Source of the DNA: a plasmid
Length of the DNA: 27,292 nucleotides
Sequence record: NZ_CP084927.1
Reading direction: 5' to 3' (one strand)
In this document: one piece after another, positions 1-27,292 of the stretch
Layout of the letters: the number at the start of each line of letters is the position of its first letter
Numbering within the stretch: the stretch's first letter is position 1
Notes under the pieces: generated by a model
Told to the model about the DNA's origin: nothing
What the model saw: the letters and a program-made list of their open reading frames with translations, nothing else
Database searches by the model: none
Made by a program: the position numbers and the translations under genes

Positions 1-223
1 AATGAGTTTGCTTAACTTTACCAGCTTTTTATCAGAGGGAACAGGTATTGCAATTGTAGGTGGTTTATTATCCATACCCTTACTTGATCAAAGGTTGTTA
101 CCTATGGAAGTTGATCAGTCAACTTATCTGTATAGTAATTTGTTATTACTTTTTTCAGGAATCATTGTCATTAGTTGGCTGGTTACCTTGAATGTATATA
201 AACATTCTCAAAGGGATTTCTAA
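1..223 (+). CDS. tet(L): Tetracycline efflux MFS transporter Tet(L), C-terminal 74 codons. It continues the ORF that runs off the window end at 27292.
   Basis: ORF 2..223 ([21 protein letters not shown]...HSQRDF) matches the known Tet(L) C-terminus. Reading 27291-27292 plus base 1 gives GGA, in frame with ATG at 2-4. The joined protein is 458 aa. Confidence 0.93.
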
Positions 224-232
224 ATCGTTAAG

Positions 233-273
233 GGATCAACTTTGGGAGAGAGTTCAAAATTGATCCTTTTTTT
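233..273 (+). terminator. Intrinsic terminator after tet(L).
   Basis: Inverted repeat ggatcaa...ttgatcc followed by a T7 run, immediately after the tet(L) stop. Confidence 0.65.
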
Positions 274-289
274 ATAACAGGAATTCAAA

Positions 290-640
290 TCTTTTTGTTC
301 CATTAAAGGGCGCGATTGCTGAATAAAAGATACGAGAGACCTCTCTTGTATCTTTTTTATTTTGAGTGGTTTTGTCCGTTACACTAGAAAACCGAAAGAC
401 AATAAAAATTTTATTCTTGCTGAGTCTGGCTTTCGGTAAGCTAGACAAAACGGACAAAATAAAAATTGGCAAGGGTTTAAAGGTGGAGATTTTTTGAGTG
501 ATCTTCTCAAAAAATACTACCTGTCCCTTGCTGATTTTTAAACGAGCACGAGAGCAAAACCCCCCTTTGCTGAGGTGGCAGAGGGCAGGTTTTTTTGTTT
601 CTTTTTTCTCGTAAAAAAAAGAAAGGTCTTAAAGGTTTTA
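290..640. other. Non-coding structured region downstream of tet(L). Possible ssoU/palU-like single-strand origin remnant from a pMV158/pUB110-type RC plasmid.
   Basis: No credible ORF. Multiple imperfect palindromes. The position (after tetL, before a MobV oriT) mirrors the pMV158/pUB110 layout. Assignment is from memory of that layout only. Confidence 0.3.
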
Positions 641-660
641 TGGTTTTGGTCGGCACTGCC

Positions 661-735
661 GACAGCCTCGCAGAGCACACACTTTATGAATATAAAGTAT
701 AGTGTGTTATACTTTACATGGAAGTTGTACCGAAA
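661..735 (+). promoter_or_regulatory. Orphan MobV-family oriT/RSA site of pMV158 type, with no adjacent mob gene.
   Basis: The sequence actttatgaatataaagtatagtgtgttatactttacatggaag carries the overlapping inverted repeats and GTGTG/TT nick-region core typical of pMV158 oriT. A paralogous site lies at 2068-2150 upstream of mob. Confidence 0.55.
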
Positions 736-846
736 TATTGTGTTGTGAAGTCTATATAATTTTAAAATTATGAAGTCTATATACGTGCGTAAAGATATTT
801 AAAGAGATTAAAAATAATAAAAATAAAAATTGAATTAAAAAGAGAT

Positions 847-1131
847 ATGGTTGATTATTGGAACGATTGTTTTAATGATTTACATATATTACAACCAGAT
901 TGGAAAACTATCGAACGTACTTCTGATAGAGCAATGGTTTTTATGTTGTTGAATGATGAAGAAGAATGGGGAAAATTAGAAAGACGTACTAAGAATAAAT
1001 ATAAAAAATTAATTAAAGAAATATCTCTAATTGATTTAACTGATTTAATGAAATCGACTTTAAAAGCGAACGAAAAACAATTGCAAAAGCAGATTGATTT
1101 TTGGCAACGTGAATTTAGATTTTGGAAGTAA
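847..1131 (+). CDS. Hypothetical 94-aa protein upstream of cat. Possibly a remnant of a small-plasmid gene.
   Basis: Charged, protein-like ORF. The antisense ORF 855..1151 looks like noise. No strong SD, so low confidence. Confidence 0.3.
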
Positions 1132-1195
1132 AGTAACTTTGTTTTATACAAAATGTTACTTTAGTATAATTAACGTTTAAGAGGTGACACAATAT

Positions 1196-1225
1196 ATGAA
1201 AAAATCAGAGGATTATTCCTCCTAA
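1196..1225 (+). CDS. cat leader peptide MKKSEDYSS, for translational attenuation.
   Basis: 9-codon ORF. The inverted repeat ttcctcctaaat/atttaggaggaa (1213-1257) sequesters the cat SD. This is the classic pC221-type inducible cat attenuator. Confidence 0.8.
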   Translation: MKKSEDYSS

Positions 1226-1265
1226 ATACAAAGAGATAAGATGAAATTTAGGAGGAAAATTATAT

Positions 1266-1913
1266 ATGACTTTTAATATTATTAATTTGGAAACTTGGGA
1301 TAGAAAAGAATATTTTAATCATTATTTCAATCAACAAACAACTTTTAGTGTTACTAAAGAATTTGATATCACTTTACTTAAAAGTATGATAAAAAATAAA
1401 GGATATAAACTGTATCCTGCTTTGATTTATATAATTGTAAATATTATAAATCAAAATAAAGTATTTAGAACAGGAATTAATAGTGAGGGAAATTTGGGTT
1501 ATTGGGACAAATTAAACCCTTTATATACAGTCTTTAATAAAGAAACTGAAAAATTTTCTAACATTTGGACAGAATCAAATGTTAGTTTTAATTCTTTTTA
1601 TAATAGTTATAAGAGTGACTTACTTGAATATAAAGATAAAAATGAAATGTTTCCTAAAAAACCAATACCTGAAAACACAGTTCCTATTTCGATGATTCCT
1701 TGGATTGATTTTAGTTCATTTAATTTAAATATTGGTAATAATAGTAGATTCCTATTGCCAATTATTACAATGGGTAAATTTTATAGTAAGAATAATAAGA
1801 TCTATTTACCAGTCTCATTGCAAGTTCATCATGCGGTATGTGATGGTTACCATGCTTCATTATTTATGAGTGAATTTCAAAATATGGTTGATAGTGTAAA
1901 TGAATGGATTTAA
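1266..1913 (+). CDS. cat: Chloramphenicol acetyltransferase, type A, pC221/pC194-family.
   Basis: 215 aa. Conserved CAT motifs ([18 protein letters not shown]..., [13 protein letters not shown]). SD aggagg lies 7 nt upstream. Confidence 0.95.
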
Positions 1914-2067
1914 ATCTAAAATAACTTTCATAAACTTAAGTAATTATGATATTTATAAGTTTATAGCAACTACCATTTTTGGTTGCTGGTGTTTTGATTT
2001 TGAATTTGGTTTTGAACTTATGGACTGATTTATTCAGTCCATTTTTTGTGCTTGCACAAAAACTAGC

Positions 2068-2150
2068 CTCGCAGAGCACACGCATTAATGACTTATGAAA
2101 CGTAGTAAATAAGTCTAGTGGGTTATACTTTACATGGAAGCTGTACCGAA
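2068..2150 (+). promoter_or_regulatory. MobV oriT/RSA upstream of mob.
   Basis: Paralog of the 661-735 site (ctcgcagagcaca...ttatactttacatggaag). It sits immediately 5' of the relaxase gene, as in Pre/Mob plasmids. Confidence 0.55.
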
Positions 2151-2165
2151 GTTAGGAGTGTTTAT

Positions 2166-3377
2166 ATGTCATTTGTAGTGGCGAGAATGCAGAAGATGAA
2201 AGCTGGCAATTTGGTCGGAATTGGGAATCATAATCAACGGTTAATTGACAATCATTCAAACAAAGATATTGATACGGAACGCTCGTATTTGAATTATGAC
2301 TTAGTCAATCGTACAGACAATTACAAAACAGATATTCAGCAATTTATTAACGAAAATAAATTGAGTAGTCGTGCTGTCAGAAAAGATGCTGTATTAATAA
2401 ACGAATGGATCATAACTTCTGACAACCAATTTTTTAAAGATAAAGACGATAAAGAAATTAAAGATTTTTTTGATACTGCGAAATCATATTTTGCGGACAA
2501 ATTTGGCGATAATAATATCCGCTACGCTCAAGTTCACTTAGACGAAACAACACCGCATATGCACTTAGGTATTGTGCCTTTCAATGCGGAAAAAAAGCTA
2601 TCAGCAAAGACTGTTTTTAATCGTCAGGCCTTACAGGCGGTACAAGATGAATTACCAAAATATTTAAATGAGCGTGGTTTTGAGCTTGAACGTGGCGAAA
2701 AAGGTTCAGAGCGTAAAAATTTAACGGTGCCTGAATATAAAAAGGCAAAGGACGAATTGAAAGAGATGAATACCACGCTGGAACAGCGGAAGTCAGAAGT
2801 TTTAGCTTTATCGAAAGGTAAAACAGCGACTATAAAAAAAGAGAGTTTGGATTTAAAAGACGAAACGAAAACAGTCAAAGTACCAAGTGGCGAAACCATT
2901 GGTATTGGTAAGTTGCGACACGAATTCATGAAAAATGAAGAACGAAAAACAGGAAATATAATTATCCCTGAAAGTAAATTAAATGCATTGATTAAAAGCT
3001 ATGAAGAGCTATATAGAGCGAATGAGCAACTAAAGGAATATGCGGAAACTGATTTACCTAAAGAAATCACTAGAGTTAAAGAGAAATATCGCGAATTAGC
3101 GAAAGATTACAATAAGTTGGTACGTAAGAGTAATCAGAATATTGAAACACTTGAAAAATTAGAGAAAGAGAATAAGTCGCTTAAAAACGAAATTAAAGGC
3201 ATTTACAAAGGGTTTAAAGAGTACTTTAAAGATTCTAAGCAAGTTACAACTGAACAGGTTAAAACGCTTGTTAGTGGCGTTGTAGACAAAGTAAAAGAAT
3301 TTGTAAAAGGTGGAGAGTTTGAAAAAATTCATAGAAATGAAACTCGAACACGAGATAGAGATGAATTAAGTCGTTAG
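2166..3377 (+). CDS. mob: MobV-family relaxase (Pre/Mob, plasmid recombination enzyme).
   Basis: N-terminus [17 protein letters not shown], HxH motif [12 protein letters not shown], and a coiled-coil C-terminus typical of Pre/Mob_Pre. The start is moved from 2118 to ATG 2166, which has SD aggag. The 2118 start would read through the oriT. Confidence 0.9.
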
Positions 3378-3399
3378 AAGCTCATATTTGCGTTTTAAG

Positions 3400-3680
3400 G
3401 CGTTTTAAATCAATCCTAGTATATTTATACCTGTTTGGTCTTTTCGTCGGTATAAGCGTTAAAAATGGCAATAGAAAAAGCAGCAAGGGCGAACGTAGTG
3501 AGTGCATTTACCCTTGCAGCTTTTTTTGTTGTCATTTAGCTTTTGTAAACCGACAGAAAAGCCAACAGGTATGACTGTTTACTCACTTTTCAGAGGCATG
3601 ATCAAACGCATTGCGTTTGTCAGGTGTGGGCGGAAGCCCACGGTTTTTAAAAGGGTTCCGAGGCTCAACGTCAATAAAGC
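3400..3680. other. Possible ssoA-like single-strand origin between mob and lnu(A).
   Basis: Non-coding, with a ccgacag-containing hairpin region (ttttgtaaaccgacagaaaagccaacagg) and long imperfect palindromes. Assignment is by position and motif resemblance only. Confidence 0.25.
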
Positions 3681-3682
3681 AA

Positions 3683-4168
3683 TTATGTTATTGATTTTAA
3701 ATTTTTTATATCAAAATGGTCTTTTTCTGTTAAATCATAACCAGAATGAAAAAGAAGTTGAGCTTCTTTTGAAATACATGGTATTTTTCGACCTTTGTAA
3801 TTAGTTTCTGAAAACCAGTCATTTTGGAAAACATAATTACCACCTTCTGGGTTTGCTTGGGTAATTGATCCATCATCATTTAGATTTATAGGATGAATAT
3901 CTAAATACCCATATTCTTCATGCTTAAGTTCCATACGTGAAGGCATCCAATCAACTTCTATTTTATATCCGATATCTTCTAATTTTTGTATAACTTTTTG
4001 AGTGTGTTGAGCGTCAAAATCTATATCTATATCTCTGTGTTCTCTTTGTTGTTTTCCAGTTAATACATCTACCCCCCAGCCACCATCTAACCAATAAGTT
4101 ACTTTCATGTGTTCAAATAAATCTAAAATATAAAATAAATCTTTTTCTGTTACATTATTATTTTTCAT
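3683..4168 (-). CDS. lnu(A): Lincosamide nucleotidyltransferase Lnu(A).
   Basis: 161 aa (MKNNNVTEKDLFYILDLFEHMKVTYWLDGGWGVDVL...) matching LinA/Lnu(A). SD aggaggg. Confidence 0.95.
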   Translation of the reverse strand: MKNNNVTEKDLFYILDLFEHMKVTYWLDGGWGVDVLTGKQQREHRDIDIDFDAQHTQKVIQKLEDIGYKIEVDWMPSRMELKHEEYGYLDIHPINLNDDGSITQANPEGGNYVFQNDWFSETNYKGRKIPCISKEAQLLFHSGYDLTEKDHFDIKNLKSIT

Positions 4169-4347
4169 TTTATCCCTCCTAACTTGGGAATTTGAAACGA
4201 GTTGAAAACGAGTTTCTTCTTGTCTTGAGTAGCATTTAAATTGCCAAAAGCTCTAGCTAATTCATTTGCTTGTGTAACTAAATAGGTTTGTCTATCTAAT
4301 AAGTTCTCTAATGCGTTTTTTGCTTTTTTATTTTCGACCATACTCAT
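4165..4347 (-). CDS. 60-aa hypothetical protein translationally coupled (ATGA overlap) to lnu(A).
   Basis: Good SD (tgaggtg, 6 nt from ATG). Its stop overlaps the lnu(A) start. No recognisable family. Confidence 0.45.
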   Translation of the reverse strand: MSMVENKKAKNALENLLDRQTYLVTQANELARAFGNLNATQDKKKLVFNSFQIPKLGGIK

Positions 4348-4365
4348 AAAAACACCTCAAATTTC

Positions 4366-4481
4366 AATACGTACTTTTTTATATAGTATATAATAACATA
4401 AAATATACCAATAACAATATTTATAAAAATAATATATAGTTAACGTACTTTTTTATATAGTTAACGTACTTTTTTATATTT
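4366..4481. repeat. Three copies of a 21-bp motif ttaacgtacttttttatatag, two of them in tandem, upstream of the 60-aa/lnu(A) operon.
   Basis: Direct inspection. An inverted copy lies at 7620-7645. Candidate operator or iteron. Confidence 0.5.
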
Positions 4482-4499
4482 TAAAGTGCATTAAACGTT

Positions 4500-4647
4500 G
4501 ATATAAAGGCATTTCTTTTCCTCTAATGTAATATAATGTATTACAATGTATTCTATAAATGTATCTTATTAAAGGCTGAATAAAATAAAAATTTCAAAAA
4601 AAGAAAAAAACACACTAAATAAATTCTTAAAATATTTTCTATTGTTT
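4500..4647 (-). pseudogene. Degenerate copy of the promoter and first ~20 codons of the Rep_trans gene (copy P3).
   Basis: The reverse complement of 4500-4560 aligns with atgtatacattctattacattaggga..., the 5' end of ORF 21075-22169. No downstream ORF. Confidence 0.5.
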
Positions 4648-4744
4648 AGCTAGACTAAAATTGCAGTTCTAGCAAATTGTGGTTCAGAAAGACACTGGGT
4701 CGCTCCGCTTATGCTATAACTCTAGTTAATCTACAACCATGCAA
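4648..4744 (+). repeat. Repeat B, copy 1 (~95 bp, contains an internal inverted repeat agttctagcaaa/tttgctagaact).
   Basis: Near-identical copies at 22266-22359 (direct) and 7363-7454 (inverted). Confidence 0.8.
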
Positions 4745-4762
4745 ATATAGACAAAACATGCT

Positions 4763-4838
4763 ATAATCATAGTGAAAAGATCAAAGTTACAAACAAAAAG
4801 CCCCCTAGATATTTGCGGTATCTAGGGGGTTATTTTGT
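4763..4838 (+). ncRNA. Candidate RNA II-like antitoxin sRNA of a par(pAD1)-type locus.
   Basis: Extended -10 tgctataat at 4754-4762. It runs into the bidirectional terminator at 4797-4838. It contains the direct repeat gatcaaagttacaaaca, whose second copy (4978-4994) overlaps the toxin start. Confidence 0.4.
4797..4838. terminator. Bidirectional intrinsic terminator shared by the convergent toxin mRNA and antitoxin RNA.
   Basis: Stem ccccctagata/tatctaggggg, with an A-run 5' and a T-run 3'. Confidence 0.6.
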
Positions 4839-4913
4839 TATTTCAGTCGCTGCCATTACTTAATCTAACAATAATGAGTCACAAACTGTTTTCAGGCTAA
4901 TTGTCTAACAAAG

Positions 4914-4997
4914 TTATCTATCTAGCCATTTGCAAATGTAATAGGCTATCACACCTGCTACGATAGATAAAAGAAAATTGATCAAAGTTGCAAACAT
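4914..4997 (-). CDS. Fst/Ldr-family type I toxin, 27 aa: MFATLINFLLSIVAGVIAYYICKWLDR.
   Basis: Single transmembrane segment followed by a WL(D/R) tail, typical of Fst-like toxins. SD aaggggg. Promoter with extended -10 tgctataat on the minus strand at 5063-5071. Confidence 0.55.
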   Translation of the reverse strand: MFATLINFLLSIVAGVIAYYICKWLDR

Positions 4998-5095
4998 TAA
5001 ATCGCCCCCTTTATTGTTGCAAGGACGATTTAGGCAGCAATTAACCGCCTTATTAGCTCAGACAACCTAAAAATTATAGCATAAGTGCTGACAAA

Positions 5096-5335
5096 TACAT
5101 TCTAAGCAAGCGTTCAAGTTGAATTTGGGTTATTATTCATGAAATCAACCGAGAAAACACCTTAGAAACCTTGATTTAATAGCTTTTTTAGCTGATTTAT
5201 GCTATAATTACTCCTGTAGTGATTAATGATCTACTTTGAAATCACTACATCATAACCACGTAAAAAAGATAGAGCCGATTATATTAATCGGCTCTATTTG
5301 CTATCTAAAATCAATTATAAGACATTTTAAATCAT
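5096..5335 (+). repeat. Repeat A, copy 1 (~240 bp). Contains a hairpin terminator (agagccgatta...taatcggctct) and an extended -10 promoter-like tgctataat.
   Basis: Inverted copy at 6700-6952. Partial direct copy at 22727-22830. A short piece (aaaccttgatttaataagctttttttt) lies next to the theta origin at 9398-9428. Confidence 0.75.
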
Positions 5336-6699
5336 TTCAAGTGTAATTATATTAAAAAGGGATAAAACGTCTAAAACACCCATTAAATTAGATTTAAACC
5401 ATATGTATTAATTTAATTAGTTAGCTATCACTTTAAATGCACTAATTTTATATAGCAGATAATACTTCTGCTGCCGAGACGGAAAAAATTATTTTTCTTT
5501 GGAATAACGAAGTAAAAAATTATGTGAACTGGATACAGTAATTTTTAAGAGCTTGAAAATAAGCTCTTTTTTATTTTTTGAAAAACGAAACAAAAGAAGC
5601 AAAACTACAAAATCATTTAGCTAAGTTGTAAAACGAAGCTCTGCATTCTGTACAACTAAGCTAAAGAGCATAAGTGAGAATGGTCATCCGTAGGCGGATG
5701 AGCCGACAGTGTCGGCATTCTCTCAATGACCAAATTTTCTCGCTTGTTACACAGCTATTTAACACTTGTTTTACAACTAATTTACACTTTGTTTTACGCT
5801 TATTTTACGTAAAACATTTGTTAAACATTTTTAAAATGCTATAAAAAATAGCCATCATATTTGTGACGACCAAATTTTTTTAATGTTTTTTGAGGAGCTT
5901 AGTTTTTTAAGCTCTTTTTTTATTTTTATAATATTTATATAGCAGAGAAAATTTTTCTTCCAGTTATTTTTCGTAAGAAAAAAGGAAACTGGAAGAAAAA
6001 TAATTGTAAGACGTTTGTCCCACAAAAAATAAATTTTAGTTTTTGAAAAGTGATACAAATGTGGCACGTGATATAAGTGTGCTACAAGTTGTGTTACAAC
6101 TGTGTTGTATTAGTTAGTATAGTGTGTTACACACGAGAAAATTAAGTCCCTAAGAAAACGCCGATACTATCGGCTCCCACGCACCTGTGGGACCATTTTC
6201 TCTTATGCTCTTTAACTCTGTACTCCAGTTTAGAAGATGCGAAAATTTTATTCTCAAAATTCGTTAAGTGGGTTTGAAGATTTTTTTCTTTGTTTAATTT
6301 TTTTGAAAAAGAAAAATTGAATTTAAGAAATTTTTTTGGCTCAAAATTAAATTTAAAAATCGAAAATCAAAAATAATATTAGTTCGGCAAAAATAAAAAC
6401 CTTAGAAGAAGAAAATAAATCATTACGTGATGAATTACAATTTTTCAAAAATTATGCTCAAAGATGGAATGTTAATGGGGAAAATGTAACTAAAATTATC
6501 TCTAAAGCTTATCTAAATAATAATAATAATGATTAAGAATAATTTATAGTATTTTAAAAAATATAAAATTAATATAAATAAAAAACCGTACAAAGGTACC
6601 TATGGCTTTTTTTATCTTTTTTCTGTATATAACTTTAAACCAAAATTAAGGGGGTTATTTGACGTTTTACAGCCTTTGAATAAATTACACTCAGAATGA

Positions 6700-6952
6700 T
6701 TTAAAATGCCTTAAAATTGATTTTAGATAGCAAATAGAGCCGATTAAATTAATCGACTCTATCTTTTTTTACGTGGTTATGATGTAGTAATTTCAGAGTA
6801 GATCATTAATTACTACAAGTTTAATTGTACCATAAATCAGCTAGAAAAGCTATTAAATCAGGGTTTCTAAGGCGTGATCTTTACTAATTTAATGAGTTAC
6901 TGCCTTATTTGGACTTGAAGTCATGCTTAGAATGCGTCTGACAGCACGAAAA
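6700..6952 (-). repeat. Repeat A, copy 2 (inverted).
   Basis: Aligns with the reverse complement of 5096-5335. It shares gtcagacgcattctaagca...caagt and gccttagaaaccYtgatttaatagctttt with copy 3. Confidence 0.75.
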
Positions 6953-7137
6953 AAGGCGGTATCCAAACCGCCCAAGCTAACACCGATGTTCAATAACTAG
7001 AGTGACTAATTCTAGTCTTCTGTGTTCAGCGCTATTTATACTCATTACACACTTATTATAACATTTTTTTTGTTATAATGCTATTTGTGTTCAGCAAGGT
7101 TTGACTAACCTTAGCGACACGAAAGGAGGAATCCTCC

Positions 7138-7281
7138 GTGAAGTTCGTTATTATACTCATTATCGTGCCTAACAAGCACGTAAAACGTTTTGCTAAGCTA
7201 GTAGCTCTCGCAGTTATTAGAACTGGTAAAATTGCAATTAAAAAGGCTATTGAACGCTTGGTTAGTTGGCTTAATGATTAA
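7138..7281 (+). CDS. 47-aa small cationic membrane peptide (VKFVIILIIVPNKHVKRFAKLVALAVIRTGKIAIKKAIERLVSWLND) with a GTG start. Candidate type I toxin.
   Basis: The SD ggagg lies inside a perfect hairpin ggaggaatcctcc. A paralog lies at 22443-22541 with a conserved N-terminus KIFVVIFLVPNKHVK. An intrinsic terminator follows at 7317-7352. Confidence 0.4.
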   Translation: MKFVIILIIVPNKHVKRFAKLVALAVIRTGKIAIKKAIERLVSWLND

Positions 7282-7362
7282 GTTCTGATAGTTGGTTACC
7301 AACGGAAGATAGTCATTTCAGCGGTTCTCTTTGAGAGTCGCTGTTTTTTTTGCTTTAAATAG

Positions 7363-7454
7363 CATGGTTGTAGATTATCTTGAGTTTTAGCATAAGCGGA
7401 GCGACCCAATGTCTTGCTGAACCACAATTTGCTAGAACTGCAAGTTTAGTCTAG
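7363..7454 (-). repeat. Repeat B, copy 2 (inverted).
   Basis: The reverse complement aligns with B1 and B3. Confidence 0.8.
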
Positions 7455-7620
7455 TTAAAAAATAGAGAAATTATTTTAGTAATTAAGTTGATGAGCTTTA
7501 TAAGTTTTTTTATTTTATTTTATTTTTTTATTTGCATGCGCCTTAAAAAGATACATTTATATGTATACATTCTATTACATTAGGGAGGAAAGAAATACCT
7601 TTATATCAACGTTTATAGCA
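7455..7620 (+). pseudogene. Second degenerate copy of the Rep_trans promoter and 5' end (copy P2). It reads MYTFYYIREERNTFISTFIAL then stops.
   Basis: 7561 atgtatacattctattacattagggagg... equals the first 11 codons of the 22169 ORF, then diverges to a stop. Confidence 0.55.
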
Positions 7621-7867
7621 CTTTAAAATATAAAAAAGTACGTTAACTATATATTGTTATCTATTATATACCTTTTTATATATTTTATGTTATTATAGAC
7701 TATATAAAAAACTACGTATTAAAATTTGAGGTGTTTTTATGGGAGTAATGAATAGTCAGTTCTATCTAGAAATATAACTGTTAGTTCAAATATTGATTTC
7801 ATAAAAATACCCCTATCTTTAATTTGATAGGAGTATTATCACATATTTTTAATGGCAAAGGTAGTTT

Positions 7868-9076
7868 TTAGTCACTAGTATCTTTATTAATCTTCTCAAG
7901 TAGTTCATCTATCTCTTTACTTCTTTGTATTCCTTTCTCTGTCAGGATATTTTTTTGAGCAGTATCATCCTTAGCCCAATCAGGTAATTTTTCTTTCTGT
8001 TTGAGCTTACTCTTATCTCTTTTGGCATATTTACCCTTATTCTTTTCAAAGTCGTCTAGAGCCTTTATTAGATACTTATCTAGTTCATTTGGCTTGGAGT
8101 TCATATGATCCTTAACGTACTTCAAATGTTTTTGTAGGTCATCTAATGAGTGTTTATTTACGAATACATCATACTTAGGATATACATTTTCCCCTAAGCT
8201 CATCATCAGCGATTCATTATTTGCATCTGCGAAATTTACTATCATTGCTCCAAGTAATAACGCTGTATATGGCGAATTTTGGACGTCTGATAGCGATAAT
8301 TTCTTCTCAGCTGTAAGTTCCCCTATTAGCTTTTCTGTTGAATTATTGGATATATGGAACTGAATCTTTGCTATCTTTCTGCCGACCCTAATAGTATCGT
8401 ATGTAATGTTAAATTCAGTATGCTCGTTAATTTCTTTTATTGCTGGTTCAATTACTCGCTTTTTTAAGTCTGAGAAACGATCATAGCTCTTTTTACCTTG
8501 TACTGTCAGTGCTTTTAACTCAGAAACGTCAATAACTGGATTTAAAAAACTCTCTAGCTCTTCTTTAGTTCTTTTCCCATTAGCTATATAGTTAGTATAT
8601 TGGTTATAGTACATCATCAATACCTTGTATATAGTGATTGTATTAGATGACGTAAAGTGCCTTAAATCTTCAATTCTGTACTGTGTAAAGTTCTTCTTCA
8701 ACTCCGTTATATACGGCATTATTTTATTAGAAAATGATAATTTAACCGTTGATTCATCTTCACTGAACTCAATTTTTGAAAATGGTGCAAAGATTTCTGT
8801 CTTTTTCTTTCCGTTCTCTTTAGTGTACTTTACTGTAAATGTACTTTTATCCATTAAGTTTGTCATAATTGTCTGTAGATAATCGTGTCGTAAAGCATTA
8901 GTTCTCGGCAAAAATGTCCTAATCAAGTCTTTTTCAAGCTCGACTTCTGGATCTTTTTCTTTTGTGTCTACATTAGCTACTGCCAGTTCAAACAGTTTTA
9001 AAGGTAGTGCATCCATTTTAGCAATAGCCTTAATTAAAGTATTACTTTGGACGACTTTTTTATTTTGTAAGTCCAT
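7868..9076 (-). CDS. repB: Theta-replication initiator, Rep_3 family (RepB-like, pCI305/pWV02-type).
   Basis: 402 aa with Rep_3-like architecture. Gene sits immediately downstream of the iteron array and A+T-rich region, the canonical lactococcal-type theta replicon arrangement. Confidence 0.85.
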   Translation of the reverse strand: MDLQNKKVVQSNTLIKAIAKMDALPLKLFELAVANVDTKEKDPEVELEKDLIRTFLPRTNALRHDYLQTIMTNLMDKSTFTVKYTKENGKKKTEIFAPFSKIEFSEDESTVKLSFSNKIMPYITELKKNFTQYRIEDLRHFTSSNTITIYKVLMMYYNQYTNYIANGKRTKEELESFLNPVIDVSELKALTVQGKKSYDRFSDLKKRVIEPAIKEINEHTEFNITYDTIRVGRKIAKIQFHISNNSTEKLIGELTAEKKLSLSDVQNSPYTALLLGAMIVNFADANNESLMMSLGENVYPKYDVFVNKHSLDDLQKHLKYVKDHMNSKPNELDKYLIKALDDFEKNKGKYAKRDKSKLKQKEKLPDWAKDDTAQKNILTEKGIQRSKEIDELLEKINKDTSD

Positions 9077-9162
9077 CTATGTTTCCATCCTTTTTATTAA
9101 AAACGACAATTTTTGTCTGCAATTAAGTCTTATTTATTCTTAAAATAGACAACTAAAATAAT

Positions 9163-9391
9163 TTGTCTGTAGTTTGCAAAAGTTGTCTGTAGTTTATGTA
9201 TTATTGTTATATACGCTAATTTATCTTACATTCAATATAATACCACACAATACTACAGACATATATAACTAATTTGTCTGTAGTTTGCAAAAGTTGTCTG
9301 TAGTAACTGCAAAAGTTGTCTGTAGTAACTGCAAAAGTTGTCTGTAGTAACTGCAAAAGTTGTCTGTAGTAACTGCAAAAGTTGTCTGTAG
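9163..9391. repeat. Replication origin iterons. The 22-bp repeat ttgtctgtagtaactgcaaaag occurs ~5.5 times in tandem, plus two degenerate pairs further 3' (toward repB).
   Basis: Perfect tandem 22-mers at 9283-9391 and degenerate copies at 9163-9206 and 9264-9300. An A+T-rich stretch with (aaagata)n lies at 9430-9500. Confidence 0.85.
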
Positions 9392-9765
9392 TTCAGTCCT
9401 AAAAACCTTGATTTAATAAGCTTTTTTTTCGCCTAAAAGAAAAAGATAAAAAGATATAAAAGAAAAAGATAAAGAATAGACAAAAATACAGACAATATTT
9501 ACATACATAATGGCTAGTACTCAGATGCACTACTAGCCATTAAATATAGTTTCAGCTAGCTATTTCAAATAAACTCGTTATTAAATACAGTTTTAACTCG
9601 TTGTTTAATAAATCAATATATTGTAATATCAGTACTTTTAATAAATGCAGGTACAATATTTATTTAGACTTTTTATTTACTAGTTTCTTTAGAAAAAGGA
9701 CTATTATAATATTGGTTGACACGATATAATTTACTCGAAATATACTTTGAAAGCACGTGATTATT

Positions 9766-9942
9766 ATGAGTTTAGAAGATATTTATTATTTAGTTGGATA
9801 TATTATTTGTGATGCCTTTTTAATGTGGTACTTACCGTCAGATACAATCGTTGAAGTTATAATAGATATTATCATTGCAACAGTCTGTATGGTTGGAGTG
9901 TATACTATCATACGATTTATGTATAATCGGCAAAATAAATAA
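9766..9942 (+). CDS. 58-aa two-transmembrane small hydrophobic protein, function unknown.
   Basis: ORF with a basic tail (RFMYNRQNK). No SD. The GTG at 9757 is the alternative start. Weak. Confidence 0.2.
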   Translation: MSLEDIYYLVGYIICDAFLMWYLPSDTIVEVIIDIIIATVCMVGVYTIIRFMYNRQNK

Positions 9943-10141
9943 TGTTAATTTTAGAGAATGCTTTAGTCATAAAAATATACAAAATAACAATAAAATGTTA
10001 TTATATAAGTGTAGAAAGTTACGAAATTGGTAGACATAAGTGCTACCCGGTTGGCAGGCAACGGAAAAACCTGTGATTTTATGATAATCATCTTAGATTA
10101 TCCGGTTGGCAAGCAACGGAAAAACTTGTGAGCGTAACTAA

Positions 10142-10176
10142 AAAGCGTTGGTAAGACATACCAGCGCTTTTTTTAT
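10142..10176. terminator. Bidirectional intrinsic terminator.
   Basis: aaaaagcgttggtaagacataccagcgcttttttt: a hairpin with A- and T-runs on either side. Confidence 0.5.
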
Positions 10177-10412
10177 TTTAATTTTTCAATTTTCTTTGTA
10201 ATTAAGTTTTGTCGTTTAATTTCTAAAACGTTATAAGCTGTAATATGTATTTTCTCCTGTCTCAAAGCCAGTAACGATATTGGAATACTAAATGATTTAA
10301 GACCCTTACAAGCAATAGCTAAAATAGCCTTGTTAGACCTAATTAGACTATCATAACTCAGATGTCTAAATTTACCAGATTCTGATACTCTGGCCATATC
10401 ACCTATAAGCAT
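10173..10412 (-). CDS. Hypothetical 79-aa ORF adjacent to the IS right end. Possibly the C-terminal part of a gene split by the IS insertion.
   Basis: It begins just outside the predicted IS end and stops at the terminator. Paired with fragment 12669-12908 on the other side of the IS. Confidence 0.3.
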   Translation of the reverse strand: MLIGDMARVSESGKFRHLSYDSLIRSNKAILAIACKGLKSFSIPISLLALRQEKIHITAYNVLEIKRQNLITKKIEKLK

Positions 10413-10711
10413 CTCTAGATTTTCAATGACAGATAACTTTAACCTTGAAAATCCATTTTTATCGTAATTTAAATTATTTATTTGAACTACCTGTGATTAA
10501 AATCACAGGAATCACGTCACGTGATTACATTACGTATACTATACTCATAGTACACGCTCCGAACCTAGTTATAATGACTGGAAATACCACCATTATACTA
10601 AAGATAATCTTCACTAATTATCGTACCTGTTTTGACTCGCTCAAGGTATTACGCATAATTTCGTGCTATTAGTTCGGTAGGATTTGTTCCGTTTCCTAAA
10701 AACTTCGTTTT

Positions 10712-12109
10712 TTAAATTATTTCAACTAAGTTATTTGCTTTTAATTTAGGATAATCTCTTAGTTTTGCATGTTTTTCTGGGTATAAACCCCATTCTTTGA
10801 TATTTAAAGCTGCATTATAATCTCTATCTACCTCTTTACCAGTATATGCTGAAACATATATACGTTTACCATCTTCATTAACTTCTTTTAACTCGTGTTT
10901 TGACTCGTATTTAGTCCCATATTCTACTTGGCTCGTTTTATATGGATCCACTTTAATAAGAGTTTTATTTTGCTTGTTTACTAACGACTCTATAATTTTT
11001 GATAATTCATAAGGTTTGATTAAAGCTAATCGCTTATTCTTACCTGTATTCTGTGTTTTATTCATTGACAAATTACGTTTTCTCATCTCAAAAGCATCTA
11101 TTTTTTCGATGATGATAGTATCGTAGTCATCGACTAATTCGTGTACTAATCCTCTATATGTTTCAGTTAGGATATTAGCTTTTTTAGCACTTAGCTTTGC
11201 TTGTTTACGATGATACCTTCTCCATAAATCTGTTTTACCATGTTTATTGTATTCATTATCTCTTAGTGACTTTATTTTATCTTTTTTAAATTCTATTTTA
11301 CCTACTTTTTCTATTACTTTTTTAGGAATAGCTATTACTTTGTTTTCAGAAGTCCTAAATACTTCATTTTTAAACATGTTCCAATCTGCACCAACAACTT
11401 TATTTTGAAAAATACGTTTCTTCTCACGAGTAAAAGTTATTTGTAGTCTAAATGTATTATCTGGTAATCTTTTAATCTTAGTTAAAGCTATCTCTTCAAA
11501 ATTAATATTCTTTAAATTCTCAAATACTATTATTTCTCCAAAATCGGCTACATTTAAATGGTGTGGCGAAACCAATTTTGTATTGCCATTAGGCAATTTT
11601 TGTGAAGTAATTGTCCTAAACGAGTTATTATTTCGTAGAAAGTTCATTGAACCCTTACGATACCATGAACGGTGTTTAGGATTTTTGTGCTTACCGTTTT
11701 TATCTTTAGTAATATTCATTCTAAGATTATATTTTTCAACATCTGACATTCGCCCTGCTTGTTCCAATCTCTTACGATACTGAGAAAAATTAGTGAAGAT
11801 TGTCTTTAAAAATTCATCTGCGGCATGAGAAGATAATCCTAGTTTCTTAGCATTCCAGCGTTTTAAGTCGTATTTTTCTTTAATAAACATTGCCTTAATT
11901 TTATTATTAAGGTAGTTTATTCCTTGTCCAAAAGGTAAAGGTCTACCAATATGTTTACGACCATAGGTCTTATATAAGTATTTCAATGTAAATTGATATA
12001 ACTCATTTTGTATTTTTATTGCTTTTTCATACAATTCTATTTGTTGATAACTTAAAGAAATATGATATTGTCTTGTATATCCAAATTTATTACTCTTCTT
12101 TTTAACCAT
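10712..12109 (-). CDS. tnpB: TnpB (IS605 OrfB-family RNA-guided nuclease).
   Basis: 465 aa with the C-terminal RuvC-III/Zn-finger region (…YTGKEVDRDYNAALNIKEWG…). Confidence 0.9.
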   Translation of the reverse strand: MVKKKSNKFGYTRQYHISLSYQQIELYEKAIKIQNELYQFTLKYLYKTYGRKHIGRPLPFGQGINYLNNKIKAMFIKEKYDLKRWNAKKLGLSSHAADEFLKTIFTNFSQYRKRLEQAGRMSDVEKYNLRMNITKDKNGKHKNPKHRSWYRKGSMNFLRNNNSFRTITSQKLPNGNTKLVSPHHLNVADFGEIIVFENLKNINFEEIALTKIKRLPDNTFRLQITFTREKKRIFQNKVVGADWNMFKNEVFRTSENKVIAIPKKVIEKVGKIEFKKDKIKSLRDNEYNKHGKTDLWRRYHRKQAKLSAKKANILTETYRGLVHELVDDYDTIIIEKIDAFEMRKRNLSMNKTQNTGKNKRLALIKPYELSKIIESLVNKQNKTLIKVDPYKTSQVEYGTKYESKHELKEVNEDGKRIYVSAYTGKEVDRDYNAALNIKEWGLYPEKHAKLRDYPKLKANNLVEII

Positions 12110-12174
12110 TCATGTAACCTCCTTTCGAGAAATATATGTTATAATTATTATAATATTAAAAGGGTGGTATGTAA

Positions 12175-12615
12175 ATGATTATACATGAAGAGGGATACGT
12201 TTATAACTTCAATTTTCACTTAGTTTTCGTTACTAAATACCGAAGAAAAATATTTGACACTCAAGAGAAAGTGAACACTATGAAAGCTATTTTACAACGA
12301 CAAGCAACTATTTCAGAAGTAACTGTTAGTCAGTTAGAGGTTATGCCAGACCATGTACATATGTTAATTTCTTTTAAGCCTAAATATGCTCCATCTAATA
12401 TTGTTAAAAATCTTAAAGGAGCGTCAGCTAGAATATGGTTTAAACAATATCCTGAAACTAAACAATTATTATGGGGTGGACACCTATGGTCTCCTAGCTA
12501 TTACATGGGTACTCTAGGGGATATGAGTAAAGAAGTCGTAGAAAAATATATTGAATCTCAATATACAGAAGCTATGAGAAGACAGCTTAAAGGCTACTAT
12601 GGTAAAAATAGATAA
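12175..12615 (+). CDS. tnpA: IS200-like Y1 (HUH) transposase TnpA.
   Basis: 146 aa. HUH motif PDHVHMLISF and the conserved Y-containing C-terminus. Typical size. Confidence 0.9.
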   Translation: MIIHEEGYVYNFNFHLVFVTKYRRKIFDTQEKVNTMKAILQRQATISEVTVSQLEVMPDHVHMLISFKPKYAPSNIVKNLKGASARIWFKQYPETKQLLWGGHLWSPSYYMGTLGDMSKEVVEKYIESQYTEAMRRQLKGYYGKNR

Positions 12616-12668
12616 GTTAGTTTAGCGGGCTTGACCCCTGATTGAAATCAGAGGTTTGCGCCCGTTTT

Positions 12669-12908
12669 CTAATCAATTCTATTGTCTGCTAGATCTTCAT
12701 AAAATTTCTTAGGACCCCTGTAATACGAAAGGCCTGTTAGATGTTGGAAATTAGCTTTACTAAACCTGACAACCAATGTTTTATCTTCATTTCCTACTCT
12801 ATACAAATAAGTATACTCATAGTTCTTGAAATAATTATCGTACAATTCAAAGCCTTTTTTTAACTTATCAAAATCAATTTTACTTATTGCCATATATTTA
12901 CCTTCCAA
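12669..12908 (-). CDS. Hypothetical 79-aa ORF ending exactly at the IS left end. Possibly the N-terminal part of the IS-disrupted gene.
   Basis: Its stop codon falls at the predicted IS boundary. It overlaps the start of the upstream gene by 11 nt. Confidence 0.3.
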   Translation of the reverse strand: MEGKYMAISKIDFDKLKKGFELYDNYFKNYEYTYLYRVGNEDKTLVVRFSKANFQHLTGLSYYRGPKKFYEDLADNRID

Positions 12909-13395
12909 ATAATCTCGACCAGAAGCCCTTATTTTTCTCTTCTAAGAGTTTTTTCTCTAGTTCCTGTATCTTTGTATCTTTCTCATTTAGAACGTCTGTA
13001 TTCGCTTCTATGAGCTTTGTGTTAGTTGCTTCAAGCTCTAAACGCTTAGATTGTTCCGTTCTAGCTAATTGCTGCTCTTGTGACAGCAGCCTATGTAACT
13101 CGGAGACCTCATCTTCTTTTGAATCAAGTCTTTTTTGTAAATCTTGTACTTGGGCCTTTAATGTCGTTATATACTCATCTTTACTGATAGAGTCGTCGGA
13201 TGAAGTTTGATTAACTTCTCTCTCTTTCTTTTCTTCTGCAAAAAACGTCAGCATTTCATGAGCATCATCTTCTGAGAAATAATCAGTGCGACCTACTCTT
13301 TTTGTTGGCTCAACATTATGAGCTTTTATGTATCTAAAAACCTTTTGTGGTGAAACTTGTGCTTCTTCTGCAATTTTCTTTCTAGTATATTCCAT
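12898..13395 (-). CDS. HTH plus coiled-coil plasmid protein (DNA-binding N-terminus, long charged C-terminal coiled coil).
   Basis: The N-terminus (KKIAEEAQVSPQKVFRYIKAHNVEP) resembles an excisionase/MerR-like HTH. The C-terminus is heptad-rich in K/E/L/Q. It is preceded by an array of TTATATAAC-like repeats at 13396-13640. Confidence 0.5.
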   Translation of the reverse strand: MEYTRKKIAEEAQVSPQKVFRYIKAHNVEPTKRVGRTDYFSEDDAHEMLTFFAEEKKEREVNQTSSDDSISKDEYITTLKAQVQDLQKRLDSKEDEVSELHRLLSQEQQLARTEQSKRLELEATNTKLIEANTDVLNEKDTKIQELEKKLLEEKNKGFWSRLFGR

Positions 13396-13641
13396 AATAT
13401 TACCCCTGTTAGATTTATATTACCTATATATCAATGCATACATATAACATTATTATAACGAGTTATTTTCATTATATAACGAATGAAATATATAAGCATA
13501 ATATTTCAACTTATTTTATCGTTATACCGAGTTATATCAAATGTAATAAGATGTGAAATGTTTTAATGTATAAATTGCTGATATTAAGCATAATACATTA
13601 TATAACATATTGTAACTGTGTTATTTTGTGATATAACATTG

Positions 13642-13971
13642 TTACTTACTAGATAGGGGAGTTAAGTAGCCGCCCTTCTCCAATTCCGATAGGGCATTTT
13701 TTATAAGCTCCTTATCATCAAGTTTGCTGTTGTTAATAGCGTAGAGTATATCTGGATCAAATTTGTTGCTAGTAGCTCCAGATTGATTAAATCTAACTAA
13801 ATCAAGCAATATCCCCTTAGATGTATAACTCAAATTACTATCTTTCATGGCTCTATCTATCAATTCAGGCATGATTCCTTGATTTGAAAATAGGGGGCTT
13901 GCTGTTAATTGATTATCTTCCATTAATTTATCAAGTTTTGTCATTCTATCACTCCTTTTACTGTTCTTCAC
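13642..13971 (-). CDS. Hypothetical 109-aa protein overlapping the resolvase stop.
   Basis: 14-nt overlap with the upstream resolvase suggests co-transcription. No family recognised. Confidence 0.4.
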   Translation of the reverse strand: MKNSKRSDRMTKLDKLMEDNQLTASPLFSNQGIMPELIDRAMKDSNLSYTSKGILLDLVRFNQSGATSNKFDPDILYAINNSKLDDKELIKNALSELEKGGYLTPLSSK

Positions 13972-14527
13972 TTTCCACTTGCTTTACTATCCTTTGAATA
14001 GTGGATTTTGAAATTTCAAATGCCTTAGCAGTTTCTGTATATGAGTGGCCAGAAGTCTTATACTCATATATCATTCTATATTTCGGTGTTATAACCCGTT
14101 TAGGACGTCCTTCACGATAATTTTTATTATGCAATTTAGCGTATTTCTTGCCTTCCTGGGTTCTCGTAACAATCATATCACGCTCAAATTCTGCGAAGGC
14201 TAGGACTACATTGCGCATCAATTTACCACCGGCAGAATCATCTAAACGTCCCATATTAAGAACGTTGACTGTTATATCACGTTTGAAACATTCATCCAGG
14301 AATTTAGTTGTTTCGCTTGTTTTGCGTCCGAGACGATCTAACCTAGTTACAATTAATTCATCTCCTGGTAACAGTCGTTTCTTTAATTTTTGAAATTCAG
14401 GTCGTTTATTAGTTCGACCAGTAAATTTTTCATAGTAGATTTTTTCAGCACCTGCACGCCTCAATTTTTCGATTTGTTCATCAAGACTTTGTTGAGGAGT
14501 TGAAACTCGAGCATAACCAAAAATCAT
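13958..14527 (-). CDS. res: Serine recombinase (resolvase/invertase family).
   Basis: 189 aa. Catalytic-Ser N-terminus (GYARVSTPQQSLDEQ) and C-terminal HTH, the architecture of small serine resolvases. Confidence 0.9.
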   Translation of the reverse strand: MIFGYARVSTPQQSLDEQIEKLRRAGAEKIYYEKFTGRTNKRPEFQKLKKRLLPGDELIVTRLDRLGRKTSETTKFLDECFKRDITVNVLNMGRLDDSAGGKLMRNVVLAFAEFERDMIVTRTQEGKKYAKLHNKNYREGRPKRVITPKYRMIYEYKTSGHSYTETAKAFEISKSTIQRIVKQVESEEQ

Positions 14528-14754
14528 AAATATTCTCCATTTCTTTTTGACTATAATTTTCTGAATATATTACAAATGTTATTATATCACTATATTGGGT
14601 GTATTCAATCTGTTGACAGTTTTTGAACAAGGAGAGAGTAAAAAGTGAAATGCTTTAATCGAATTAAAATTATATTAATTTTAACTTAGAAAACAGTTGC
14701 ATAAAATATAATTTTAAGCTAGAATTACTTTATCAAGTTAAAGGATTGATTGTA

Positions 14755-14880
14755 ATGGAAAAAGTAGTAGTAAAAGATAAAAATGTTGTTAAAGAAGATG
14801 TTGTAAAGGATATCTGGAATCTTTTTGAAGAAGAGTATAAAGAACGTACTCACAATTTCATTAATAAGAAAGATGCATAA
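14755..14880 (+). CDS. 41-aa candidate precursor peptide MEKVVVKDKNVVKEDVVKDIWNLFEEEYKERTHNFINKKDA.
   Basis: Not in the ORF track because it is under 60 aa. SD aagga 10 nt upstream. It is followed immediately by an attenuator-type hairpin and then the modification-enzyme operon. Reiterated VVK(E)D motif. It has one Thr and no Cys or Ser. Confidence 0.45.
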   Translation: MEKVVVKDKNVVKEDVVKDIWNLFEEEYKERTHNFINKKDA

Positions 14881-14891
14881 TTATTGTATAA

Positions 14892-14921
14892 GAAGTACTG
14901 ATAATTAGTACTTCTTTTTTA
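14892..14921 (+). terminator. Intrinsic terminator/attenuator between the precursor ORF and the biosynthetic genes.
   Basis: gaagtact-gataatt-agtacttc followed by tttttt. Confidence 0.7.
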
Positions 14922-14951
14922 ATATTATATGCGTATAGGGGGGATCTTTTT

Positions 14952-16016
14952 TTGGAAAAACCTTTTTTATTGGATCTGACATCAACTGAAGAAAATTTAA
15001 AAAATGATATAAAGGACATTGACTATAGAAAAAATAGAGTCAATATATTAGGAATTAATTCGTTAAATAAATATAGATTAAATAAGAAGATATTGATTTT
15101 TACAAGAATTGATGATCCTGAAATTGACTATTTGGGTAAGTTTCTTTTAGAAGCTGGAATTGACTATTTAAGAATAAACGCGGAAAGTATATTCACGGAA
15201 TTCTCGTATTCTATTGAAGTTAATGACAAATTAACAGGAAAAATAAATTGTAATAGCACATGCTGGAACATAGAAGATATAGATGCGGTATGGTTTAGAC
15301 ATTTCTCATTAGATACTATACCTAAATCAAATAGTAATGTTGATAATATGTATGTAAGAGAACAATGGGGGATATTTTTTGCATTATTAAGCAATTTAGA
15401 TATCAGAATAATTTCAGGATTTGAAGCTGAGAAACAGTTTATTAAGCCGTTACAAATAAAATTAGCAAAAGATGTAGGATTTGAAGTTCCTAATACTCTT
15501 ATTACTAATAATAAAGATGAAGTAAAGAAGTATTTTGGAGATATTTCTGTTTTTGCTAAAGTTTTGATGCATCATAATATAGAATATAAACCAAATGTTT
15601 TGAAGCATGTTTATGGCAGGATAATTAATACAGATGATTATCCAAAAGAAACATTTAAGATAGCACCAACTATTTTTCAAAATTTGATAGAGAATGGAAA
15701 AGAAATAAGAGTAACTTTTTTTGGAAAGTACATATTTGGAACAGAATATAAGAACGTAGAACATACTGATTGGCATGATCAAGGTATATATGGGTTCAAT
15801 ATGAAAGAATACATTATTCCATCTAAATTGAAGAAAAAGCTAGAAAGATTTATTGACAAATCTGGATTATATGTTGGAACAATTGATTTGATATTAGTAG
15901 ATAATAATTGCTATTTTTTAGAAGTAAATGTTAATGGCGATTGGAGATGGCTAGAGGTTCAAACTAAACAAAAAATATCGCAAAAGTGCATTGATTTCTT
16001 GAAGGAGGTTGTTTGA
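14952..16016 (+). CDS. ATP-grasp family peptide ligase (graspetide-ligase-like or RimK-like).
   Basis: 354 aa with TTG start and SD gggggg. The C-terminal IDLILVDNNCYFLEVNVNGDWRWLE is the ATP-grasp ExN Mg/ATP motif. Its size and N-terminus resemble microviridin-type ligases. It overlaps the next gene by 8 nt. Confidence 0.75.
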   Translation: MEKPFLLDLTSTEENLKNDIKDIDYRKNRVNILGINSLNKYRLNKKILIFTRIDDPEIDYLGKFLLEAGIDYLRINAESIFTEFSYSIEVNDKLTGKINCNSTCWNIEDIDAVWFRHFSLDTIPKSNSNVDNMYVREQWGIFFALLSNLDIRIISGFEAEKQFIKPLQIKLAKDVGFEVPNTLITNNKDEVKKYFGDISVFAKVLMHHNIEYKPNVLKHVYGRIINTDDYPKETFKIAPTIFQNLIENGKEIRVTFFGKYIFGTEYKNVEHTDWHDQGIYGFNMKEYIIPSKLKKKLERFIDKSGLYVGTIDLILVDNNCYFLEVNVNGDWRWLEVQTKQKISQKCIDFLKEVV

Positions 16017-17121
16017 AATAAAAAAGTTATCTATGAACCTTGATATGGTTATTTATAATCAGTCTGGAAATATTATTTTAGATTTATATAAAGAACATCG
16101 ACAGTTATCAATAAATACAAAATATTTACCGATATTGTTCTTCTTTTCAGAAGCAAATTATGAAGAAGAATTATATTATCAAGATTTTCCAGATTTTGAT
16201 AATATAACTTTAGAAAATATAGTTGCTGAGTTTATAACTAAGAAAGTTTTAGTATATGTTAATGAATCAGAAGAAAAAAATAATACTTTGGGTATTGATA
16301 CCTTGAATAAATCCATAAATTATTATTATTGGGCAAATAAAGTTTTCACTGAAGAAAAATATAACTCAACATATGATGAATTCATGACTTTAATGGATAA
16401 GAGGAAATCTCAACCTAATATATATAAAGAATATCCAGGAGAAAAATATGATCTTCCTTTCCCACAGGAAATTAAAGAAGATTTAATGACAACAATGCTA
16501 AAGAGAGAATCTATAAGATATGTGGATCCACAAAAAAAGATAAATCTGCAAGATTTATCAAATATACTATATTATTCTAATGGTGAAACAGCTTATGCGT
16601 TAGATAGTGGTATAGGGTCTGCTATATTTAAAACTTTAGCAACACCAGGCGGAAGAGCTGCTAGTGAGTTATATTTTGTAAATTTTTCTTTATCAGAAAT
16701 TCCATTAGGTATTTACCATTATTCGATAAAGTCTCATAATTTAGAATTAATAAAAAAAGGTAACTATAGAGATGATTTTTTTAACATTTGTGGAGGTCAA
16801 ATACAGTTAAATTTAGCAAATGGATTATTAGTTGCTACTGAGAGAATTGATAGAATTATATGGAAATATCAAGATGCTTCTGCATATAGATCTGCTTTGA
16901 TTGAAACTGGAGAGTTGGCACAGAATATATATTTAACTGCTACTGCTTTGAAAGTAGCGACAGGTATAATTGGAACTTTCAGAGATAATATGCTTGAAAG
17001 TTTGTTAGATATAGATCCTGCTTTAGAATTTGGAACAGCTATTTTTACATTAGGTAAAAAAGAAGGTTTAACACGTTTTAATCGGCCTACTTTGGAAGAA
17101 TATAGAGAAGGTGAAAAATGA
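16009..17121 (+). CDS. SagB-type (McbC-like) FMN-dependent dehydrogenase, nitroreductase fold, with a ~150-aa N-terminal extension.
   Basis: Matches to the SagB/ThcOx signatures: RESIRYV (RRSxRxF-like), ATPGGRAASELYFV (PSAGG..ELY), and GIYHYSIKSHNLELI (YxYdp..h.L). Nitroreductase-like C-terminus. Confidence 0.8.
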   Translation: MFEIKKLSMNLDMVIYNQSGNIILDLYKEHRQLSINTKYLPILFFFSEANYEEELYYQDFPDFDNITLENIVAEFITKKVLVYVNESEEKNNTLGIDTLNKSINYYYWANKVFTEEKYNSTYDEFMTLMDKRKSQPNIYKEYPGEKYDLPFPQEIKEDLMTTMLKRESIRYVDPQKKINLQDLSNILYYSNGETAYALDSGIGSAIFKTLATPGGRAASELYFVNFSLSEIPLGIYHYSIKSHNLELIKKGNYRDDFFNICGGQIQLNLANGLLVATERIDRIIWKYQDASAYRSALIETGELAQNIYLTATALKVATGIIGTFRDNMLESLLDIDPALEFGTAIFTLGKKEGLTRFNRPTLEEYREGEK

Positions 17122-17396
17122 ATAATTTAGAAAGTAAAATTAAAGATAATGAACGTTTTATTTTGATTATTGTAAATAACACATTTTCTAGTAAGTATAT
17201 AATTTATAAAATTAATTCTTTAGATACAATAAATACACCTTATGAAATAGTAAATTTTAATGATGTTATATATTTTGCTAAGTTCATCAGTTTGATAGCT
17301 ATTCCTGCTATAATTATTTTTCATAATGGGAAAATTGAACATATTCATAGAGGTATCTGTTCTTTAAAGGAATTAGAGGATTTAATGCAAGGATAA
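17118..17396 (+). CDS. 92-aa thioredoxin-fold-like protein lacking a CxxC motif.
   Basis: A beta-alpha-beta pattern with cis-Pro-like IPAIIIFHNGK resembles the thioredoxin C-terminal half. There is no cysteine where CxxC would be. ATGA overlap with the upstream gene. Confidence 0.45.
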   Translation: MNNLESKIKDNERFILIIVNNTFSSKYIIYKINSLDTINTPYEIVNFNDVIYFAKFISLIAIPAIIIFHNGKIEHIHRGICSLKELEDLMQG

Positions 17397-17400
17397 AGAG

Positions 17401-18627
17401 GTGAGAAGATTGAGAAAGGATATTACTCAATTATTAAAAGCTAGTACAACAACGCTTATAAACGCAATGGGTGCAACTATTTTTGTATATTCACTCTCAT
17501 TAAAACTACTAGAAACTACCGGATCTGCATTAGGTTACGGGGTAAATATTTTTATAGGTCCAATTGTAGGTTTGATCTGCTCTCCATTAATAGGTAAAGT
17601 TATCGATAAATATTCAAAAAAAAATATTGCTATTTTATCTGAATGTAGTTTGGTAATTATTTTAATTTTATTTGCAGTAGCTTTCCCATATATACAGAAA
17701 AATTTATTTATTTATTCAATTATCTTTGTATGTCTAGATAATATTTGTGCTAGATTTTTTACAATATCATATTTATCGTCTGCACCAGATATAGTTAGTA
17801 AAGATCAGTTACAACGATTAAATGCCATTCAAACTACTGGAGTTGCAGTAGCTAATATGCTCGCTCTACCGATAGCAGGTTTTATATATGGAATACTGCC
17901 ATTTGAGTATATAATAATTATAGAAATATTTGCTGAAGTACTAACAATACTTTTAACAATAATAACTGAATTTAAAGCAGAAAAGAAATTAGTGAAGGCT
18001 AAAGCTCATAATAATGTTGGTGGATTGAAGATTCTATTTAAGTATAAAAAAGTTTTAGAACTAGTAATAATTGCAATGATTTTGAATTTTTCAATAACTT
18101 CAATTGAGATTGGTATTCCATATACAATTATCCATGTTTTGAAAAAGACATCAGTTGTAAGTGGGAATATTCAAAGTTTATTCTCCATGGGTGTAATTGT
18201 AGGAGGAATATTAATTTCTGCTATTAAATTAAAAAATGTATTGGCCTTCACTCAAAGAATATATACATTATTTACGTGGCTTCTACTAGCTTTTGGAATC
18301 TCATTATATGTATTTACAAAATATACTTTAATAATTTTCATCATATTTGAATTATTACTAGGTATCTTAACAGCAATTGCTGATCCACCATTATTTACAT
18401 ACATTCAAGAAGAAATTCCAAAAGACTATCTAGGAAGAATTAATACTTTTATATATACAATAGTCCAATTACTAACACCAATAGGAGTAGCCGTATATAG
18501 TACGTGTTTTTCTTTTACTAACTATGCTAATGTATATCTCATTAGTGGTGTAATTATCGTAATTTCAATCTCTATAATTAAATATATCCTTGGTAAACGA
18601 TTAATTAATGATTCATCAAGCATATAA
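17401..18627 (+). CDS. MFS transporter with 12 predicted transmembrane segments. Probable exporter or self-immunity pump of the operon.
   Basis: 408 aa, uniformly hydrophobic in 12 segments. MFS motif-like GKVIDKYSKKN after TM2. 4 nt after the previous gene. Confidence 0.8.
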   Translation: MRRLRKDITQLLKASTTTLINAMGATIFVYSLSLKLLETTGSALGYGVNIFIGPIVGLICSPLIGKVIDKYSKKNIAILSECSLVIILILFAVAFPYIQKNLFIYSIIFVCLDNICARFFTISYLSSAPDIVSKDQLQRLNAIQTTGVAVANMLALPIAGFIYGILPFEYIIIIEIFAEVLTILLTIITEFKAEKKLVKAKAHNNVGGLKILFKYKKVLELVIIAMILNFSITSIEIGIPYTIIHVLKKTSVVSGNIQSLFSMGVIVGGILISAIKLKNVLAFTQRIYTLFTWLLLAFGISLYVFTKYTLIIFIIFELLLGILTAIADPPLFTYIQEEIPKDYLGRINTFIYTIVQLLTPIGVAVYSTCFSFTNYANVYLISGVIIVISISIIKYILGKRLINDSSSI

Positions 18628-18635
18628 TAAAAATC

Positions 18636-18683
18636 CCTTATAAACTCAGATTATTGAACAATTCCAAGTTTGTAGGGGATAAT
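18636..18683. terminator. Putative bidirectional terminator between the convergent MFS and immunity genes.
   Basis: Imperfect IR atcccttataaact/agtttgtaggggat with flanking A- and T-runs. Confidence 0.35.
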
Positions 18684-18701
18684 TTTATTGATTTTTTCTT
18701 A

Positions 18702-19199
18702 TTAAAAATTCCATTCCCAAAAAGCATTGCCATTCGCTACAATAAACATTTCTAACCATTTTAGAAAAGTACATTTAAAACACTTATCCATTTCCATGCC
18801 TGGGTAAGTTAAATAATCTTTTTTTTGCTTATAGTGTTTAATATTGATACACATTTCACCATAATCGCGGAAAAGTAGTATAGGAATTAAGTCTTTATCT
18901 ATTGATTCTTGATATCTGTTTAGGATTTCCTGTCCAGAATAAATTTTACAAACAGGTCCGCCTAATTCCATACCTTGGAACTCATCTTCGAATAAATTCA
19001 ATCCATTAGTACAACTTAGTAATTCAATTACTTCATCCGGTAAATTAAGCTTAATAAGTTTATTTGCTACATCATTAGGAATTTTATCAAAAAAAGTTAT
19101 TTTAAAATTAAATACTCCACCAAAATTAGTAACAGGGTATTTCTTATTTCCATTATCTGATATTTCTTTCAACATCGAAATAATACTTTCAGCAGTCAT
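18702..19199 (-). CDS. SUKH-1 (SMI1/KNR4) family immunity protein.
   Basis: 165 aa. LPDEVIELLSCTNGLNLFEDEF matches the SUKH-1 LPxdYkeFL..NGg motif. The middle (IPIL..DYGEMCI) and C-terminus (FLKWLE) are also SUKH-like. Its start overlaps the toxin stop and SD. Confidence 0.65.
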   Translation of the reverse strand: MTAESIISMLKEISDNGNKKYPVTNFGGVFNFKITFFDKIPNDVANKLIKLNLPDEVIELLSCTNGLNLFEDEFQGMELGGPVCKIYSGQEILNRYQESIDKDLIPILLFRDYGEMCINIKHYKQKKDYLTYPGMEMDKCFKCTFLKWLEMFIVANGNAFWEWNF

Positions 19200-19207
19200 A
19201 TGTCCTC

Positions 19208-20107
19208 CTAGTAATTTCTAAACCATGTAGTTATTAATTTGTGTGGGTTAACAGTTATAGACATTAAATTATTAAAATCATTCGTTCCACCATAAATCCT
19301 AGGACGAATATGATGAACTTGATGTTCTAACCAATATTCTTTAGATTGGTTTCCATATGTTTCACTAAATTTCTTTATGAAGTCATGTCTATCTTGAGTA
19401 GACCAATCAGGAGACGCTGGTAATTTAGACCATGTTGTGTTAATGGGGGTTTCAGCATCTTTTTTTGATATTGGATCTACATATTCAGGAAAATTCTGTC
19501 CAATTTTATTTTGTAAATAAATTGAACTCATGCTAATAGGTTTAACTGAAGTTTGCCCATCATAACCTAATAATCCCCATGAACCAGTCACAGCAAAAAA
19601 GGTTGTTTTAGCAGGAAAGTCTGCATATCCAAGTAACCCAGTAGTTATATTCCCTTCCTTGGTTATTACTTTAGATGTTTGAACTGATACAGGGCCCGAT
19701 AATGTTGGCTCTGATAGAAAATTAATTTGTGCAGTAACAGCAGCAGGAGCTTCTCCAACAATAGAATCTATCCAAAAATTAATTCTAAAATTTCCATCAA
19801 CATATTCTTCTGAAGTGTGATATTTTACAGTAGTAGTAGGAACTTCAGCAAATGATACTATTCTGTTAAAAGATGATTGACTATTATTTTGAGAGTAAAT
19901 ACTACCACTATTTAAGTCAGAAATATTATCATTTATATTGTTGTCTTTATATAAATTAGTAGTAATATTTTTATCAATAACTTTATTACTTGCAGATATA
20001 TTATTATTCAGATCATTAACATTATCAGCGTAAGTAATAGAATTATTAAAATAATTAATGCTTACAATAGAAAATACTATTAATAATATTTTCTTCAACC
20101 TATTCAT
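19208..20107 (-). CDS. Sec-secreted toxin with a C-terminal HNH (colicin E9/pyocin-type) DNase domain.
   Basis: Signal peptide MNRLKKILLIVFSIVSINYFNNSITYA|DN. Asn/Ser-rich linker. C-terminus EHQVHHIRPRIYGGTNDFNNLMSITVNPHK aligns with the colicin E9 H-N-H motif HHxxPxxxGGxxxxxNxxxxxxxxH. SD aaggag. Confidence 0.65.
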   Translation of the reverse strand: MNRLKKILLIVFSIVSINYFNNSITYADNVNDLNNNISASNKVIDKNITTNLYKDNNINDNISDLNSGSIYSQNNSQSSFNRIVSFAEVPTTTVKYHTSEEYVDGNFRINFWIDSIVGEAPAAVTAQINFLSEPTLSGPVSVQTSKVITKEGNITTGLLGYADFPAKTTFFAVTGSWGLLGYDGQTSVKPISMSSIYLQNKIGQNFPEYVDPISKKDAETPINTTWSKLPASPDWSTQDRHDFIKKFSETYGNQSKEYWLEHQVHHIRPRIYGGTNDFNNLMSITVNPHKLITTWFRNY

Positions 20108-20205
20108 TTAAAACATCTCCTTATAATGTTGAAACTACTTACACTATAAAGCTATTTCTAAGAAAATCAAGGGTGCTTTTTATAAACTACTAAAATACTA
20201 TAAAA

Positions 20206-20303
20206 AGGCAATGCATCTGCGTTCAGTCGTTGTCTCGTGCTCGTGGTTCCACAGGGTTCCACGTCCCTGTGCGCGAGCCAACTCCCTCACTTGATGCATT
20301 GCC
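20206..20303. repeat. 13-bp perfect inverted repeat (aaggcaatgcatc/gatgcattgcctt) enclosing a 72-bp GC-rich insert. The whole structure is followed, on the minus strand, by a U-run.
   Basis: Direct inspection. GC content is far above the local average. Internal hairpin cacaggg..ccctgtg. Confidence 0.45.
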
Positions 20304-20329
20304 TTTAATTCGTGGTGTAACTCTGGTCT

Positions 20330-21082
20330 TTATGCCACCTGCAGCTTCTGTCCAACTCTCAAAGTCGTATCATACGTTAATCTGTTGATTTTAAGCAGTT
20401 CTTCAATGCTCAACCCATGCTGATATGCCACCAGCCACAGCGTATCGCCAGGTCGTACAACGTATGTATTACTCAAATCTAGCTGAATACCCTGATTACC
20501 TAAAATCTCAGTATAGTAGCCGAGAAAGTCATATGACATCTTAACTTCTAAACCATGCCAATCATTTGTAAAACGCCATGTTCCAACGCCGTCAATACCT
20601 GAATTACAAGCATAATATTTAATTGCCCATAGGTTGCCATAATCGCATTTATCAAAGTTAGTCAGCAGGTTTTCAGTTCTGAATTGTAACCCAGTTCTCT
20701 TATATCCGAACTCTTTTATTACACTTCGAAATGCTCTGATATTCTCTATCGTATCATCATCTACTCTCATACTAGATACATCTAACACTAGAGCAGTCTC
20801 ATCATTTAACTTAGTACTATGTAGATATTCGCCAAAGTGCCACGCTTCTTTTATAGCTTCATCTTTAGACCTGAAATCTGCCTTATGCTTAAAATGATAT
20901 AGCATATTAGCGTGCTGACAGGCGTGTTTTAACTCGAGTTCATGCAGGTTTACCCAGCTAACACCATGAGTAAGCTCAATAACGCAAGCTCTCACGCCTT
21001 TAGCTGCCAGAAATTCAATCTCTTTGGCAGTGAATCTATCTTCTTTCCCTATCTCTGCTAATAGGTTGTAACATCTAACCAT
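20330..21082 (-). CDS. GH25-family muramidase with a C-terminal LysM domain.
   Basis: GH25-like GVRACVIELTHGVSWVN, YHFKH and LVLDVS motifs. C-terminal LysM (YVVRPGDTLWLVAYQHGLSIEELLKINRL...GQKLQV). 8-nt overlap with the upstream gene. Confidence 0.75.
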   Translation of the reverse strand: MVRCYNLLAEIGKEDRFTAKEIEFLAAKGVRACVIELTHGVSWVNLHELELKHACQHANMLYHFKHKADFRSKDEAIKEAWHFGEYLHSTKLNDETALVLDVSSMRVDDDTIENIRAFRSVIKEFGYKRTGLQFRTENLLTNFDKCDYGNLWAIKYYACNSGIDGVGTWRFTNDWHGLEVKMSYDFLGYYTEILGNQGIQLDLSNTYVVRPGDTLWLVAYQHGLSIEELLKINRLTYDTTLRVGQKLQVA

Positions 21083-22136
21083 TCTCGTCCCCCTTACGTT
21101 TACTTTGTTTCTTTTCTCTCTCTTGTTGATATTGGAAAATGGCTTGCTGGTGTTTATTTTTCAAGCGTGTATTGCCATTTGAAATCAGCTTATACAGCCA
21201 GTTAATCTCTCCGTCTAATGCAGTTACAACAGTTGCTAAAGTAGGTCCTATCTGCTTATCAAGCCATGTAATCATTTCATCAACTGTTTTATCTTGCTTT
21301 TTAATCGTTAGTTTTAATGGCTCCACATTTTCGAGTAATCTTTCCCACCATTTCGCCGTTTTCCACCTAGATTTATTACTATCTTTAGAGTTTTTAGGAC
21401 GTTGTACAAAGCGTATATACTGTTGTAACGTCCTTCTAATCACTAGCCCTACATTGCTACACTCAATCATATGTAATGCCAGCATCTTAGCCCTTTCCTT
21501 GCGATAAACAATTTCCAACCTTGTCCATTTTTCCGGAATTTCCTTATCTTCATTTTTTGCCTTGCGTTTTTGCTCCAGTGCCTTATCGTAAATACGGCAG
21601 AAAATATCAGACGTTTGAGAACCAAAATACATTGTCTGTCCTAGTAATTTACCGTCCCCAGTACTTCTACTGTTTAGCTCGTCCCATTTGTTCCAGCGTG
21701 ACGTAAATTCAGACTTTAATGCAGCTCTCCTGATGCGACTAAATTTAATAAGATCGTCCTTAAAGTCATCAATGGCCAAGTCTATACGACTGAGTTTAGC
21801 TTGCTTTTCCAAAGCTACAAGCACATTAATCAATGTATACAGTGATTTCTGACTTTCATACGCTCTGCATCCAGTCCCTGACAATATCACATGTACACCC
21901 ATATGAGTAATGCAAGGCTCATCATCAACTTGGTTAAACAATACAAACAGGTTTCCATTACCCCACTTGGTCTGCGCATTGTAGCCAAATTTTCCTTTAC
22001 TTAGGTCTGCGAAATCTTCTATTTTTAGTTGTAAAATCTTTTCAATAACATCTTCATAACTCAACTGAAAAATCGTAAATTCTAGCCAGTCAATTGATGT
22101 CTGTAATGTCTGCTTAATCGTTGATGTAACAGGCAT
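21075..22136 (-). CDS. Rep_trans-family protein, either a rolling-circle replication initiator or a MOB_T-type relaxase, ~353 aa.
   Basis: Size, composition and TRLEIVYRKERA-type region are consistent with the Rep_trans superfamily. The start is set at the second ATG (MPVTSTIKQ), because the remnant copy at 7598-7606 preserves a GGGAGG SD in front of it. The ORF-track start is 22169. Confidence 0.6.
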   Translation of the reverse strand: MPVTSTIKQTLQTSIDWLEFTIFQLSYEDVIEKILQLKIEDFADLSKGKFGYNAQTKWGNGNLFVLFNQVDDEPCITHMGVHVILSGTGCRAYESQKSLYTLINVLVALEKQAKLSRIDLAIDDFKDDLIKFSRIRRAALKSEFTSRWNKWDELNSRSTGDGKLLGQTMYFGSQTSDIFCRIYDKALEQKRKAKNEDKEIPEKWTRLEIVYRKERAKMLALHMIECSNVGLVIRRTLQQYIRFVQRPKNSKDSNKSRWKTAKWWERLLENVEPLKLTIKKQDKTVDEMITWLDKQIGPTLATVVTALDGEINWLYKLISNGNTRLKNKHQQAIFQYQQEREKKQSKRKGDENG

Positions 22137-22265
22137 CTCTTTTTCCCTAATGTAATAGAATGTATACATATAAATGTATCTTTTTAAGGCGTGCGCAAAT
22201 AAAAAAATAAAAAAAACTTATAAAGCTCATCAACTTAATTACTAAAATAATTTCTCTATTTTTTA

Positions 22266-22359
22266 ACTAGATTAAAATTGCAGTTCTAGCAAATTGTGGT
22301 TCAGCAAGATATTGGGTCGCTACGCTTTTGCTAGAACTCTAGTTAATCTACAACCATGC
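22266..22359 (+). repeat. Repeat B, copy 3, upstream of the intact Rep_trans gene.
   Basis: Carries a perfect 12-bp IR agttctagcaaa/tttgctagaact separated by ~36 bp. Candidate dso/oriT or operator. Confidence 0.8.
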
Positions 22360-22370
22360 AATTTAAAGCA

Positions 22371-22405
22371 TAAAAAAAACAGCGACTCTCAAAAGAGAAC
22401 CGCTG
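22371..22405 (-). terminator. Intrinsic terminator for the minus-strand small-peptide gene.
   Basis: cagcggttctcttttgagagtcgctg followed by tttttttt (minus strand). The paralog at 7317-7352 is on the plus strand. Confidence 0.6.
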
Positions 22406-22442
22406 AAATAACCATCTCCTGCCGGTAACTAGCTTTCAGAAA

Positions 22443-22541
22443 TTAATCTTCTAACCAATTAAGCAGACATTTAATAGCCTTTTTAATTAACTTTTTAACG
22501 TGCTTATTAGGCACGAGGAAAATAACTACAAAGATTTTCAA
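22443..22541 (-). CDS. 32-aa small cationic membrane peptide (MKIFVVIFLVPNKHVKKLIKKAIKCLLNWLED) with a TTG start. Paralog of 7138-7281.
   Basis: SD aggagg inside the hairpin ggaggtatcctc. Conserved at protein level with the copy at 7138. Confidence 0.4.
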   Translation of the reverse strand: MKIFVVIFLVPNKHVKKLIKKAIKCLLNWLED

Positions 22542-22726
22542 AAGAGGATACCTCCTCTCTGTGCGTCTTAAGGTTACCAGCCTTAGCATTGCACATAAAT
22601 AATTCTAACATACCAGTTATTGTGTTATAATTAGTCTTAGGAAAATAATTACACATTGTACAAAGAGTCTAACCAACTCAGAAGTAGTACGACGTCGTTA
22701 ATTGGGAGCGGGATAAAAACCGCTCT

Positions 22727-22830
22727 TTTTTGTTTGTCAGACGCATTCTAAGCAAGCGTTCAAGTTGAATCTGGATAATAAACCATTAAAACCGTTGTAA
22801 ACACGCCTTAGAAACCTTGATTTAATAGCT
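22727..22830 (+). repeat. Repeat A, copy 3 (partial).
   Basis: gtcagacgcattctaagcaagcgttcaagttgaat...gccttagaaaccttgatttaatagctttt. Confidence 0.75.
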
Positions 22831-22916
22831 TTTATTTTATAAGAATGGTTTCTTTTGTTATAATACAAGCGGTTACAATATAACATTTAATAGTCGCTTT
22901 AGAAAGGAGTAAGAAA

Positions 22917-23432
22917 ATGAAAGTAAGTACAAAATTCGTTAGTTTTGTTGTTGCATTTTTAGCGTTTATTTGTGTATCTTTTGCCACTACTTCGGTAAAA
23001 GCTGATACCTATTCAACTAATAAAGAAGTAGTAGTTAATACGCTTTTAGATAATGGATATACTTACAATCAAGCAATAACTATTGCTTCTAGTATGGATA
23101 TCTCATCTACTGAAACTTTAGTTGGCGTAGATATCTTACCAAGAACTGAACGTTCAGTTGCATATACATCCTCTCAAATCCTGTCAAAAAGTGATGTCCG
23201 TCAGATTTTTAATAATATCAATAATGTTAATCTTGCTAGTTCTATACTTGGAGGTATTATCGGTGCGAAAAATCCTATTTTAGGTACCGTTATTGGTTTA
23301 GGTGGATTCCAAAATCCTAATTTTAAAAATGCTATAACTCAAGCATATTATCAAGGTAAAAGAGTAAAAATCGTTTATAAATCAGGTGCTTCCATGTCTT
23401 TGAATACTGTGTCCTATTACGTTATAAACTAA
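22917..23432 (+). CDS. Secreted 171-aa protein with a glycine-rich hydrophobic segment. Unknown function.
   Basis: Signal peptide with cleavage around VKA|DTY. Motif ILGGIIGAKNPILGTVIGLGG. Strong SD aaggag. Confidence 0.55.
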   Translation: MKVSTKFVSFVVAFLAFICVSFATTSVKADTYSTNKEVVVNTLLDNGYTYNQAITIASSMDISSTETLVGVDILPRTERSVAYTSSQILSKSDVRQIFNNINNVNLASSILGGIIGAKNPILGTVIGLGGFQNPNFKNAITQAYYQGKRVKIVYKSGASMSLNTVSYYVIN

Positions 23433-23447
23433 AGAGAAGATAACTCT

Positions 23448-23612
23448 ATGAAATACTTTTGGATTAAAACTTTTTTTGGTTTTTTGGTAGTTGTTGCACT
23501 TTCTGTTAATTACTATCTCCAATCAGGACACACTTGGATTTTTGCTCTTGCAGTAATAATAGAATTGGTAGAAATTCCTTTATTATACTACTATGAAAAG
23601 AAAAAACATTAG
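23448..23612 (+). CDS. 54-aa two-transmembrane small membrane protein immediately downstream of the secreted protein.
   Basis: MKYFWIKTFFGFLVVVALSVNYYLQSGHTWIFALAVIIELVEIPLLYYYEKKKH. It is followed by a strong terminator at 23618-23662. Confidence 0.4.
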   Translation: MKYFWIKTFFGFLVVVALSVNYYLQSGHTWIFALAVIIELVEIPLLYYYEKKKH

Positions 23613-23617
23613 ATTAA

Positions 23618-23662
23618 AAGGCTATAAACGCTATGTAATCAACGTTTATAGCCTTTTTTATT
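23618..23662 (+). terminator. Intrinsic terminator.
   Basis: aaaggctataaacg...cgtttatagccttt followed by a T-run. Confidence 0.7.
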
Positions 23663-23712
23663 TTCCTTGATCCTTTAATTCGCCATTAATTTGATAAAAA
23701 ATTGGAGATTCC

Positions 23713-23741
23713 TTTACAAATATGCTCTTACGTGCTATTAT
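23713..23741 (+). promoter_or_regulatory. Tn916-type tet(M) promoter (TTTACA-17-TATTAT).
   Basis: -35 at 23713-18 and -10 at 23736-41. Context matches the Tn916 region upstream of orf12/tet(M). Confidence 0.45.
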
Positions 23742-23917
23742 TTAAGTGACTATTTAAAAGGAGTTAATAAATATGCGGCAAGGTATTCTTAAATAAACTG
23801 TCAATTTGATAGCGGGAAAAAATAATTAGATGTCCTTTTTTAGGAGGGCTTAGTTTTTTGTACCCAGTTTAAGAATACCTTTATCATGTGATTCTAAAGT
23901 ATCCAGAGAATATCTGT

Positions 23918-24004
23918 ATGCTTTGTATACCTATGGTTATGCATAAAAATCCCAGTGATAAAAGTATTTATCACTGGGATTTTTATGCCCTTTTGGGTTT
24001 TTGA
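23918..24004 (+). CDS. tet(M) leader peptide (Tn916 orf12, MLCIPMVMHKNPSDKSIYHWDFYALLGF) with an embedded attenuator hairpin.
   Basis: 28 codons. Terminator-like aaaatcccagtgata...tatcactgggattttt at 23946-23990 lies inside the leader. This is the classic transcriptional attenuation arrangement. Confidence 0.75.
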   Translation: MLCIPMVMHKNPSDKSIYHWDFYALLGF

Positions 24005-24019
24005 ATGGAGGAAAATCAC

Positions 24020-25945
24020 ATGAAAATTATTAATATTGGAGTTTTAGCTCATGTTGATGCAGGAAAAACTACCTTAACAGAAAGCTTATTATATAACAGT
24101 GGAGCGATTACAGAATTAGGAAGCGTGGACAAAGGTACAACGAGGACGGATAATACGCTTTTAGAACGTCAGAGAGGAATTACAATTCAGACAGGAATAA
24201 CCTCTTTTCAGTGGGAAAATACGAAGGTGAACATCATAGACACGCCAGGACATATGGATTTCTTAGCAGAAGTATATCGTTCATTATCAGTTTTAGATGG
24301 GGCAATTCTACTGATTTCTGCAAAAGATGGCGTACAAGCACAAACTCGTATATTATTTCATGCACTTAGGAAAATGGGGATTCCCACAATCTTTTTTATC
24401 AATAAGATTGACCAAAATGGAATTGATTTATCAACGGTTTATCAGGATATTAAAGAGAAACTTTCTGCCGAAATTGTAATCAAACAGAAGGTAGAACTGT
24501 ATCCTAATATATGTGTGACGAACTTTACCGAATCTGAACAATGGGATACGGTAATAGAGGGAAACGATGACCTTTTAGAGAAATATATGTCCGGTAAATC
24601 ATTAGAAGCATTGGAACTCGAACAAGAGGAAAGCATAAGATTTCATAATTGTTCCCTGTTCCCTGTTTATCACGGAAGTGCAAAAAAAAATATAGGGATT
24701 GATAACCTTATAGAAGTGATTACGAATAAATTTTATTCATCAACACATCGAGGTCCGTCTGAACTTTGCGGAAATGTTTTCAAAATTGAATATACAAAAA
24801 AAAGACAACGTCTTGCATATATACGCCTTTATAGTGGAGTACTACATTTACGAGATTCGGTTAGAGTATCAGAATCAGAAAAAGAAAAAATAAAAGTTAC
24901 AGAAATGTATACTTCAATAAATGGTGAATTATGTAAGATTGATAGAGCTTATTCTGGAGAAATTGTTATTTTGCAAAATGAGTTTTTGAAGTTAAATAGT
25001 GTTCTTGGAGATACAAAACTATTGCCACAGAGAAAAAAGATTGAAAATCCGCACCCTCTACTACAAACAACTGTTGAACCGAGTAAACCTGAACAGAGAG
25101 AAATGTTGCTTGATGCCCTTTTGGAAATCTCAGATAGTGATCCGCTTCTACGATATTACGTGGATTCTACGACACATGAAATTATACTTTCTTTCTTAGG
25201 GAAAGTACAAATGGAAGTGACTTGTGCTCTATTGCAAGAAAAGTATCATGTGGAGGTAAAAATAAAAAAGCCTACAGTCATTTATATGGAAAGACCGTTA
25301 AAAAAAGCAGAGTATACCATTCACATCGAAGTGCCACCGAATCCCTTCTGGGCTTCCATTGGTCTTTCTGTAGCACCGCTTCCATTAGGGAGCGGAGTAC
25401 AGTATGAGAGCTCGGTTTCTCTTGGATACTTAAATCAATCGTTTCAAAATGCAGTTATGGAAGGGATACGATATGGCTGTGAACAAGGATTGTATGGTTG
25501 GAATGTGACGGACTGTAAAATCTGTTTTAAGTATGGCTTATACTATAGCCCTGTTAGTACCCCAGCAGATTTTCGGATGCTTGCTCCTATTGTATTGGAA
25601 CAAGTCTTAAAAAAAGCTGGAACAGAATTGTTAGAGCCATATCTTAGTTTTAAAATTTATGCGCCACAGGAATATCTTTCACGAGCATACAACGATGCTC
25701 CTAAATATTGTGCGAACATCGTAGACACTCAATTGAAAAATAATGAGGTCATTCTTAGTGGAGAAATCCCTGCTCGGTGTATTCAAGAATATCGTAGTGA
25801 TTTAACTTTCTTTACAAATGGACGTAGTGTTTGTTTAACAGAGTTAAAAGGGTACCATGTTACTACCGGTGAACCTGTTTGCCAGCCCCGTCGTCCAAAT
25901 AGTCGGATAGATAAAGTACGATATATGTTCAATAAAATAACTTAG
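24020..25945 (+). CDS. tet(M): Ribosomal protection protein Tet(M).
   Basis: 641 aa from [24 protein letters not shown]..., an EF-G-like GTPase matching Tet(M) along its length. SD ggagg. The ORF-track start 24005 overlaps the leader stop and is rejected. Confidence 0.95.
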
Positions 25946-26042
25946 TGTATTTTATGTTGTTATATAAATATGGTTTCTTGTTAAATAAGATGAAATATTT
26001 TTTAATAAAGATTTGAATTAAAGTGTAAAGGAGGAATTAATT

Positions 26043-26105
26043 ATGAAGTGAAATGAATGTAACAGGGTTCAATTAAAAGAGGGAAGCGTATCATTAACCC
26101 TATAA
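26043..26105 (+). promoter_or_regulatory. tet(L) leader-peptide region, apparently interrupted by an in-frame TGA at codon 3.
   Basis: Reads ATG AAG TGA then AAT GAA TGT AAC AGG GTT CAA TTA AAA GAG GGA AGC GTA TCA TTA ACC CTA TAA. From memory the canonical leader is [20 protein letters not shown]. Confidence 0.45.
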
Positions 26106-26138
26106 ACTACGTCTGCCCTCATTATTGGAGGTTGAAAT

Positions 26139-27292
26139 ATGAATACATCCTATTCACAATCGAATTTACGACACAACCAAATTTTAATTTGGCTTTGCAT
26201 TTTATCTTTTTTTAGCGTATTAAATGAAATGGTTTTGAACGTCTCATTACCTGATATTGCAAATGATTTTAATAAACCACCTGCGAGTACAAACTGGGTG
26301 AACACAGCCTTTATGTTAACCTTTTCCATTGGAACAGCTGTATATGGAAAGCTATCTGATCAATTAGGCATCAAAAGGTTACTCCTATTTGGAATTATAA
26401 TAAATTGTTTCGGGGCGTTAATTGGGTTTGTTGGCCATTCTTTCTTTTCCTTACTTATTATGGCTCGTTTTATTCAAGGGGCTGGTGCAGCTGCATTTCC
26501 AGCACTCGTAATGGTTGTAGTTGCGCGCTATATTCCAAAGGAAAATAGGGGTAAAGCATTTGGTCTTATTGGATCGATAGTAGCCATGGGAGAAGGAGTC
26601 GGTCCAGCGATTGGTGGAATGATAGCCCATTATATTCATTGGTCCTATCTTCTACTCATTCCTATGATAACAATTATCACTGTTCCGTTTCTTATGAAAT
26701 TATTAAAGAAAGAAGTAAGGATAAAAGGTCATTTTGATATCAAAGGAATTATACTAATGTCTGTAGGCATTGTATTTTTTATGTTGTTTACAACATCATA
26801 TAGCATTTCTTTTCTTATCGTTAGCGTGCTGTCATTCCTGATATTTGTAAAACATATCAGGAAAGTAACAGATCCTTTTGTTGATCCCGGATTAGGGAAA
26901 AATATACCTTTTATGATTGGAGTTCTTTGTGGGGGAATTATATTTGGAACAGTAGCAGGGTTTGTCTCTATGGTTCCTTATATGATGAAAGATGTTTACC
27001 AGCTAAGTACTGCCGAAATCGGAAGTGTAATTATTTCCCCTGGAACAATGAGTGTCATTATTTTCGGCTACATTGGTGGGATACTTGTTGATAGAAGAGG
27101 TCCTTTATACGTGTTAAACATCGGAGTTACATTTATTTCTGTTAGCTTTTTAACTGCTTCCTTTCTTTTAGAAACAACATCATGGTTCATGACAATTATA
27201 ATCGTATTTGTTTTAGGTGGGCTTTCGTTCACCAAAACAGTTATATCAACAATTGTTTCAAGTAGCTTGAAACAGCAGGAAGCTGGTGCTGG
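26139..27292 (+). CDS. tet(L): Tetracycline efflux MFS transporter Tet(L), N-terminal 384 codons. It continues at 1..223.
   Basis: [44 protein letters not shown]... is diagnostic of Tet(L). SD ggagg. The ORF is open to the window end. Confidence 0.95.

Follow-up and report, generated by a model that had tools for sequence, protein, structure and literature searches.

The window analysed here, the whole 27,292-nucleotide stretch of plasmid record NZ_CP084927.1, carries lnu(A), a lincosamide nucleotidyltransferase gene (3683–4168, minus strand; Pfam Aminoglyc_resit, 2e-55) that is likewise annotated as lnu(A) in plasmid SNK-6 p2. A 60-aa ORF (4165–4347, minus strand) precedes it, and beyond this ORF lies a 3.4-kb region bounded by inverted arms. 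Self-BLAST of the window aligns 4345–4756 with 7741–7348 in inverted orientation (76.8% identity over 418 columns, 30 of them gap columns; E = 4e-75), and three ungapped sub-blocks (4345–4458 with 7628–7741, 4454–4518 with 7589–7653, and 4635–4756 with 7348–7469) reach 86–95% identity. The inverted relation continues inward at 5085–5398 against 6947–6634 (81% identity) and recurs as a weak self-palindrome at 5568–6316; in full, 4345–7741 is a quasi-palindrome. A first-pass annotation had described the arms as reverse complements with indels that share a junction, a description it would have dropped at less than about 70% identity or had no junction been common to both. The identity found lies above that level and the same junction occurs in each arm, at 4491/4492 on the left and 7615/7616 on the right. 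The small-toxin modules and structured non-coding DNA that it placed in the interior are also there.

Iteron-type Rep_3 theta replicons of lactic acid bacteria (pCI305/pWV02/pUCL287-like) are laid out as an AT-rich region, tandem iterons of ~22 bp, an operator repeat and the rep gene. Each arm resembles them in having an AT-rich tract, tandem 21-bp iterons, a further iteron between promoter and Shine-Dalgarno (SD) sequence, and a Rep3 start. Read in the rep direction, the junction passes from ATGCCT or ATACCT and TTATATCAACGTTTA into (A/T)(T/A)GCACTTTAAAATATAAAAAAGTACGTTAAC, and the 21-bp repeats, SD and ATG that follow correspond, judged by sequence, to the iterons, promoter and start codon of a Rep_3 theta replicon. 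By tblastn, the first 43 residues of the 60-aa ORF match 'replication initiation protein' (Rep_3-type) genes in 119 plasmid records. Over window positions 4218–5400, the left-type arm recurs in contigs L013 (97.5%) and L014 (95.5%), where an intact 476-aa ORF with Rep3_N and Rep3_C domains directly follows it; a Rep3_N/Rep3_C initiator also lies directly downstream in relatives L011 and L008. Because the arm fronts an intact 476-aa Rep_3 gene in L013 and L014, the junction is probably ancestral to a Ligilactobacillus salivarius replicon family, and it is not an oddity of this one plasmid.

The left origin remnant (4345–4491, minus strand), delimited by sequence, promoter scan and the layout in L014 and L005, comprises an SD (4353–4358), a distal iteron or operator (4366–4386), a promoter-like site (4417–4390) and two tandem 21-bp iterons (4440–4481). 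Upstream of it, alignments and the composition profile define a stub and AT-rich region (4492–4634, minus strand; 16–21% GC). The stretch is homologous to the SD and first ~8 codons of the Rep_trans gene; in it lie a mini-ORF that starts with the ATG at 4512, some ATACATT repeats and an A/T tract. Its counterpart on the right (7470–7615, plus strand; alignments and composition) has the Met12-equivalent codon mutated to ATA (7595–7597). PGAP starts Rep_trans at Met12, which an SD precedes, and the upstream ATG lacks one; the 11 to 20 Rep_trans codons formerly assigned to each arm thus become ~8 codons plus SD from the PGAP start, and 18 from the upstream ATG. The right origin remnant (7616–7749, plus strand), defined by alignment with L017 and L006, has an iteron (7628–7648), a distal degenerate iteron (7700–7722), an SD (7729–7734), an ATG (7739–7741) and 11 nt of rep, ATGGGAGTAAT (7739–7749), from which the rep genes of L017 and L006 run on. 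The stub ORF reported here as 11 codons is real but has 12, and its first 11 nt are in fact where a Rep_3 gene begins. Direct repeats of ~21–22 bp, in tandem on the left, thus lie immediately upstream of an initiator gene start in both arms, next to AT-rich DNA (16–21% GC at 4350–4650, 16–24% at 7450–7750).

What sets these arms apart from pCI305/pWV02/pUCL287-type replicons is that both rep genes are destroyed, that the two copies are inverted, and that a Rep_trans-like SD, a mini-ORF and repeat B (see below) lie upstream of the iterons. In the window, all that remains of the Rep3_N/Rep3_C initiator beside the arms is 40 codons on the left and 11 nt on the right, so the arms are remnants rather than replicons. 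Intact relatives have three or four tandem iterons plus one (three tandem in L014 and four in L005, with a layout otherwise as in the left arm). Other iteron variants follow the upstream module from the same point; L011, for one, has an unrelated iteron set there, and its Rep_3 protein is ~65% identical over its N-terminal 300 aa and 100% identical over its C-terminal 180 aa, which points to a swappable specificity cassette. One could suppose that the remnants function in trans, with a co-resident 476-aa Rep_3 firing or handcuffing their iterons, and that the pair is kept by selection instead of being scars. Both arms do share one iteron specificity (GTACGTTAAC core), along with the AT-rich region and repeat B, and the right remnant is 99.7% conserved across several pCTN1046-type plasmids; this conservation may, however, reflect recent common ancestry, the iterons are down to 2+1 and 1+1 against 3–4 tandem copies in intact replicons, and the window plasmid has no cognate rep. 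We regard selection for such a role as unlikely.

Inward of the AT-rich regions, alignments locate repeat B at 4635–4756 and 7348–7469. This conserved ~120-bp element can form an imperfect long hairpin, the fold being strong in the copy linked to Rep_trans (z −4.7) and absent in the left copy (z about 0). Elsewhere in the collections scanned it occurs only on plasmids of L. salivarius and on three contigs from gut MAGs that look like such plasmids, one of these contigs being binned as Ca. Ligilactobacillus excrementavium. A MOBQ oriT was considered for repeat B and rejected: the nick core TAAGTGCGCCCT does not occur in it at up to 3 mismatches, nor anywhere in the window at fewer than 2, and in the complete units L006, L008, L014 and L017 the canonical core lies between mobQ and a 178-aa coiled-coil gene. 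A 3' remnant of the latter (6375–6633, plus strand) precedes block X here as the gene does in complete replicon units, and window 6517–7749 aligns to L006 2974–4183, directly downstream of the 178-aa gene. Block X, located by self-comparison, is present in two inverted copies (5085–5398 and 6634–6947). The left copy has small terminator hairpins and a 99-bp repeat that recurs at 22735–22833, within a third copy of the upstream module (22115–22833, minus strand) comprising the 99-bp repeat, a 32-aa toxin, repeat B and an AT-rich region. This third copy lies upstream of the intact Rep_trans gene (21075–22169, minus strand); its identity is 86% with the right arm and about 80% with the left. The longest exact matches are 36 bp between the two arms, 32 bp between the left arm and the third copy, and 62 bp between the right arm and the third copy. 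Inversion or deletion between arm copies is possible in principle; the sole other plasmid that carries both arms showed no such isomer.

Between repeat B and block X, each half has a toxin cassette, and the two cassettes are unrelated to each other. On the left, the ORF list, a terminator search and reading of the sequence delimit an Fst/par-like type I toxin-antitoxin module (4762–5070, minus strand) with a 27-aa hydrophobic toxin (4914–4997), a bidirectional terminator called on both strands (4799–4831), a candidate convergent antitoxin RNA (−10 box at 4762–4767) and direct repeats (4780–4796 and 4980–4996) that span the toxin start codon. The module thereby resembles par (Fst RNAI/RNAII) of pAD1 in pairing a small hydrophobic toxin ORF with convergent transcripts that use a common bidirectional terminator, and in that, through the direct repeat, the candidate antitoxin RNA is complementary to the region where the toxin ORF starts. 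Unlike par, it has no Pfam match to the Fst toxin family and, in Rfam at E ≤ 1, nothing but a weak SpF66 match (E 0.53); an NCBIfam type I toxin match (Clostridioides model, 2.4e-5) falls below cut-off. Membership in the Fst toxin or antitoxin RNA families is thus not supported by sequence, though the module is predicted to work in a par-like way. The second candidate type I module (6950–7343, plus strand; terminator search and ORF list) differs from par in its divergent layout and is likewise without a family match. Its 47-aa toxin candidate (7138–7281) has its SD sequestered in a GGAGGAATCCTCC hairpin and is followed by a terminator (7319–7343); a divergent antisense RNA ending at the minus-strand terminator 6973–6954 is the candidate antitoxin. 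In pCTN1046, SNK-6 p2 and NZ_CP137610 the 47-aa ORF bears the annotation hypothetical protein, and its 32-aa homologue is the one upstream of the Rep_trans copy.

The centre of the region is a remnant of a small Rep_1 rolling-circle plasmid (5457–6374, plus strand), 98.7% identical to pBNS11-3kb-1 1607–2520 and with a Rep_1 Pfam match. It retains the last 85 nt of rep (5457–5541), a terminator and two inverted structured elements (5648–5753 and 6123–6228), which may be sso-like; folds of the remnant's elements score z −2.6 to −4.1. Two related plasmids carry one half each. Plasmid pCTN1046 of L. salivarius JCM1046 has the backbone, right arm and centre in common with the window at 99.7%; the paper that describes it mentions only two rep genes and leaves the origin remnant undescribed (Raftis et al., 2014; PMC4165912). 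Comparison with relatives that lack lnu(A) had been proposed, and pCTN1046 is such a relative, but it lacks the left arm as well. NZ_CP137610 has the left arm and centre without the right arm. At 5460–5592 the window is of NZ_CP137610 type at 9/9 informative sites, and from 5675 to 6262 every informative site (73, then 27) except the one at 5966 is of pCTN1046 type. This SNP switch at 5593–5674 indicates that the two halves come from different lineages and were joined by a crossover. The left parent is inferred rather than observed, since NZ_CP137610 is only 92.5% identical over 4436–6323 and no plasmid in PLSDB is an exact donor of the left half.

The arms themselves point the same way. From repeat B to the junction they are 76% identical to each other in the identity matrix, whereas single copies in pBNS11-37kb (L005), L013 and L014 match the left arm at 100%, and the single copy in pCTN1046 matches the right arm at 100%. 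An inverted duplication in situ would leave the arms closest to each other; on this comparison they are instead alleles of different plasmid lineages. The first-pass annotation had taken the identical stub/iteron junction and the inverted orientation of the arms as signs of one truncation of Rep_trans within the plasmid, followed by an inverted duplication that left a 3.4-kb segment open to inversion or deletion. That the junction goes back to one ancestral event stands, and it occurs elsewhere before intact Rep_3 genes. The duplication does not stand: arms at 76–77% with indels sit in a backbone that is 99.7% identical to pCTN1046, each arm has its exact match as a single copy in other plasmids, the toxin cassettes of the two halves differ, and the SNP switch reveals two parental lineages. 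We therefore consider an in-situ duplication very improbable.

Inverted-repeat bounds, the want of a long ORF within and adjoining resistance genes would also suit terminal inverted repeats of a mobile element 3.4 kb long, be it a composite transposon or a mobile toxin-antitoxin cassette. There is, however, no transposase or recombinase ORF inside the region; the halves occur singly in other plasmids, with the arm running on into a rep gene; and the arms do not end as a transposon would, but at a rep start codon and at a deletion or nick-site junction. In PLSDB the whole unit occurs in only one other, near-identical plasmid, and never with target-site duplications in unrelated contexts. The chance that a mobile element is involved seems to us minimal. 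An assembly artefact, in which two co-resident plasmids were chimerically joined within their common ~0.9-kb rolling-circle remnant, would account for a lineage switch inside a repeat that is present on many L. salivarius replicons, small plasmids and megaplasmids alike. Against this, the complete plasmid SNK-6 p2 (NZ_CP101532.1), independently assembled from another strain, contains the entire 3.4-kb structure, joint included, at 99.5–99.9% identity, and aligned to that record the window closes into a circle. SNK-6 p2 also differs from the window in its cargo and in an IS200/IS605 copy at the position equivalent to 6365, which shows that the joint was passed on while the plasmids truly evolved. 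We take the structure to be real DNA and an artefact to be highly improbable.

The resistance gene adjoins the left arm and uses its ATG and SD, as had been noted, but the arm edge is not the point of capture. Segment 3313–4227, which includes lnu(A), is 99.9% identical by BLAST to the small Rep_1 rolling-circle plasmid NZ_CP084928.1 (L007), and similarity to lnu(A) plasmids stops at 4228. The left half of a pC194/pUB110-type dso, GAGTTTCTTCTTGTCTTG/A (4210–4228, plus strand), ends at the nick 4227/4228. There the window reads TTCTTCTTGTCTTG/AGTAGC and L007 reads TTCTTCTTGTCTTG/ATACTATAT; at the same site the Rep_1 plasmids L007 and L004 have TTCTT(G/A)TCTTG/ATACTATATAGAAA. Rolling-circle homology thus ends between G and A of TTCTT(A/G)TCTTG/ATA, the dso nick junction. 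The pC194-type nick-site consensus is CTTG/ATA (PMC5037232; PMC10378824), and a DSO-lnuA-SSO model has been published (Wassenaar et al., 2016; PMC5037232). The capture junction of the lnu(A) segment is 4227/4228, 117 bp into the left rep gene. The 60-aa ORF is accordingly chimeric: codons 1–40 (4229–4347) are a Rep_3 initiator N-terminus that, as far as the junction, does not differ from the 476-aa Rep_3 of L014, and the remaining codons read through the lnu(A) leader to a stop that overlaps the lnu(A) ATG. This resembles DSO-gene-SSO cases and illegitimate recombination at pC194/pUB110 nick sites in that the 99.9% identity to a Rep_1 plasmid stops at the CTTG/ATA nick. It differs in that the acceptor is codon 40 of a theta-type Rep_3 gene rather than another rolling-circle dso, with at most 1–2 nt of homology, and in that the product is a rep'-lnu(A) fusion operon.

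Taken together, these observations make it probable, at roughly 80%, that the region is a recombination joint of two inactivated, outward-facing Rep_3 origin copies from different lineages in a multiresistance plasmid of L. salivarius, with lnu(A) captured at one of them. Toward rep, each copy consists of block X, a type I toxin cassette, repeat B, the AT-rich region with its Rep_trans-like SD and mini-ORF, the 21-bp iterons, and the rep promoter/operator, SD and ATG. The right copy would derive from a pCTN1046-type backbone, its rep deleted after 11 nt and 1+1 iterons kept. The left copy would have come with the tet(M)-tet(L)-cat-mobV-lnu(A) cluster and been joined to the backbone by homologous crossover (5593–5674) in the ~0.9-kb Rep_1 remnant that both parents carried; the origin units would be inverted because this remnant lay in opposite orientation relative to the two. 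Before or after that crossover, a DSO-lnu(A)-SSO segment of a rolling-circle plasmid, joined at the CTTG/A nick, would have interrupted the left rep at codon 40.

The region is an ordinary, well-resolved case of resistance-plasmid mosaicism, and structures of its kind are already known. Replication of the window plasmid probably depends on an unrelated RepB (7868–9076) with 22-bp iterons (9286–9395). The orphan rep promoter, SD and ATG are likely to drive the 60-aa fusion ORF, which would be translationally coupled to lnu(A), and the two toxin modules presumably act in plasmid stabilisation. Where a co-resident plasmid encodes the cognate Rep_3, the orphan iterons could titrate that protein and so give rise to incompatibility.

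In a self-comparison of the window, 4345-4756 aligned in reverse complement with 7348-7741 (identity 76.8%; 418 columns, 30 of them gap columns; E 4e-75), with ungapped blocks reaching up to 86-95%. Homology to the region upstream of the Rep_trans gene gives way to 21-bp repeats at the same nucleotide in each arm (4491/4492 on the left, 7615/7616 on the right), and a third copy of the upstream part occupies 22115-22833, before the intact Rep_trans gene. The first-pass annotation had described inverted arms with a common junction, which these alignments bear out; its interpretation, a single truncation of Rep_trans followed by an inverted duplication, stands only in part. Two further inverted relationships had escaped it, one between 5085-5398 and 6634-6947 (81%) and one a weak palindrome at 5568-6316, so that the whole 3.4 kb is a diverged quasi-palindrome with no unique interior. 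ACAT(T/C) motifs are repeated throughout the stub, and a tandem 9-bp repeat, CAGACATTA CAGACATCA (22085-22115, minus strand), lies at the 5' end of the Rep_trans gene, just downstream of the end of its homology with the arms.

In 119 plasmid records, belonging to lactobacilli, lactococci, streptococci and enterococci, 'replication initiation protein' genes begin with a sequence matched by residues 1-43 of the 60-aa ORF (minus strand, 4165-4347). Scans of public collections recovered two relatives, L013 with the repeat B core and L014 with the junction sequence, that carry a left-type arm (97.5% and 95.5% identity, respectively); in both, an intact ORF of 476 aa, with the domains Rep3_N and Rep3_C, lies beyond it. 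In L014, an AT-rich region is followed by three ATATAAAAAAGTACGTTAACT iterons in tandem; then come a promoter-like stretch, one more iteron, AAATTTGAGGT and the ATG. Because of these N-terminal matches, the intact Rep_3 genes and the L014 layout, we identify the arms, from sequence comparison, as the origin and promoter region plus start codon of a Rep_3 theta replicon. On the left, 2+1 iterons and 40 rep codons survive; on the right, 1+1 iterons and 11 nt of rep (ATGGGAGTAAT, common to the rep genes of the relatives L017 and L006).

We then aligned the junction in 14 distinct copies, drawn from the window, plasmids, MAGs and metagenomes. Rep_3-linked copies all pass through ATGCCTTTATATCAACGTTTA and then into iterons, the exception being L008, a relative that diverges already just after repeat B. 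The iterons themselves vary: there are at least four related variants (cores GTACGTTAAC, CTACGTTAAC and CTGCGTTAAC), and the relative L011 has an unrelated set, TTCGTGTAGAAAAAGGTATAG repeated four times. The Rep_3 proteins of L011 (2683-4119) and L014 (1815-3245) share ~65% identity over the N-terminal 300 residues versus 100% over the last 180, by which the pair reads as a clear-cut specificity-cassette mosaic. Because of this contrast, iterons and the DNA-binding half of Rep behave as a specificity cassette, exchanged or diverging between conserved flanks, and a cassette of this kind explains why homology breaks exactly at the iteron start. We also considered the junction as a nick-site hotspot of Rep_trans; the Rep_trans copy has no hairpin or nick-like structure there (z about 0), and the coincidence of boundaries is better explained by the iteron/Rep-N-terminus cassette. 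Rep_trans-linked copies have the module to the same point and then Rep_trans coding sequence (counted from the SD-preceded Met12, the start used by PGAP), which makes one ancestral fusion of a Rep_trans upstream region with a Rep_3 cassette plausible. A junction scan of metagenomes returned five contigs, all of the same replicon family. The stub/iteron junction is old and family-wide: the single origin claimed for it is plausible as that ancestral fusion, an event much older than this plasmid.

Over the stretch from repeat B to the junction, no difference separates the left arm from the single copies in pBNS11-37kb, L013 and L014 (100% identity), or the right arm from that of pCTN1046, whereas left and right agree at only 76%; the toxin cassettes of the two halves are unrelated. 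These comparisons speak against an inverted duplication of one arm into the other. A ~0.9-kb centre is common to both lineages. At 5460-5592 the window is of the NZ_CP137610 type at 9/9 informative sites, and at 5675-6262 it is of the pCTN1046 type at every informative site (73 then 27) bar one, 5966. This switch argues for a homologous crossover at 5593-5674, in the shared centre, that would have made the inverted arrangement. NZ_CP137610 has the left arm and centre (4436-6323) and lacks the right arm; pCTN1046 has 5454-10481, 12672-14688 and 20191-23695 in common with the window and lacks 23696 through the plasmid start to 5453, that is, the resistance cluster and the left arm.

Within the centre, 5457-6374 matches part of an L. 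salivarius plasmid of 2.96 kb at 98.7% identity; the match takes in the final 85 nt of its Rep_1 gene and non-coding DNA downstream. Such a small-plasmid remnant, common to two plasmid lineages, would have served as the homology patch for their fusion. Within it, two inverted, strongly folding elements (5648-5753 and 6123-6228; z -2.6 to -4.1 as DNA) are probably single-strand-origin-like. Some 310 bp including one of these elements (5574-5884) also occur on L. salivarius megaplasmids of 200-360 kb at 92-98% identity, and could represent a dispersed patch for recombination, or else a small element that is mobile or structured. Next to the remnant, 6375-6633 holds the 3' end of a coiled-coil gene of ~178 aa, which in complete units precedes block X, with a canonical MOBQ oriT and mobQ beyond it. 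Together, the region is made up of two origin remnants, one from each of two plasmid lineages, that a crossover within a shared rolling-circle remnant brought together, with lnu(A) captured at a nick site. Exact matches run to at most 36 bp between the two arms, 32 bp between the left arm and the third copy, and 62 bp for the right arm against the third copy, where 7236-7620 and 22111-22488 align at 86% identity; inversion between this last pair is the most plausible rearrangement, and neither pCTN1046 nor SNK-6 p2 shows a rearranged isomer.

Homology to lnu(A) plasmids of many genera stops at window 4228, and 3313-4228 is 99.9% identical to NZ_CP084928.1, a 3.35-kb Rep_1 plasmid. At the junction the window reads GAGTTTCTTCTTGTCTTG/AGTAGC and NZ_CP084928.1 reads TTCTTCTTGTCTTG/ATACTATATAGAAA, while the Rep_3 gene of L014 provides GTTCAGTAGC. 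Double-strand origins of the pC194 type have CTTG/ATA as their conserved nick site (PMC10378824; PMC5037232), and lnuA forms a nick-bounded 'DSO-gene-SSO' segment (PMC5037232). Because the junction is this nick and homology ends there, the capture bears a rolling-circle nick-site signature and lies 117 bp inside the rep gene, not at the arm structure that had been proposed as the capture site. lnu(A) would thus have moved from a small rolling-circle plasmid to a larger theta plasmid by rolling-circle nick-site joining. A promoter scan of the 60 nt kept upstream of lnu(A) found no usable promoter, its sole promoter-like match overlapping the start codon. A rep promoter-like site (TTGTTA-16-TGnTATTAT) is present at 4417-4390, and the stop of the 60-aa fusion ORF overlaps the lnu(A) ATG; most likely, lnu(A) is transcribed from this site through the fusion ORF, and the orphan rep promoter now serving it is presumably derepressed.

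The left toxin module comprises a minus-strand ORF for a hydrophobic 27-aa peptide (4914-4997), a terminator at 4799-4831 that is predicted on either strand and an extended -10 box (4759-4767) for a putative convergent RNA of ~65 nt (about 4774-4835, plus strand). Because the direct repeat GATCAAAGTT(A/G)CAAACA occurs at 4780-4796 and 4980-4996, this RNA would be complementary to the toxin start codon region, a layout as in par/Fst. Pfam and Rfam searches show no family membership for the module, NCBIfam gives the toxin a sub-threshold type I toxin match, and neither the small toxins nor the 60-aa ORF has a family in Pfam. On the right, an ORF at 7138-7281 encodes a 47-aa peptide; its SD is sequestered by a GGAGGAATCCTCC hairpin, and a terminator follows at 7319-7343. 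From short repeats we infer a candidate divergent antisense RNA of ~105 nt (about 7050-6950, minus strand) ending at a minus-strand terminator (6973-6954). The third copy encodes a 32-aa homologue of this peptide. Inside both copies of block X, at 5190-5300 and 6730-6840, are an extended -10 promoter-like sequence and a GTAGTGATT...AATCACTAC hairpin, with a strong terminator hairpin in each (5269-5297, 6734-6762), and this part of block X looks like a candidate small RNA gene conserved between copies. In an Rfam scan of the whole window (E<=1), the arms, repeat B and block X were without a hit; only the tet(M) leader and, weakly, SpF66 over the Fst-like module were matched.

Repeat B (~120 bp; 4635-4756 and 7348-7469) is the most conserved part of the module, at 88-100% among copies. 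Its Rep_trans-linked copy forms a long imperfect hairpin (z -4.7 as RNA, about -2.8 as DNA); in the left arm the hairpin has degenerated (z about 0). Across the collections scanned, repeat B occurs only in L. salivarius plasmids and in three gut-MAG contigs similar to them, the latter found by extending the scan with the repeat B core beyond PLSDB to genome collections. As a MOBQ oriT it fails, the canonical TAAGTGCGCCCT core being located elsewhere in complete units. A coding role is unlikely: although a TTG-started frame is open in 3/3 copies, it lacks an SD, and the copies differ mostly by non-synonymous changes. Nor does it fit an antitoxin of the 47-aa toxin, as the complementarity of the right copy to the toxin 5'-UTR is not kept in the third copy. 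Repeat B contains an invariant TGAACCACA, which we take to resemble a DnaA box.

The window is a complete circular plasmid of Ligilactobacillus salivarius, both ends being contiguous in SNK-6 plasmid p2 (NZ_CP101532.1), the closest public record. It carries tet(M) (24005-25945) downstream of a leader/attenuator RNA (23800-23964; a strong Rfam match, 194 bits, 'Enterococcus sRNA 30'), tet(L), cat, a MobV relaxase gene and lnu(A), along with a Rep_3 initiator gene, RepB (7868-9076, minus strand), its 22-bp iterons (9286-9395) and the Rep_trans gene (21075-22169, minus strand). An IS200/IS605 copy (tnpA and a TnpB-like gene; 10482-12671) is inserted at 10481/10482 here, at the equivalent of 6365/6366 in the otherwise near-identical SNK-6 p2, and its site is empty in pCTN1046. 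ATCAA (TTGAT on the other strand) adjoins both insertions and neither has a target duplication; the positions fit recent, target-specific transposition. In pCTN1046 (~26230-26272), a hairpin, GAACTACCTGTAATTTTAATCACAGGTAGTTC, closely similar to the end of this element, ends the DNA immediately left of the rolling-circle remnant, and that differing flank may be an IS-family end or derivative. Two direct 40-bp repeats, 93% identical (695-734, just upstream of mobV, and 2111-2150, upstream of cat), contain TATAGTGTGTTATACTTTA, presumably the core of a pMV158-type MobV oriT/RSA, and suggest concatenated fragments of small mobilisable plasmids.

At least five Rep_3 iteron specificities occur, and each varies together with the DNA-binding, N-terminal half of Rep; one instance of the same upstream module is joined to a Rep_trans gene. 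A broader reading, which we think improbable at roughly one chance in four, is that the ~0.7-1 kb unit of block X, toxin cassette, repeat B, AT-rich ATACATT and mini-ORF is a shared L. salivarius origin chassis, with an exchangeable type I toxin cassette within it and initiator cassettes swapped at one boundary, and that repeat B is a host-factor or regulatory element and not a vestige. If true, repeat B would be common to theta and Rep_trans replication. Conceptually the findings add nothing new to plasmid biology; they are a well-resolved example of known processes, of modest interest. For annotation, 'hypothetical' stretches of pCTN1046-type plasmids become a remnant of an origin, modules for type I toxins and a rolling-circle remnant, features of which the pCTN1046 paper gives no account. 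The junctions give a base-by-base view of how lnu(A) would have passed from a small rolling-circle plasmid to a multiresistance theta plasmid in a gut and probiotic species.

What the first reader, a model, noticed from the sequence alone, without database searches (positions are those of the whole stretch)
4750..5072. par(pAD1)-like Fst type I toxin-antitoxin locus with direct repeats and shared bidirectional terminator
Seen directly: a minus-strand 27-aa ORF (MFATLINFLLSIVAGVIAYYICKWLDR) has SD aaggggg and an extended -10 promoter (tgctataat) at 5063-5071. There is a convergent plus-strand extended -10 (tgctataat, 4754-4762). A perfect 11-bp stem terminator flanked by A- and T-runs lies at 4797-4838 between them. 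The 17-bp direct repeat gatcaaagttRcaaaca occurs at 4779-4795 (inside the putative sRNA) and at 4978-4994, overlapping the toxin initiation codon. That is the RNA I / RNA II / DRa-DRb geometry of the Enterococcus par locus.

It is not in the ORF track because it is under 60 aa. It is a plausible stabilisation module for this replicon.
Basis: partly seen in the sequence, partly recalled or inferred. Interest (0 to 1): 0.6.

Follow-up and report, generated by a model that had tools for sequence, protein, structure and literature searches.

The report
par-like type I toxin-antitoxin module
A Ligilactobacillus salivarius resistance plasmid carries an unannotated 27-residue membrane toxin gene and a convergent small antisense RNA, laid out like the Enterococcus par/Fst system; this is an ordinary member of a very large, under-annotated clade of that known kind.

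Summary
The 27-aa ORF is at 4914-4997(-). Convergent TGCTATAAT promoters lie at 4759-4767(+) and 5073-5081(-). There is an 11-bp bidirectional terminator (4801-4829). A 17-nt direct repeat (4779-4795 and 4980-4996) overlaps the start codon; a repeat this good arose in 3 of 500 shuffles.

The par-like interpretation is supported. The peptide belongs to a large YYICKWLD clade: 489 plasmid records, at least 551 genome loci and 2381 protein clusters. Across 77 non-redundant relatives the same layout recurs. The repeat sequence differs between loci, but the two copies within each locus match each other.

The predicted 66-nt sRNA tail pairs across the SD, the AUG and codons 1-8 (-27 kcal/mol, z -7.2). 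The SD is also sequestered in a 5' stem-loop.

Curated Fst HMMs do not detect the peptide. The link to Fst runs through Rfam RF02442 (SpF66), which is the mRNA of the S. pneumoniae Fst-A toxin; its twin Fst-B was experimentally validated by Fozo et al. 2010. Close relatives of the window locus match that model above threshold.

Verdict: a new member of a known kind. Toxicity and plasmid stabilisation are inferred, not shown.

The parts
4759..4767 (+). Antitoxin sRNA promoter, extended -10 TGCTATAAT. The -35 is weak. A 79%-identical tandem copy of the promoter segment lies at 4711-4729.
   Evidence: (D3). In 50 of 66 related loci with a clear repeat, a TGnTAnnnT lies on the opposite strand 6-12 nt beyond the second repeat copy (one outlier each at 2 and 19 nt); chance is 0.10.
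4774..4839 (+). Predicted antitoxin sRNA (RNA II-like), about 66 nt. It has a single-stranded 5' tail followed by the terminator hairpin. The ends are predicted, not mapped.
   Evidence: Fold: the first ~18 nt of the tail are unpaired and the hairpin has -27.4 kcal/mol. The size matches the 65-75 nt antisense RNA seen for S. pneumoniae fst-B (PMC2887945).
4779..4795 (+). Direct repeat copy 1, GATCAAAGTTACAAACA, inside the sRNA 5' tail.
   Evidence: (D2).
4795..4839 (.). Shared bidirectional intrinsic terminator: A-run, 11-bp perfect stem 4801-4811/4819-4829, loop 4812-4818, T-run. It forms the roughly 49-nt perfectly complementary 3' overlap of the two RNAs.
   Evidence: One search finds a terminator on both strands. 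One search gives the duplex. 60 of 66 related loci have a strong hairpin (median 13 bp) at this position.
4830..4913 (-). Toxin mRNA 3' UTR (84 nt). It is longer than in most relatives.
   Evidence: In the window the second repeat copy starts 108 nt after the stop codon; the family median is 72 nt.
4914..4997 (-). Toxin ORF, 27 aa: MFATLINFLLSIVAGVIAYYICKWLDR. It forms one hydrophobic helix and carries the S11-xxx-G15 motif, W24 and the K23/D26/R27 end.
   Evidence: Family alignments. Residues held fixed across the family are encoded by 2-6 synonymous codons.
4972..5011 (-). sRNA target on the toxin mRNA. It comprises the 3' part of the SD, the AUG and codons 1-8, and includes direct repeat copy 2 (4980-4996).
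   Evidence: RNAduplex gives -27.0 kcal/mol against -11.2 +/- 2.2 for 500 shuffled tails, z -7.2. Gapped repeat alignment.
5005..5011 (-). Shine-Dalgarno AAGGGGG, 7 nt upstream of the AUG.
4998..5032 (-). 5' stem-loop that sequesters the SD. mRNA nt 37-48 (5021-5032) pair with nt 60-71 (4998-5009), forming 12 bp.
   Evidence: full-length and 5'-only folds; z -3.0. In 45 of 61 relatives the SD pairs with an upstream anti-SD.
5016..5066 (-). 5'-terminal helix: GUUGU (5062-5066) pairs with GCAAC (5016-5020) in the loop of the SD stem-loop. It is the counterpart of the par upstream helix. A window-specific inserted hairpin of about 30 nt lies between the two strands.
   Evidence: window, and 47 of 54 loci; compensatory changes in 5 of 6 pairs, 90% of cells paired, 0 of 500 shuffles reach the observed values.
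5073..5081 (-). Toxin mRNA promoter, extended -10 TGCTATAAT with no recognisable -35. The predicted TSS is about 5067-5068 and the mRNA runs about 278 nt to about 4791.
   Evidence: 54 of 66 clear-repeat relatives have TGnTAnnnT upstream of the start codon, usually about 46 nt away; in the window the distance is 75 nt.

Best explanation
This is an intact par-type type I toxin-antitoxin cassette spanning about 4740-5085.

A roughly 278-nt mRNA read leftwards from the extended -10 at 5073-5081 encodes a 27-residue single-helix membrane peptide. A roughly 66-nt sRNA read rightwards from the extended -10 at 4759-4767 converges on it. Both end in the same bidirectional terminator.

The two RNAs are complementary in two places. 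The first is their terminator hairpins, a perfect overlap of about 49 nt. The second arises because a DNA direct repeat is transcribed in opposite senses: the 5' tail of the sRNA is complementary to the SD, AUG and first eight codons of the toxin mRNA.

The nascent mRNA keeps its SD locked in a 5' stem-loop, and its 5' end is tucked into a second helix. Binding of the sRNA then blocks ribosome access for as long as the sRNA is resupplied.

If the plasmid is lost, the shorter-lived sRNA would decay and the peptide would be made, harming the membrane of the plasmid-free cell. That is post-segregational killing, and it would stabilise the lnu(A)-bearing plasmid segment.

What is shown here: the sequence elements, their statistical excess, the predicted pairing, and conservation of the peptide and of the whole layout in relatives. 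What is inferred by analogy with pAD1 par and S. pneumoniae fst-B: transcription of both RNAs, toxicity, the relative half-lives of the RNAs, and the stabilisation phenotype.
For: Elements in the window:
- ORF, SD, promoters, terminator and repeat are all present.
- Pairing of the sRNA tail with the translation-initiation region gives -27 kcal/mol, z -7.2; the SD sits in a 12-bp stem.

Conservation of the peptide:
- 489 plasmid records, at least 551 genome loci and 2381 protein clusters.
- Residues held fixed across the family are encoded by multiple synonymous codons.

Conservation of the layout over 77 non-redundant loci:
- The start-codon region is repeated after the stop codon. The within-locus score has median 32, against a mean of 16.5 between different loci; 65 of 77 exceed the 99th percentile of the between-locus scores, and 68 of 77 repeats cover the start codon.
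- Of the 66 loci with a clear repeat, 60 have a strong hairpin between the stop codon and the second copy.
- 50 have a convergent extended -10 just beyond the second copy, all but two of them 6-12 nt away, and 54 have an extended -10 upstream of the toxin.
- The SD is sequestered in 45 of 61 loci.
- The 5' helix shows compensatory changes.

Link to validated systems:
- Relatives L011, L006, L004 and L005 match Rfam RF02442 SpF66 above its threshold, at 94, 68, 49 and 48 bits against a gathering score of 42. The window scores 20.4 bits with the SD, AUG, CKWLD codons and terminator aligned.
- Its twin Fst-B is toxic and has a 65-75-nt antisense RNA (PMC2887945).
Against: - There are no expression or toxicity data for this locus or for any plasmid member of the clade.
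- Curated Fst models do not recognise the peptide. hhalign against pAD1 Fst gives only 28.7% probability.
- The toxin terminator loop has no YUNR U-turn, and the motif is rare in the family: 10 of 60 toxin-strand loops.
- The charged C-terminus is minimal, ending ...KWLDR.
- The cassette sits among decayed small-plasmid DNA, next to a rep pseudogene, so it could be a passenger.
- The three plasmids that carry it hold it at 99.5-100% identity, which gives no within-species signal of selection.
- 5 of 77 relatives show no clear repeat.
Confidence: 0.85

Rival explanations
1. The components are the same, but the sRNA acts mainly through the perfect overlap of about 49 nt at the 3' ends. That duplex would trigger RNase III-type cleavage and decay of the toxin mRNA, as proposed for TxpA/RatA-type and C. 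difficile modules. The repeat-mediated block of translation would be secondary.
For: The 3' overlap is the strongest predicted duplex (RNAduplex -87 kcal/mol). It is present in nearly all relatives, since the terminator is shared in 60 of 66.
Against: The repeat over the start codon is conserved in position while its sequence varies between loci. That pattern is hard to explain unless pairing at the translation-initiation region is under selection. In pAD1 par the complex is stable rather than degraded (PMC7472228). The two modes are not mutually exclusive.
Confidence: 0.12
2. The cassette is an inactive passenger: a relic of a small rolling-circle plasmid that fused into the RepB plasmid. It would no longer be expressed or would no longer contribute to stability.
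For: It is flanked by lnu(A) (3683-4168) and by a rep pseudogene that is 98.6% identical to the rep of 2.9-kb L. salivarius plasmids. The 5' leader carries a roughly 30-nt insertion and the 3' UTR is longer than the family norm. Only three plasmids in PLSDB carry it.
Against: Every functional element is intact, including both extended -10 boxes, the SD, the ORF, the repeat and the terminator. A toxin gene whose antitoxin still pairs with it shows no sign of decay.
Confidence: 0.1
3. The small ORF and the repeat are coincidental. The region would hold only an unrelated sRNA or terminator, or the peptide would be a harmless membrane protein rather than a toxin.
For: The ORF is only 27 codons long, and hydrophobic short ORFs are common in AT-rich DNA. 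No curated protein family reaches its threshold.
Against: The peptide is conserved in thousands of loci with synonymous codon variation. The RNA layout co-varies with it. A related S. pneumoniae peptide, Fst-B, the near-twin of the CKWLD-motif F66/SPV_2448 product, is toxic when induced. Chance tests for the repeat and the promoters are significant.
Confidence: 0.03

Closest known systems
Streptococcus pneumoniae Fst-A/Fst-B loci (F66/F67, srn502/503, SPV_2448/2450; Rfam RF02442 SpF66)
   Same: The peptide shares the ...CKWLD end. The RF02442 consensus encodes MSLILELVLTIIADVIAGIILYFVCKWLD, and hhalign against the family profile gives 97.4% probability. The toxin mRNA aligns to RF02442 with the SD, AUG, CKWLD codons and terminator in register. 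Plasmid relatives of the window locus pass the Rfam threshold. The S. pneumoniae antisense sRNA is 65-75 nt and lies at the 3' end, and the peptide is toxic in E. coli (PMC2887945).
   Different: The S. pneumoniae loci are chromosomal and tandemly duplicated, and their TM segment is two residues longer. The window scores only 20.4 bits against a gathering score of 42. The window peptide is shorter (27 aa against 32 aa), with almost no charged tail. The window locus is plasmid-borne.
par of Enterococcus faecalis plasmid pAD1 (Fst, RNA I, RNA II)
   Same: Both have convergent promoters, a shared bidirectional terminator, direct repeats transcribed in opposite senses that cover the translation-initiation region, a 5' stem-loop over the SD and a helix holding the 5' end. 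The sRNA is 40-70 nt and the mRNA 230-280 nt, and both loci are plasmid-borne (PMC7472228). In the profile alignment G-G, W-V, L-L and D-D are in register.
   Different: The peptide is not detected by PF13955 or NF033608. It has S-xxx-G where Fst has P-xxx-G. It carries Trp where Fst has Val, and lacks the acidic tail. The toxin-RNA terminator loop has no YUNR U-turn. The repeat is one interrupted block rather than two named repeats.
SprA1/SprA1AS (PepA1) of Staphylococcus aureus and Lpt of Lacticaseibacillus plasmids (Fst/Ldr family)
   Same: These are small single-helix toxins of about 30 aa with a Trp after the TM segment. The antisense RNA is encoded at the 3' end and acts on the 5' translation-initiation region (PMC7472228).
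   Different: The sequence clade is different, with P-xxx-G(C) motifs. These systems were not compared here at sequence level beyond the HMM results.
Clostridioides difficile type I toxins (NCBIfam NF047374 CD_typeI_toxin)
   Same: This is the only curated protein model with any signal: 24.6 bits, E 2.4e-5, covering the TM segment.
   Different: The score is far below the 60-bit cut-off. Only profile positions 1-18 of 51 are matched. The C. difficile toxins are 34-53 aa with lysine-rich tails and lack the YYICKWLD motif (PMC6563280).

Membership tests
par-type type I TA locus (organisation as listed in Weaver 2020, PMC7472228) | Convergent promoters for the toxin mRNA and the antitoxin sRNA | tested here: met
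   TGCTATAAT at 4759-4767(+) and 5073-5081(-). Positionally conserved extended -10 boxes in 50 and 54 of 66 relatives, against chance values of 0.10 and 0.23. These are sequence predictions only.
par-type type I TA locus (organisation as listed in Weaver 2020, PMC7472228) | Shared bidirectional intrinsic terminator giving complementary 3' stem-loops | tested here: met
   An 11-bp perfect stem with an A-run and a T-run, called as a terminator on both strands. 60 of 66 relatives have a strong hairpin there, and 38 of them have both an A-run and a T-run.
par-type type I TA locus (organisation as listed in Weaver 2020, PMC7472228) | DNA direct repeats transcribed in opposite directions, making the sRNA complementary to the toxin translation-initiation region | tested here: met
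   Repeat at 4779-4795 and 4980-4996; 3 of 500 shuffles reach it. Duplex -27 kcal/mol, z -7.2. In 65 of 77 loci the within-locus repeat score exceeds the 99th percentile of between-locus scores, and 68 of 77 repeats cover the start codon.
par-type type I TA locus (organisation as listed in Weaver 2020, PMC7472228) | Intramolecular 5' stem-loop sequestering the SD | tested here: met
   A 12-bp stem pairs mRNA nt 37-48 with nt 60-71. The SD pairs with an upstream anti-SD in 45 of 61 relatives. This is predicted, not probed.
par-type type I TA locus (organisation as listed in Weaver 2020, PMC7472228) | [quoted passage not shown] | tested here: met
   GUUGU (5062-5066) pairs with GCAAC (5016-5020). 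The helix is present in 47 of 54 loci. Compensatory changes occur in 5 of 6 pairs and 0 of 500 shuffles reach the observed values. Its topology, crossing the SD stem, may differ from pAD1.
par-type type I TA locus (organisation as listed in Weaver 2020, PMC7472228) | [quoted passage not shown] | tested here: not met
   The toxin-strand loop is CCGCAAA. Only the sRNA loop UUUGCGG contains UUUG. The motif occurs in 10 of 60 family toxin-strand loops. Weaver 2020 notes that not all par homologues have it.
par-type type I TA locus (organisation as listed in Weaver 2020, PMC7472228) | Toxicity of the peptide, protection by the sRNA, and post-segregational stabilisation | not testable with these tools
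   This needs induction and plasmid-loss experiments.
Fst/Ldr toxin superfamily (signature of Fozo 2010 and Weaver 2020) | Conserved Trp between a predicted TM helix and charged C-terminal residues | tested here: met
   W24 follows the hydrophobic stretch 2-22 and is followed by L-D-R, with K23 before it. W, L and D are invariant in the alignments. The charged cluster is minimal in the window peptide.
Fst/Ldr toxin superfamily (signature of Fozo 2010 and Weaver 2020) | P/D/S/T-xxx-G(C) motif in the TM helix | tested here: met
   S11-I-V-A-G15 in the window peptide. S-xxx-G is common in the clade, but G is replaced by S, E, N or K in many members.
Fst/Ldr toxin superfamily (signature of Fozo 2010 and Weaver 2020) | Recognition by the curated Fst models (Pfam PF13955, NCBIfam NF033608) | tested here: not met
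   No hit at E<=10 for the window peptide or 18 relatives. pAD1 Fst as control scores 34.7 bits on NF033608 (above its 26-bit cut-off) and 22.8 bits on PF13955 (a hit, but below its 36-bit gathering score). hhalign of the family against Fst gives 28.7% probability.
Fst/Ldr toxin superfamily (signature of Fozo 2010 and Weaver 2020) | Demonstrable homology to a member already placed in the family | tested here: met
   Family profile against the RF02442-encoded S. pneumoniae peptide: 97.4% probability. F66 = SPV_2448, annotated 'Fst family' after Fozo 2010. One clade member is named 'Fst family toxin' in UniRef. The S. pneumoniae sequence used here was read from the Rfam consensus, not from a genome.
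Rfam RF02442 SpF66_sRNA | Covariance-model score at or above the gathering score of 42 bits | tested here: not met
   The window scores 20.4 bits, E 0.006, over 4786-5037(-). Relatives L011, L006, L004 and L005 pass at 94, 68, 49 and 48 bits. L007, L008, L003 and L048 score 26-38 bits. The window is therefore a divergent relative, not a scored member.
NCBIfam NF047374 CD_typeI_toxin (C. difficile) | Score at or above the 60-bit cut-off over the whole 51-position profile | tested here: not met
   24.6 bits, with only profile positions 1-18 matched. Relatives score 12-21 bits.

The most novel reading that the evidence does not exclude
The YYICKWLD peptides may form a distinct and very large clade of par-like type I toxin-antitoxin modules. 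It is spread on small plasmids and other elements across gut Bacillota, including Negativicutes, and current annotation pipelines almost entirely miss it.

The clade's conserved 5' leader has two crossing helices. One joins the 5' end to the segment just upstream of the SD. The other joins the anti-SD to the SD. Together they would form an H-type pseudoknot or a two-state switch that times toxin translation. As far as I know, no such feature has been described for pAD1 par.
Probability: 0.3. Interest if true: 0.45.

Novelty: new member of a known kind. Interest (0 to 1): 0.3.

Why it matters
Practical value. None of the three L. salivarius plasmid records listed annotates the cassette. It sits beside lnu(A) on a multiresistance plasmid that also carries cat, tet(M), tet(L) and bcr in related records. 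A working addiction module would help keep such plasmids in livestock-associated lactobacilli without antibiotic selection.

Annotation value. The curated Fst HMMs miss a clade found in at least 551 genome loci and 489 plasmid records. In addition, Rfam RF02442 is filed as an 'sRNA' although it is a toxin mRNA.

Conceptually the locus adds nothing new. It behaves as the par paradigm predicts.

Tried and rejected
I used a family alignment headed by a 42-aa member instead.
- Exact-sequence look-up of six family peptides found none in the protein collection; they are too short for gene callers.
- A search of solved structures with the family profile gave only spurious DARPin hits.
- Full-text search for 'CKWLD' found no relevant paper. 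'SpF66' returned only malaria-vaccine papers.
- The supplements of Fozo 2010 are not held, so I could not read their Fst alignment.
- The local Pfam copy lacks PF28423, which is precomputed on some relatives. Its name is therefore unknown to me.
- Rfam gave no match to any antitoxin family apart from a chance-level ohsC hit (20.4 bits against a gathering score of 50, E 0.8-2). The other weak Rfam hits (His_leader, trpB, rivX, ClpQY) are just the terminator hairpin.
- The MAFFT alignment of the leaders (A3) was not in structural register for the SD/anti-SD helix, because the G and C runs slip. That helix therefore shows little countable covariation.
- I considered that the repeats could be iterons or protein-binding sites. 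I rejected this because their position is fixed relative to the start codon and to a convergent promoter, while their sequence is free to vary.
Full report
SOURCE AND OBSERVATION

The segment 4700-5110 is 99.5-100% identical to three Ligilactobacillus salivarius plasmids (NZ_CP089852.1, NZ_CP101532.1, NZ_CP137610.1). None of them has an annotated feature there.

- The ORF lies at 4914..4997(-) and encodes MFATLINFLLSIVAGVIAYYICKWLDR.
- Its SD AAGGGGG is the reverse complement of 5005-5011.
- TGCTATAAT occurs at 4759-4767(+) and 5073-5081(-).
- The terminator has a perfect 11-bp stem (4801-4811/4819-4829) and is called on both strands.
- The repeat GATCAAAGTTRCAAACA lies at 4779-4795 and 4980-4996, and overlaps the CAT of the start codon.

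These features exceed chance. TGCTATAAT occurs 4 times in the window against 0.66 expected, three of them at this locus. A 17-mer direct repeat with at most 1 mismatch arose in 3 of 500 dinucleotide shuffles of 4600-5350.

THE PEPTIDE

Pfam Fst_toxin (PF13955) and NCBIfam type_I_tox_Fst (NF033608) give no hit at E<=10 for the window peptide or for 18 relatives. pAD1 Fst does hit them: 34.7 bits on NF033608, above its 26-bit cut-off, and 22.8 bits on PF13955, below its 36-bit gathering score. I confirmed that this control sequence is identical to PDB 2KV5. The only curated signal for the window peptide is a sub-threshold match of the TM segment to the C. difficile toxin model NF047374 (24.6 bits, cut-off 60).

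The peptide nevertheless belongs to a large and tightly conserved clade.

- tblastn finds related ORFs in 489 plasmid records: Enterococcus 416, Streptococcus 38, and also Staphylococcus, Aerococcus, Carnobacterium, Clostridium and Lachnospiraceae. Every listed hit lies under no annotated feature.
- A scan of one genome per species with the pattern [ASG][YH]YICKWL returned at least 551 confirmed loci. They come from Lachnospiraceae, Oscillospiraceae, Erysipelotrichaceae, Veillonella, Selenomonas, Megasphaera and others.
- A profile search found 2381 protein clusters. Nearly all are unnamed. One is called 'Type I toxin-antitoxin system Fst family toxin' in UniRef, and a few carry Pfam PF28423, which is absent from the local Pfam copy.

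The family consensus is M..L.SFLLSV.AGV.(A/S)YYICKWLDR plus 0-17 charged residues. The residues held fixed are encoded by 2-6 different codons. One caveat applies: the genome loci were retrieved by that motif, so its invariance among them is partly by construction. The plasmid tblastn hits were not constrained in this way.

The window peptive shows the Fst/Ldr superfamily signature described by Fozo 2010 and Weaver 2020. It has a TM helix, S11-xxx-G15 and W24, followed by charged residues, although here the tail is only D-R.

LINK TO VALIDATED SYSTEMS

Rfam RF02442 'SpF66 sRNA' matches the minus strand at 4786-5037 with 20.4 bits (gathering score 42; E 0.006 when searching only this region). 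The SD, AUG, the UGC-AAA-UGG-CUA-GA codons and the terminator are all aligned.

The model consensus itself translates to MSLILELVLTIIADVIAGIILYFVCKWLD. hhalign of this peptide against the family profile gives 97.4% probability.

Relatives of the window locus pass the Rfam threshold outright: a S. pluranimalium plasmid at 93.8 bits, an E. faecium plasmid at 67.8 bits, and E. faecalis and S. thermophilus plasmids at about 48 bits. Others score 26-38 bits. The window is therefore a divergent end of one continuous RNA family.

[quoted passage not shown] Fozo et al. showed that Fst-B is toxic on induction in E. coli and has a 65-75-nt antisense RNA at its 3' end. They placed these peptides in the Ldr/Fst family (PMC2887945).

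A direct profile comparison with pAD1 Fst is weak (28.7% probability). It is in register, however, at G-G, W-V, L-L and D-D, and Val is the known replacement of the conserved Trp in Fst.

RNA ANATOMY IN THE WINDOW

The predicted sRNA (4774-4839, 66 nt) has an unpaired 5' tail followed by the terminator hairpin.

The predicted mRNA (5068-4791, 278 nt) has a 71-nt leader. In it the SD is held in a 12-bp stem (nt 37-48 with nt 60-71, i.e. 5021-5032 with 4998-5009).

The sRNA tail pairs with mRNA nt 61-97 (5008-4972). That stretch covers the 3' part of the SD, the AUG and codons 1-8. The duplex energy is -27.0 kcal/mol against -11.2 +/- 2.2 for shuffled tails (z -7.2).

The 3' ends overlap perfectly over about 49 nt.

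The toxin-strand terminator loop (CCGCAAA) has no YUNR motif. The sRNA loop (UUUGCGG) does.

COMPARATIVE TEST OF THE LAYOUT

I analysed 13 plasmid loci and then 77 non-redundant loci.

- The region from -40 to +40 around each start codon finds its best or near-best match in that locus's own downstream flank. The within-locus score has median 32. The between-locus score has mean 16.5 and 99th percentile 27. 65 of 77 loci exceed that percentile, and 68 of 77 repeats span the start codon.
- The repeat sequences differ from locus to locus, while the two copies within a locus agree. This is the expected signature of selection for RNA-RNA pairing.
- Many repeats fall into two blocks separated by a 2-3-nt mismatch or indel, reminiscent of DRa/DRb.

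Among the 66 loci with a clear repeat:

- 60 have a strong hairpin (median 13 bp) between the stop codon and the second copy.
- 50 have TGnTAnnnT on the opposite strand just beyond the copy, 48 of them at 6-12 nt (chance 0.10).
- 54 have TGnTAnnnT upstream of the start codon, usually about 46 nt away (chance 0.23).

In 45 of 61 loci the SD is paired with an upstream anti-SD. A second helix joins the 5' end (G[CU]UGUC) to the segment just before the SD (GGCAAC, GGUAG and similar). It appears in 47 of 54 loci and in the window (5062-5066 with 5016-5020). It shows compensatory changes in 5 of 6 pairs. No shuffle out of 500 reached the observed pairing or covariation, and slid controls were much lower.

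This helix encloses the anti-SD and therefore crosses the SD stem. The leader is thus either an H-type pseudoknot or a two-state switch.

The window differs from the family norm in two ways: a roughly 30-nt hairpin is inserted in the leader, and the 3' UTR is longer.

MECHANISM

The best-supported reading is a par-type type I toxin-antitoxin module. The sRNA is supplied continuously, docks on the toxin mRNA and occludes the ribosome-binding region. After plasmid loss the sRNA would disappear first and the membrane peptide would be made.

Only the sequence architecture, its conservation and the predicted pairings are shown here. Transcription, toxicity, RNA half-lives and stabilisation are inferred from pAD1 par (PMC7472228) and S. 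pneumoniae fst-B (PMC2887945).

The rivals are:

- action mainly through the 3' overlap and mRNA decay, which is not exclusive of the main model;
- an inactive passenger within small-plasmid debris;
- coincidence, which the comparative data effectively exclude.

CONTEXT

By comparison with the annotated relative NZ_CP101532.1, the cassette lies between lnu(A) (3683-4168, minus strand) and a decayed copy of the rep gene of 2.9-kb L. salivarius plasmids (5457-6375; 98.6% identity, no long ORF). A RepB replicon gene lies at 7868-9076. Many relatives sit on plasmids of 2.4-7 kb. The module probably arrived with a small rolling-circle plasmid that fused into this resistance plasmid.

VERDICT

This is a new, unannotated member of a known kind, namely a par/Fst-like type I toxin-antitoxin module. 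It belongs to a very large clade that curated protein models miss and that Rfam files as an sRNA. Interest is modest.

Noticed in passing
window 23800-23964 (+): Full-length match to Rfam RF02864 'Enterococcus sRNA 30' (194 bits). It lies immediately upstream of the 646-aa ORF 24005-25945. By comparison with NZ_CP101532.1, that ORF is tet(M) with its leader peptide, so this 'sRNA' is probably the tet(M) 5' leader.
   Followed up: partly
window 4634-4745 (+) and about 7360-7470 (-): A segment of about 110 nt just left of the antitoxin promoter is repeated in inverted orientation downstream of repB. The 24-mer 4691-4714 matches 7390-7413 with 1 mismatch, against 0 expected by chance. Its function is unknown; it may be a recombination joint or a plasmid origin element.
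   Followed up: partly
window 5172-5350: A third TGCTATAAT (5200-5208, +) diverges from the toxin promoter as a perfect 13-nt inverted repeat (5072-5084/5197-5209). It is followed by two strong hairpins (5215-5249 and 5267-5299; fold z -6.9). A minus-strand promoter-like site at 5375-5346 converges on the same bidirectional terminator. The whole stretch is an imperfect palindrome and holds no toxin-like ORF. It may be an sRNA pair or a single-strand origin of the decayed small plasmid.
   Followed up: partly
window 5457-6375: 98.6% identical to the rep gene of 2.9-kb L. salivarius plasmids, but the window has only short ORFs here. This is a rep pseudogene inside a stretch of about 2.5 kb (5300-7868) with no ORF of 80 aa or more.
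   Followed up: partly
window 4711-4729 versus 4758-4776: The antitoxin promoter segment is tandemly duplicated 47 nt upstream (ATGCTATAAC... against ATGCTATAAT..., 79% identity). A longer sRNA isoform is therefore possible (D3).
   Followed up: no
L011, L006, L004, L005 (plasmid relatives); Rfam RF02442: The Rfam family 'SpF66 sRNA' is in fact a toxin mRNA. Its consensus encodes a ...FVCKWLD peptide, and plasmid toxin loci from S. pluranimalium, E. faecium, E. faecalis and S. thermophilus match it above threshold.
   Followed up: yes
L016-L095 and plasmid loci; leader of the toxin mRNA: The family leader has two crossing conserved helices: one joining the 5' end to the pre-SD segment, the other joining the anti-SD to the SD. 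It is either an H-type pseudoknot or a pair of alternative folds.
   Followed up: partly
NZ_CP007649.1 79693-79762 (L. salivarius plasmid): Only the terminator and the start of the 3' UTR (window 4794-4862) match this other plasmid, at 88.6% identity. This may be a second, diverged cassette sharing the terminator (H68).
   Followed up: no
NZ_CP089852.1: This 37-kb plasmid carries two identical copies of the cassette, at about 17700-18060 and 26489-26899.
   Followed up: no

Follow-up and report, generated by a model that had tools for sequence, protein, structure and literature searches.

A candidate type I toxin-antitoxin-like cassette with a divergent, non-overlapping antisense RNA on plasmids of lactobacilli

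Plasmids of several lactobacilli carry a cassette of about 400 bases that is probably a plasmid maintenance system resembling type I toxin-antitoxin systems and belonging to a family not described before; its putative antitoxin gene is divergent from the peptide gene and does not overlap it. The cassette was analysed in a stretch of 27,292 nucleotides, here called the window, from a Ligilactobacillus salivarius pCTN1046-like plasmid (NZ_CP084927.1). It is present once at positions 6949-7352 (module A), where back-to-back extended -10 promoters are flanked by two intrinsic terminators, and a diverged paralogue of the same form is located at 22371-22731 (module B). The initial annotation of this DNA had proposed a peptide mRNA and a divergent antisense sRNA, linked by a short repeat, as an unrecognised type I toxin-antitoxin-like system distinct from Fst. 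This core reading is supported by the covariation of the repeat over 13 versions of the cassette, by purifying selection on the peptide, and by the lack of a match to any curated protein or RNA family. The paper on pCTN1046 reports complete toxin-antitoxin systems for pMP1046A and pLMP1046 alone and none for pCTN1046 itself.

The promoters of module A are placed within attataacattttttttgttataat, which holds TGTTATAAT on both strands. The back-to-back extended -10 elements suggested earlier were found by direct reading of the sequence at 7071-7079 on the plus strand for mRNA-A and at 7055-7063 on the minus strand for sRNA-A, both as TGTTATAAT, and there is no recognisable -35 element at either promoter. 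A TGnTAnAnT element is present at the position equivalent to the sRNA -10 in 13 of 13 variants, and the start codon is located 59-63 nt 3′ of the mRNA extended -10 in the first seven variants. From the promoter and terminator sequences, we infer that both RNAs are transcribed. The predicted sRNA-A (6949-7048, minus strand) is a non-coding RNA of approximately 100 nt that starts about 7 nt 3′ of the extended -10 and ends with the U-run of its terminator; no ORF is conserved in the sRNA among the variants. The terminator, identified at 6949-6973 on the minus strand in a terminator scan, consists of GGGCGGUUUGGAUACCGCCU followed by U6. A minus-strand terminator had been claimed and does exist, but its position, given as approximately 6950-6985, is corrected to 6954-6973 for the stem, with the U-run extending to 6949. 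An equivalent GC-rich hairpin with a U-run, different in sequence, is found in every member of the family. The predicted mRNA-A (7086-7352, plus strand, about 267 nt), the start of which was placed from the -10 element, contains the annotated 47-aa coding sequence with a GTG start at 7138-7281 on the plus strand (MKFVIILIIVPNKHVKRFAKLVALAVIRTGKIAIKKAIERLVSWLND, net charge +8, a hypothetical protein in RefSeq). It ends with a terminator, previously given as 7317-7352, which the scan refines to 7319-7352 on the plus strand, with an 11-bp stem at 7319-7343 and T8 ending at 7352. The folding energies are -29.6 kcal/mol for sRNA-A (z -2.78) and -75.8 kcal/mol for mRNA-A (z -2.65).

The leader of mRNA-A is 52 nt long and contains the stems P1 and P2, followed by a hairpin that includes the Shine-Dalgarno (SD) sequence and ends at the weak start codon. 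The predicted 5′ end of the mRNA is formed by site 1 (UGUGUUCAGC, 7086-7095, plus strand), of which the first 5-6 nt constitute P1 together with 7114-7119, a stem that shows C-G/U-A covariation. P2 (AAGGU-UUGACUA-ACCUU, 7096-7112, plus strand) carries site 2, UGACUAA, in its loop at 7102-7108. The SD hairpin, GGAGG-AAU-CCUCC, is located at 7125-7137 on the plus strand and has an energy of -7.1 kcal/mol; analogous hairpins of different sequence are present in all variants, with energies of -7 to -11 kcal/mol. The start codon is GTG in module A and TTG, GTG or ATG in its relatives. The SD had been described as locked in this hairpin, and the perfect stem is indeed there, but the computed accessibility of the SD and the start codon was not below that of shuffled-flank controls for most variants. 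A refolding switch, in which binding at site 1 frees the P1 CAC(G) strand to pair with the start codon, was rejected, since constrained folding of seven variants with site 1 blocked gave opposite effects between variants.

Module B is, as proposed, a diverged paralogue on the other strand, and its ORF, SD hairpin and both terminators are all present, with small corrections to the coordinates. By promoter-element reading, the extended -10 elements are placed at 22602-22610 on the minus strand for mRNA-B (TGTTAGAAT) and at 22623-22631 on the plus strand for sRNA-B (TGTTATAAT). The predicted mRNA-B (22371-22595, minus strand) contains site 1 (UGUGCAAUG) at 22587-22595, P2 at 22569-22585, the SD hairpin at 22540-22560 and a terminator stem at 22380-22405, and it encodes a 32-aa peptide with a TTG start at 22443-22541 on the minus strand (MKIFVVIFLVPNKHVKKLIKKAIKCLLNWLED, net charge +5). 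The predicted sRNA-B (22638-22731, plus strand, about 94 nt) contains site 1′ (CAUUGUACA) at 22654-22662 and a terminator at 22704-22731, the stem of which is at 22704-22727.

Thirteen diverged versions of the cassette were collected from plasmids of L. salivarius, L. murinus and Limosilactobacillus reuteri and from metagenomes, and all 13 retain the ORF, the SD hairpin and, for each of the two transcripts, an extended -10 element and a terminator. The carriers in L. salivarius are small plasmids as well as megaplasmids, including the linear pLMP1046. Homology between contexts begins at one terminator and stops at the other, which indicates that the cassette is a self-contained unit. It is located 5′ of a Rep_trans gene, in megaplasmids with no annotated rep gene alongside, or 3′ of a parM/StbA partition operon, the placement after parM being that in Limosilactobacillus reuteri. 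More than one paralogue can be present on a plasmid, with two in the window and three on one metagenome contig, and Limosilactobacillus plasmids contain tandem arrays of two or three “orphan” antitoxin-like sRNA genes beside a single peptide gene. In pLmYK1, a bactofencin-family gene is located near the cassette. A scaffold of about 1 kb occurs in three copies in the window, and in the third (copy C) the equivalent slot is occupied by a par/Fst-like cassette. Neither this third copy nor the spread to L. murinus and Limosilactobacillus reuteri was part of the initial annotation. In most records, the cassette has no annotation or is labelled hypothetical.

An exhaustive profile search against 1.84 billion protein representatives returned only the small family of the peptides themselves, in seven clusters, and one 1557-aa repetitive protein, which we read as spurious. 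No toxin or bacteriocin family was matched in Pfam or NCBIfam by peptide A, peptide B or the L. murinus peptide (L003) at E <= 10, and the peptide had no match in PADLOC or among PDB sequences. Nothing reached threshold in Rfam, at gathering or permissive thresholds, and the best sub-threshold matches were to unrelated families. Full-text literature searches yielded no description of the cassette family.

The peptides of the family are 32-47 aa long with a net charge of +5 to +8, and they share a plan in which the N-terminus is short and very hydrophobic, Pro11 is invariant, and the remainder is helical, amphipathic and strongly cationic. They are under purifying selection across contexts, as had been argued for the protein: dN/dS is 0.10-0.57 (0.15 between peptide B and its closest relative, L004), second codon positions change least, and the indels, which span 4, 8 and 15 codons, all preserve the reading frame. 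The initial annotation had regarded a lack of conservation in related replicons as evidence against its reading; the ORF is kept in every diverged version. Type I toxin genes in general encode peptides of fewer than 60 aa that are usually hydrophobic or membrane-active, and the peptide gene of the cassette is of this kind. The N-terminus has a mean Eisenberg hydrophobicity of 0.84-0.92 but contains only 8-9 consecutive hydrophobic residues. The helices are amphipathic, with a hydrophobic moment of up to 0.68, and most peptides have a Trp near the C-terminus. A single-sequence AF2 model of peptide A, of modest confidence (pLDDT 68), consists of coil at residues 1-12 and helices at residues 13-29 and 32-46, and is too uncertain to justify a fold search. 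The earlier remark that the peptide follows the usual type I toxin style is only partly apt: the hydrophobic N-terminus and the cationic, amphipathic remainder agree with it, but the hydrophobic stretch is not long enough to form the single membrane-spanning helix that these toxins typically have. The peptide is thus regarded here as a putative toxin.

The evidence from pairing and coding is itself silent on toxicity, and the peptide could alternatively be an sRNA-regulated small protein other than a toxin, with a role, for example, in regulation at the membrane, in phage defence or in competition between plasmids, in which case the cassette would not be an addiction module. The hydrophobic segment, unusually short for a membrane toxin, and the lack of a match to toxin families are in line with such a function. 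We nevertheless consider it unlikely, since the weak start codons, the SD hairpin, the dedicated antisense RNA and the strict linkage to plasmids are hallmarks of the control of toxic peptides. Furthermore, the slot in the scaffold is filled by a par/Fst-like module in copy C, and up to three orthogonal paralogues are gathered on one plasmid, as is the case for addiction modules.

The size, charge and amphipathic helices of the peptides, and the Trp near the C-terminus of most of them, are also features of a leaderless cationic bacteriocin or antimicrobial peptide, which would be exported to kill competitors while the sRNA merely tunes its production. The hosts are known bacteriocin producers, and the bactofencin-family gene of pLmYK1 is close to the cassette. 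However, in the contexts inspected, the linked genes expected of a leaderless bacteriocin are missing, with no annotated immunity, ABC-transporter or processing gene adjoining the cassette or recurring with it, and the conserved unit stops at its two terminators. The GTG and TTG starts together with the SD hairpin point to minimal rather than secretion-level expression, and no bacteriocin family is matched in Pfam or NCBIfam. This alternative, which was also raised in the initial annotation, is therefore less likely, and we regard it as improbable.

The complementarity between the two RNAs stems from direct repeats in the DNA. The window contains exactly two copies of the 10-nt repeat TGTGTTCAGC, one at 7021-7030 and one at 7086-7095, compared to a mean of 0.01 occurrences in shuffled sequences, of which 0/100 contained at least two. 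The downstream copy is site 1 of the mRNA, while the upstream copy is site 1′ of sRNA-A (GCUGAACACA, 7021-7030, minus strand), and their duplex in module A has an energy of -14.9 kcal/mol. Site 1 would pair mRNA positions +1 to +12 with sRNA positions +16 to +28 over 8-12 bp. The repeat had been put forward as the pairing element; it is one of two such sites, and it covaries at a fixed position over the 13 versions. The second site, which is absent from the initial annotation, is a predicted loop-loop (kissing) contact of 6-9 bp between the P2 loop and an sRNA hairpin loop, UUAGUCA (site 2′, 7003-7009, minus strand; sRNA +40 to +46 by an automated helix search). An automated longest-helix search recovered site 1 at mRNA +1 or +2 and sRNA +16-19 in 12 of the 13 versions, and site 2 at constant positions within the three best helices in 10 of the 13. 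The pairing sites are located 30-50 nt 5′ of the SD. Since both sites have the same 5′-to-3′ order in both RNAs, the complex must be bipartite and not one continuous duplex. The predicted RNAs have the arrangement general to type I systems, with a small non-coding RNA next to the peptide gene and complementary to its mRNA.

The duplex prediction for the divergent transcripts that had been suggested as a check gave a divided result when based on whole-RNA energies, with a z-score of -2.05 relative to shuffles for copy A but +0.26 for copy B. When the whole-transcript RNAduplex energies of cognate pairs were set against those of non-cognate pairs and of dinucleotide shuffles, only A and L010 stood out, B, L002, L003, L004 and L011 being no better than the shuffles, and position-restricted scoring of contiguous helices was for this reason used instead. 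The sequences of sites 1 and 2 vary between versions, yet complementarity is kept within each version. At site 1, the mean score was 8.9 for cognate and 4.9 for non-cognate pairs, and the observed value was reached by none of 200,000 random sRNA/mRNA assignments; at site 2, the means were 6.5 and 5.2, and 28 of 200,000 assignments reached the observed value. For the first seven versions alone, the numbers were 1 of 5040 assignments for site 1 and 4 of 5040 for site 2. Weak pairing is seen at site 2 in copy B (4 bp), L013 and L018, and at site 1 in L002. The cognate scores for sites 1 and 2 are 10 and 7 in A and 8.5 and 4.5 in B, whereas the A-B cross pairs score 4.5 and 5.5, and 5 and 4.5, and the two modules are predicted not to cross-react on their shared plasmid. 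Mismatches inside the site 1 helix comprise 10 G·U and 1 A·C, an asymmetry that is predicted by selection on RNA pairing and not by DNA repeats alone, although the phylogenetic relatedness of the versions means that there were fewer independent events than the G·U and covarying positions counted would suggest. In seven-sequence alignments, the P1 and P2 stems of the mRNA and the loop-bearing stem of the sRNA covary, and the sRNA stem that carries site 2′ has compensatory changes at all 4 pairs. MAFFT and RNAalifold applied to 12-13 leaders or sRNAs gave no consensus because hairpins of variable length were misaligned, and the analysis therefore relies on the seven-sequence alignments and on folds of each sequence.

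The direct repeats flank the promoter pair, and they could be elements that act at the DNA level, such as protein operators or products of gene conversion, with the leftward “sRNA” being incidental. A DNA-binding partner common to both copies might in principle account for the covariation, and the RNAduplex energies are mostly non-significant. This explanation is nonetheless very improbable, given that the copies differ almost wholly toward G·U, that on each transcript site 2 falls in a hairpin loop whose stem covaries, that all 13 versions conserve a separate promoter and terminator for the leftward unit, and that no DNA-binding protein is encoded by the cassette. Copy B, L002, L003 and their relatives are located upstream of the replication initiator gene on the same strand, as would suit a countertranscript sRNA and a leader peptide ORF regulating the downstream rep, but this is hardly credible, since the peptide gene is followed by a strong terminator (11-bp stem and T8) and lies about 200 nt from rep, the sRNA overlaps neither the mRNA nor a rep leader, the cassette also occurs after parM and in megaplasmids without an annotated adjoining rep, copy A has no rep downstream, selection on the peptide is purifying in the different contexts, and a par/Fst-like module fills the same slot in copy C.

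The par locus of Enterococcus faecalis pAD1 (Fst; RNA I-RNA II) and Lpt of Lacticaseibacillus rhamnosus plasmids resemble the cassette in being plasmid-borne in Lactobacillales. In both par and the cassette, the mRNA of the small peptide has a leader whose structure limits translation, the complementarity derives from short, oppositely transcribed direct DNA repeats rather than from gene overlap, and the contacts between the RNAs are multi-site. A par-like cassette occupies the same scaffold slot in this window. However, transcription of the cassette is divergent with two separate terminators, while the two par transcripts converge on a bidirectional terminator that they share. The cassette peptide does not resemble Fst/Ldr or Lpt, with no hit in Pfam or NCBIfam, which places it outside the Fst/Ldr superfamily, and is without a full-length hydrophobic helix. 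Furthermore, pairing is predicted upstream of the SD in the cassette but covers the initiation region in par. Direct repeats are found at the 5′ ends of both RNAs, as for Fst/RNAII, but in the cassette their order is permuted, the two sites following each other in the same 5′-to-3′ order in both RNAs, and one of them is placed in hairpin loops.

A divergent antitoxin gene located 5′ of the toxin gene without overlap is known from tisB/istR-1, shoB/ohsC, zorO/orzO and dinQ/agrB (PMC8594479; PMC4147584), and these two reviews describe the layout only for Gram-negative bacteria, in chromosomal systems (PMC8594479). The cassette shares with this group both the layout and a short pairing region (about 10-20 nt) that is located in the 5′ UTR at a distance from the SD. 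The structured SD makes a standby-site or RNase III mechanism plausible (PMC4147584; PMC8594479). In contrast to the cassette, with a leader of about 52 nt and pairing from the predicted +1, the enterobacterial systems have long 5′ UTRs that need processing, and a loop-loop site is not part of their descriptions (PMC4147584; PMC8594479). Their toxins are unrelated to the cassette peptide, and no homology to the toxins or antitoxins of this group was found in Pfam, NCBIfam or Rfam. In turn, recognition in the cassette appears to combine a loop-loop contact with a 5′-segment helix, which is reminiscent of CopA/CopT of R1 and hok/sok. In these systems, a loop-loop contact is accompanied by a second helix with a single-stranded 5′ segment, and short specificity-determining nucleotides evolve into orthogonal classes. 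The RNAs of CopA/CopT and hok/sok are true cis-antisense RNAs, fully complementary over tens of nucleotides, whereas the genes of the cassette do not overlap and complementarity is confined to two short islands.

If the cassette is a type I-like maintenance system, the divergent promoters would produce a rightward peptide mRNA and a leftward non-coding RNA without overlap, and the sRNA would act in trans through the two short sites created by the direct DNA repeats. Binding of the sRNA would repress the mRNA, holding silent a transcript that is already poorly translatable. The sRNA could cover the 5′ end and, if there is one, a ribosome standby region, or the duplex could serve as a substrate for RNase III. 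The sequences of the two sites would decide which sRNA recognises which mRNA. After loss of the plasmid, the sRNA would decay first, the peptide would be made and the cell would be harmed.

A broader reading, which we offer tentatively and which is doubtful when its parts are taken jointly, is that the family uses a programmable two-site RNA code. The 5′-end helix and the kissing loop would have diversified into about ten mutually orthogonal specificity classes, and this orthogonality would let several paralogous addiction modules share one plasmid. The orphan sRNA arrays would carry foreign specificities and serve as anti-addiction immunity by neutralising the toxins of competing plasmids. 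The 8-9 hydrophobic residues followed by a cationic amphipathic helix would correspond to a toxin mechanism other than a single transmembrane helix.

Should the peptide prove toxic, both it and the antitoxin RNA would belong to new families, carried by plasmids of gut and probiotic lactobacilli, with a layout that the reviews consulted describe only for Gram-negative chromosomal systems (PMC8594479; PMC4147584). As most records are unannotated or “hypothetical”, surveys of Lactobacillaceae plasmids probably miss stability determinants. The approximately ten natural covarying specificity classes are a ready-made system for learning how short bipartite RNA contacts encode specificity and avoid cross-talk, and the same set could reveal whether the orphan antitoxin sRNAs mediate competition between plasmids. 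In practical terms, the cassette could stabilise vectors for lactobacilli. Some of the plasmids that bear it also carry tet(M) and other resistance genes, and the cassette may help explain the persistence of resistance plasmids.

The locus at 6949-7352 (module A) is a gene pair that is best read as a maintenance cassette resembling type I toxin-antitoxin systems and belonging to a new family. All features listed in the initial annotation were found in the sequence. The peptide ORF starts with GTG (7138-7281, plus strand) and directly follows an SD hairpin, GGAGG-AAU-CCUCC (7125-7137, plus strand, -7.1 kcal/mol), while the terminator scan placed an 11-bp stem at 7319-7343 (plus strand), followed by T8, at the end of the mRNA, and a second terminator on the minus strand (stem 6954-6973, U-run to 6949) at the end of a divergent sRNA. 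Back-to-back extended -10 elements, TGTTATAAT, are located at 7071-7079 (plus) and 7055-7063 (minus) within a near-palindromic AT-rich stretch, and the 10-nt direct repeat TGTGTTCAGC at 7021-7030 and 7086-7095 occurs exactly twice in 27 kb (shuffle expectation 0.01). With a typical distance to the -10 elements assumed, the mRNA is predicted to run from about 7086 to 7352 (folding z -2.65) and the sRNA, of ~100 nt, from about 7048 to 6949 (folding z -2.78). The paralogue on the other strand, module B, also contains the equivalent parts, with a TTG-start ORF at 22443-22541 (minus strand) and terminators at 22380-22405 and 22704-22727.

In all, 13 distinct versions of the cassette were compiled, A and B among them. 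The pairwise dN/dS values (0.10-0.57), the second codon positions as the least changed, and indels that are all in frame (4, 8 or 15 codons) indicate that the ORF is a real gene under selection, as had been argued from the A and B peptides. The peptides are 32, 39-40, 43-44 or 47 aa long and start with GTG, TTG or ATG. Four residues, Pro11, Val15, Lys35 and Lys36, do not vary at all, and the motif P-N-K/G-x-V-K ... I-K-K-A hardly varies. The first ten residues are very hydrophobic, and those that follow make up a cationic segment (net +5 to +8) that is also amphipathic (hydrophobic moment up to 0.68). The AF2 single-sequence model has a coil at residues 1-12 and helices at 13-29 and 32-46 (pLDDT 68). 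In the toxin-antitoxin interpretation, the peptide would be toxic and the cassette would act by post-segregational killing. A peptide that is controlled by the sRNA but not toxic is the leading alternative, to which we give a minor share of the probability. That the cationic peptide is a leaderless bacteriocin seems unlikely. As background to this alternative only, the module in L. murinus pLmYK1 is followed by a rep gene, just 3' of which is a gene for a bactofencin A family cationic bacteriocin (2965-3114 of locus L003).

All 13 versions contain TGnTAnAnT elements at fixed positions on both strands, and each has a GC-rich hairpin with a U-run, 90-102 nt beyond the leftward promoter. No conserved ORF was found in the predicted sRNA among the variants. 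For each version, the first 45 nt of the predicted mRNA and the first 62 nt of the sRNA belonging to it were searched automatically for the contiguous helix of greatest length, which yielded two recurrent sites. Site 1, which corresponds to the 10-nt repeat suggested earlier to pair the sRNA with the mRNA 5' UTR, joins mRNA +1 (or +2) to sRNA +16..19 and is complementary within each version (8-12 bp in 12 of the 13, 6 bp in L002). Site 2, which was absent from the initial annotation, joins mRNA +15..18 (+10 in the reuteri type) to sRNA +33..40 with 6-9 bp in 10/13 versions, and is a hairpin loop on both RNAs, borne on stems with compensatory changes. The site sequences vary between versions, while the complementarity of sRNA and mRNA is kept within each of them. 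Site 1 in the mRNA reads UGUGUUCAGC in A, UGUGCAAUG in B, GUGCACUUAAC in pLmYK1 (L003), GUGCAUUUCUA in L015, GCGUGUCGG in L014 and GCACACCGA in L018, and the site 2 sequences include UGACUAA, UGAUAAA, UAAUCA, UUACCA, UGCUUAA and GAGUAACGA. Cognate pairing scores far exceed non-cognate ones; the observed total for the 13 versions was matched by 0 of 200,000 random sRNA/mRNA assignments at site 1 and reached by 28 of 200,000 at site 2 (1/5040 and 4/5040 in a seven-version subset). For modules A and B, the cognate scores (site 1/site 2) are 10/7 and 8.5/4.5 and those of the cross-pairs 4.5/5.5 and 5/4.5, and the two modules are predicted to be mutually orthogonal. The repeats could also be read as DNA-level operators. 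The differences between the DNA copies inside the site 1 helices comprise 10 G·U and 1 A·C, although these events are not all independent; such an asymmetry would be expected from selection on an RNA duplex and is not predicted by DNA repeats as such, and we consider operators improbable.

The two sites have an identical 5' to 3' order in both RNAs, and a continuous duplex is therefore not possible; the complex must be bipartite. The whole-RNA duplex energies were no better than those of shuffles for most versions. Single-sequence folds revealed a three-part mRNA leader in 11 of the 13 versions, consisting of a 5'-terminal stem (P1) that shares nucleotides with site 1 and has C-G/U-A covariation, a hairpin (P2) that carries site 2, and the SD hairpin, which has a class-specific sequence (-7 to -11 kcal/mol) and either reaches into the start codon or stops 0-5 nt short of it. 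The stem said to lock the SD is present, but the accessibility of the SD and start codon was not below that of shuffled-flank controls in most versions. A refolding switch was rejected, as it had no support from the refolding test. The pairing is located 30-50 nt upstream of the SD. By analogy with known systems, the sRNA might repress the mRNA through competition, either for the mRNA 5' end or for a standby site, or the pairing might lead to cleavage by RNase III (PMC4147584).

Relatives were sought by tblastn, by protein searches of two kinds (word-indexed and exhaustive), and by scanning genome and metagenome collections for patterns. The relatives that came to light form only a small family, with members on small plasmids and megaplasmids of L. 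salivarius (including the linear pLMP1046), on plasmids of L. murinus and Limosilactobacillus reuteri, and on gut metagenome contigs. A profile searched exhaustively against 1.84 billion representatives gave eight clusters, seven of which are the peptide family; the eighth, a 1557-aa repetitive protein, was considered spurious. No family match for the cassette was found in Pfam, NCBIfam, PADLOC, PDB or Rfam, and full-text literature searches found no description of it. Unrelated contexts share homology only from the sRNA terminator up to the mRNA terminator, and the cassette is thus a self-contained, mobile unit of about 400 bp. It occurs upstream of rep genes, on megaplasmids where no annotated rep gene adjoins it, and directly 3' of the parM/StbA partition operon in L. 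reuteri. Replication control, which would suit only the first of these settings, is very improbable. In L. reuteri plasmids (L016-L019), a ParM/StbA gene and a small hypothetical gene are located directly upstream, a position that is a plasmid maintenance region.

The par/Fst system is closest in its working, being plasmid-borne in Lactobacillales with complementarity through direct repeats and no overlap, as here. However, the cassette differs from par/Fst in having neither a homologous toxin nor a convergent layout. In its layout, with the predicted antitoxin gene 5' of the peptide gene, divergent from it and non-overlapping, the cassette resembles tisB/istR-1, shoB/ohsC, zorO/orzO and dinQ/agrB. 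The T1TAdb paper gives these as the Gram-negative families with a 5', non-overlapping antitoxin (PMC8594479), while in all listed Gram-positive families the antitoxin is 3' of, and overlaps, the mRNA (PMC8594479; likewise PMC4147584).

Repeat analysis revealed a ~1-kb scaffold around the module, of which the window has three copies: 6683-7741 (plus), about 22115-22840 (minus) and 4345-5348 (minus; copy C). The flanks are 80-95% identical between copies, and the central slot is different. In copy C, the equivalent position is occupied by a cassette of classical par/Fst architecture (4790-5085, minus strand), with a hydrophobic 27-aa peptide, MFATLINFLLSIVAGVIAYYICKWLDR (4914-4997, minus strand), a single bidirectional terminator (~4797-4833), convergent extended -10 elements and a direct repeat, aactttgatc (~4781-4792 and ~4981-4992), that spans the start region. 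The peptide matches a type I toxin in NCBIfam only weakly and below threshold; the cassette has no Rfam match and carries no annotation in the records of related plasmids. Its weak tblastn relatives occur on many small plasmids of Streptococcus and Enterococcus. Copy B is upstream of a Rep_trans gene (21075-22169), and copies A and C contain truncated rep remnants. All three scaffolds resemble what is left of small replicons, with a maintenance cassette retained in each. An element of 177 nt, 88-93% identical between copies (7344-7520, 22201-22377 and 4635-4756), lies between the toxin-antitoxin slot and the rep gene and could be an origin or a control RNA. Between copies C and A there is a 106-nt inverted repeat (5648-5753 and 6123-6228, 72% complementary), whose arms enclose a low-complexity AT-rich region with a doubtful 70-aa ORF (5855-6067).

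Over the 701 bases queried (6800-7500), the window shows 99.9% identity to plasmids of Ligilactobacillus salivarius, pCTN1046 (NZ_CP007650) among them. The pCTN1046 paper reported complete toxin-antitoxin systems only on pMP1046A and pLMP1046, two other plasmids of the strain, and the RefSeq label of the 47-aa ORF in module A is hypothetical protein only. Beside the start of a theta RepB gene (RepB/Rep_3, 7868-9076, minus strand) are 22-bp direct repeats (TGCAAAAGTTGTCTGTAGTAAC) at 9175-9395, of which four and a half units stand in tandem at 9286-9395; the repeats are presumably theta-origin iterons. Also encoded are a Mob_Pre relaxase, an aminoglycoside nucleotidyltransferase and a known element, tet(M) (24005-25945) downstream of its own Tn916-type leader RNA (23800-23964; Rfam sRNA_0030, 194 bits).

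Types A and B occur together on several PLSDB plasmids, as in the window, and a single metagenome contig of 28,964 bp (ERZ506583 NODE-63) contains three modules of three specificity classes (types A, L002 and B). A heuristic scan for a promoter, 85-105 nt and a terminator identified only two sRNA units of the family in the window, while four Limosilactobacillus loci have two or three tandem sRNA units beside a single peptide gene (L013, ~1006-1500; L016, ~1370-1620; L017, ~1458-1580; L018, ~1490-1730). Each tandem unit has its own extended -10 element and terminator, with differing site 1 and loop sequences, and some are a better match to mRNAs from elsewhere in the family than to the one encoded alongside. 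Together with the three-module contig, the tandem units suggest that the family has diversified into orthogonal classes, in which some sRNA units may possibly serve as orphan antitoxins.

Follow-up and report, generated by a model that had tools for sequence, protein, structure and literature searches.

Can a plasmid operon that combines an ATP-grasp ligase with a SagB-type dehydrogenase, but encodes no YcaO protein, mature a small ribosomal peptide? A rare five-gene operon on a Ligilactobacillus salivarius resistance plasmid raises this question. The whole 27,292-nucleotide stretch of plasmid DNA that was analysed is called the window here. The five ORFs, the hairpin with its T-run, and the family assignments of the original prediction all held on re-examination:

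14697..14725, + strand: putative sigma-70 promoter, as read from the sequence
14755..14880, + strand: precursor peptide gene, 41 aa (Shine-Dalgarno sequence, homologous small ORFs, alignments)
14890..14920, + strand: terminator-like hairpin plus T6 (fold energy against shuffles, positional conservation)
14952..16016, + strand: ATP-grasp peptide ligase, 354 aa (profile matches to graspetide macrocyclases)
16009..17121, + strand: SagB/ThcOx-type FMN dehydrogenase, 370 aa (TIGR03605, structure matches, AF2, Foldseek)
17118..17396, + strand: Cys-less thioredoxin-fold protein, 92 aa (profile and fold matches)
17401..18627, + strand: MFS exporter, 408 aa (MFS_1)

Enzymes and exporter of the operon

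The ATP-grasp gene starts with TTG behind the Shine-Dalgarno sequence GGGGGG. Its product carries an MvdD-like pre-ATP-grasp domain and the invariant Mg/ATP motif residues D312, E324, and N326. The protein matched TIGR04187/04185/04184 with E-values of 1e-39 to 1e-34, at a score (135 against 350 bits) so far under the NCBIfam equivalog cutoffs (MvdC/MvdD/SAV_5884) that the regiochemistry of MdnC or CdnC is not transferable. In profile searches, the best solved relatives were CdnC (7mgv, 1.8e-36), AMdnB, MdnC, MdnB, and PsnB, and the LysX-like chain 3vpb gave only 6e-5. The ligase thus groups with graspetide macrocyclases and not with RimK or Lal, as expected of a graspetide-type enzyme. The other product once considered, an ATP-grasp dipeptide-type antibiotic, found no support: matches of the RimK/LysX type fall 30 orders of magnitude short of those to graspetide maturases.

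The start of the dehydrogenase gene is ambiguous (TTG at 16009, ATG at 16033, or ATG at 16045), and conservation begins from N10. The protein scored 102.9 bits against TIGR03605 (cutoff, 78.4) and keeps two invariant motifs: R166-x-S168-x-R170, the FMN-phosphate motif, and W285-K286-Y287, which is shared with ThcOx and which we take to be the counterpart of the Lys-Tyr motif in azoline oxidases. These features identify a true SagB/ThcOx-type dehydrogenase, as had been proposed. Structure matches were 3eo7 (8e-32), ThcOx/CyaGox (2e-18), and McbC (3.6e-6). A nitroreductase-fold domain follows an N-terminal domain of approximately 85 aa, which appears to be RRE-like: it adopts a beta-beta-beta-alpha-alpha-alpha arrangement in a mediocre AF2 model (pLDDT 62.8), whose top Foldseek match was ThcOx (378 columns), and its profile gave a weak match (0.0016) to the N-terminal part of the radical-SAM enzyme 8vpo. 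Judging from their sequences, the ligase and the dehydrogenase look catalytically intact.

Pfam labels the dehydrogenase as Nitroreductase only, and the plasmid also has cat, lnu(A), and tet(M), as might be expected if the operon were a detoxification or resistance cassette of a nitroreductase and an efflux pump with an incidental small ORF. We regard this as highly improbable, since the enzyme scores above the cutoff of the SagB-specific model and has ThcOx/McbC-type oxidases among its matches, the conserved peptide and the peptide ligase are constantly present (except for the ligase in the Bacillus/Priestia form described below), and chromosomal copies occur in genomes lacking resistance islands. 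The predicted absence of YcaO from the window was confirmed: all ORFs of at least 300 aa were assigned (Mob, Rep3, TnpB, ATP-grasp, SagB, MFS, Rep_trans, and Tet(M)), and none can be a YcaO. No YcaO, E1-like, or docking protein was found among 12 loci, supporting the view that this SagB-type dehydrogenase works without YcaO.

The gene for the thioredoxin-like protein overlaps the SagB stop codon by 4 nt (ATGA). The protein has F23-S24-S25 in place of WCGPC, retains the cis-Pro P63, and matches thioredoxins over its full length (2ynx, 3.5e-6), in line with the Cys-less thioredoxin fold originally assigned. Two members of the family gave weak Pfam HyaE matches, and HyaE structures were among the fold matches. 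The gene occurs in seven lineages, exclusively where ATP-grasp and SagB co-occur, and the L032 homologue retains FSS. The Bacillus-type loci lack it, and no copy was found 3' of SagB on the short contig of L033, indicating that the dehydrogenase does not generally depend on it. The MFS gene starts 4 nt further on. Its product matched MFS_1 (4.5e-32) and is Mef/EntS-like, of the DHA type, with approximately 12 hydrophobic segments; it co-diverges with the enzymes (42–59% identity across loci) at a permuted operon position, and we presume it to be the dedicated exporter of the operon product. Export by an MFS protein is unusual for a 41-aa peptide, and the operon encodes no peptidase.

Precursor peptide and related loci

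The 41-aa peptide (MEKVVVKDKNVVKEDVVKDIWNLFEEEYKERTHNFINKKDA) is encoded behind the Shine-Dalgarno sequence AAAGGA (14740–14745, 9 nt upstream), and its ORF was called by gene callers in all metagenome contigs. As claimed, the peptide lacks Cys and Ser and has a single Thr. A variable N-terminal part is followed by W21-x2-F24-x2-E27-Y28-x2-R31 and then by K38-K39-D40, which ends one residue short of the C-terminus in the window peptide and 1–2 residues short across the family.

The same ATP-grasp and SagB pair was sought in other neighbourhoods and found in diverged Lactobacillaceae loci, small upstream ORF included. Eight further ATP-grasp loci (six Lactobacillaceae lineages, L032, and L033) were examined, and all eight possess a homologous small ORF followed by a hairpin and T-run. 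Across the resulting nine loci, the peptide is conserved as a protein at enzyme identities of 40–67%: Y28, R31, K38, K39, and D40 are invariant, and position 21 is aromatic throughout (W, but F in L033). The consensus kept among the homologues is aromatic21-x2-F/Y-x2-[ED]Y-x2-R plus a C-terminal K-K-D. The fact that a homologous small ORF, conserved as protein, lies upstream of every related operon agrees with its predicted role as the substrate, and the alignments indicate that the 41-aa ORF encodes a real, conserved peptide. In six lineages, the five genes co-diverge (ATP-grasp 45–62%, SagB 47–67%, thioredoxin-like 28–52%, and MFS 42–59% identity). The gene order is permuted among lineages, with two orders existing. 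Wherever flanks were available (5 of 6 loci), the operon has a lower GC content than they do. The five genes appear to behave as a single module. The recurrence of the small ORF, hairpin, and gene set in independent diverged loci is more than chance, and it upholds the reading of a compact, RiPP-type natural-product operon.

A simpler form in Bacillus and Priestia consists only of a 26-aa peptide, SagB, and MFS; lacking ATP-grasp, these loci encode peptides that keep F..EY..R without KKD. L018 has ATP-grasp and no SagB, and its peptide keeps KKD. Motif presence thus tracks enzyme presence, suggesting that KKD is the target of the ligase and that EYxxR goes with the flavoenzyme. Solely from this co-occurrence, we infer a recognition role for EYxxR; Y28 could also be a modified residue itself. 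The VVK(E)D repeats and the EEE block had been viewed as modified sites. The N-terminal half is not conserved among the homologues, and modification of the repeats is unlikely. Of the earlier preference for Lys-Asp/Glu isopeptide chemistry over azoles, a Lys-to-Asp link stands as the more plausible chemistry, and the VVK(E)D and EEE sites are not supported. In a sister clade, found in L. johnsonii and L. xujianguonis, the T/K/D-rich core is of the conventional kind and an ABC transporter is present. Its ordinary graspetide precursors contain three tandem K-x-D units (KGD/KFD/KYD in L019 and KGD/KAD/KID in L024), a pattern that, by analogy, matches Lys(i)-to-Asp(i+2) ligation. For a graspetide, the ring formed by the K-K-D core would be unusually small.

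Hairpin, promoter, and adjoining regulators

The hairpin between the precursor and enzyme genes (14890–14916) has 12 pairs, including one G.U, and a 3-nt loop. T6 spans 14915–14920, of which 14917–14920 lie beyond the stem. It folds at −15 kcal/mol (z = −4.0), none of 200 shuffles folds as well, and it persists when the whole 5' region is folded. Although it is the sole terminator-like site in 14400–18900, approximately one is expected by chance, and thus the argument is its position and not the count. Each of the 11 other loci examined has a hairpin and T-run of differing sequence 3' of the stop codon of its precursor gene, so the hairpin is conserved within the operon design, as suggested, in position and not in sequence. 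The term "attenuator" in a regulated sense was not sustained: no competing antiterminator fold was predicted, and the hairpin therefore resembles a simple, leaky terminator or a stabiliser.

The hairpin begins 9 nt past the stop codon of the short ORF, so that a ribosome terminating there could disturb it, and L-amino-acid-ligase antibiotics have the ATP-grasp plus MFS layout. The small ORF might accordingly be a regulatory leader peptide for attenuation only, with the enzymes making a bacilysin-like non-ribosomal dipeptide from free amino acids and the MFS protein conferring self-resistance. We consider this very unlikely, given that no alternative antiterminator structure is predicted, that the amino-acid motifs are conserved over deep divergence and track the enzymes (KKD with the ligase, EYxxR with SagB), that the ligase is of the peptide-maturase type, and that the SagB-like N-domain resembles a peptide-binding domain, as in ThcOx.

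The putative promoter comprises a −35 element TTGCAT (14697–14702), a 17-nt spacer, and a −10 element TAGAAT (14720–14725); a consensus scan missed it because the −35 element matches at only 3 of 6 positions. A segment of 46–48 bp spanning it (about 14681–14728) is precisely deleted in contigs with a truncated MFS gene. The joint loss of the putative promoter and an intact exporter is consistent with a product needing export, although one lineage alone may account for the correlation. In the chromosomal loci L012, L017, L018, L019, and L024, a regulator with HTH plus TPR or Rgg_C domains adjoins the precursor gene, and Rgg-controlled RiPP operons, such as that of streptide, are known in Lactobacillales. 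With the pathway unchanged, the product could therefore be a secreted pheromone sensed by RRNPP/Rgg-type regulators instead of an antimicrobial. We judge this unlikely: the plasmid and mobile-element copies (window and L015/16) lack such a regulator, the regulator may merely control the operon, and the joint loss of promoter and exporter hints at self-toxicity.

Proposed pathway and comparison with known systems

We consider it fairly probable that the operon is a self-contained RiPP-type biosynthetic operon acting as follows. The substrate would be the 41-aa peptide, whose amphipathic motif W21..F24..E27-Y28..R31 would be the recognition sequence, read both by the RRE-like N-domain of SagB and by the ligase through its pre-ATP-grasp domain. 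The ATP-grasp enzyme would phosphorylate the side-chain carboxylate of the invariant Asp40, and the activated Asp40 would be joined to an epsilon-amine, preferably that of Lys38 (K-x-D) and otherwise that of Lys39, giving a small C-terminal omega-amide ring (−18 Da). The FMN-dependent SagB-type enzyme would then take off two hydrogens (−2 Da). Since there is no YcaO and no conserved Cys/Ser/Thr, its substrate site cannot be an azoline. The translationally coupled, Cys-less thioredoxin-like protein probably assists or complexes the SagB-type enzyme. The MFS pump would export the product, which is probably small because the exporter is an MFS protein and neither a leader peptidase nor a C39-ABC transporter is present; it may be a C-terminal fragment freed by housekeeping peptidases. 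The hairpin would leave precursor transcript in excess of enzyme transcripts.

The missing leader peptidase, together with the fact that Mef/EntS-type exporters usually transport small molecules, also speaks for a scheme in which the peptide is a scaffold or carrier and not the final backbone. There, working in a LysW/LysX or PGM1-like manner, the ATP-grasp enzyme would load Asp40 or the C-terminus with an amino acid or a free amine, SagB would tailor it, and a small molecule would be released and pumped out. The conserved acidic residue adjoining the C-terminus, as in carrier proteins, and the weak 3vpb match would suit such a scheme. It is nevertheless rather improbable, as the ligase lies approximately 30 orders of magnitude nearer to the macrocyclases of graspetides than to either LysX or RimK and has the MvdD-type pre-ATP-grasp domain, two invariant Lys beside the Asp offer an internal nucleophile, and no locus has genes for making or releasing cargo.

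Modification of the ribosomal peptide itself is the reading that we compare with known systems. Graspetide systems (MdnB/MdnC, CdnC, and PsnB) share the MvdD-type pre-ATP-grasp domain, being the best solved relatives of the ligase, a small precursor gene directly upstream, and a helical recognition motif followed by a core with Lys and Asp. In contrast to them, the present core is a single invariant K-K-D 1–2 residues off the C-terminus, with no GG cleavage site or peptidase, an MFS exporter in place of an ABC transporter, SagB-type and Cys-less thioredoxin-fold companions, and a ligase far under the equivalog cutoffs. TOMM/linear azol(in)e and cyanobactin oxidases (SagB, McbC, BcerB, and ThcOx) share the SagB-family FMN dehydrogenase, here above the TIGR03605 cutoff with RxSxR and WKY, and ThcOx shares the layout, in which a nitroreductase domain is preceded by an RRE-like one at the N-terminus. 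Unlike TOMM systems, none of the 12 loci has their YcaO, E1-like, or docking partners, the core offers no azoline to oxidise, and the enzyme partner is ATP-grasp or, in Bacillus, none.

The cyclodipeptide oxidase AlbA/AlbB and the NRPS oxidase BmdC are nitroreductase-fold FMN enzymes found among the fold matches (8uc3 and 7ly7) that add C-alpha/C-beta unsaturation beside amides in small rings, and AlbA requires a small partner from an overlapping gene. The likeness is at the fold level only, as they act on diketopiperazines or carrier-bound thiazolines and not on ribosomal peptides; to our knowledge, the small partner AlbB is not of the thioredoxin fold. HyaE-type chaperones have a thioredoxin fold without CxxC, and HyaE binds a peptide (the Tat signal), a precedent for a peptide-binding role. 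The likeness again lies at the fold and profile level, the similarity being no closer than to ordinary thioredoxins.

The proposed "undescribed" class survives as a RiPP reading but not as a wholly undescribed pairing, since actinobacterial loci combining "branch 6" ATP-grasp with SagB-like nitroreductases and their own precursors (clusters 367 and 1115) have been reported bioinformatically (Makarova et al. 2022, PMC8939145). Both systems, known from genes alone, pair a peptide-type ATP-grasp with a SagB-like enzyme and a precursor without a GG motif, and cluster 1115 peptides (...ATFAAYASDYV...CKGCHGG) share the aromatic-x2-aromatic-x3-Y spacing. The actinobacterial cores, however, end in C-K-G-C-H-G-G instead of K-K-D, and the comparison is by pairing and precursor, not by ATP-grasp homology. 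The portion of the PMC8939145 supplementary data that was searched contains neither sequences nor accessions of this family from Lactobacillaceae, and our literature search found no experimental work on the pairing. The five-gene operon is a real and rare RiPP-type system; most likely, a graspetide-type ligase and a SagB-type flavoenzyme that is independent of YcaO modify a small ribosomal peptide, and the product is then exported.

Operon layout and precursor peptide

The ORF list of the window bears out the coordinates and features that the original prediction had assigned to the operon:

14755-14880, plus strand, ORF of the 41-aa precursor peptide (ATG at 14755, stop codon at 14878-14880)
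14890-14916, terminator-like hairpin of 12 pairs with a 3-nt loop (T6 at 14915-14920, of which 14917-14920 lie past the stem)
14952-16016, plus strand, ORF of the 354-aa ATP-grasp protein (TTG start)
16009-17121, plus strand, ORF of the 370-aa SagB-like protein
17118-17396, plus strand, ORF of the 92-aa thioredoxin-like protein
17401-18627, plus strand, ORF of the 408-aa MFS protein

The ATP-grasp and SagB-like genes share 8 nt, or are spaced by 16-28 nt when a downstream ATG is taken as the SagB start. The SagB-like gene ends within the start of the 92-aa gene, the two having 4 nt (ATGA) in common, and 4 nt lie between the 92-aa gene and the MFS gene.

The precursor peptide of the window contains one Thr and neither Cys nor Ser, in agreement with the composition originally claimed, and the Thr is not conserved. 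A small ORF is present upstream in each related ATP-grasp locus, as the prediction had anticipated, and its C-terminal half can be aligned, giving the common pattern ...[WF]-x2-[FY]-x2-[ED]-Y-x2-R-x5(6)-[ND]-K-K-D-x(1,2)-stop. The W..F..EY..R motif is conserved and K-K-D is invariant in all nine ATP-grasp loci (the window and eight more). The N-terminal halves show no conservation, and neither do the VVK(E)D repeats within them, so the proposal that these repeats form the core was abandoned. The precursor core is atypically minimal for a graspetide.

Homologs of the ATP-grasp protein are rare, with 25 clusters among 5.8 billion proteins, seven of them close. A search for the ATP-grasp/SagB pair in other genome neighborhoods, suggested in the original prediction, recovered all five genes in further Lactobacillaceae. 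The six lineages are L. salivarius, a chromosomal locus (L031), Companilactobacillus paralimentarius (L012), L. intestinalis (L017), a mobile element (L015/16), and the locus L021/22; Lactobacillus sp. PFC-70 (L032) carries the five genes too. The order is precursor, ATP-grasp, SagB, thioredoxin-like, and MFS in the window, L031, and L032, and precursor, MFS, ATP-grasp, SagB, and thioredoxin-like in the remaining five-gene loci. The identities to the window proteins diverge in parallel (ATP-grasp, 45-62%; SagB, 47-67%; thioredoxin-like, 28-52%; MFS, 42-59%), and the GC content of the operon is lower than that of the flanks wherever flanks are available (five of six loci). A scan of one genome per species found only five distant ATP-grasp loci, none with SagB, and nothing was found in viral contigs. 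The small ORF encodes a real conserved peptide, and the five genes form one module. Public annotations name the proteins of the operon only as 'hypothetical', 'ATP-grasp domain-containing', or 'SagB/ThcOx family dehydrogenase'.

The hairpin behind the precursor gene has an energy of -15 kcal/mol, compared to -6.1 ± 2.2 kcal/mol in shuffles (z = -4.0). Terminator-like matches occur once per 4.5 kb of the operon region, which equals the number given by shuffles; since the count alone is no better than chance, the weight of the hairpin lies in its position and its recurrence in other loci. At every locus a strong hairpin with a T-run begins 0-11 nt past the stop codon; the sequences of these elements are unrelated, and the SD of the next gene lies downstream of each hairpin. 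The order of precursor, terminator, and enzymes is familiar from lantibiotic operons. No competing antiterminator fold was predicted in the window, so that the term 'attenuator', in its regulated sense, was dropped.

Biosynthetic enzymes and exporter

The exact ATP-grasp protein of the window is WP_069469657.1 of L. salivarius. It matches the pre-ATP-grasp domain PF21068 (2e-5) and the NCBIfam peptide maturases TIGR04187 (2.6e-39), MvdC (1e-36), and MvdD (1e-33). The matches to TIGR04187/04185/04184 range from 1e-39 to 1e-34 and are all far below the equivalog cutoffs, placing the protein in a divergent clade. Among solved macrocyclases, the family profile matches CdnC (1.8e-36), AMdnB, MdnC, and MdnB, these four spanning 1e-36 to 1e-27, and also PsnB. 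The pattern of Mg/ATP ligands, D312 / E324-x-N326, is invariant. The proposed assignment as a graspetide-type ligase with a pre-ATP-grasp domain is thus upheld, and the HMM comparison puts the protein on the peptide-maturase side (1e-39) and not with RimK. A RimK, Lal, or LysX identity was considered and ruled out, since RimK-type models score no better than 1e-3 to 1e-4 (rimK_fam, 0.0023; MptN, 1e-4), and the LysX-like structure 3vpb only 6e-5 against 1.8e-36 for CdnC.

The 370-aa protein exceeds the cutoff of the SagB-specific model TIGR03605 (102.9 versus 78.4 bits), which settles its originally proposed SagB-type assignment. Its profile matches 3eo7 (8e-32), ThcOx/CyaGox (2e-18), McbC (3.6e-6), and also BmdC. 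The R166-x-S-x-R170 motif and W285-K286-Y287 are invariant, and the latter aligns with the WKY of ThcOx, which we take to be the Lys-Tyr motif needed by azoline oxidases. In the AlphaFold model (pLDDT 62.8) the protein has an N-terminal beta3-alpha3 module. The best Foldseek match is ThcOx (378 columns), and the matches include the nitroreductase-fold C-alpha/C-beta dehydrogenases AlbA/B and BmdC. The N-domain has no match in Pfam, and its profile weakly matches the N-terminal region of the radical-SAM enzyme 8vpo (0.0016). With moderate confidence, we interpret the modeled N-domain as an RRE-like peptide-binding domain. In a full HMMER search, the SagB profile gave 144 representatives at E <= 1e-30, of which about 25 match over the full length including the N-domain, as counted from the matched ranges. 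All named hosts belong to the Bacillota (Lactobacillus, Lactococcus lactis, Macrococcus hajekii, and the Bacillus subtilis group), and relatives also occur on B. cereus-group and Priestia plasmids. In a scan of JGI metagenomes the same profile found one match of 23% without ATP-grasp. As the prediction had noted, no ORF of the window fits a YcaO or E1-like protein; nor is there a YcaO within 5-10 kb in any related locus.

The 92-aa protein was correctly described as thioredoxin-like without CxxC. Its profile matches the ancestral thioredoxin 2ynx over the full length (3.5e-6), the cis-Pro P63 is invariant, and F-S-S, invariant in six homologs, replaces WCGPC, leaving no Cys at the site. A model built from the single sequence has low confidence (pLDDT 59.5), and its top fold matches are all thioredoxins. 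Since a word-index protein search found only the protein itself, the homologs were taken from syntenic loci. The gene occurs only where ATP-grasp and SagB are both present, and its start always overlaps the SagB stop. The 408-aa protein is a Mef/EntS-like MFS transporter, consistent with the exporter originally proposed.

Motif distribution and proposed chemistry

A smaller arrangement, consisting of an unannotated 26-aa ORF, a SagB/ThcOx dehydrogenase gene, and an overlapping MFS gene, is found at three Bacillus-type loci:

L034, Bacillus halotolerans/subtilis, 5816-8353, peptide MSIFNPFESEYENRLNEEYGETSPAN
L035, B. cereus E33L pBCO_1, 4814-7315, peptide MKIFKPSENEYTNRVNSEHGETSPSK
L036, Priestia sp. 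J2 pA, 4794-7315, peptide MTVFKPCENEYKIRVNLEHGETSPSK

These loci have no ATP-grasp, thioredoxin-like, or YcaO gene, and the hairpin is present in L034, the only one of the three checked. The peptides follow the pattern …F.P.E.EY..R.N.E[HY]GETSP.., keeping F...E-Y-x2-R without KKD. Conversely, the locus L018 combines an ATP-grasp gene with a KKD peptide (...WLDFEADYKTRLSGRDPNKKDDF) and an ABC transporter, and has neither SagB nor a thioredoxin-like gene. An IS remnant adjoins this locus. Y28 and R31 are the only residues common to all 12 peptides; position 21 is aromatic and position 27 acidic. Because EYxxR accompanies SagB in the Bacillus loci that lack KKD, and KKD is found without SagB in L018, EYxxR probably goes with the flavoenzyme, as its recognition sequence or substrate, and KKD with the ligase. 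The idea that the thioredoxin-like protein is an obligate partner of every SagB of the family was ruled out by the Bacillus-type loci and the locus L033.

The nearest ordinary graspetide clade, with 33% identity, is that of L. johnsonii and L. xujianguonis (precursors at L019 7764-7940 and L024 5774-5947). Its core, ...T(L)xYxYDPxTDKGDKxDKxD..., is followed by ATP-grasp and ABC transporter genes in an unannotated, conventional-looking graspetide locus. The three tandem K-x-D units in these cores favor a Lys(i)-Asp(i+2) omega-amide.

The operon shares with graspetide pathways an MdnB/MdnC-type ligase and an adjacent precursor with a conserved motif and a K/D core. With TOMM/LAP pathways it shares the SagB/McbC-type FMN dehydrogenase, but it is not a TOMM, since both YcaO and a Cys/Ser/Thr-rich core proved absent. 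Unlike thioredoxin, the 92-aa protein lacks the redox CxxC, although the fold and the cis-Pro loop are kept. In its working, the operon probably resembles a graspetide pathway to which a flavin tailoring step has been added. To our knowledge, SagB-type dehydrogenases are understood solely as azoline oxidases downstream of YcaO enzymes. As the SagB of the operon has its own cognate peptide, no YcaO, and no heterocyclizable residues, it would have to catalyze a different peptide oxidation.

The protein identities are established, as are their conservation, their modular co-occurrence, and the intact state of the catalytic motifs. As for the chemistry, the ligase would activate Asp40 and couple it to Lys38 or Lys39 (-18 Da), and the SagB-type enzyme would carry out a non-azoline dehydrogenation (-2 Da). 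From the analogy with AlbA/B and BmdC among the fold matches, this reaction may be an alpha,beta-desaturation, placed either at Tyr28 or within or close to the new ring. The overlap of its gene with the SagB stop, its restriction to loci with both enzymes, and the precedent of HyaE suggest that the thioredoxin-like protein acts as a redox-dead partner or chaperone. The MFS protein would export the product, which is probably small.

On the most far-reaching interpretation, the operon would belong to a new RiPP class in which a YcaO-independent SagB-type flavoenzyme recognizes an EYxxR peptide and performs a non-azoline dehydrogenation. In Lactobacillaceae, a graspetide-type ligase would close a tiny Lys-Asp ring on the C-terminal KKD and a redox-dead thioredoxin-fold partner would join the SagB-type enzyme; export would deliver a small molecule cut from the peptide C-terminus, following a pantocin/microcin-C-like logic. 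A minimal version (26-aa peptide, SagB, and MFS) is distributed over the B. subtilis and B. cereus groups as well as Priestia. Taken jointly, we regard this whole reading as possible rather than probable. The feature itself is real, rare, and coherent, a RiPP biosynthesis mixing the graspetide and SagB toolkits, and there is a fair chance that the operon defines a new RiPP class built on a YcaO-independent SagB enzyme.

The only earlier mention of an ATP-grasp/SagB pairing found in the literature is a 2022 phylogenomic survey (PMC8939145), and no experimental study of the present system was found. In the survey, a SagB-like nitroreductase is encoded at the 'branch 6' ATP-grasp loci together with precursors of clusters 367/1115, a similar architecture, and the actinobacterial peptides of cluster 1115, which end in CKGCHGG, have the same aromatic-x2-aromatic-x3-Y spacing; we treat this as a lead and not as a test. 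The supplementary files searched contain no Lactobacillaceae member or accession of the window ATP-grasp/SagB family. A YcaO-less SagB cluster in Pseudomonas (PMC7726476) is unrelated.

Natural variants, plasmid setting, and significance

The intact operon is more than 99% identical in many gut metagenome and isolate assemblies. Plasmid and phage-type DNA searches found the operon in PLSDB only as a deleted remnant in pCTN1046 (L001, 4001-4798), where the promoter region is joined to the terminal 250 bp of SagB, followed by an intact thioredoxin-like gene and the 5' 183 bp of the MFS gene. A gene for an enterocin L50-family leaderless bacteriocin follows this remnant. In the contigs L004 and L006-L008, the MFS is cut to 63 aa and an enterocin-L50-like gene follows. 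The three with readable upstream sequence (L004, L007, and L008) share an exact 46-48-bp deletion, at about 14681-14728 of the window, which takes out the putative -35/-10 that precedes the precursor gene. The full-length-MFS copies examined (window, L002, L005, and L009) retain the promoter region. The joint loss of promoter and MFS integrity fits a product that is harmful unless exported; the truncated contigs may represent a single lineage.

The window is a plasmid of Ligilactobacillus salivarius and covers essentially the entire replicon. The plasmid also encodes a MobV relaxase, a resolvase, and a Rep_trans initiator, and carries the following replication and cargo genes:

1266-1913, cat
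3683-4168, minus strand, lnu(A) (374 bits, cutoff 300)
7868-9076, minus strand, Rep3/RepB, with iterons
10712-12109, minus strand, tnpB of IS200/IS605 (10712-12615)
12175-12615, tnpA of IS200/IS605
24005-25945, tet(M)

Just upstream of Rep3/RepB, a 22-bp unit is repeated in 5.5 tandem copies (9274-9392, 96% matches), presumably the replication-origin iterons. The Rfam Enterococcus sRNA_0030 matches at 23800-23964 on the plus strand (194 bits, 1.7e-42), directly upstream of tet(M), and probably corresponds to its leader region. In a 3.6-kb segment (4200-7860), no ORF of either strand exceeds 70 aa. The segment contains short tandem repeats (4433-4479 and 5743-5808), and 32 L. salivarius plasmids carry it with 97-99% conservation, mostly unannotated. 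Directly downstream of the operon, on the opposite strand, lie genes for a 165-aa protein without a family match (18702-19199, minus strand) and for a 299-aa protein (19208-20107, minus strand) whose N-terminus has a signal-like segment and whose C-terminus carries an HNH nuclease motif (Pfam HNH, 1.7e-4). The pair accompanies the operon in the metagenome contigs L002 and L010 and looks like a secreted toxin with its immunity protein.

In the chromosomal operon copies and in the sister graspetide operon, an XRE-HTH regulator gene adjoins the precursor gene; in the plasmid copy, a resolvase takes its place. Four of the five regulators listed here have a TPR or Rgg_C domain (RRNPP/Rgg-like), and that of L017 has the HTH only:

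L012 (C. paralimentarius), 5213-6067, minus strand
L017 (L. intestinalis), 2568-3392
L018 (ATP-grasp locus without SagB), 4488-5345, minus strand
L019 (sister graspetide locus), 6228-7079
L024 (sister graspetide locus), 4742-5569

The operon is very small (3.9 kb), plasmid-borne, and directly expressible, with Y28, R31, and K38-K39-D40 as mutational targets, and the Bacillus loci provide a natural ligase-less comparator; together they make the role of a YcaO-less SagB experimentally tractable. Graspetide chemistry would gain a new tailoring step and a minimal core. For the gut and food lactobacilli, the operon represents an unannotated secreted-product locus that is mobile on multiresistance plasmids.

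What the first reader, a model, noticed from the sequence alone, without database searches (positions are those of the whole stretch)
20330..22370. Rep_trans-family gene coupled to a GH25-LysM muramidase, with its upstream IR-containing region present in three copies
Seen directly: a ~353-aa Rep_trans-like protein is translationally overlapped with a GH25+LysM cell-wall hydrolase. Upstream of it, repeat B carries a perfect 12-bp IR 36 bp apart (agttctagcaaa ... tttgctagaact).

From established knowledge: the Rep_trans superfamily includes pT181-type RCR initiators, phage replication initiators, and the MOB_T relaxases of Tn916 (Orf20) and ICEBs1 (NicK). Lytic transglycosylases and muramidases accompany conjugative transfer, and they also occur as phage endolysins.

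Inference: this is either a second (rolling-circle) replicon fused into the theta plasmid, a MOB_T mobilisation module whose oriT is repeat B, or a phage/satellite remnant. The three B copies would then be three potential nick sites on one molecule. That is unusual and potentially destabilising.
Basis: partly seen in the sequence, partly recalled or inferred. Interest (0 to 1): 0.55.

Follow-up and report, generated by a model that had tools for sequence, protein, structure and literature searches.

The report
Origin-less remnant of a rolling-circle replicon
The Rep_trans gene and its LysM partner are the surviving half of a rolling-circle replication module common on Lactobacillaceae plasmids, and here it has lost its nick site, so the three upstream repeats are recombination scars rather than three origins.

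Summary
A 353-aa Rol_Rep_N+Rep_trans protein (21075-22136, minus strand) overlaps a GH25-like+LysM gene (20330-21082) by 8 nt. Its upstream region occurs three times.

In 20+ Lactobacillaceae relatives this gene pair is the 3' end of a conserved module: DUF1659, DUF2922, (YvrJ), tyrosine recombinase, short SSB, a G/C hairpin with CT'AATAG in its loop, Rep_trans, then GH25-like/LysM. In four complete 7.5-15 kb Lactobacillus plasmids, Rep_trans is the only recognisable replication initiator. The module is therefore most simply a rolling-circle replicon of the pT181/pSTK1 kind.

In this window, and in three complete L. salivarius plasmids, everything upstream of about codon 12 of rep has been replaced. 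The recombinase, the SSB and the nick hairpin are gone. In their place is a plasmid-backbone segment holding a small-peptide gene, a terminator, a 110-nt IR core and an AT-rich leader.

Repeat copies A and B keep only about 25 nt of rep and then run into Rep3-type iterons. The 12-bp IR has no nick consensus and is imperfect in A and B.

Rep keeps its catalytic Tyr. The GH25-like domain has lost its catalytic Glu.

This is an uncharacterised variant of a known kind, and the copy here is truncated. Interest is modest.

The parts
21075..22136 (-). Rep_trans-family initiator gene (353 aa; Rol_Rep_N + Rep_trans). Catalytic Tyr183 lies in RIYDKALE. D16, D119/D123 and E208 are present.
   Evidence: Pfam. 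Best solved structure is RepSTK1, 4cij, E 9e-31. The profile aligns RIYDK to RIYNK of RepDE. Invariant columns of the family alignment. 32% identity to RepSTK1.
20330..21082 (-). GH25-like + LysM gene (250 aa), overlapping the rep stop by 8 nt. The DxE motif reads LDVSS (Glu to Ser) and the N-terminal DVS motif is lost.
   Evidence: Pfam. PHROG endolysin families. Alignment with 11 homologues, of which only L009, L014 and L016 keep ADVSSHQ and VDVE. dN/dS is 0.06-0.13.
20204..20306 (-). Operon terminator: a 14-bp stem (AAAGGCAATGCATC / GATGCATTGCCTTT) followed by a T run. In this plasmid its loop carries a GC-rich insertion of about 70 nt.
   Evidence: Fold z-score -4.2. Relatives L071, L073 and L074 have the plain hairpin without the insert. 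The insert occurs in only 3 plasmids.
22137..22244 (-). AT-rich leader with a weak SD (AGGGAAAAAGAG) in front of rep. It replaces the canonical nick hairpin and strong SD of relatives.
   Evidence: Comparison with pIBB3154_2. Similarity to the canonical module stops at the rep ATG. No convincing promoter was found.
22245..22365 (-). The 110-120-nt core, the best conserved part of all three copies. It contains the 12-bp IR (22327-22338 / 22282-22293) nested in an outer 9-bp IR. The right half, GAACCACAATTTGCTAGAACTGCAA, is invariant in 9 copies.
   Evidence: Alignments. Fold results are weak: z -1.5 on the sense strand and -2.2 on the antisense strand. The core is restricted to 11 L. salivarius plasmids.
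22380..22405 (-). Intrinsic terminator of the small-peptide gene (11-bp stem followed by T8). It insulates rep from upstream transcription.
   Evidence: Terminator scan. Conserved in all variants.
22443..22541 (-). Small ORF of 32 aa, (M)KIFVVIFLVPNKHVKKLIKKAIKCLLNWLED, behind an SD-sequestering hairpin (AGAGGAGGTATCCTCT). Possibly a type I toxin-like membrane peptide.
   Evidence: Three sequence variants keep the frame, including a 45-nt in-frame indel, and keep the SD hairpin through different sequences. Annotated as WP_157664651 in other plasmids. No Pfam hit.
22499..22515 (-). Mini-hairpin cgtgcCTAATAAgcacg inside the small ORF. This is the only nick-like motif near rep and is a weak candidate only.
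   Evidence: Only 3 such hairpins occur in the window, against 0.03 in shuffles. Two of them are copies B and C. It is confounded with the codons VPNKHV.
22719..22833 (-). Distal conserved block of the repeat (AAAGCTATTAAATCAAGGTTTCTAAGG...CTTGCTTAGAATG). A hairpin/terminator on the other strand lies at 22704-22727.
4491..5187 (-). Copy A, without rep. It holds the distal block, a different small ORF (4914-4997, MFATLINFLLSIVAGVIAYYICKWLDR) with its terminator, the core (4635-4756), the leader and about 25 nt of rep. It then runs into 21-bp iterons and a truncated Rep3-like N-terminus (4165-4347) fused to lnu(A).
6845..7620 (+). Copy B, without rep and inverted. It holds the distal block, a 47-aa small ORF (7138-7281) with mini-hairpin 7164-7180, a terminator, the core (7348-7469), the leader and a mutated rep start. 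The same iteron/Rep3 stub follows (7620-7741), just downstream of repB.
   Evidence: The same arrangement lies next to repB in other L. salivarius plasmids.

Best explanation
Shown: the rep/GH25-like-LysM pair is the 3' half of a conserved plasmid module. Its order is DUF1659, DUF2922, (YvrJ), Xer-like tyrosine recombinase, ~108-aa SSB, G/C hairpin with ACT'AATAG in its loop, Rep_trans, GH25-like/LysM.

Inferred: this module works as a pT181/pSTK1-type rolling-circle replicon. The Rep dimer would nick CT'AA in the extruded hairpin through Tyr183 and prime leading-strand synthesis. The SSB would coat the displaced strand. The recombinase would resolve multimers.

Shown: in this window a recombination event with its breakpoint about 36 nt inside rep replaced the recombinase, the SSB and the nick hairpin. 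The replacement is a L. salivarius plasmid-backbone segment made of a small-peptide gene, a terminator, the IR core and an AT-rich leader.

Inferred: the plasmid therefore replicates through its RepB theta replicon with the 22-bp iterons at 9264-9395. Rep_trans is an intact orphan, probably still expressed, with no cognate cis site. At most it could act in trans on a co-resident plasmid that carries the hairpin.

Shown: copies A and B are rep-less scars of the same junction, joined to Rep3-type iterons.

Inferred: the three copies are recombination substrates and leader sequence, not three origins.
For: Module conservation:
- The order recombinase, SSB, gap, Rep, GH25-like/LysM is found in L001-L017, L019-L021, L066, L071-L076 and L080-L084.

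Nick hairpin:
- It is present 48-104 nt upstream of rep in every close relative with upstream sequence.
- It matches the published Rep_trans/MOB_T nic, CT'AA in the loop of a G/C hairpin (PMC9371924).
- It is absent from the window.
- Among L. salivarius plasmids in PLSDB, only pIBB3154_2 carries it. The complete plasmids pCTN1046, pBNS11-29kb and SNK-6 p2, which share the window's arrangement, do not.

Replicon role:
- Four complete plasmids (7.5, 10.5, 12.6 and 15.4 kb) have no other recognisable initiator.
- The small RCR plasmids pSTK1 and a 3.2-kb B. cereus plasmid carry relatives at 29-35% identity.
- The best solved structure is RepSTK1.

Breakpoint:
- Similarity to pIBB3154_2 stops at the rep ATG.
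- The window has no recombinase or SSB homologue.
- The upstream block is 100% identical among four plasmids whose rep and lysM genes are only 81-93% identical, which indicates recombination.

Copies A and B:
- Both diverge from C about 25 nt into rep at a shared breakpoint and continue into iterons and a Rep3-like start.
- The same core also lies directly upstream of iterons and a different replication initiator gene in NZ_CP097642.

Catalytic residues of Rep are intact.
Against: - Rep and the LysM protein are intact in all four dso-less plasmids.
- dN/dS is 0.02-0.08 for rep and 0.06-0.13 for lysM. That argues for retained function rather than decay. The mosaic identity pattern means this divergence may have accumulated in intact modules.
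- A nick-like mini-hairpin (cgtgcCTAATAAgcacg) lies 363-379 nt upstream of rep on the same strand. It is rare against shuffles, so a non-canonical cis site is not excluded.
- The replicon role of the module rests on the absence of other recognisable initiators, not on experiment.
- MOB-suite types two of these plasmids as MOBT-mobilizable.
- ICE relaxases are as close in sequence as RCR Reps.
- I could not prove that the window is the whole plasmid.
Confidence: 0.6

Rival explanations
1. Mobilisation module. Rep_trans would be a MOB_T-like relaxase and the hairpin an oriT. The module would let plasmids hitch a ride on Tn916/ICESt3-type conjugative elements. In this window the relaxase would act on a degenerate oriT in the repeat (the mini-hairpin at 22499-22515 and 7164-7180) or in trans on other plasmids.
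For: - The NCBIfam MobT model aligns over nearly the whole protein (E 2e-33).
- Relatives at 26-33% identity sit next to TcpC, a VirB4-like ATPase and FtsK-like genes in Staphylococcus and Listeria elements.
- MOB-suite types pRKC30SC2 and a L. johnsonii plasmid as MOBT.
- The nic motif is shared by RCR origins and MOB_T oriTs.
- Rep_trans proteins lacking an HTH have been shown to act as IME relaxases (PMC7563843).
- The mini-hairpin is rare against shuffles.
- L. salivarius hosts Tn916-like Tn6224 on a sister plasmid.
Against: - The MobT score is 115 against a cut-off of 600, and there is no N-terminal HTH.
- No coupling protein or T4SS gene lies in the window or in any close relative.
- In four complete plasmids Rep_trans is the only candidate replication initiator, so replication is the more economical role.
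- The mini-hairpin has only a 5-bp stem, lies inside a conserved coding frame, and is missing from copy A.
- The window already has its own MobV relaxase.
Confidence: 0.15
2. A working second rolling-circle replicon whose origin is the repeated IR core, giving three active nick sites.
For: - Rep is intact and appears to be under purifying selection.
- The core is highly conserved and lies about 110-230 nt upstream of rep.
- The perfect 12-bp IR could extrude as a cruciform.
Against: - The IR and its loop contain no CT'AA motif.
- The window's Rep is 94-96% identical in protein sequence to Reps that sit beside the canonical hairpin. The same DNA specificity is therefore expected.
- The IR decays on one side only in copies A and B.
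- The core also precedes theta iterons without any Rep_trans gene.
- Fold z-scores are weak.
Confidence: 0.05
3. Phage or satellite remnant. The recombinase, SSB, Rep and an endolysin-like GH25/LysM protein would derive from a temperate phage or phage satellite, with the plasmid copies being inert cargo.
For: - PHROG hits: replication initiation protein (phrog_453), endolysin (phrog_291), SSB (phrog_44) and integrase (phrog_1).
- By my reading of the sequences, the GH25-like proteins lack a signal peptide, as endolysins do.
- L009, L014 and L016 keep a catalytic GH25 domain.
Against: - No structural, packaging or holin genes occur in any of more than 20 loci.
- All the complete records examined are circular plasmids, several with ParA-type partition genes.
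- Gene order and the nick hairpin are conserved across genera, and both genes show low dN/dS.
Confidence: 0.07

Closest known systems
pT181-family / pSTK1-type rolling-circle replicons (RepC, RepD, RepSTK1)
   Same: - Rol_Rep_N + Rep_trans architecture.
- Catalytic Tyr in the R-x-Y-x-K motif.
- Conserved acidic residues.
- In relatives, a nick site CT'AATAG in the loop of a G/C hairpin.
- RepSTK1 is the best solved-structure match at 32% identity.
- pSTK1 itself is recovered at 29% identity.
   Different: - Host plasmids are 7-27 kb rather than 2-5 kb.
- The hairpin lies upstream of rep rather than inside it, which is where I recall the pT181 origin to lie.
- The module carries an SSB, a tyrosine recombinase, DUF1659/DUF2922/YvrJ genes and a translationally coupled GH25-like/LysM gene.
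- It often co-resides with Rep3, RepB or RepA_N theta replicons.
- In this window the dso is missing altogether.
MOB_T relaxases of ICEs and IMEs (ICEBs1 NicK, Tn916 Orf20, ICESt3 RelSt3, IME_oriT relaxases)
   Same: - Same superfamily and the same catalytic motifs.
- Same nic motif, positioned upstream of the gene.
- Sequence distance (26-33% identity) is similar to that of the RCR Reps.
- These enzymes are known to double as RCR initiators.
   Different: - No N-terminal HTH.
- Far below the NCBIfam MobT cut-off.
- No TcpA/FtsK coupling protein or T4SS nearby.
- Located on plasmids rather than on ICEs.
- Published statements restrict MobT relaxases to ICEs of the Tn916 superfamily.
Uncharacterised Lactobacillaceae plasmids carrying the full module (pIBB3154_2, pRKC30SC2, pLjDC22.2_1)
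   Same: - Rep is 94% identical in pIBB3154_2 and 47-50% identical in the Lactobacillus plasmids.
- Same rep/LysM coupling.
- Same operon terminator.
   Different: These plasmids keep the recombinase, the SSB and the hairpin. The window, pCTN1046, pBNS11-29kb and SNK-6 p2 have swapped them for the backbone repeat.
GH25 + LysM phage endolysins
   Same: - GH25 fold signature above the Pfam cut-off, with a C-terminal LysM domain.
- No signal peptide, by my reading of the sequences.
- PHROG endolysin hits.
   Different: - The catalytic Glu of DxE and the N-terminal Asp motif are lost in the window's protein and in most family members.
- The gene is coupled to a replication gene rather than to a holin.

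Membership tests
Rep_trans superfamily (PF02486) nicking-joining enzymes | PF02486 domain above the gathering score, together with the N-terminal Rol_Rep_N domain | tested here: met
   148.1 bits against 29.6 for Rep_trans, and 43.6 bits against 23.7 for Rol_Rep_N.
Rep_trans superfamily (PF02486) nicking-joining enzymes | Catalytic Tyr in motif III (Y-x-K-x-x-E) and three metal-binding acidic residues (motifs N', I and IV) | tested here: met
   Y183, K185 and E188 in RIYDKALE align to RFYEK of RepSTK1 and RIYNK of RepDE. D16, D119/D123 and E208 are invariant in 20 family members. Motif assignment follows PMC6499999.
pT181/pSTK1-type rolling-circle replicon | Cognate double-strand origin in cis: CT'AA in the loop of a G/C-rich hairpin | tested here: not met
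   Absent from the window. Present in all close relatives. Absent from the complete sister plasmids. Only a weak 5-bp-stem mimic exists at 22499-22515.
pT181/pSTK1-type rolling-circle replicon | Rep_trans protein is the plasmid's replication initiator | tested here: not met
   The window has a RepB/Rep3 gene with four 22-bp iterons. In four complete relatives, however, Rep_trans is the only candidate initiator. The family therefore meets this feature and the window copy does not.
pT181/pSTK1-type rolling-circle replicon | Single-strand origin and ssDNA replication intermediates | not testable with these tools
   No sso model is available. This needs a non-denaturing Southern blot.
MOB_T relaxase (NCBIfam MobT, NF041493) | Score above the curated cut-off and an N-terminal HTH domain | tested here: not met
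   115.6 bits against 600. The alignment starts at MobT position 57, and Pfam finds no HTH.
MOB_T relaxase (NCBIfam MobT, NF041493) | Genetic linkage to a TcpA/FtsK-type coupling protein and a T4SS, or to an integrated mobilizable element | tested here: not met
   None in the window or in the close-family loci and plasmids. Such linkage appears only in relatives at 26-33% identity.
MOB_T relaxase (NCBIfam MobT, NF041493) | Requirement of the protein and its nic site for conjugative transfer | not testable with these tools
   Needs mating assays.
GH25 muramidase | PF01183 domain above the gathering score | tested here: met
   32.6 bits against 27, covering residues 25-173 and lacking the first 14 profile positions.
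GH25 muramidase | Catalytic DxE motif and N-terminal Asp | tested here: not met
   The window reads LDVSS and AEIGKED where L009, L014 and L016 read VDVE and ADVSSHQ. Motif positions come from my own knowledge of GH25 enzymes such as Cpl-1.
LysM peptidoglycan-binding module | PF01476 domain | tested here: met
   48.2 bits against 20.9, residues 207-249. Matches solved LysM structures.

The most novel reading that the evidence does not exclude
The module would be a dual-purpose replicon and transfer origin. This would put Rep_trans/MOB_T-type DNA processing on plasmids, which published statements restrict to ICEs. In L. salivarius the orphan Rep would be kept because it acts in trans. Its targets would be canonical hairpins on co-resident plasmids, or the CTAATAA mini-hairpin embedded in a small-peptide gene that is conserved on many L. 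salivarius plasmids, megaplasmids included. One Rep would then give several replicons rolling-circle processing or ICE-dependent mobilisation. The catalytically dead GH25-like/LysM partner would have a non-lytic role tied to Rep.
Probability: 0.1. Interest if true: 0.65.

Novelty: new variant of a known kind. Interest (0 to 1): 0.35.

Why it matters
The gene pair belongs to a widespread but unstudied replication module of Lactobacillaceae plasmids. I found no functional description in the literature I could search, and typing tools handle it inconsistently. MOB-suite calls some carriers 'MOBT mobilizable', calls others 'non-mobilizable', and assigns the module no replicon type.

Recognising the module would improve replicon and mobility typing of plasmids in probiotic and food lactobacilli. 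These include multiresistance plasmids like this one, which carries tet(M), cat and lnu(A).

The module also offers a natural case for asking three questions:
- How do rolling-circle replicons scale to 7-15 kb, here with their own SSB and recombinase?
- What does a catalytically dead GH25/LysM protein do next to a Rep?
- How are redundant replicons disarmed after cointegration, here by losing the origin while keeping the initiator?

For this particular window the practical message is negative. There are not three nick sites.

Tried and rejected
- **Rfam.** An E-value scan of the whole window found nothing in 20100-22900. The only real hit is the tet(M) leader sRNA_0030.
- **Promoters.** The tool's scan and my own scan found no convincing promoter between the terminator at 22380 and rep. 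How rep is transcribed remains unresolved.
- **Core structure.** RNA folding of the core gave weak z-scores (-1.5 and -2.2). I could not support an antisense-RNA, attenuator or sso reading.
- **Small ORFs as toxins.** The small ORFs look like Fst-like type I toxins, but Pfam gave no hit. This stays a resemblance.
- **dN/dS as proof of function.** The low values are confounded by recombination. The upstream block is 100% identical while the genes are mosaic at 81-93%.
- **Mini-hairpin covariation.** Only three sequence variants exist, and the stem coincides with conserved codons. The test is inconclusive.
- **Mobile-element boundaries.** Pairwise BLAST of relatives showed related backbones and no clean ends. 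I dropped the 'inserted IME' idea.
- **Circularity.** Contig end overlaps showed none.
- **SSB as a leading-region marker.** The SSB lies upstream of the nick on the nicked strand and would be transferred last. The argument from PMC11541004 therefore does not favour an oriT.
- **Literature.** Searches for the module, pIBB3154_2, pCTN1046 and pRKC30SC2 found no functional description.
- **Third hairpin.** The CTAATA hairpin at 14400-14419 lies inside a serine-resolvase gene and is treated as chance.
Full report
**1. What is in the window**

The window is a mosaic multiresistance plasmid of Ligilactobacillus salivarius. The best DNA matches are L. salivarius plasmids pCTN1046, pBNS11-29kb and SNK-6 p2.

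It carries the following genes and elements:
- cat
- a MobV/Mob_Pre relaxase
- lnu(A)
- a RepB/Rep3 theta initiator at 7868-9076(-), with four 22-bp iterons at 9286-9395
- an IS200/IS605 pair
- a serine resolvase
- an HNH/SUKH toxin-immunity pair
- tet(M)

**2. The two genes**

ORF 21075-22136(-) encodes a 353-aa protein with Rol_Rep_N and Rep_trans domains. The start at 22136 is fixed by homologues.

Its best solved relative is RepSTK1 of the Geobacillus rolling-circle plasmid pSTK1. The match is E 9e-31 by sequence and 7.7e-46 by family profile, at 32% identity.

The motif RIYDKALE aligns with RFYEK of RepSTK1 and RIYNK of RepDE. This places the catalytic Tyr at Y183, with K185 and E188 spaced as in RelSt3 (Y252/K254/E257; PMC6499999). 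D16, D119/D123 and E208 are invariant in the family.

ORF 20330-21082(-) overlaps the rep stop by 8 nt. It has a LysM domain and a weak GH25 match. In an alignment of 12 family members, only L009, L014 and L016 keep the GH25 motifs ADVSSHQ and VDVE. The window protein reads AEIGKED and LDVSS, so the catalytic Glu is gone. Most other members have lost both motifs. I therefore describe it as GH25-like, probably not a muramidase.

**3. The family context**

Homologues at 43-57% identity all share the same domain architecture. Their contigs show a conserved order. A ~280-aa Xer-like tyrosine recombinase comes first. A 107-113-aa SSB follows, then a gap of about 220-320 bp, then Rep_trans, and usually the GH25-like/LysM gene. 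DUF1659, DUF2922 and often YvrJ genes lie further upstream.

The gap always contains a G/C hairpin with ACT'AATAG in its loop, 48-104 nt before rep on the same strand. In the plasmids L080-L084 and in pIBB3154_2 a conserved TAATAAATACA box follows it. This is the nic motif shared by pT181-type origins and MOB_T oriTs (PMC9371924).

L. salivarius pIBB3154_2 carries the full module with a Rep 94% identical to the window's. The closest protein cluster, P0001 at 96% identity, also sits in full modules.

**4. Replication or mobilisation?**

Four complete circular plasmids contain the module and no other recognisable initiator:
- pLjDC22.2_1 (7,470 bp)
- L. taiwanensis CLG01 unnamed2 (10,527 bp)
- pRKC30SC2 (12,568 bp)
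- L. johnsonii GHZ10a unnamed2 (15,424 bp)

For the first two plasmids this rests on three checks. The annotation was inspected. A tblastn search with Rep3 queries was negative. A Pfam scan of the remaining ORFs found nothing relevant. For the other two it rests on the annotation alone. Three of the four also carry ParA + DUF5388 partition genes.

At 29-35% identity one finds small plasmids where such a Rep is the sole gene of note, namely pSTK1 and a 3.2-kb B. cereus plasmid.

At 26-33% identity one also finds ICE-type relaxases next to TcpC, VirB4-like and FtsK-like genes.

The window protein is far below the MobT cut-off and has no HTH. No coupling protein or T4SS gene accompanies any close relative.

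I conclude that the module is most simply an autonomous rolling-circle replicon. A secondary relaxase role cannot be excluded. [quoted passage not shown] MOB-suite itself types two of these plasmids MOBT and the others non-mobilizable.

**5. What happened in this window**

Similarity to pIBB3154_2 ends at the rep start. The window has no recombinase or SSB homologue. It has no canonical hairpin, even when 3 mismatches are allowed.

The complete plasmids that share the window's arrangement are also missing from a PLSDB search with the hairpin region.

Upstream of rep lies a different segment. It is 100% identical among the window, pCTN1046, pBNS11-29kb and SNK-6 p2 down to about 22100. The rep and lysM genes of those same plasmids are only 81-93% identical and are mosaic. 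This marks a recombination junction about 36 nt inside rep.

**6. Anatomy of the repeated segment**

Read on the minus strand, copy C contains, in order:
- a distal conserved block (22719-22833)
- a small ORF (22443-22541) behind an SD-sequestering hairpin
- a strong terminator (22380-22405)
- a 110-120-nt core (22245-22365) holding the 12-bp IR
- an AT-rich leader with a weak SD
- rep

Copy B (6845-7620) has the same order with a 47-aa version of the ORF. Copy A (4491-5187) has a different small ORF and terminator between the same flanking blocks.

After about 25 nt of rep sequence, A and B share a breakpoint. They continue into 21-bp iterons (AAAAAGTACGTTAACTATATA) and the start of a Rep3-like gene. 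In A that gene is truncated by lnu(A). In B it is truncated immediately.

The same core also precedes the iterons of a different replication initiator gene in NZ_CP097642. It lies beside repB in other plasmids. It is confined to 11 L. salivarius plasmids.

The IR's left arm carries uncompensated changes in A and B. The structure is not markedly more stable than shuffled sequence. Nothing links the core to Rep_trans chemistry.

**7. Residual doubts**

A relaxed scan used stems of at least 5 bp with at least 4 G/C pairs, and loops of 7-18 nt containing CTAA[TC]A. It finds three hairpins in the window against 0.03 in shuffles. Two of them are cgtgcCTAAtAAgcacg in copy C and cgtgcCTAAcAAgcacg in copy B, on the rep strand and inside the small ORF. 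Staphylococcal relatives do use 7-nt loops.

The stem coincides with the conserved codons VPNKHV, and only three variants exist. I rate it a weak candidate.

Rep and the LysM protein are intact in all four origin-less plasmids and show low dN/dS. This may reflect retained function in trans. It may equally reflect allele exchange with intact modules.

**8. Verdict**

This is a second rolling-circle replicon of an uncharacterised Rep_trans subfamily, but it has lost its origin, SSB and recombinase. The three repeat copies are junction scars and leader sequence, not nick sites.

The kind of system is known. The accessory gene set is an undescribed variant: an SSB, a recombinase and a translationally coupled, mostly inactive GH25/LysM protein, on 7-15 kb hosts.

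Noticed in passing
window 4345-7741: A 3.4-kb imperfect palindrome with no ORF of 80 aa or more, formed by copies A and B and their flanks in inverted orientation (arms about 80% identical). Its centre, 5457-6371, is 98.7% identical to the non-coding region downstream of rep in the 2.9-kb Rep_1 (HUH) rolling-circle plasmid pBNS11-3kb-1. This may be that plasmid's sso region, captured here.
   Followed up: partly
window 22443-22541(-), 7138-7281(+), 4914-4997(-): Three small hydrophobic/basic peptide genes of 32, 47 and 27 aa. At least two (the 32-aa and 47-aa versions) have SD-sequestering hairpins, and each has its own terminator. They resemble type I toxins, and the 27-aa one looks Fst-like (…SIVAGVIAYYICKWLDR). 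No Pfam hit and no antitoxin RNA was identified. The 3' part of the 32-aa gene and its terminator are about 86% conserved on many badger-strain L. salivarius plasmids, megaplasmids included.
   Followed up: partly
window 20226-20294: A GC-rich insertion of about 70 nt (over 60% GC in a 30% GC plasmid) sits in the loop of the rep-lysM terminator hairpin. It is present only in the window, pCTN1046 and the linear plasmid pLMP1046. A 75%-identical copy lies elsewhere in pIBB3154_2. It could be a miniature mobile element or a structured RNA.
   Followed up: partly
window 4165-4490: A stub of a second theta replicon. It has two 21-bp iterons, an SD and a 60-aa Rep3-like N-terminus (53% identical to the Rep3 of L001), with its stop overlapping the lnu(A) start. 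lnu(A) appears to have been inserted into a rep gene.
   Followed up: partly
window 18702-20107(-): A secreted 299-aa protein with a C-terminal HNH nuclease motif, followed by a SUKH/SMI1-like protein. This looks like a polymorphic toxin-immunity pair directly downstream of the rep-lysM operon.
   Followed up: no
window 14952-18627(+): A four-gene cluster: an ATP-grasp protein (weak, sub-threshold MvdD-like hit), a nitroreductase-like protein, a 92-aa ORF and an MFS transporter. It could be a RiPP or peptide-modification and export cluster.
   Followed up: no
window 22917-23612(+): A 171-aa protein with a signal peptide and a 54-aa membrane protein, both with no family assignment. They always accompany the repeat in pCTN1046 and pBNS11-29kb. 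Possibly a bacteriocin/immunity-like pair.
   Followed up: no
window 23800-23964(+): Rfam sRNA_0030 (194 bits), the Tn916-type tet(M) leader, followed by a palindrome at 23941-23988. tet(M) therefore arrived with its Tn916 attenuator but without the Tn916 transfer genes.
   Followed up: no
L080-L084, L066, L071 (relatives): DUF1659, DUF2922 and often YvrJ small genes always precede the recombinase-SSB-Rep_trans module. ParA + DUF5388 partition genes are frequent on the same plasmids. MOB-suite typing of these plasmids is inconsistent (MOBT versus non-mobilizable), and no replicon type is given.
   Followed up: partly
Leuconostoc mesenteroides plasmids (H107-H117): About 37-kb Leuconostoc plasmids match 78 nt of the L. 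salivarius hairpin region at 74-75% identity, although they did not appear in the Rep protein search. The origin-like sequence may exist there without this Rep.
   Followed up: no
window 14400-14419(-): A third CTAATA-loop hairpin (ggtcgAACTAATAAAcgacc) lies inside the serine-resolvase gene. It is treated as chance.
   Followed up: no
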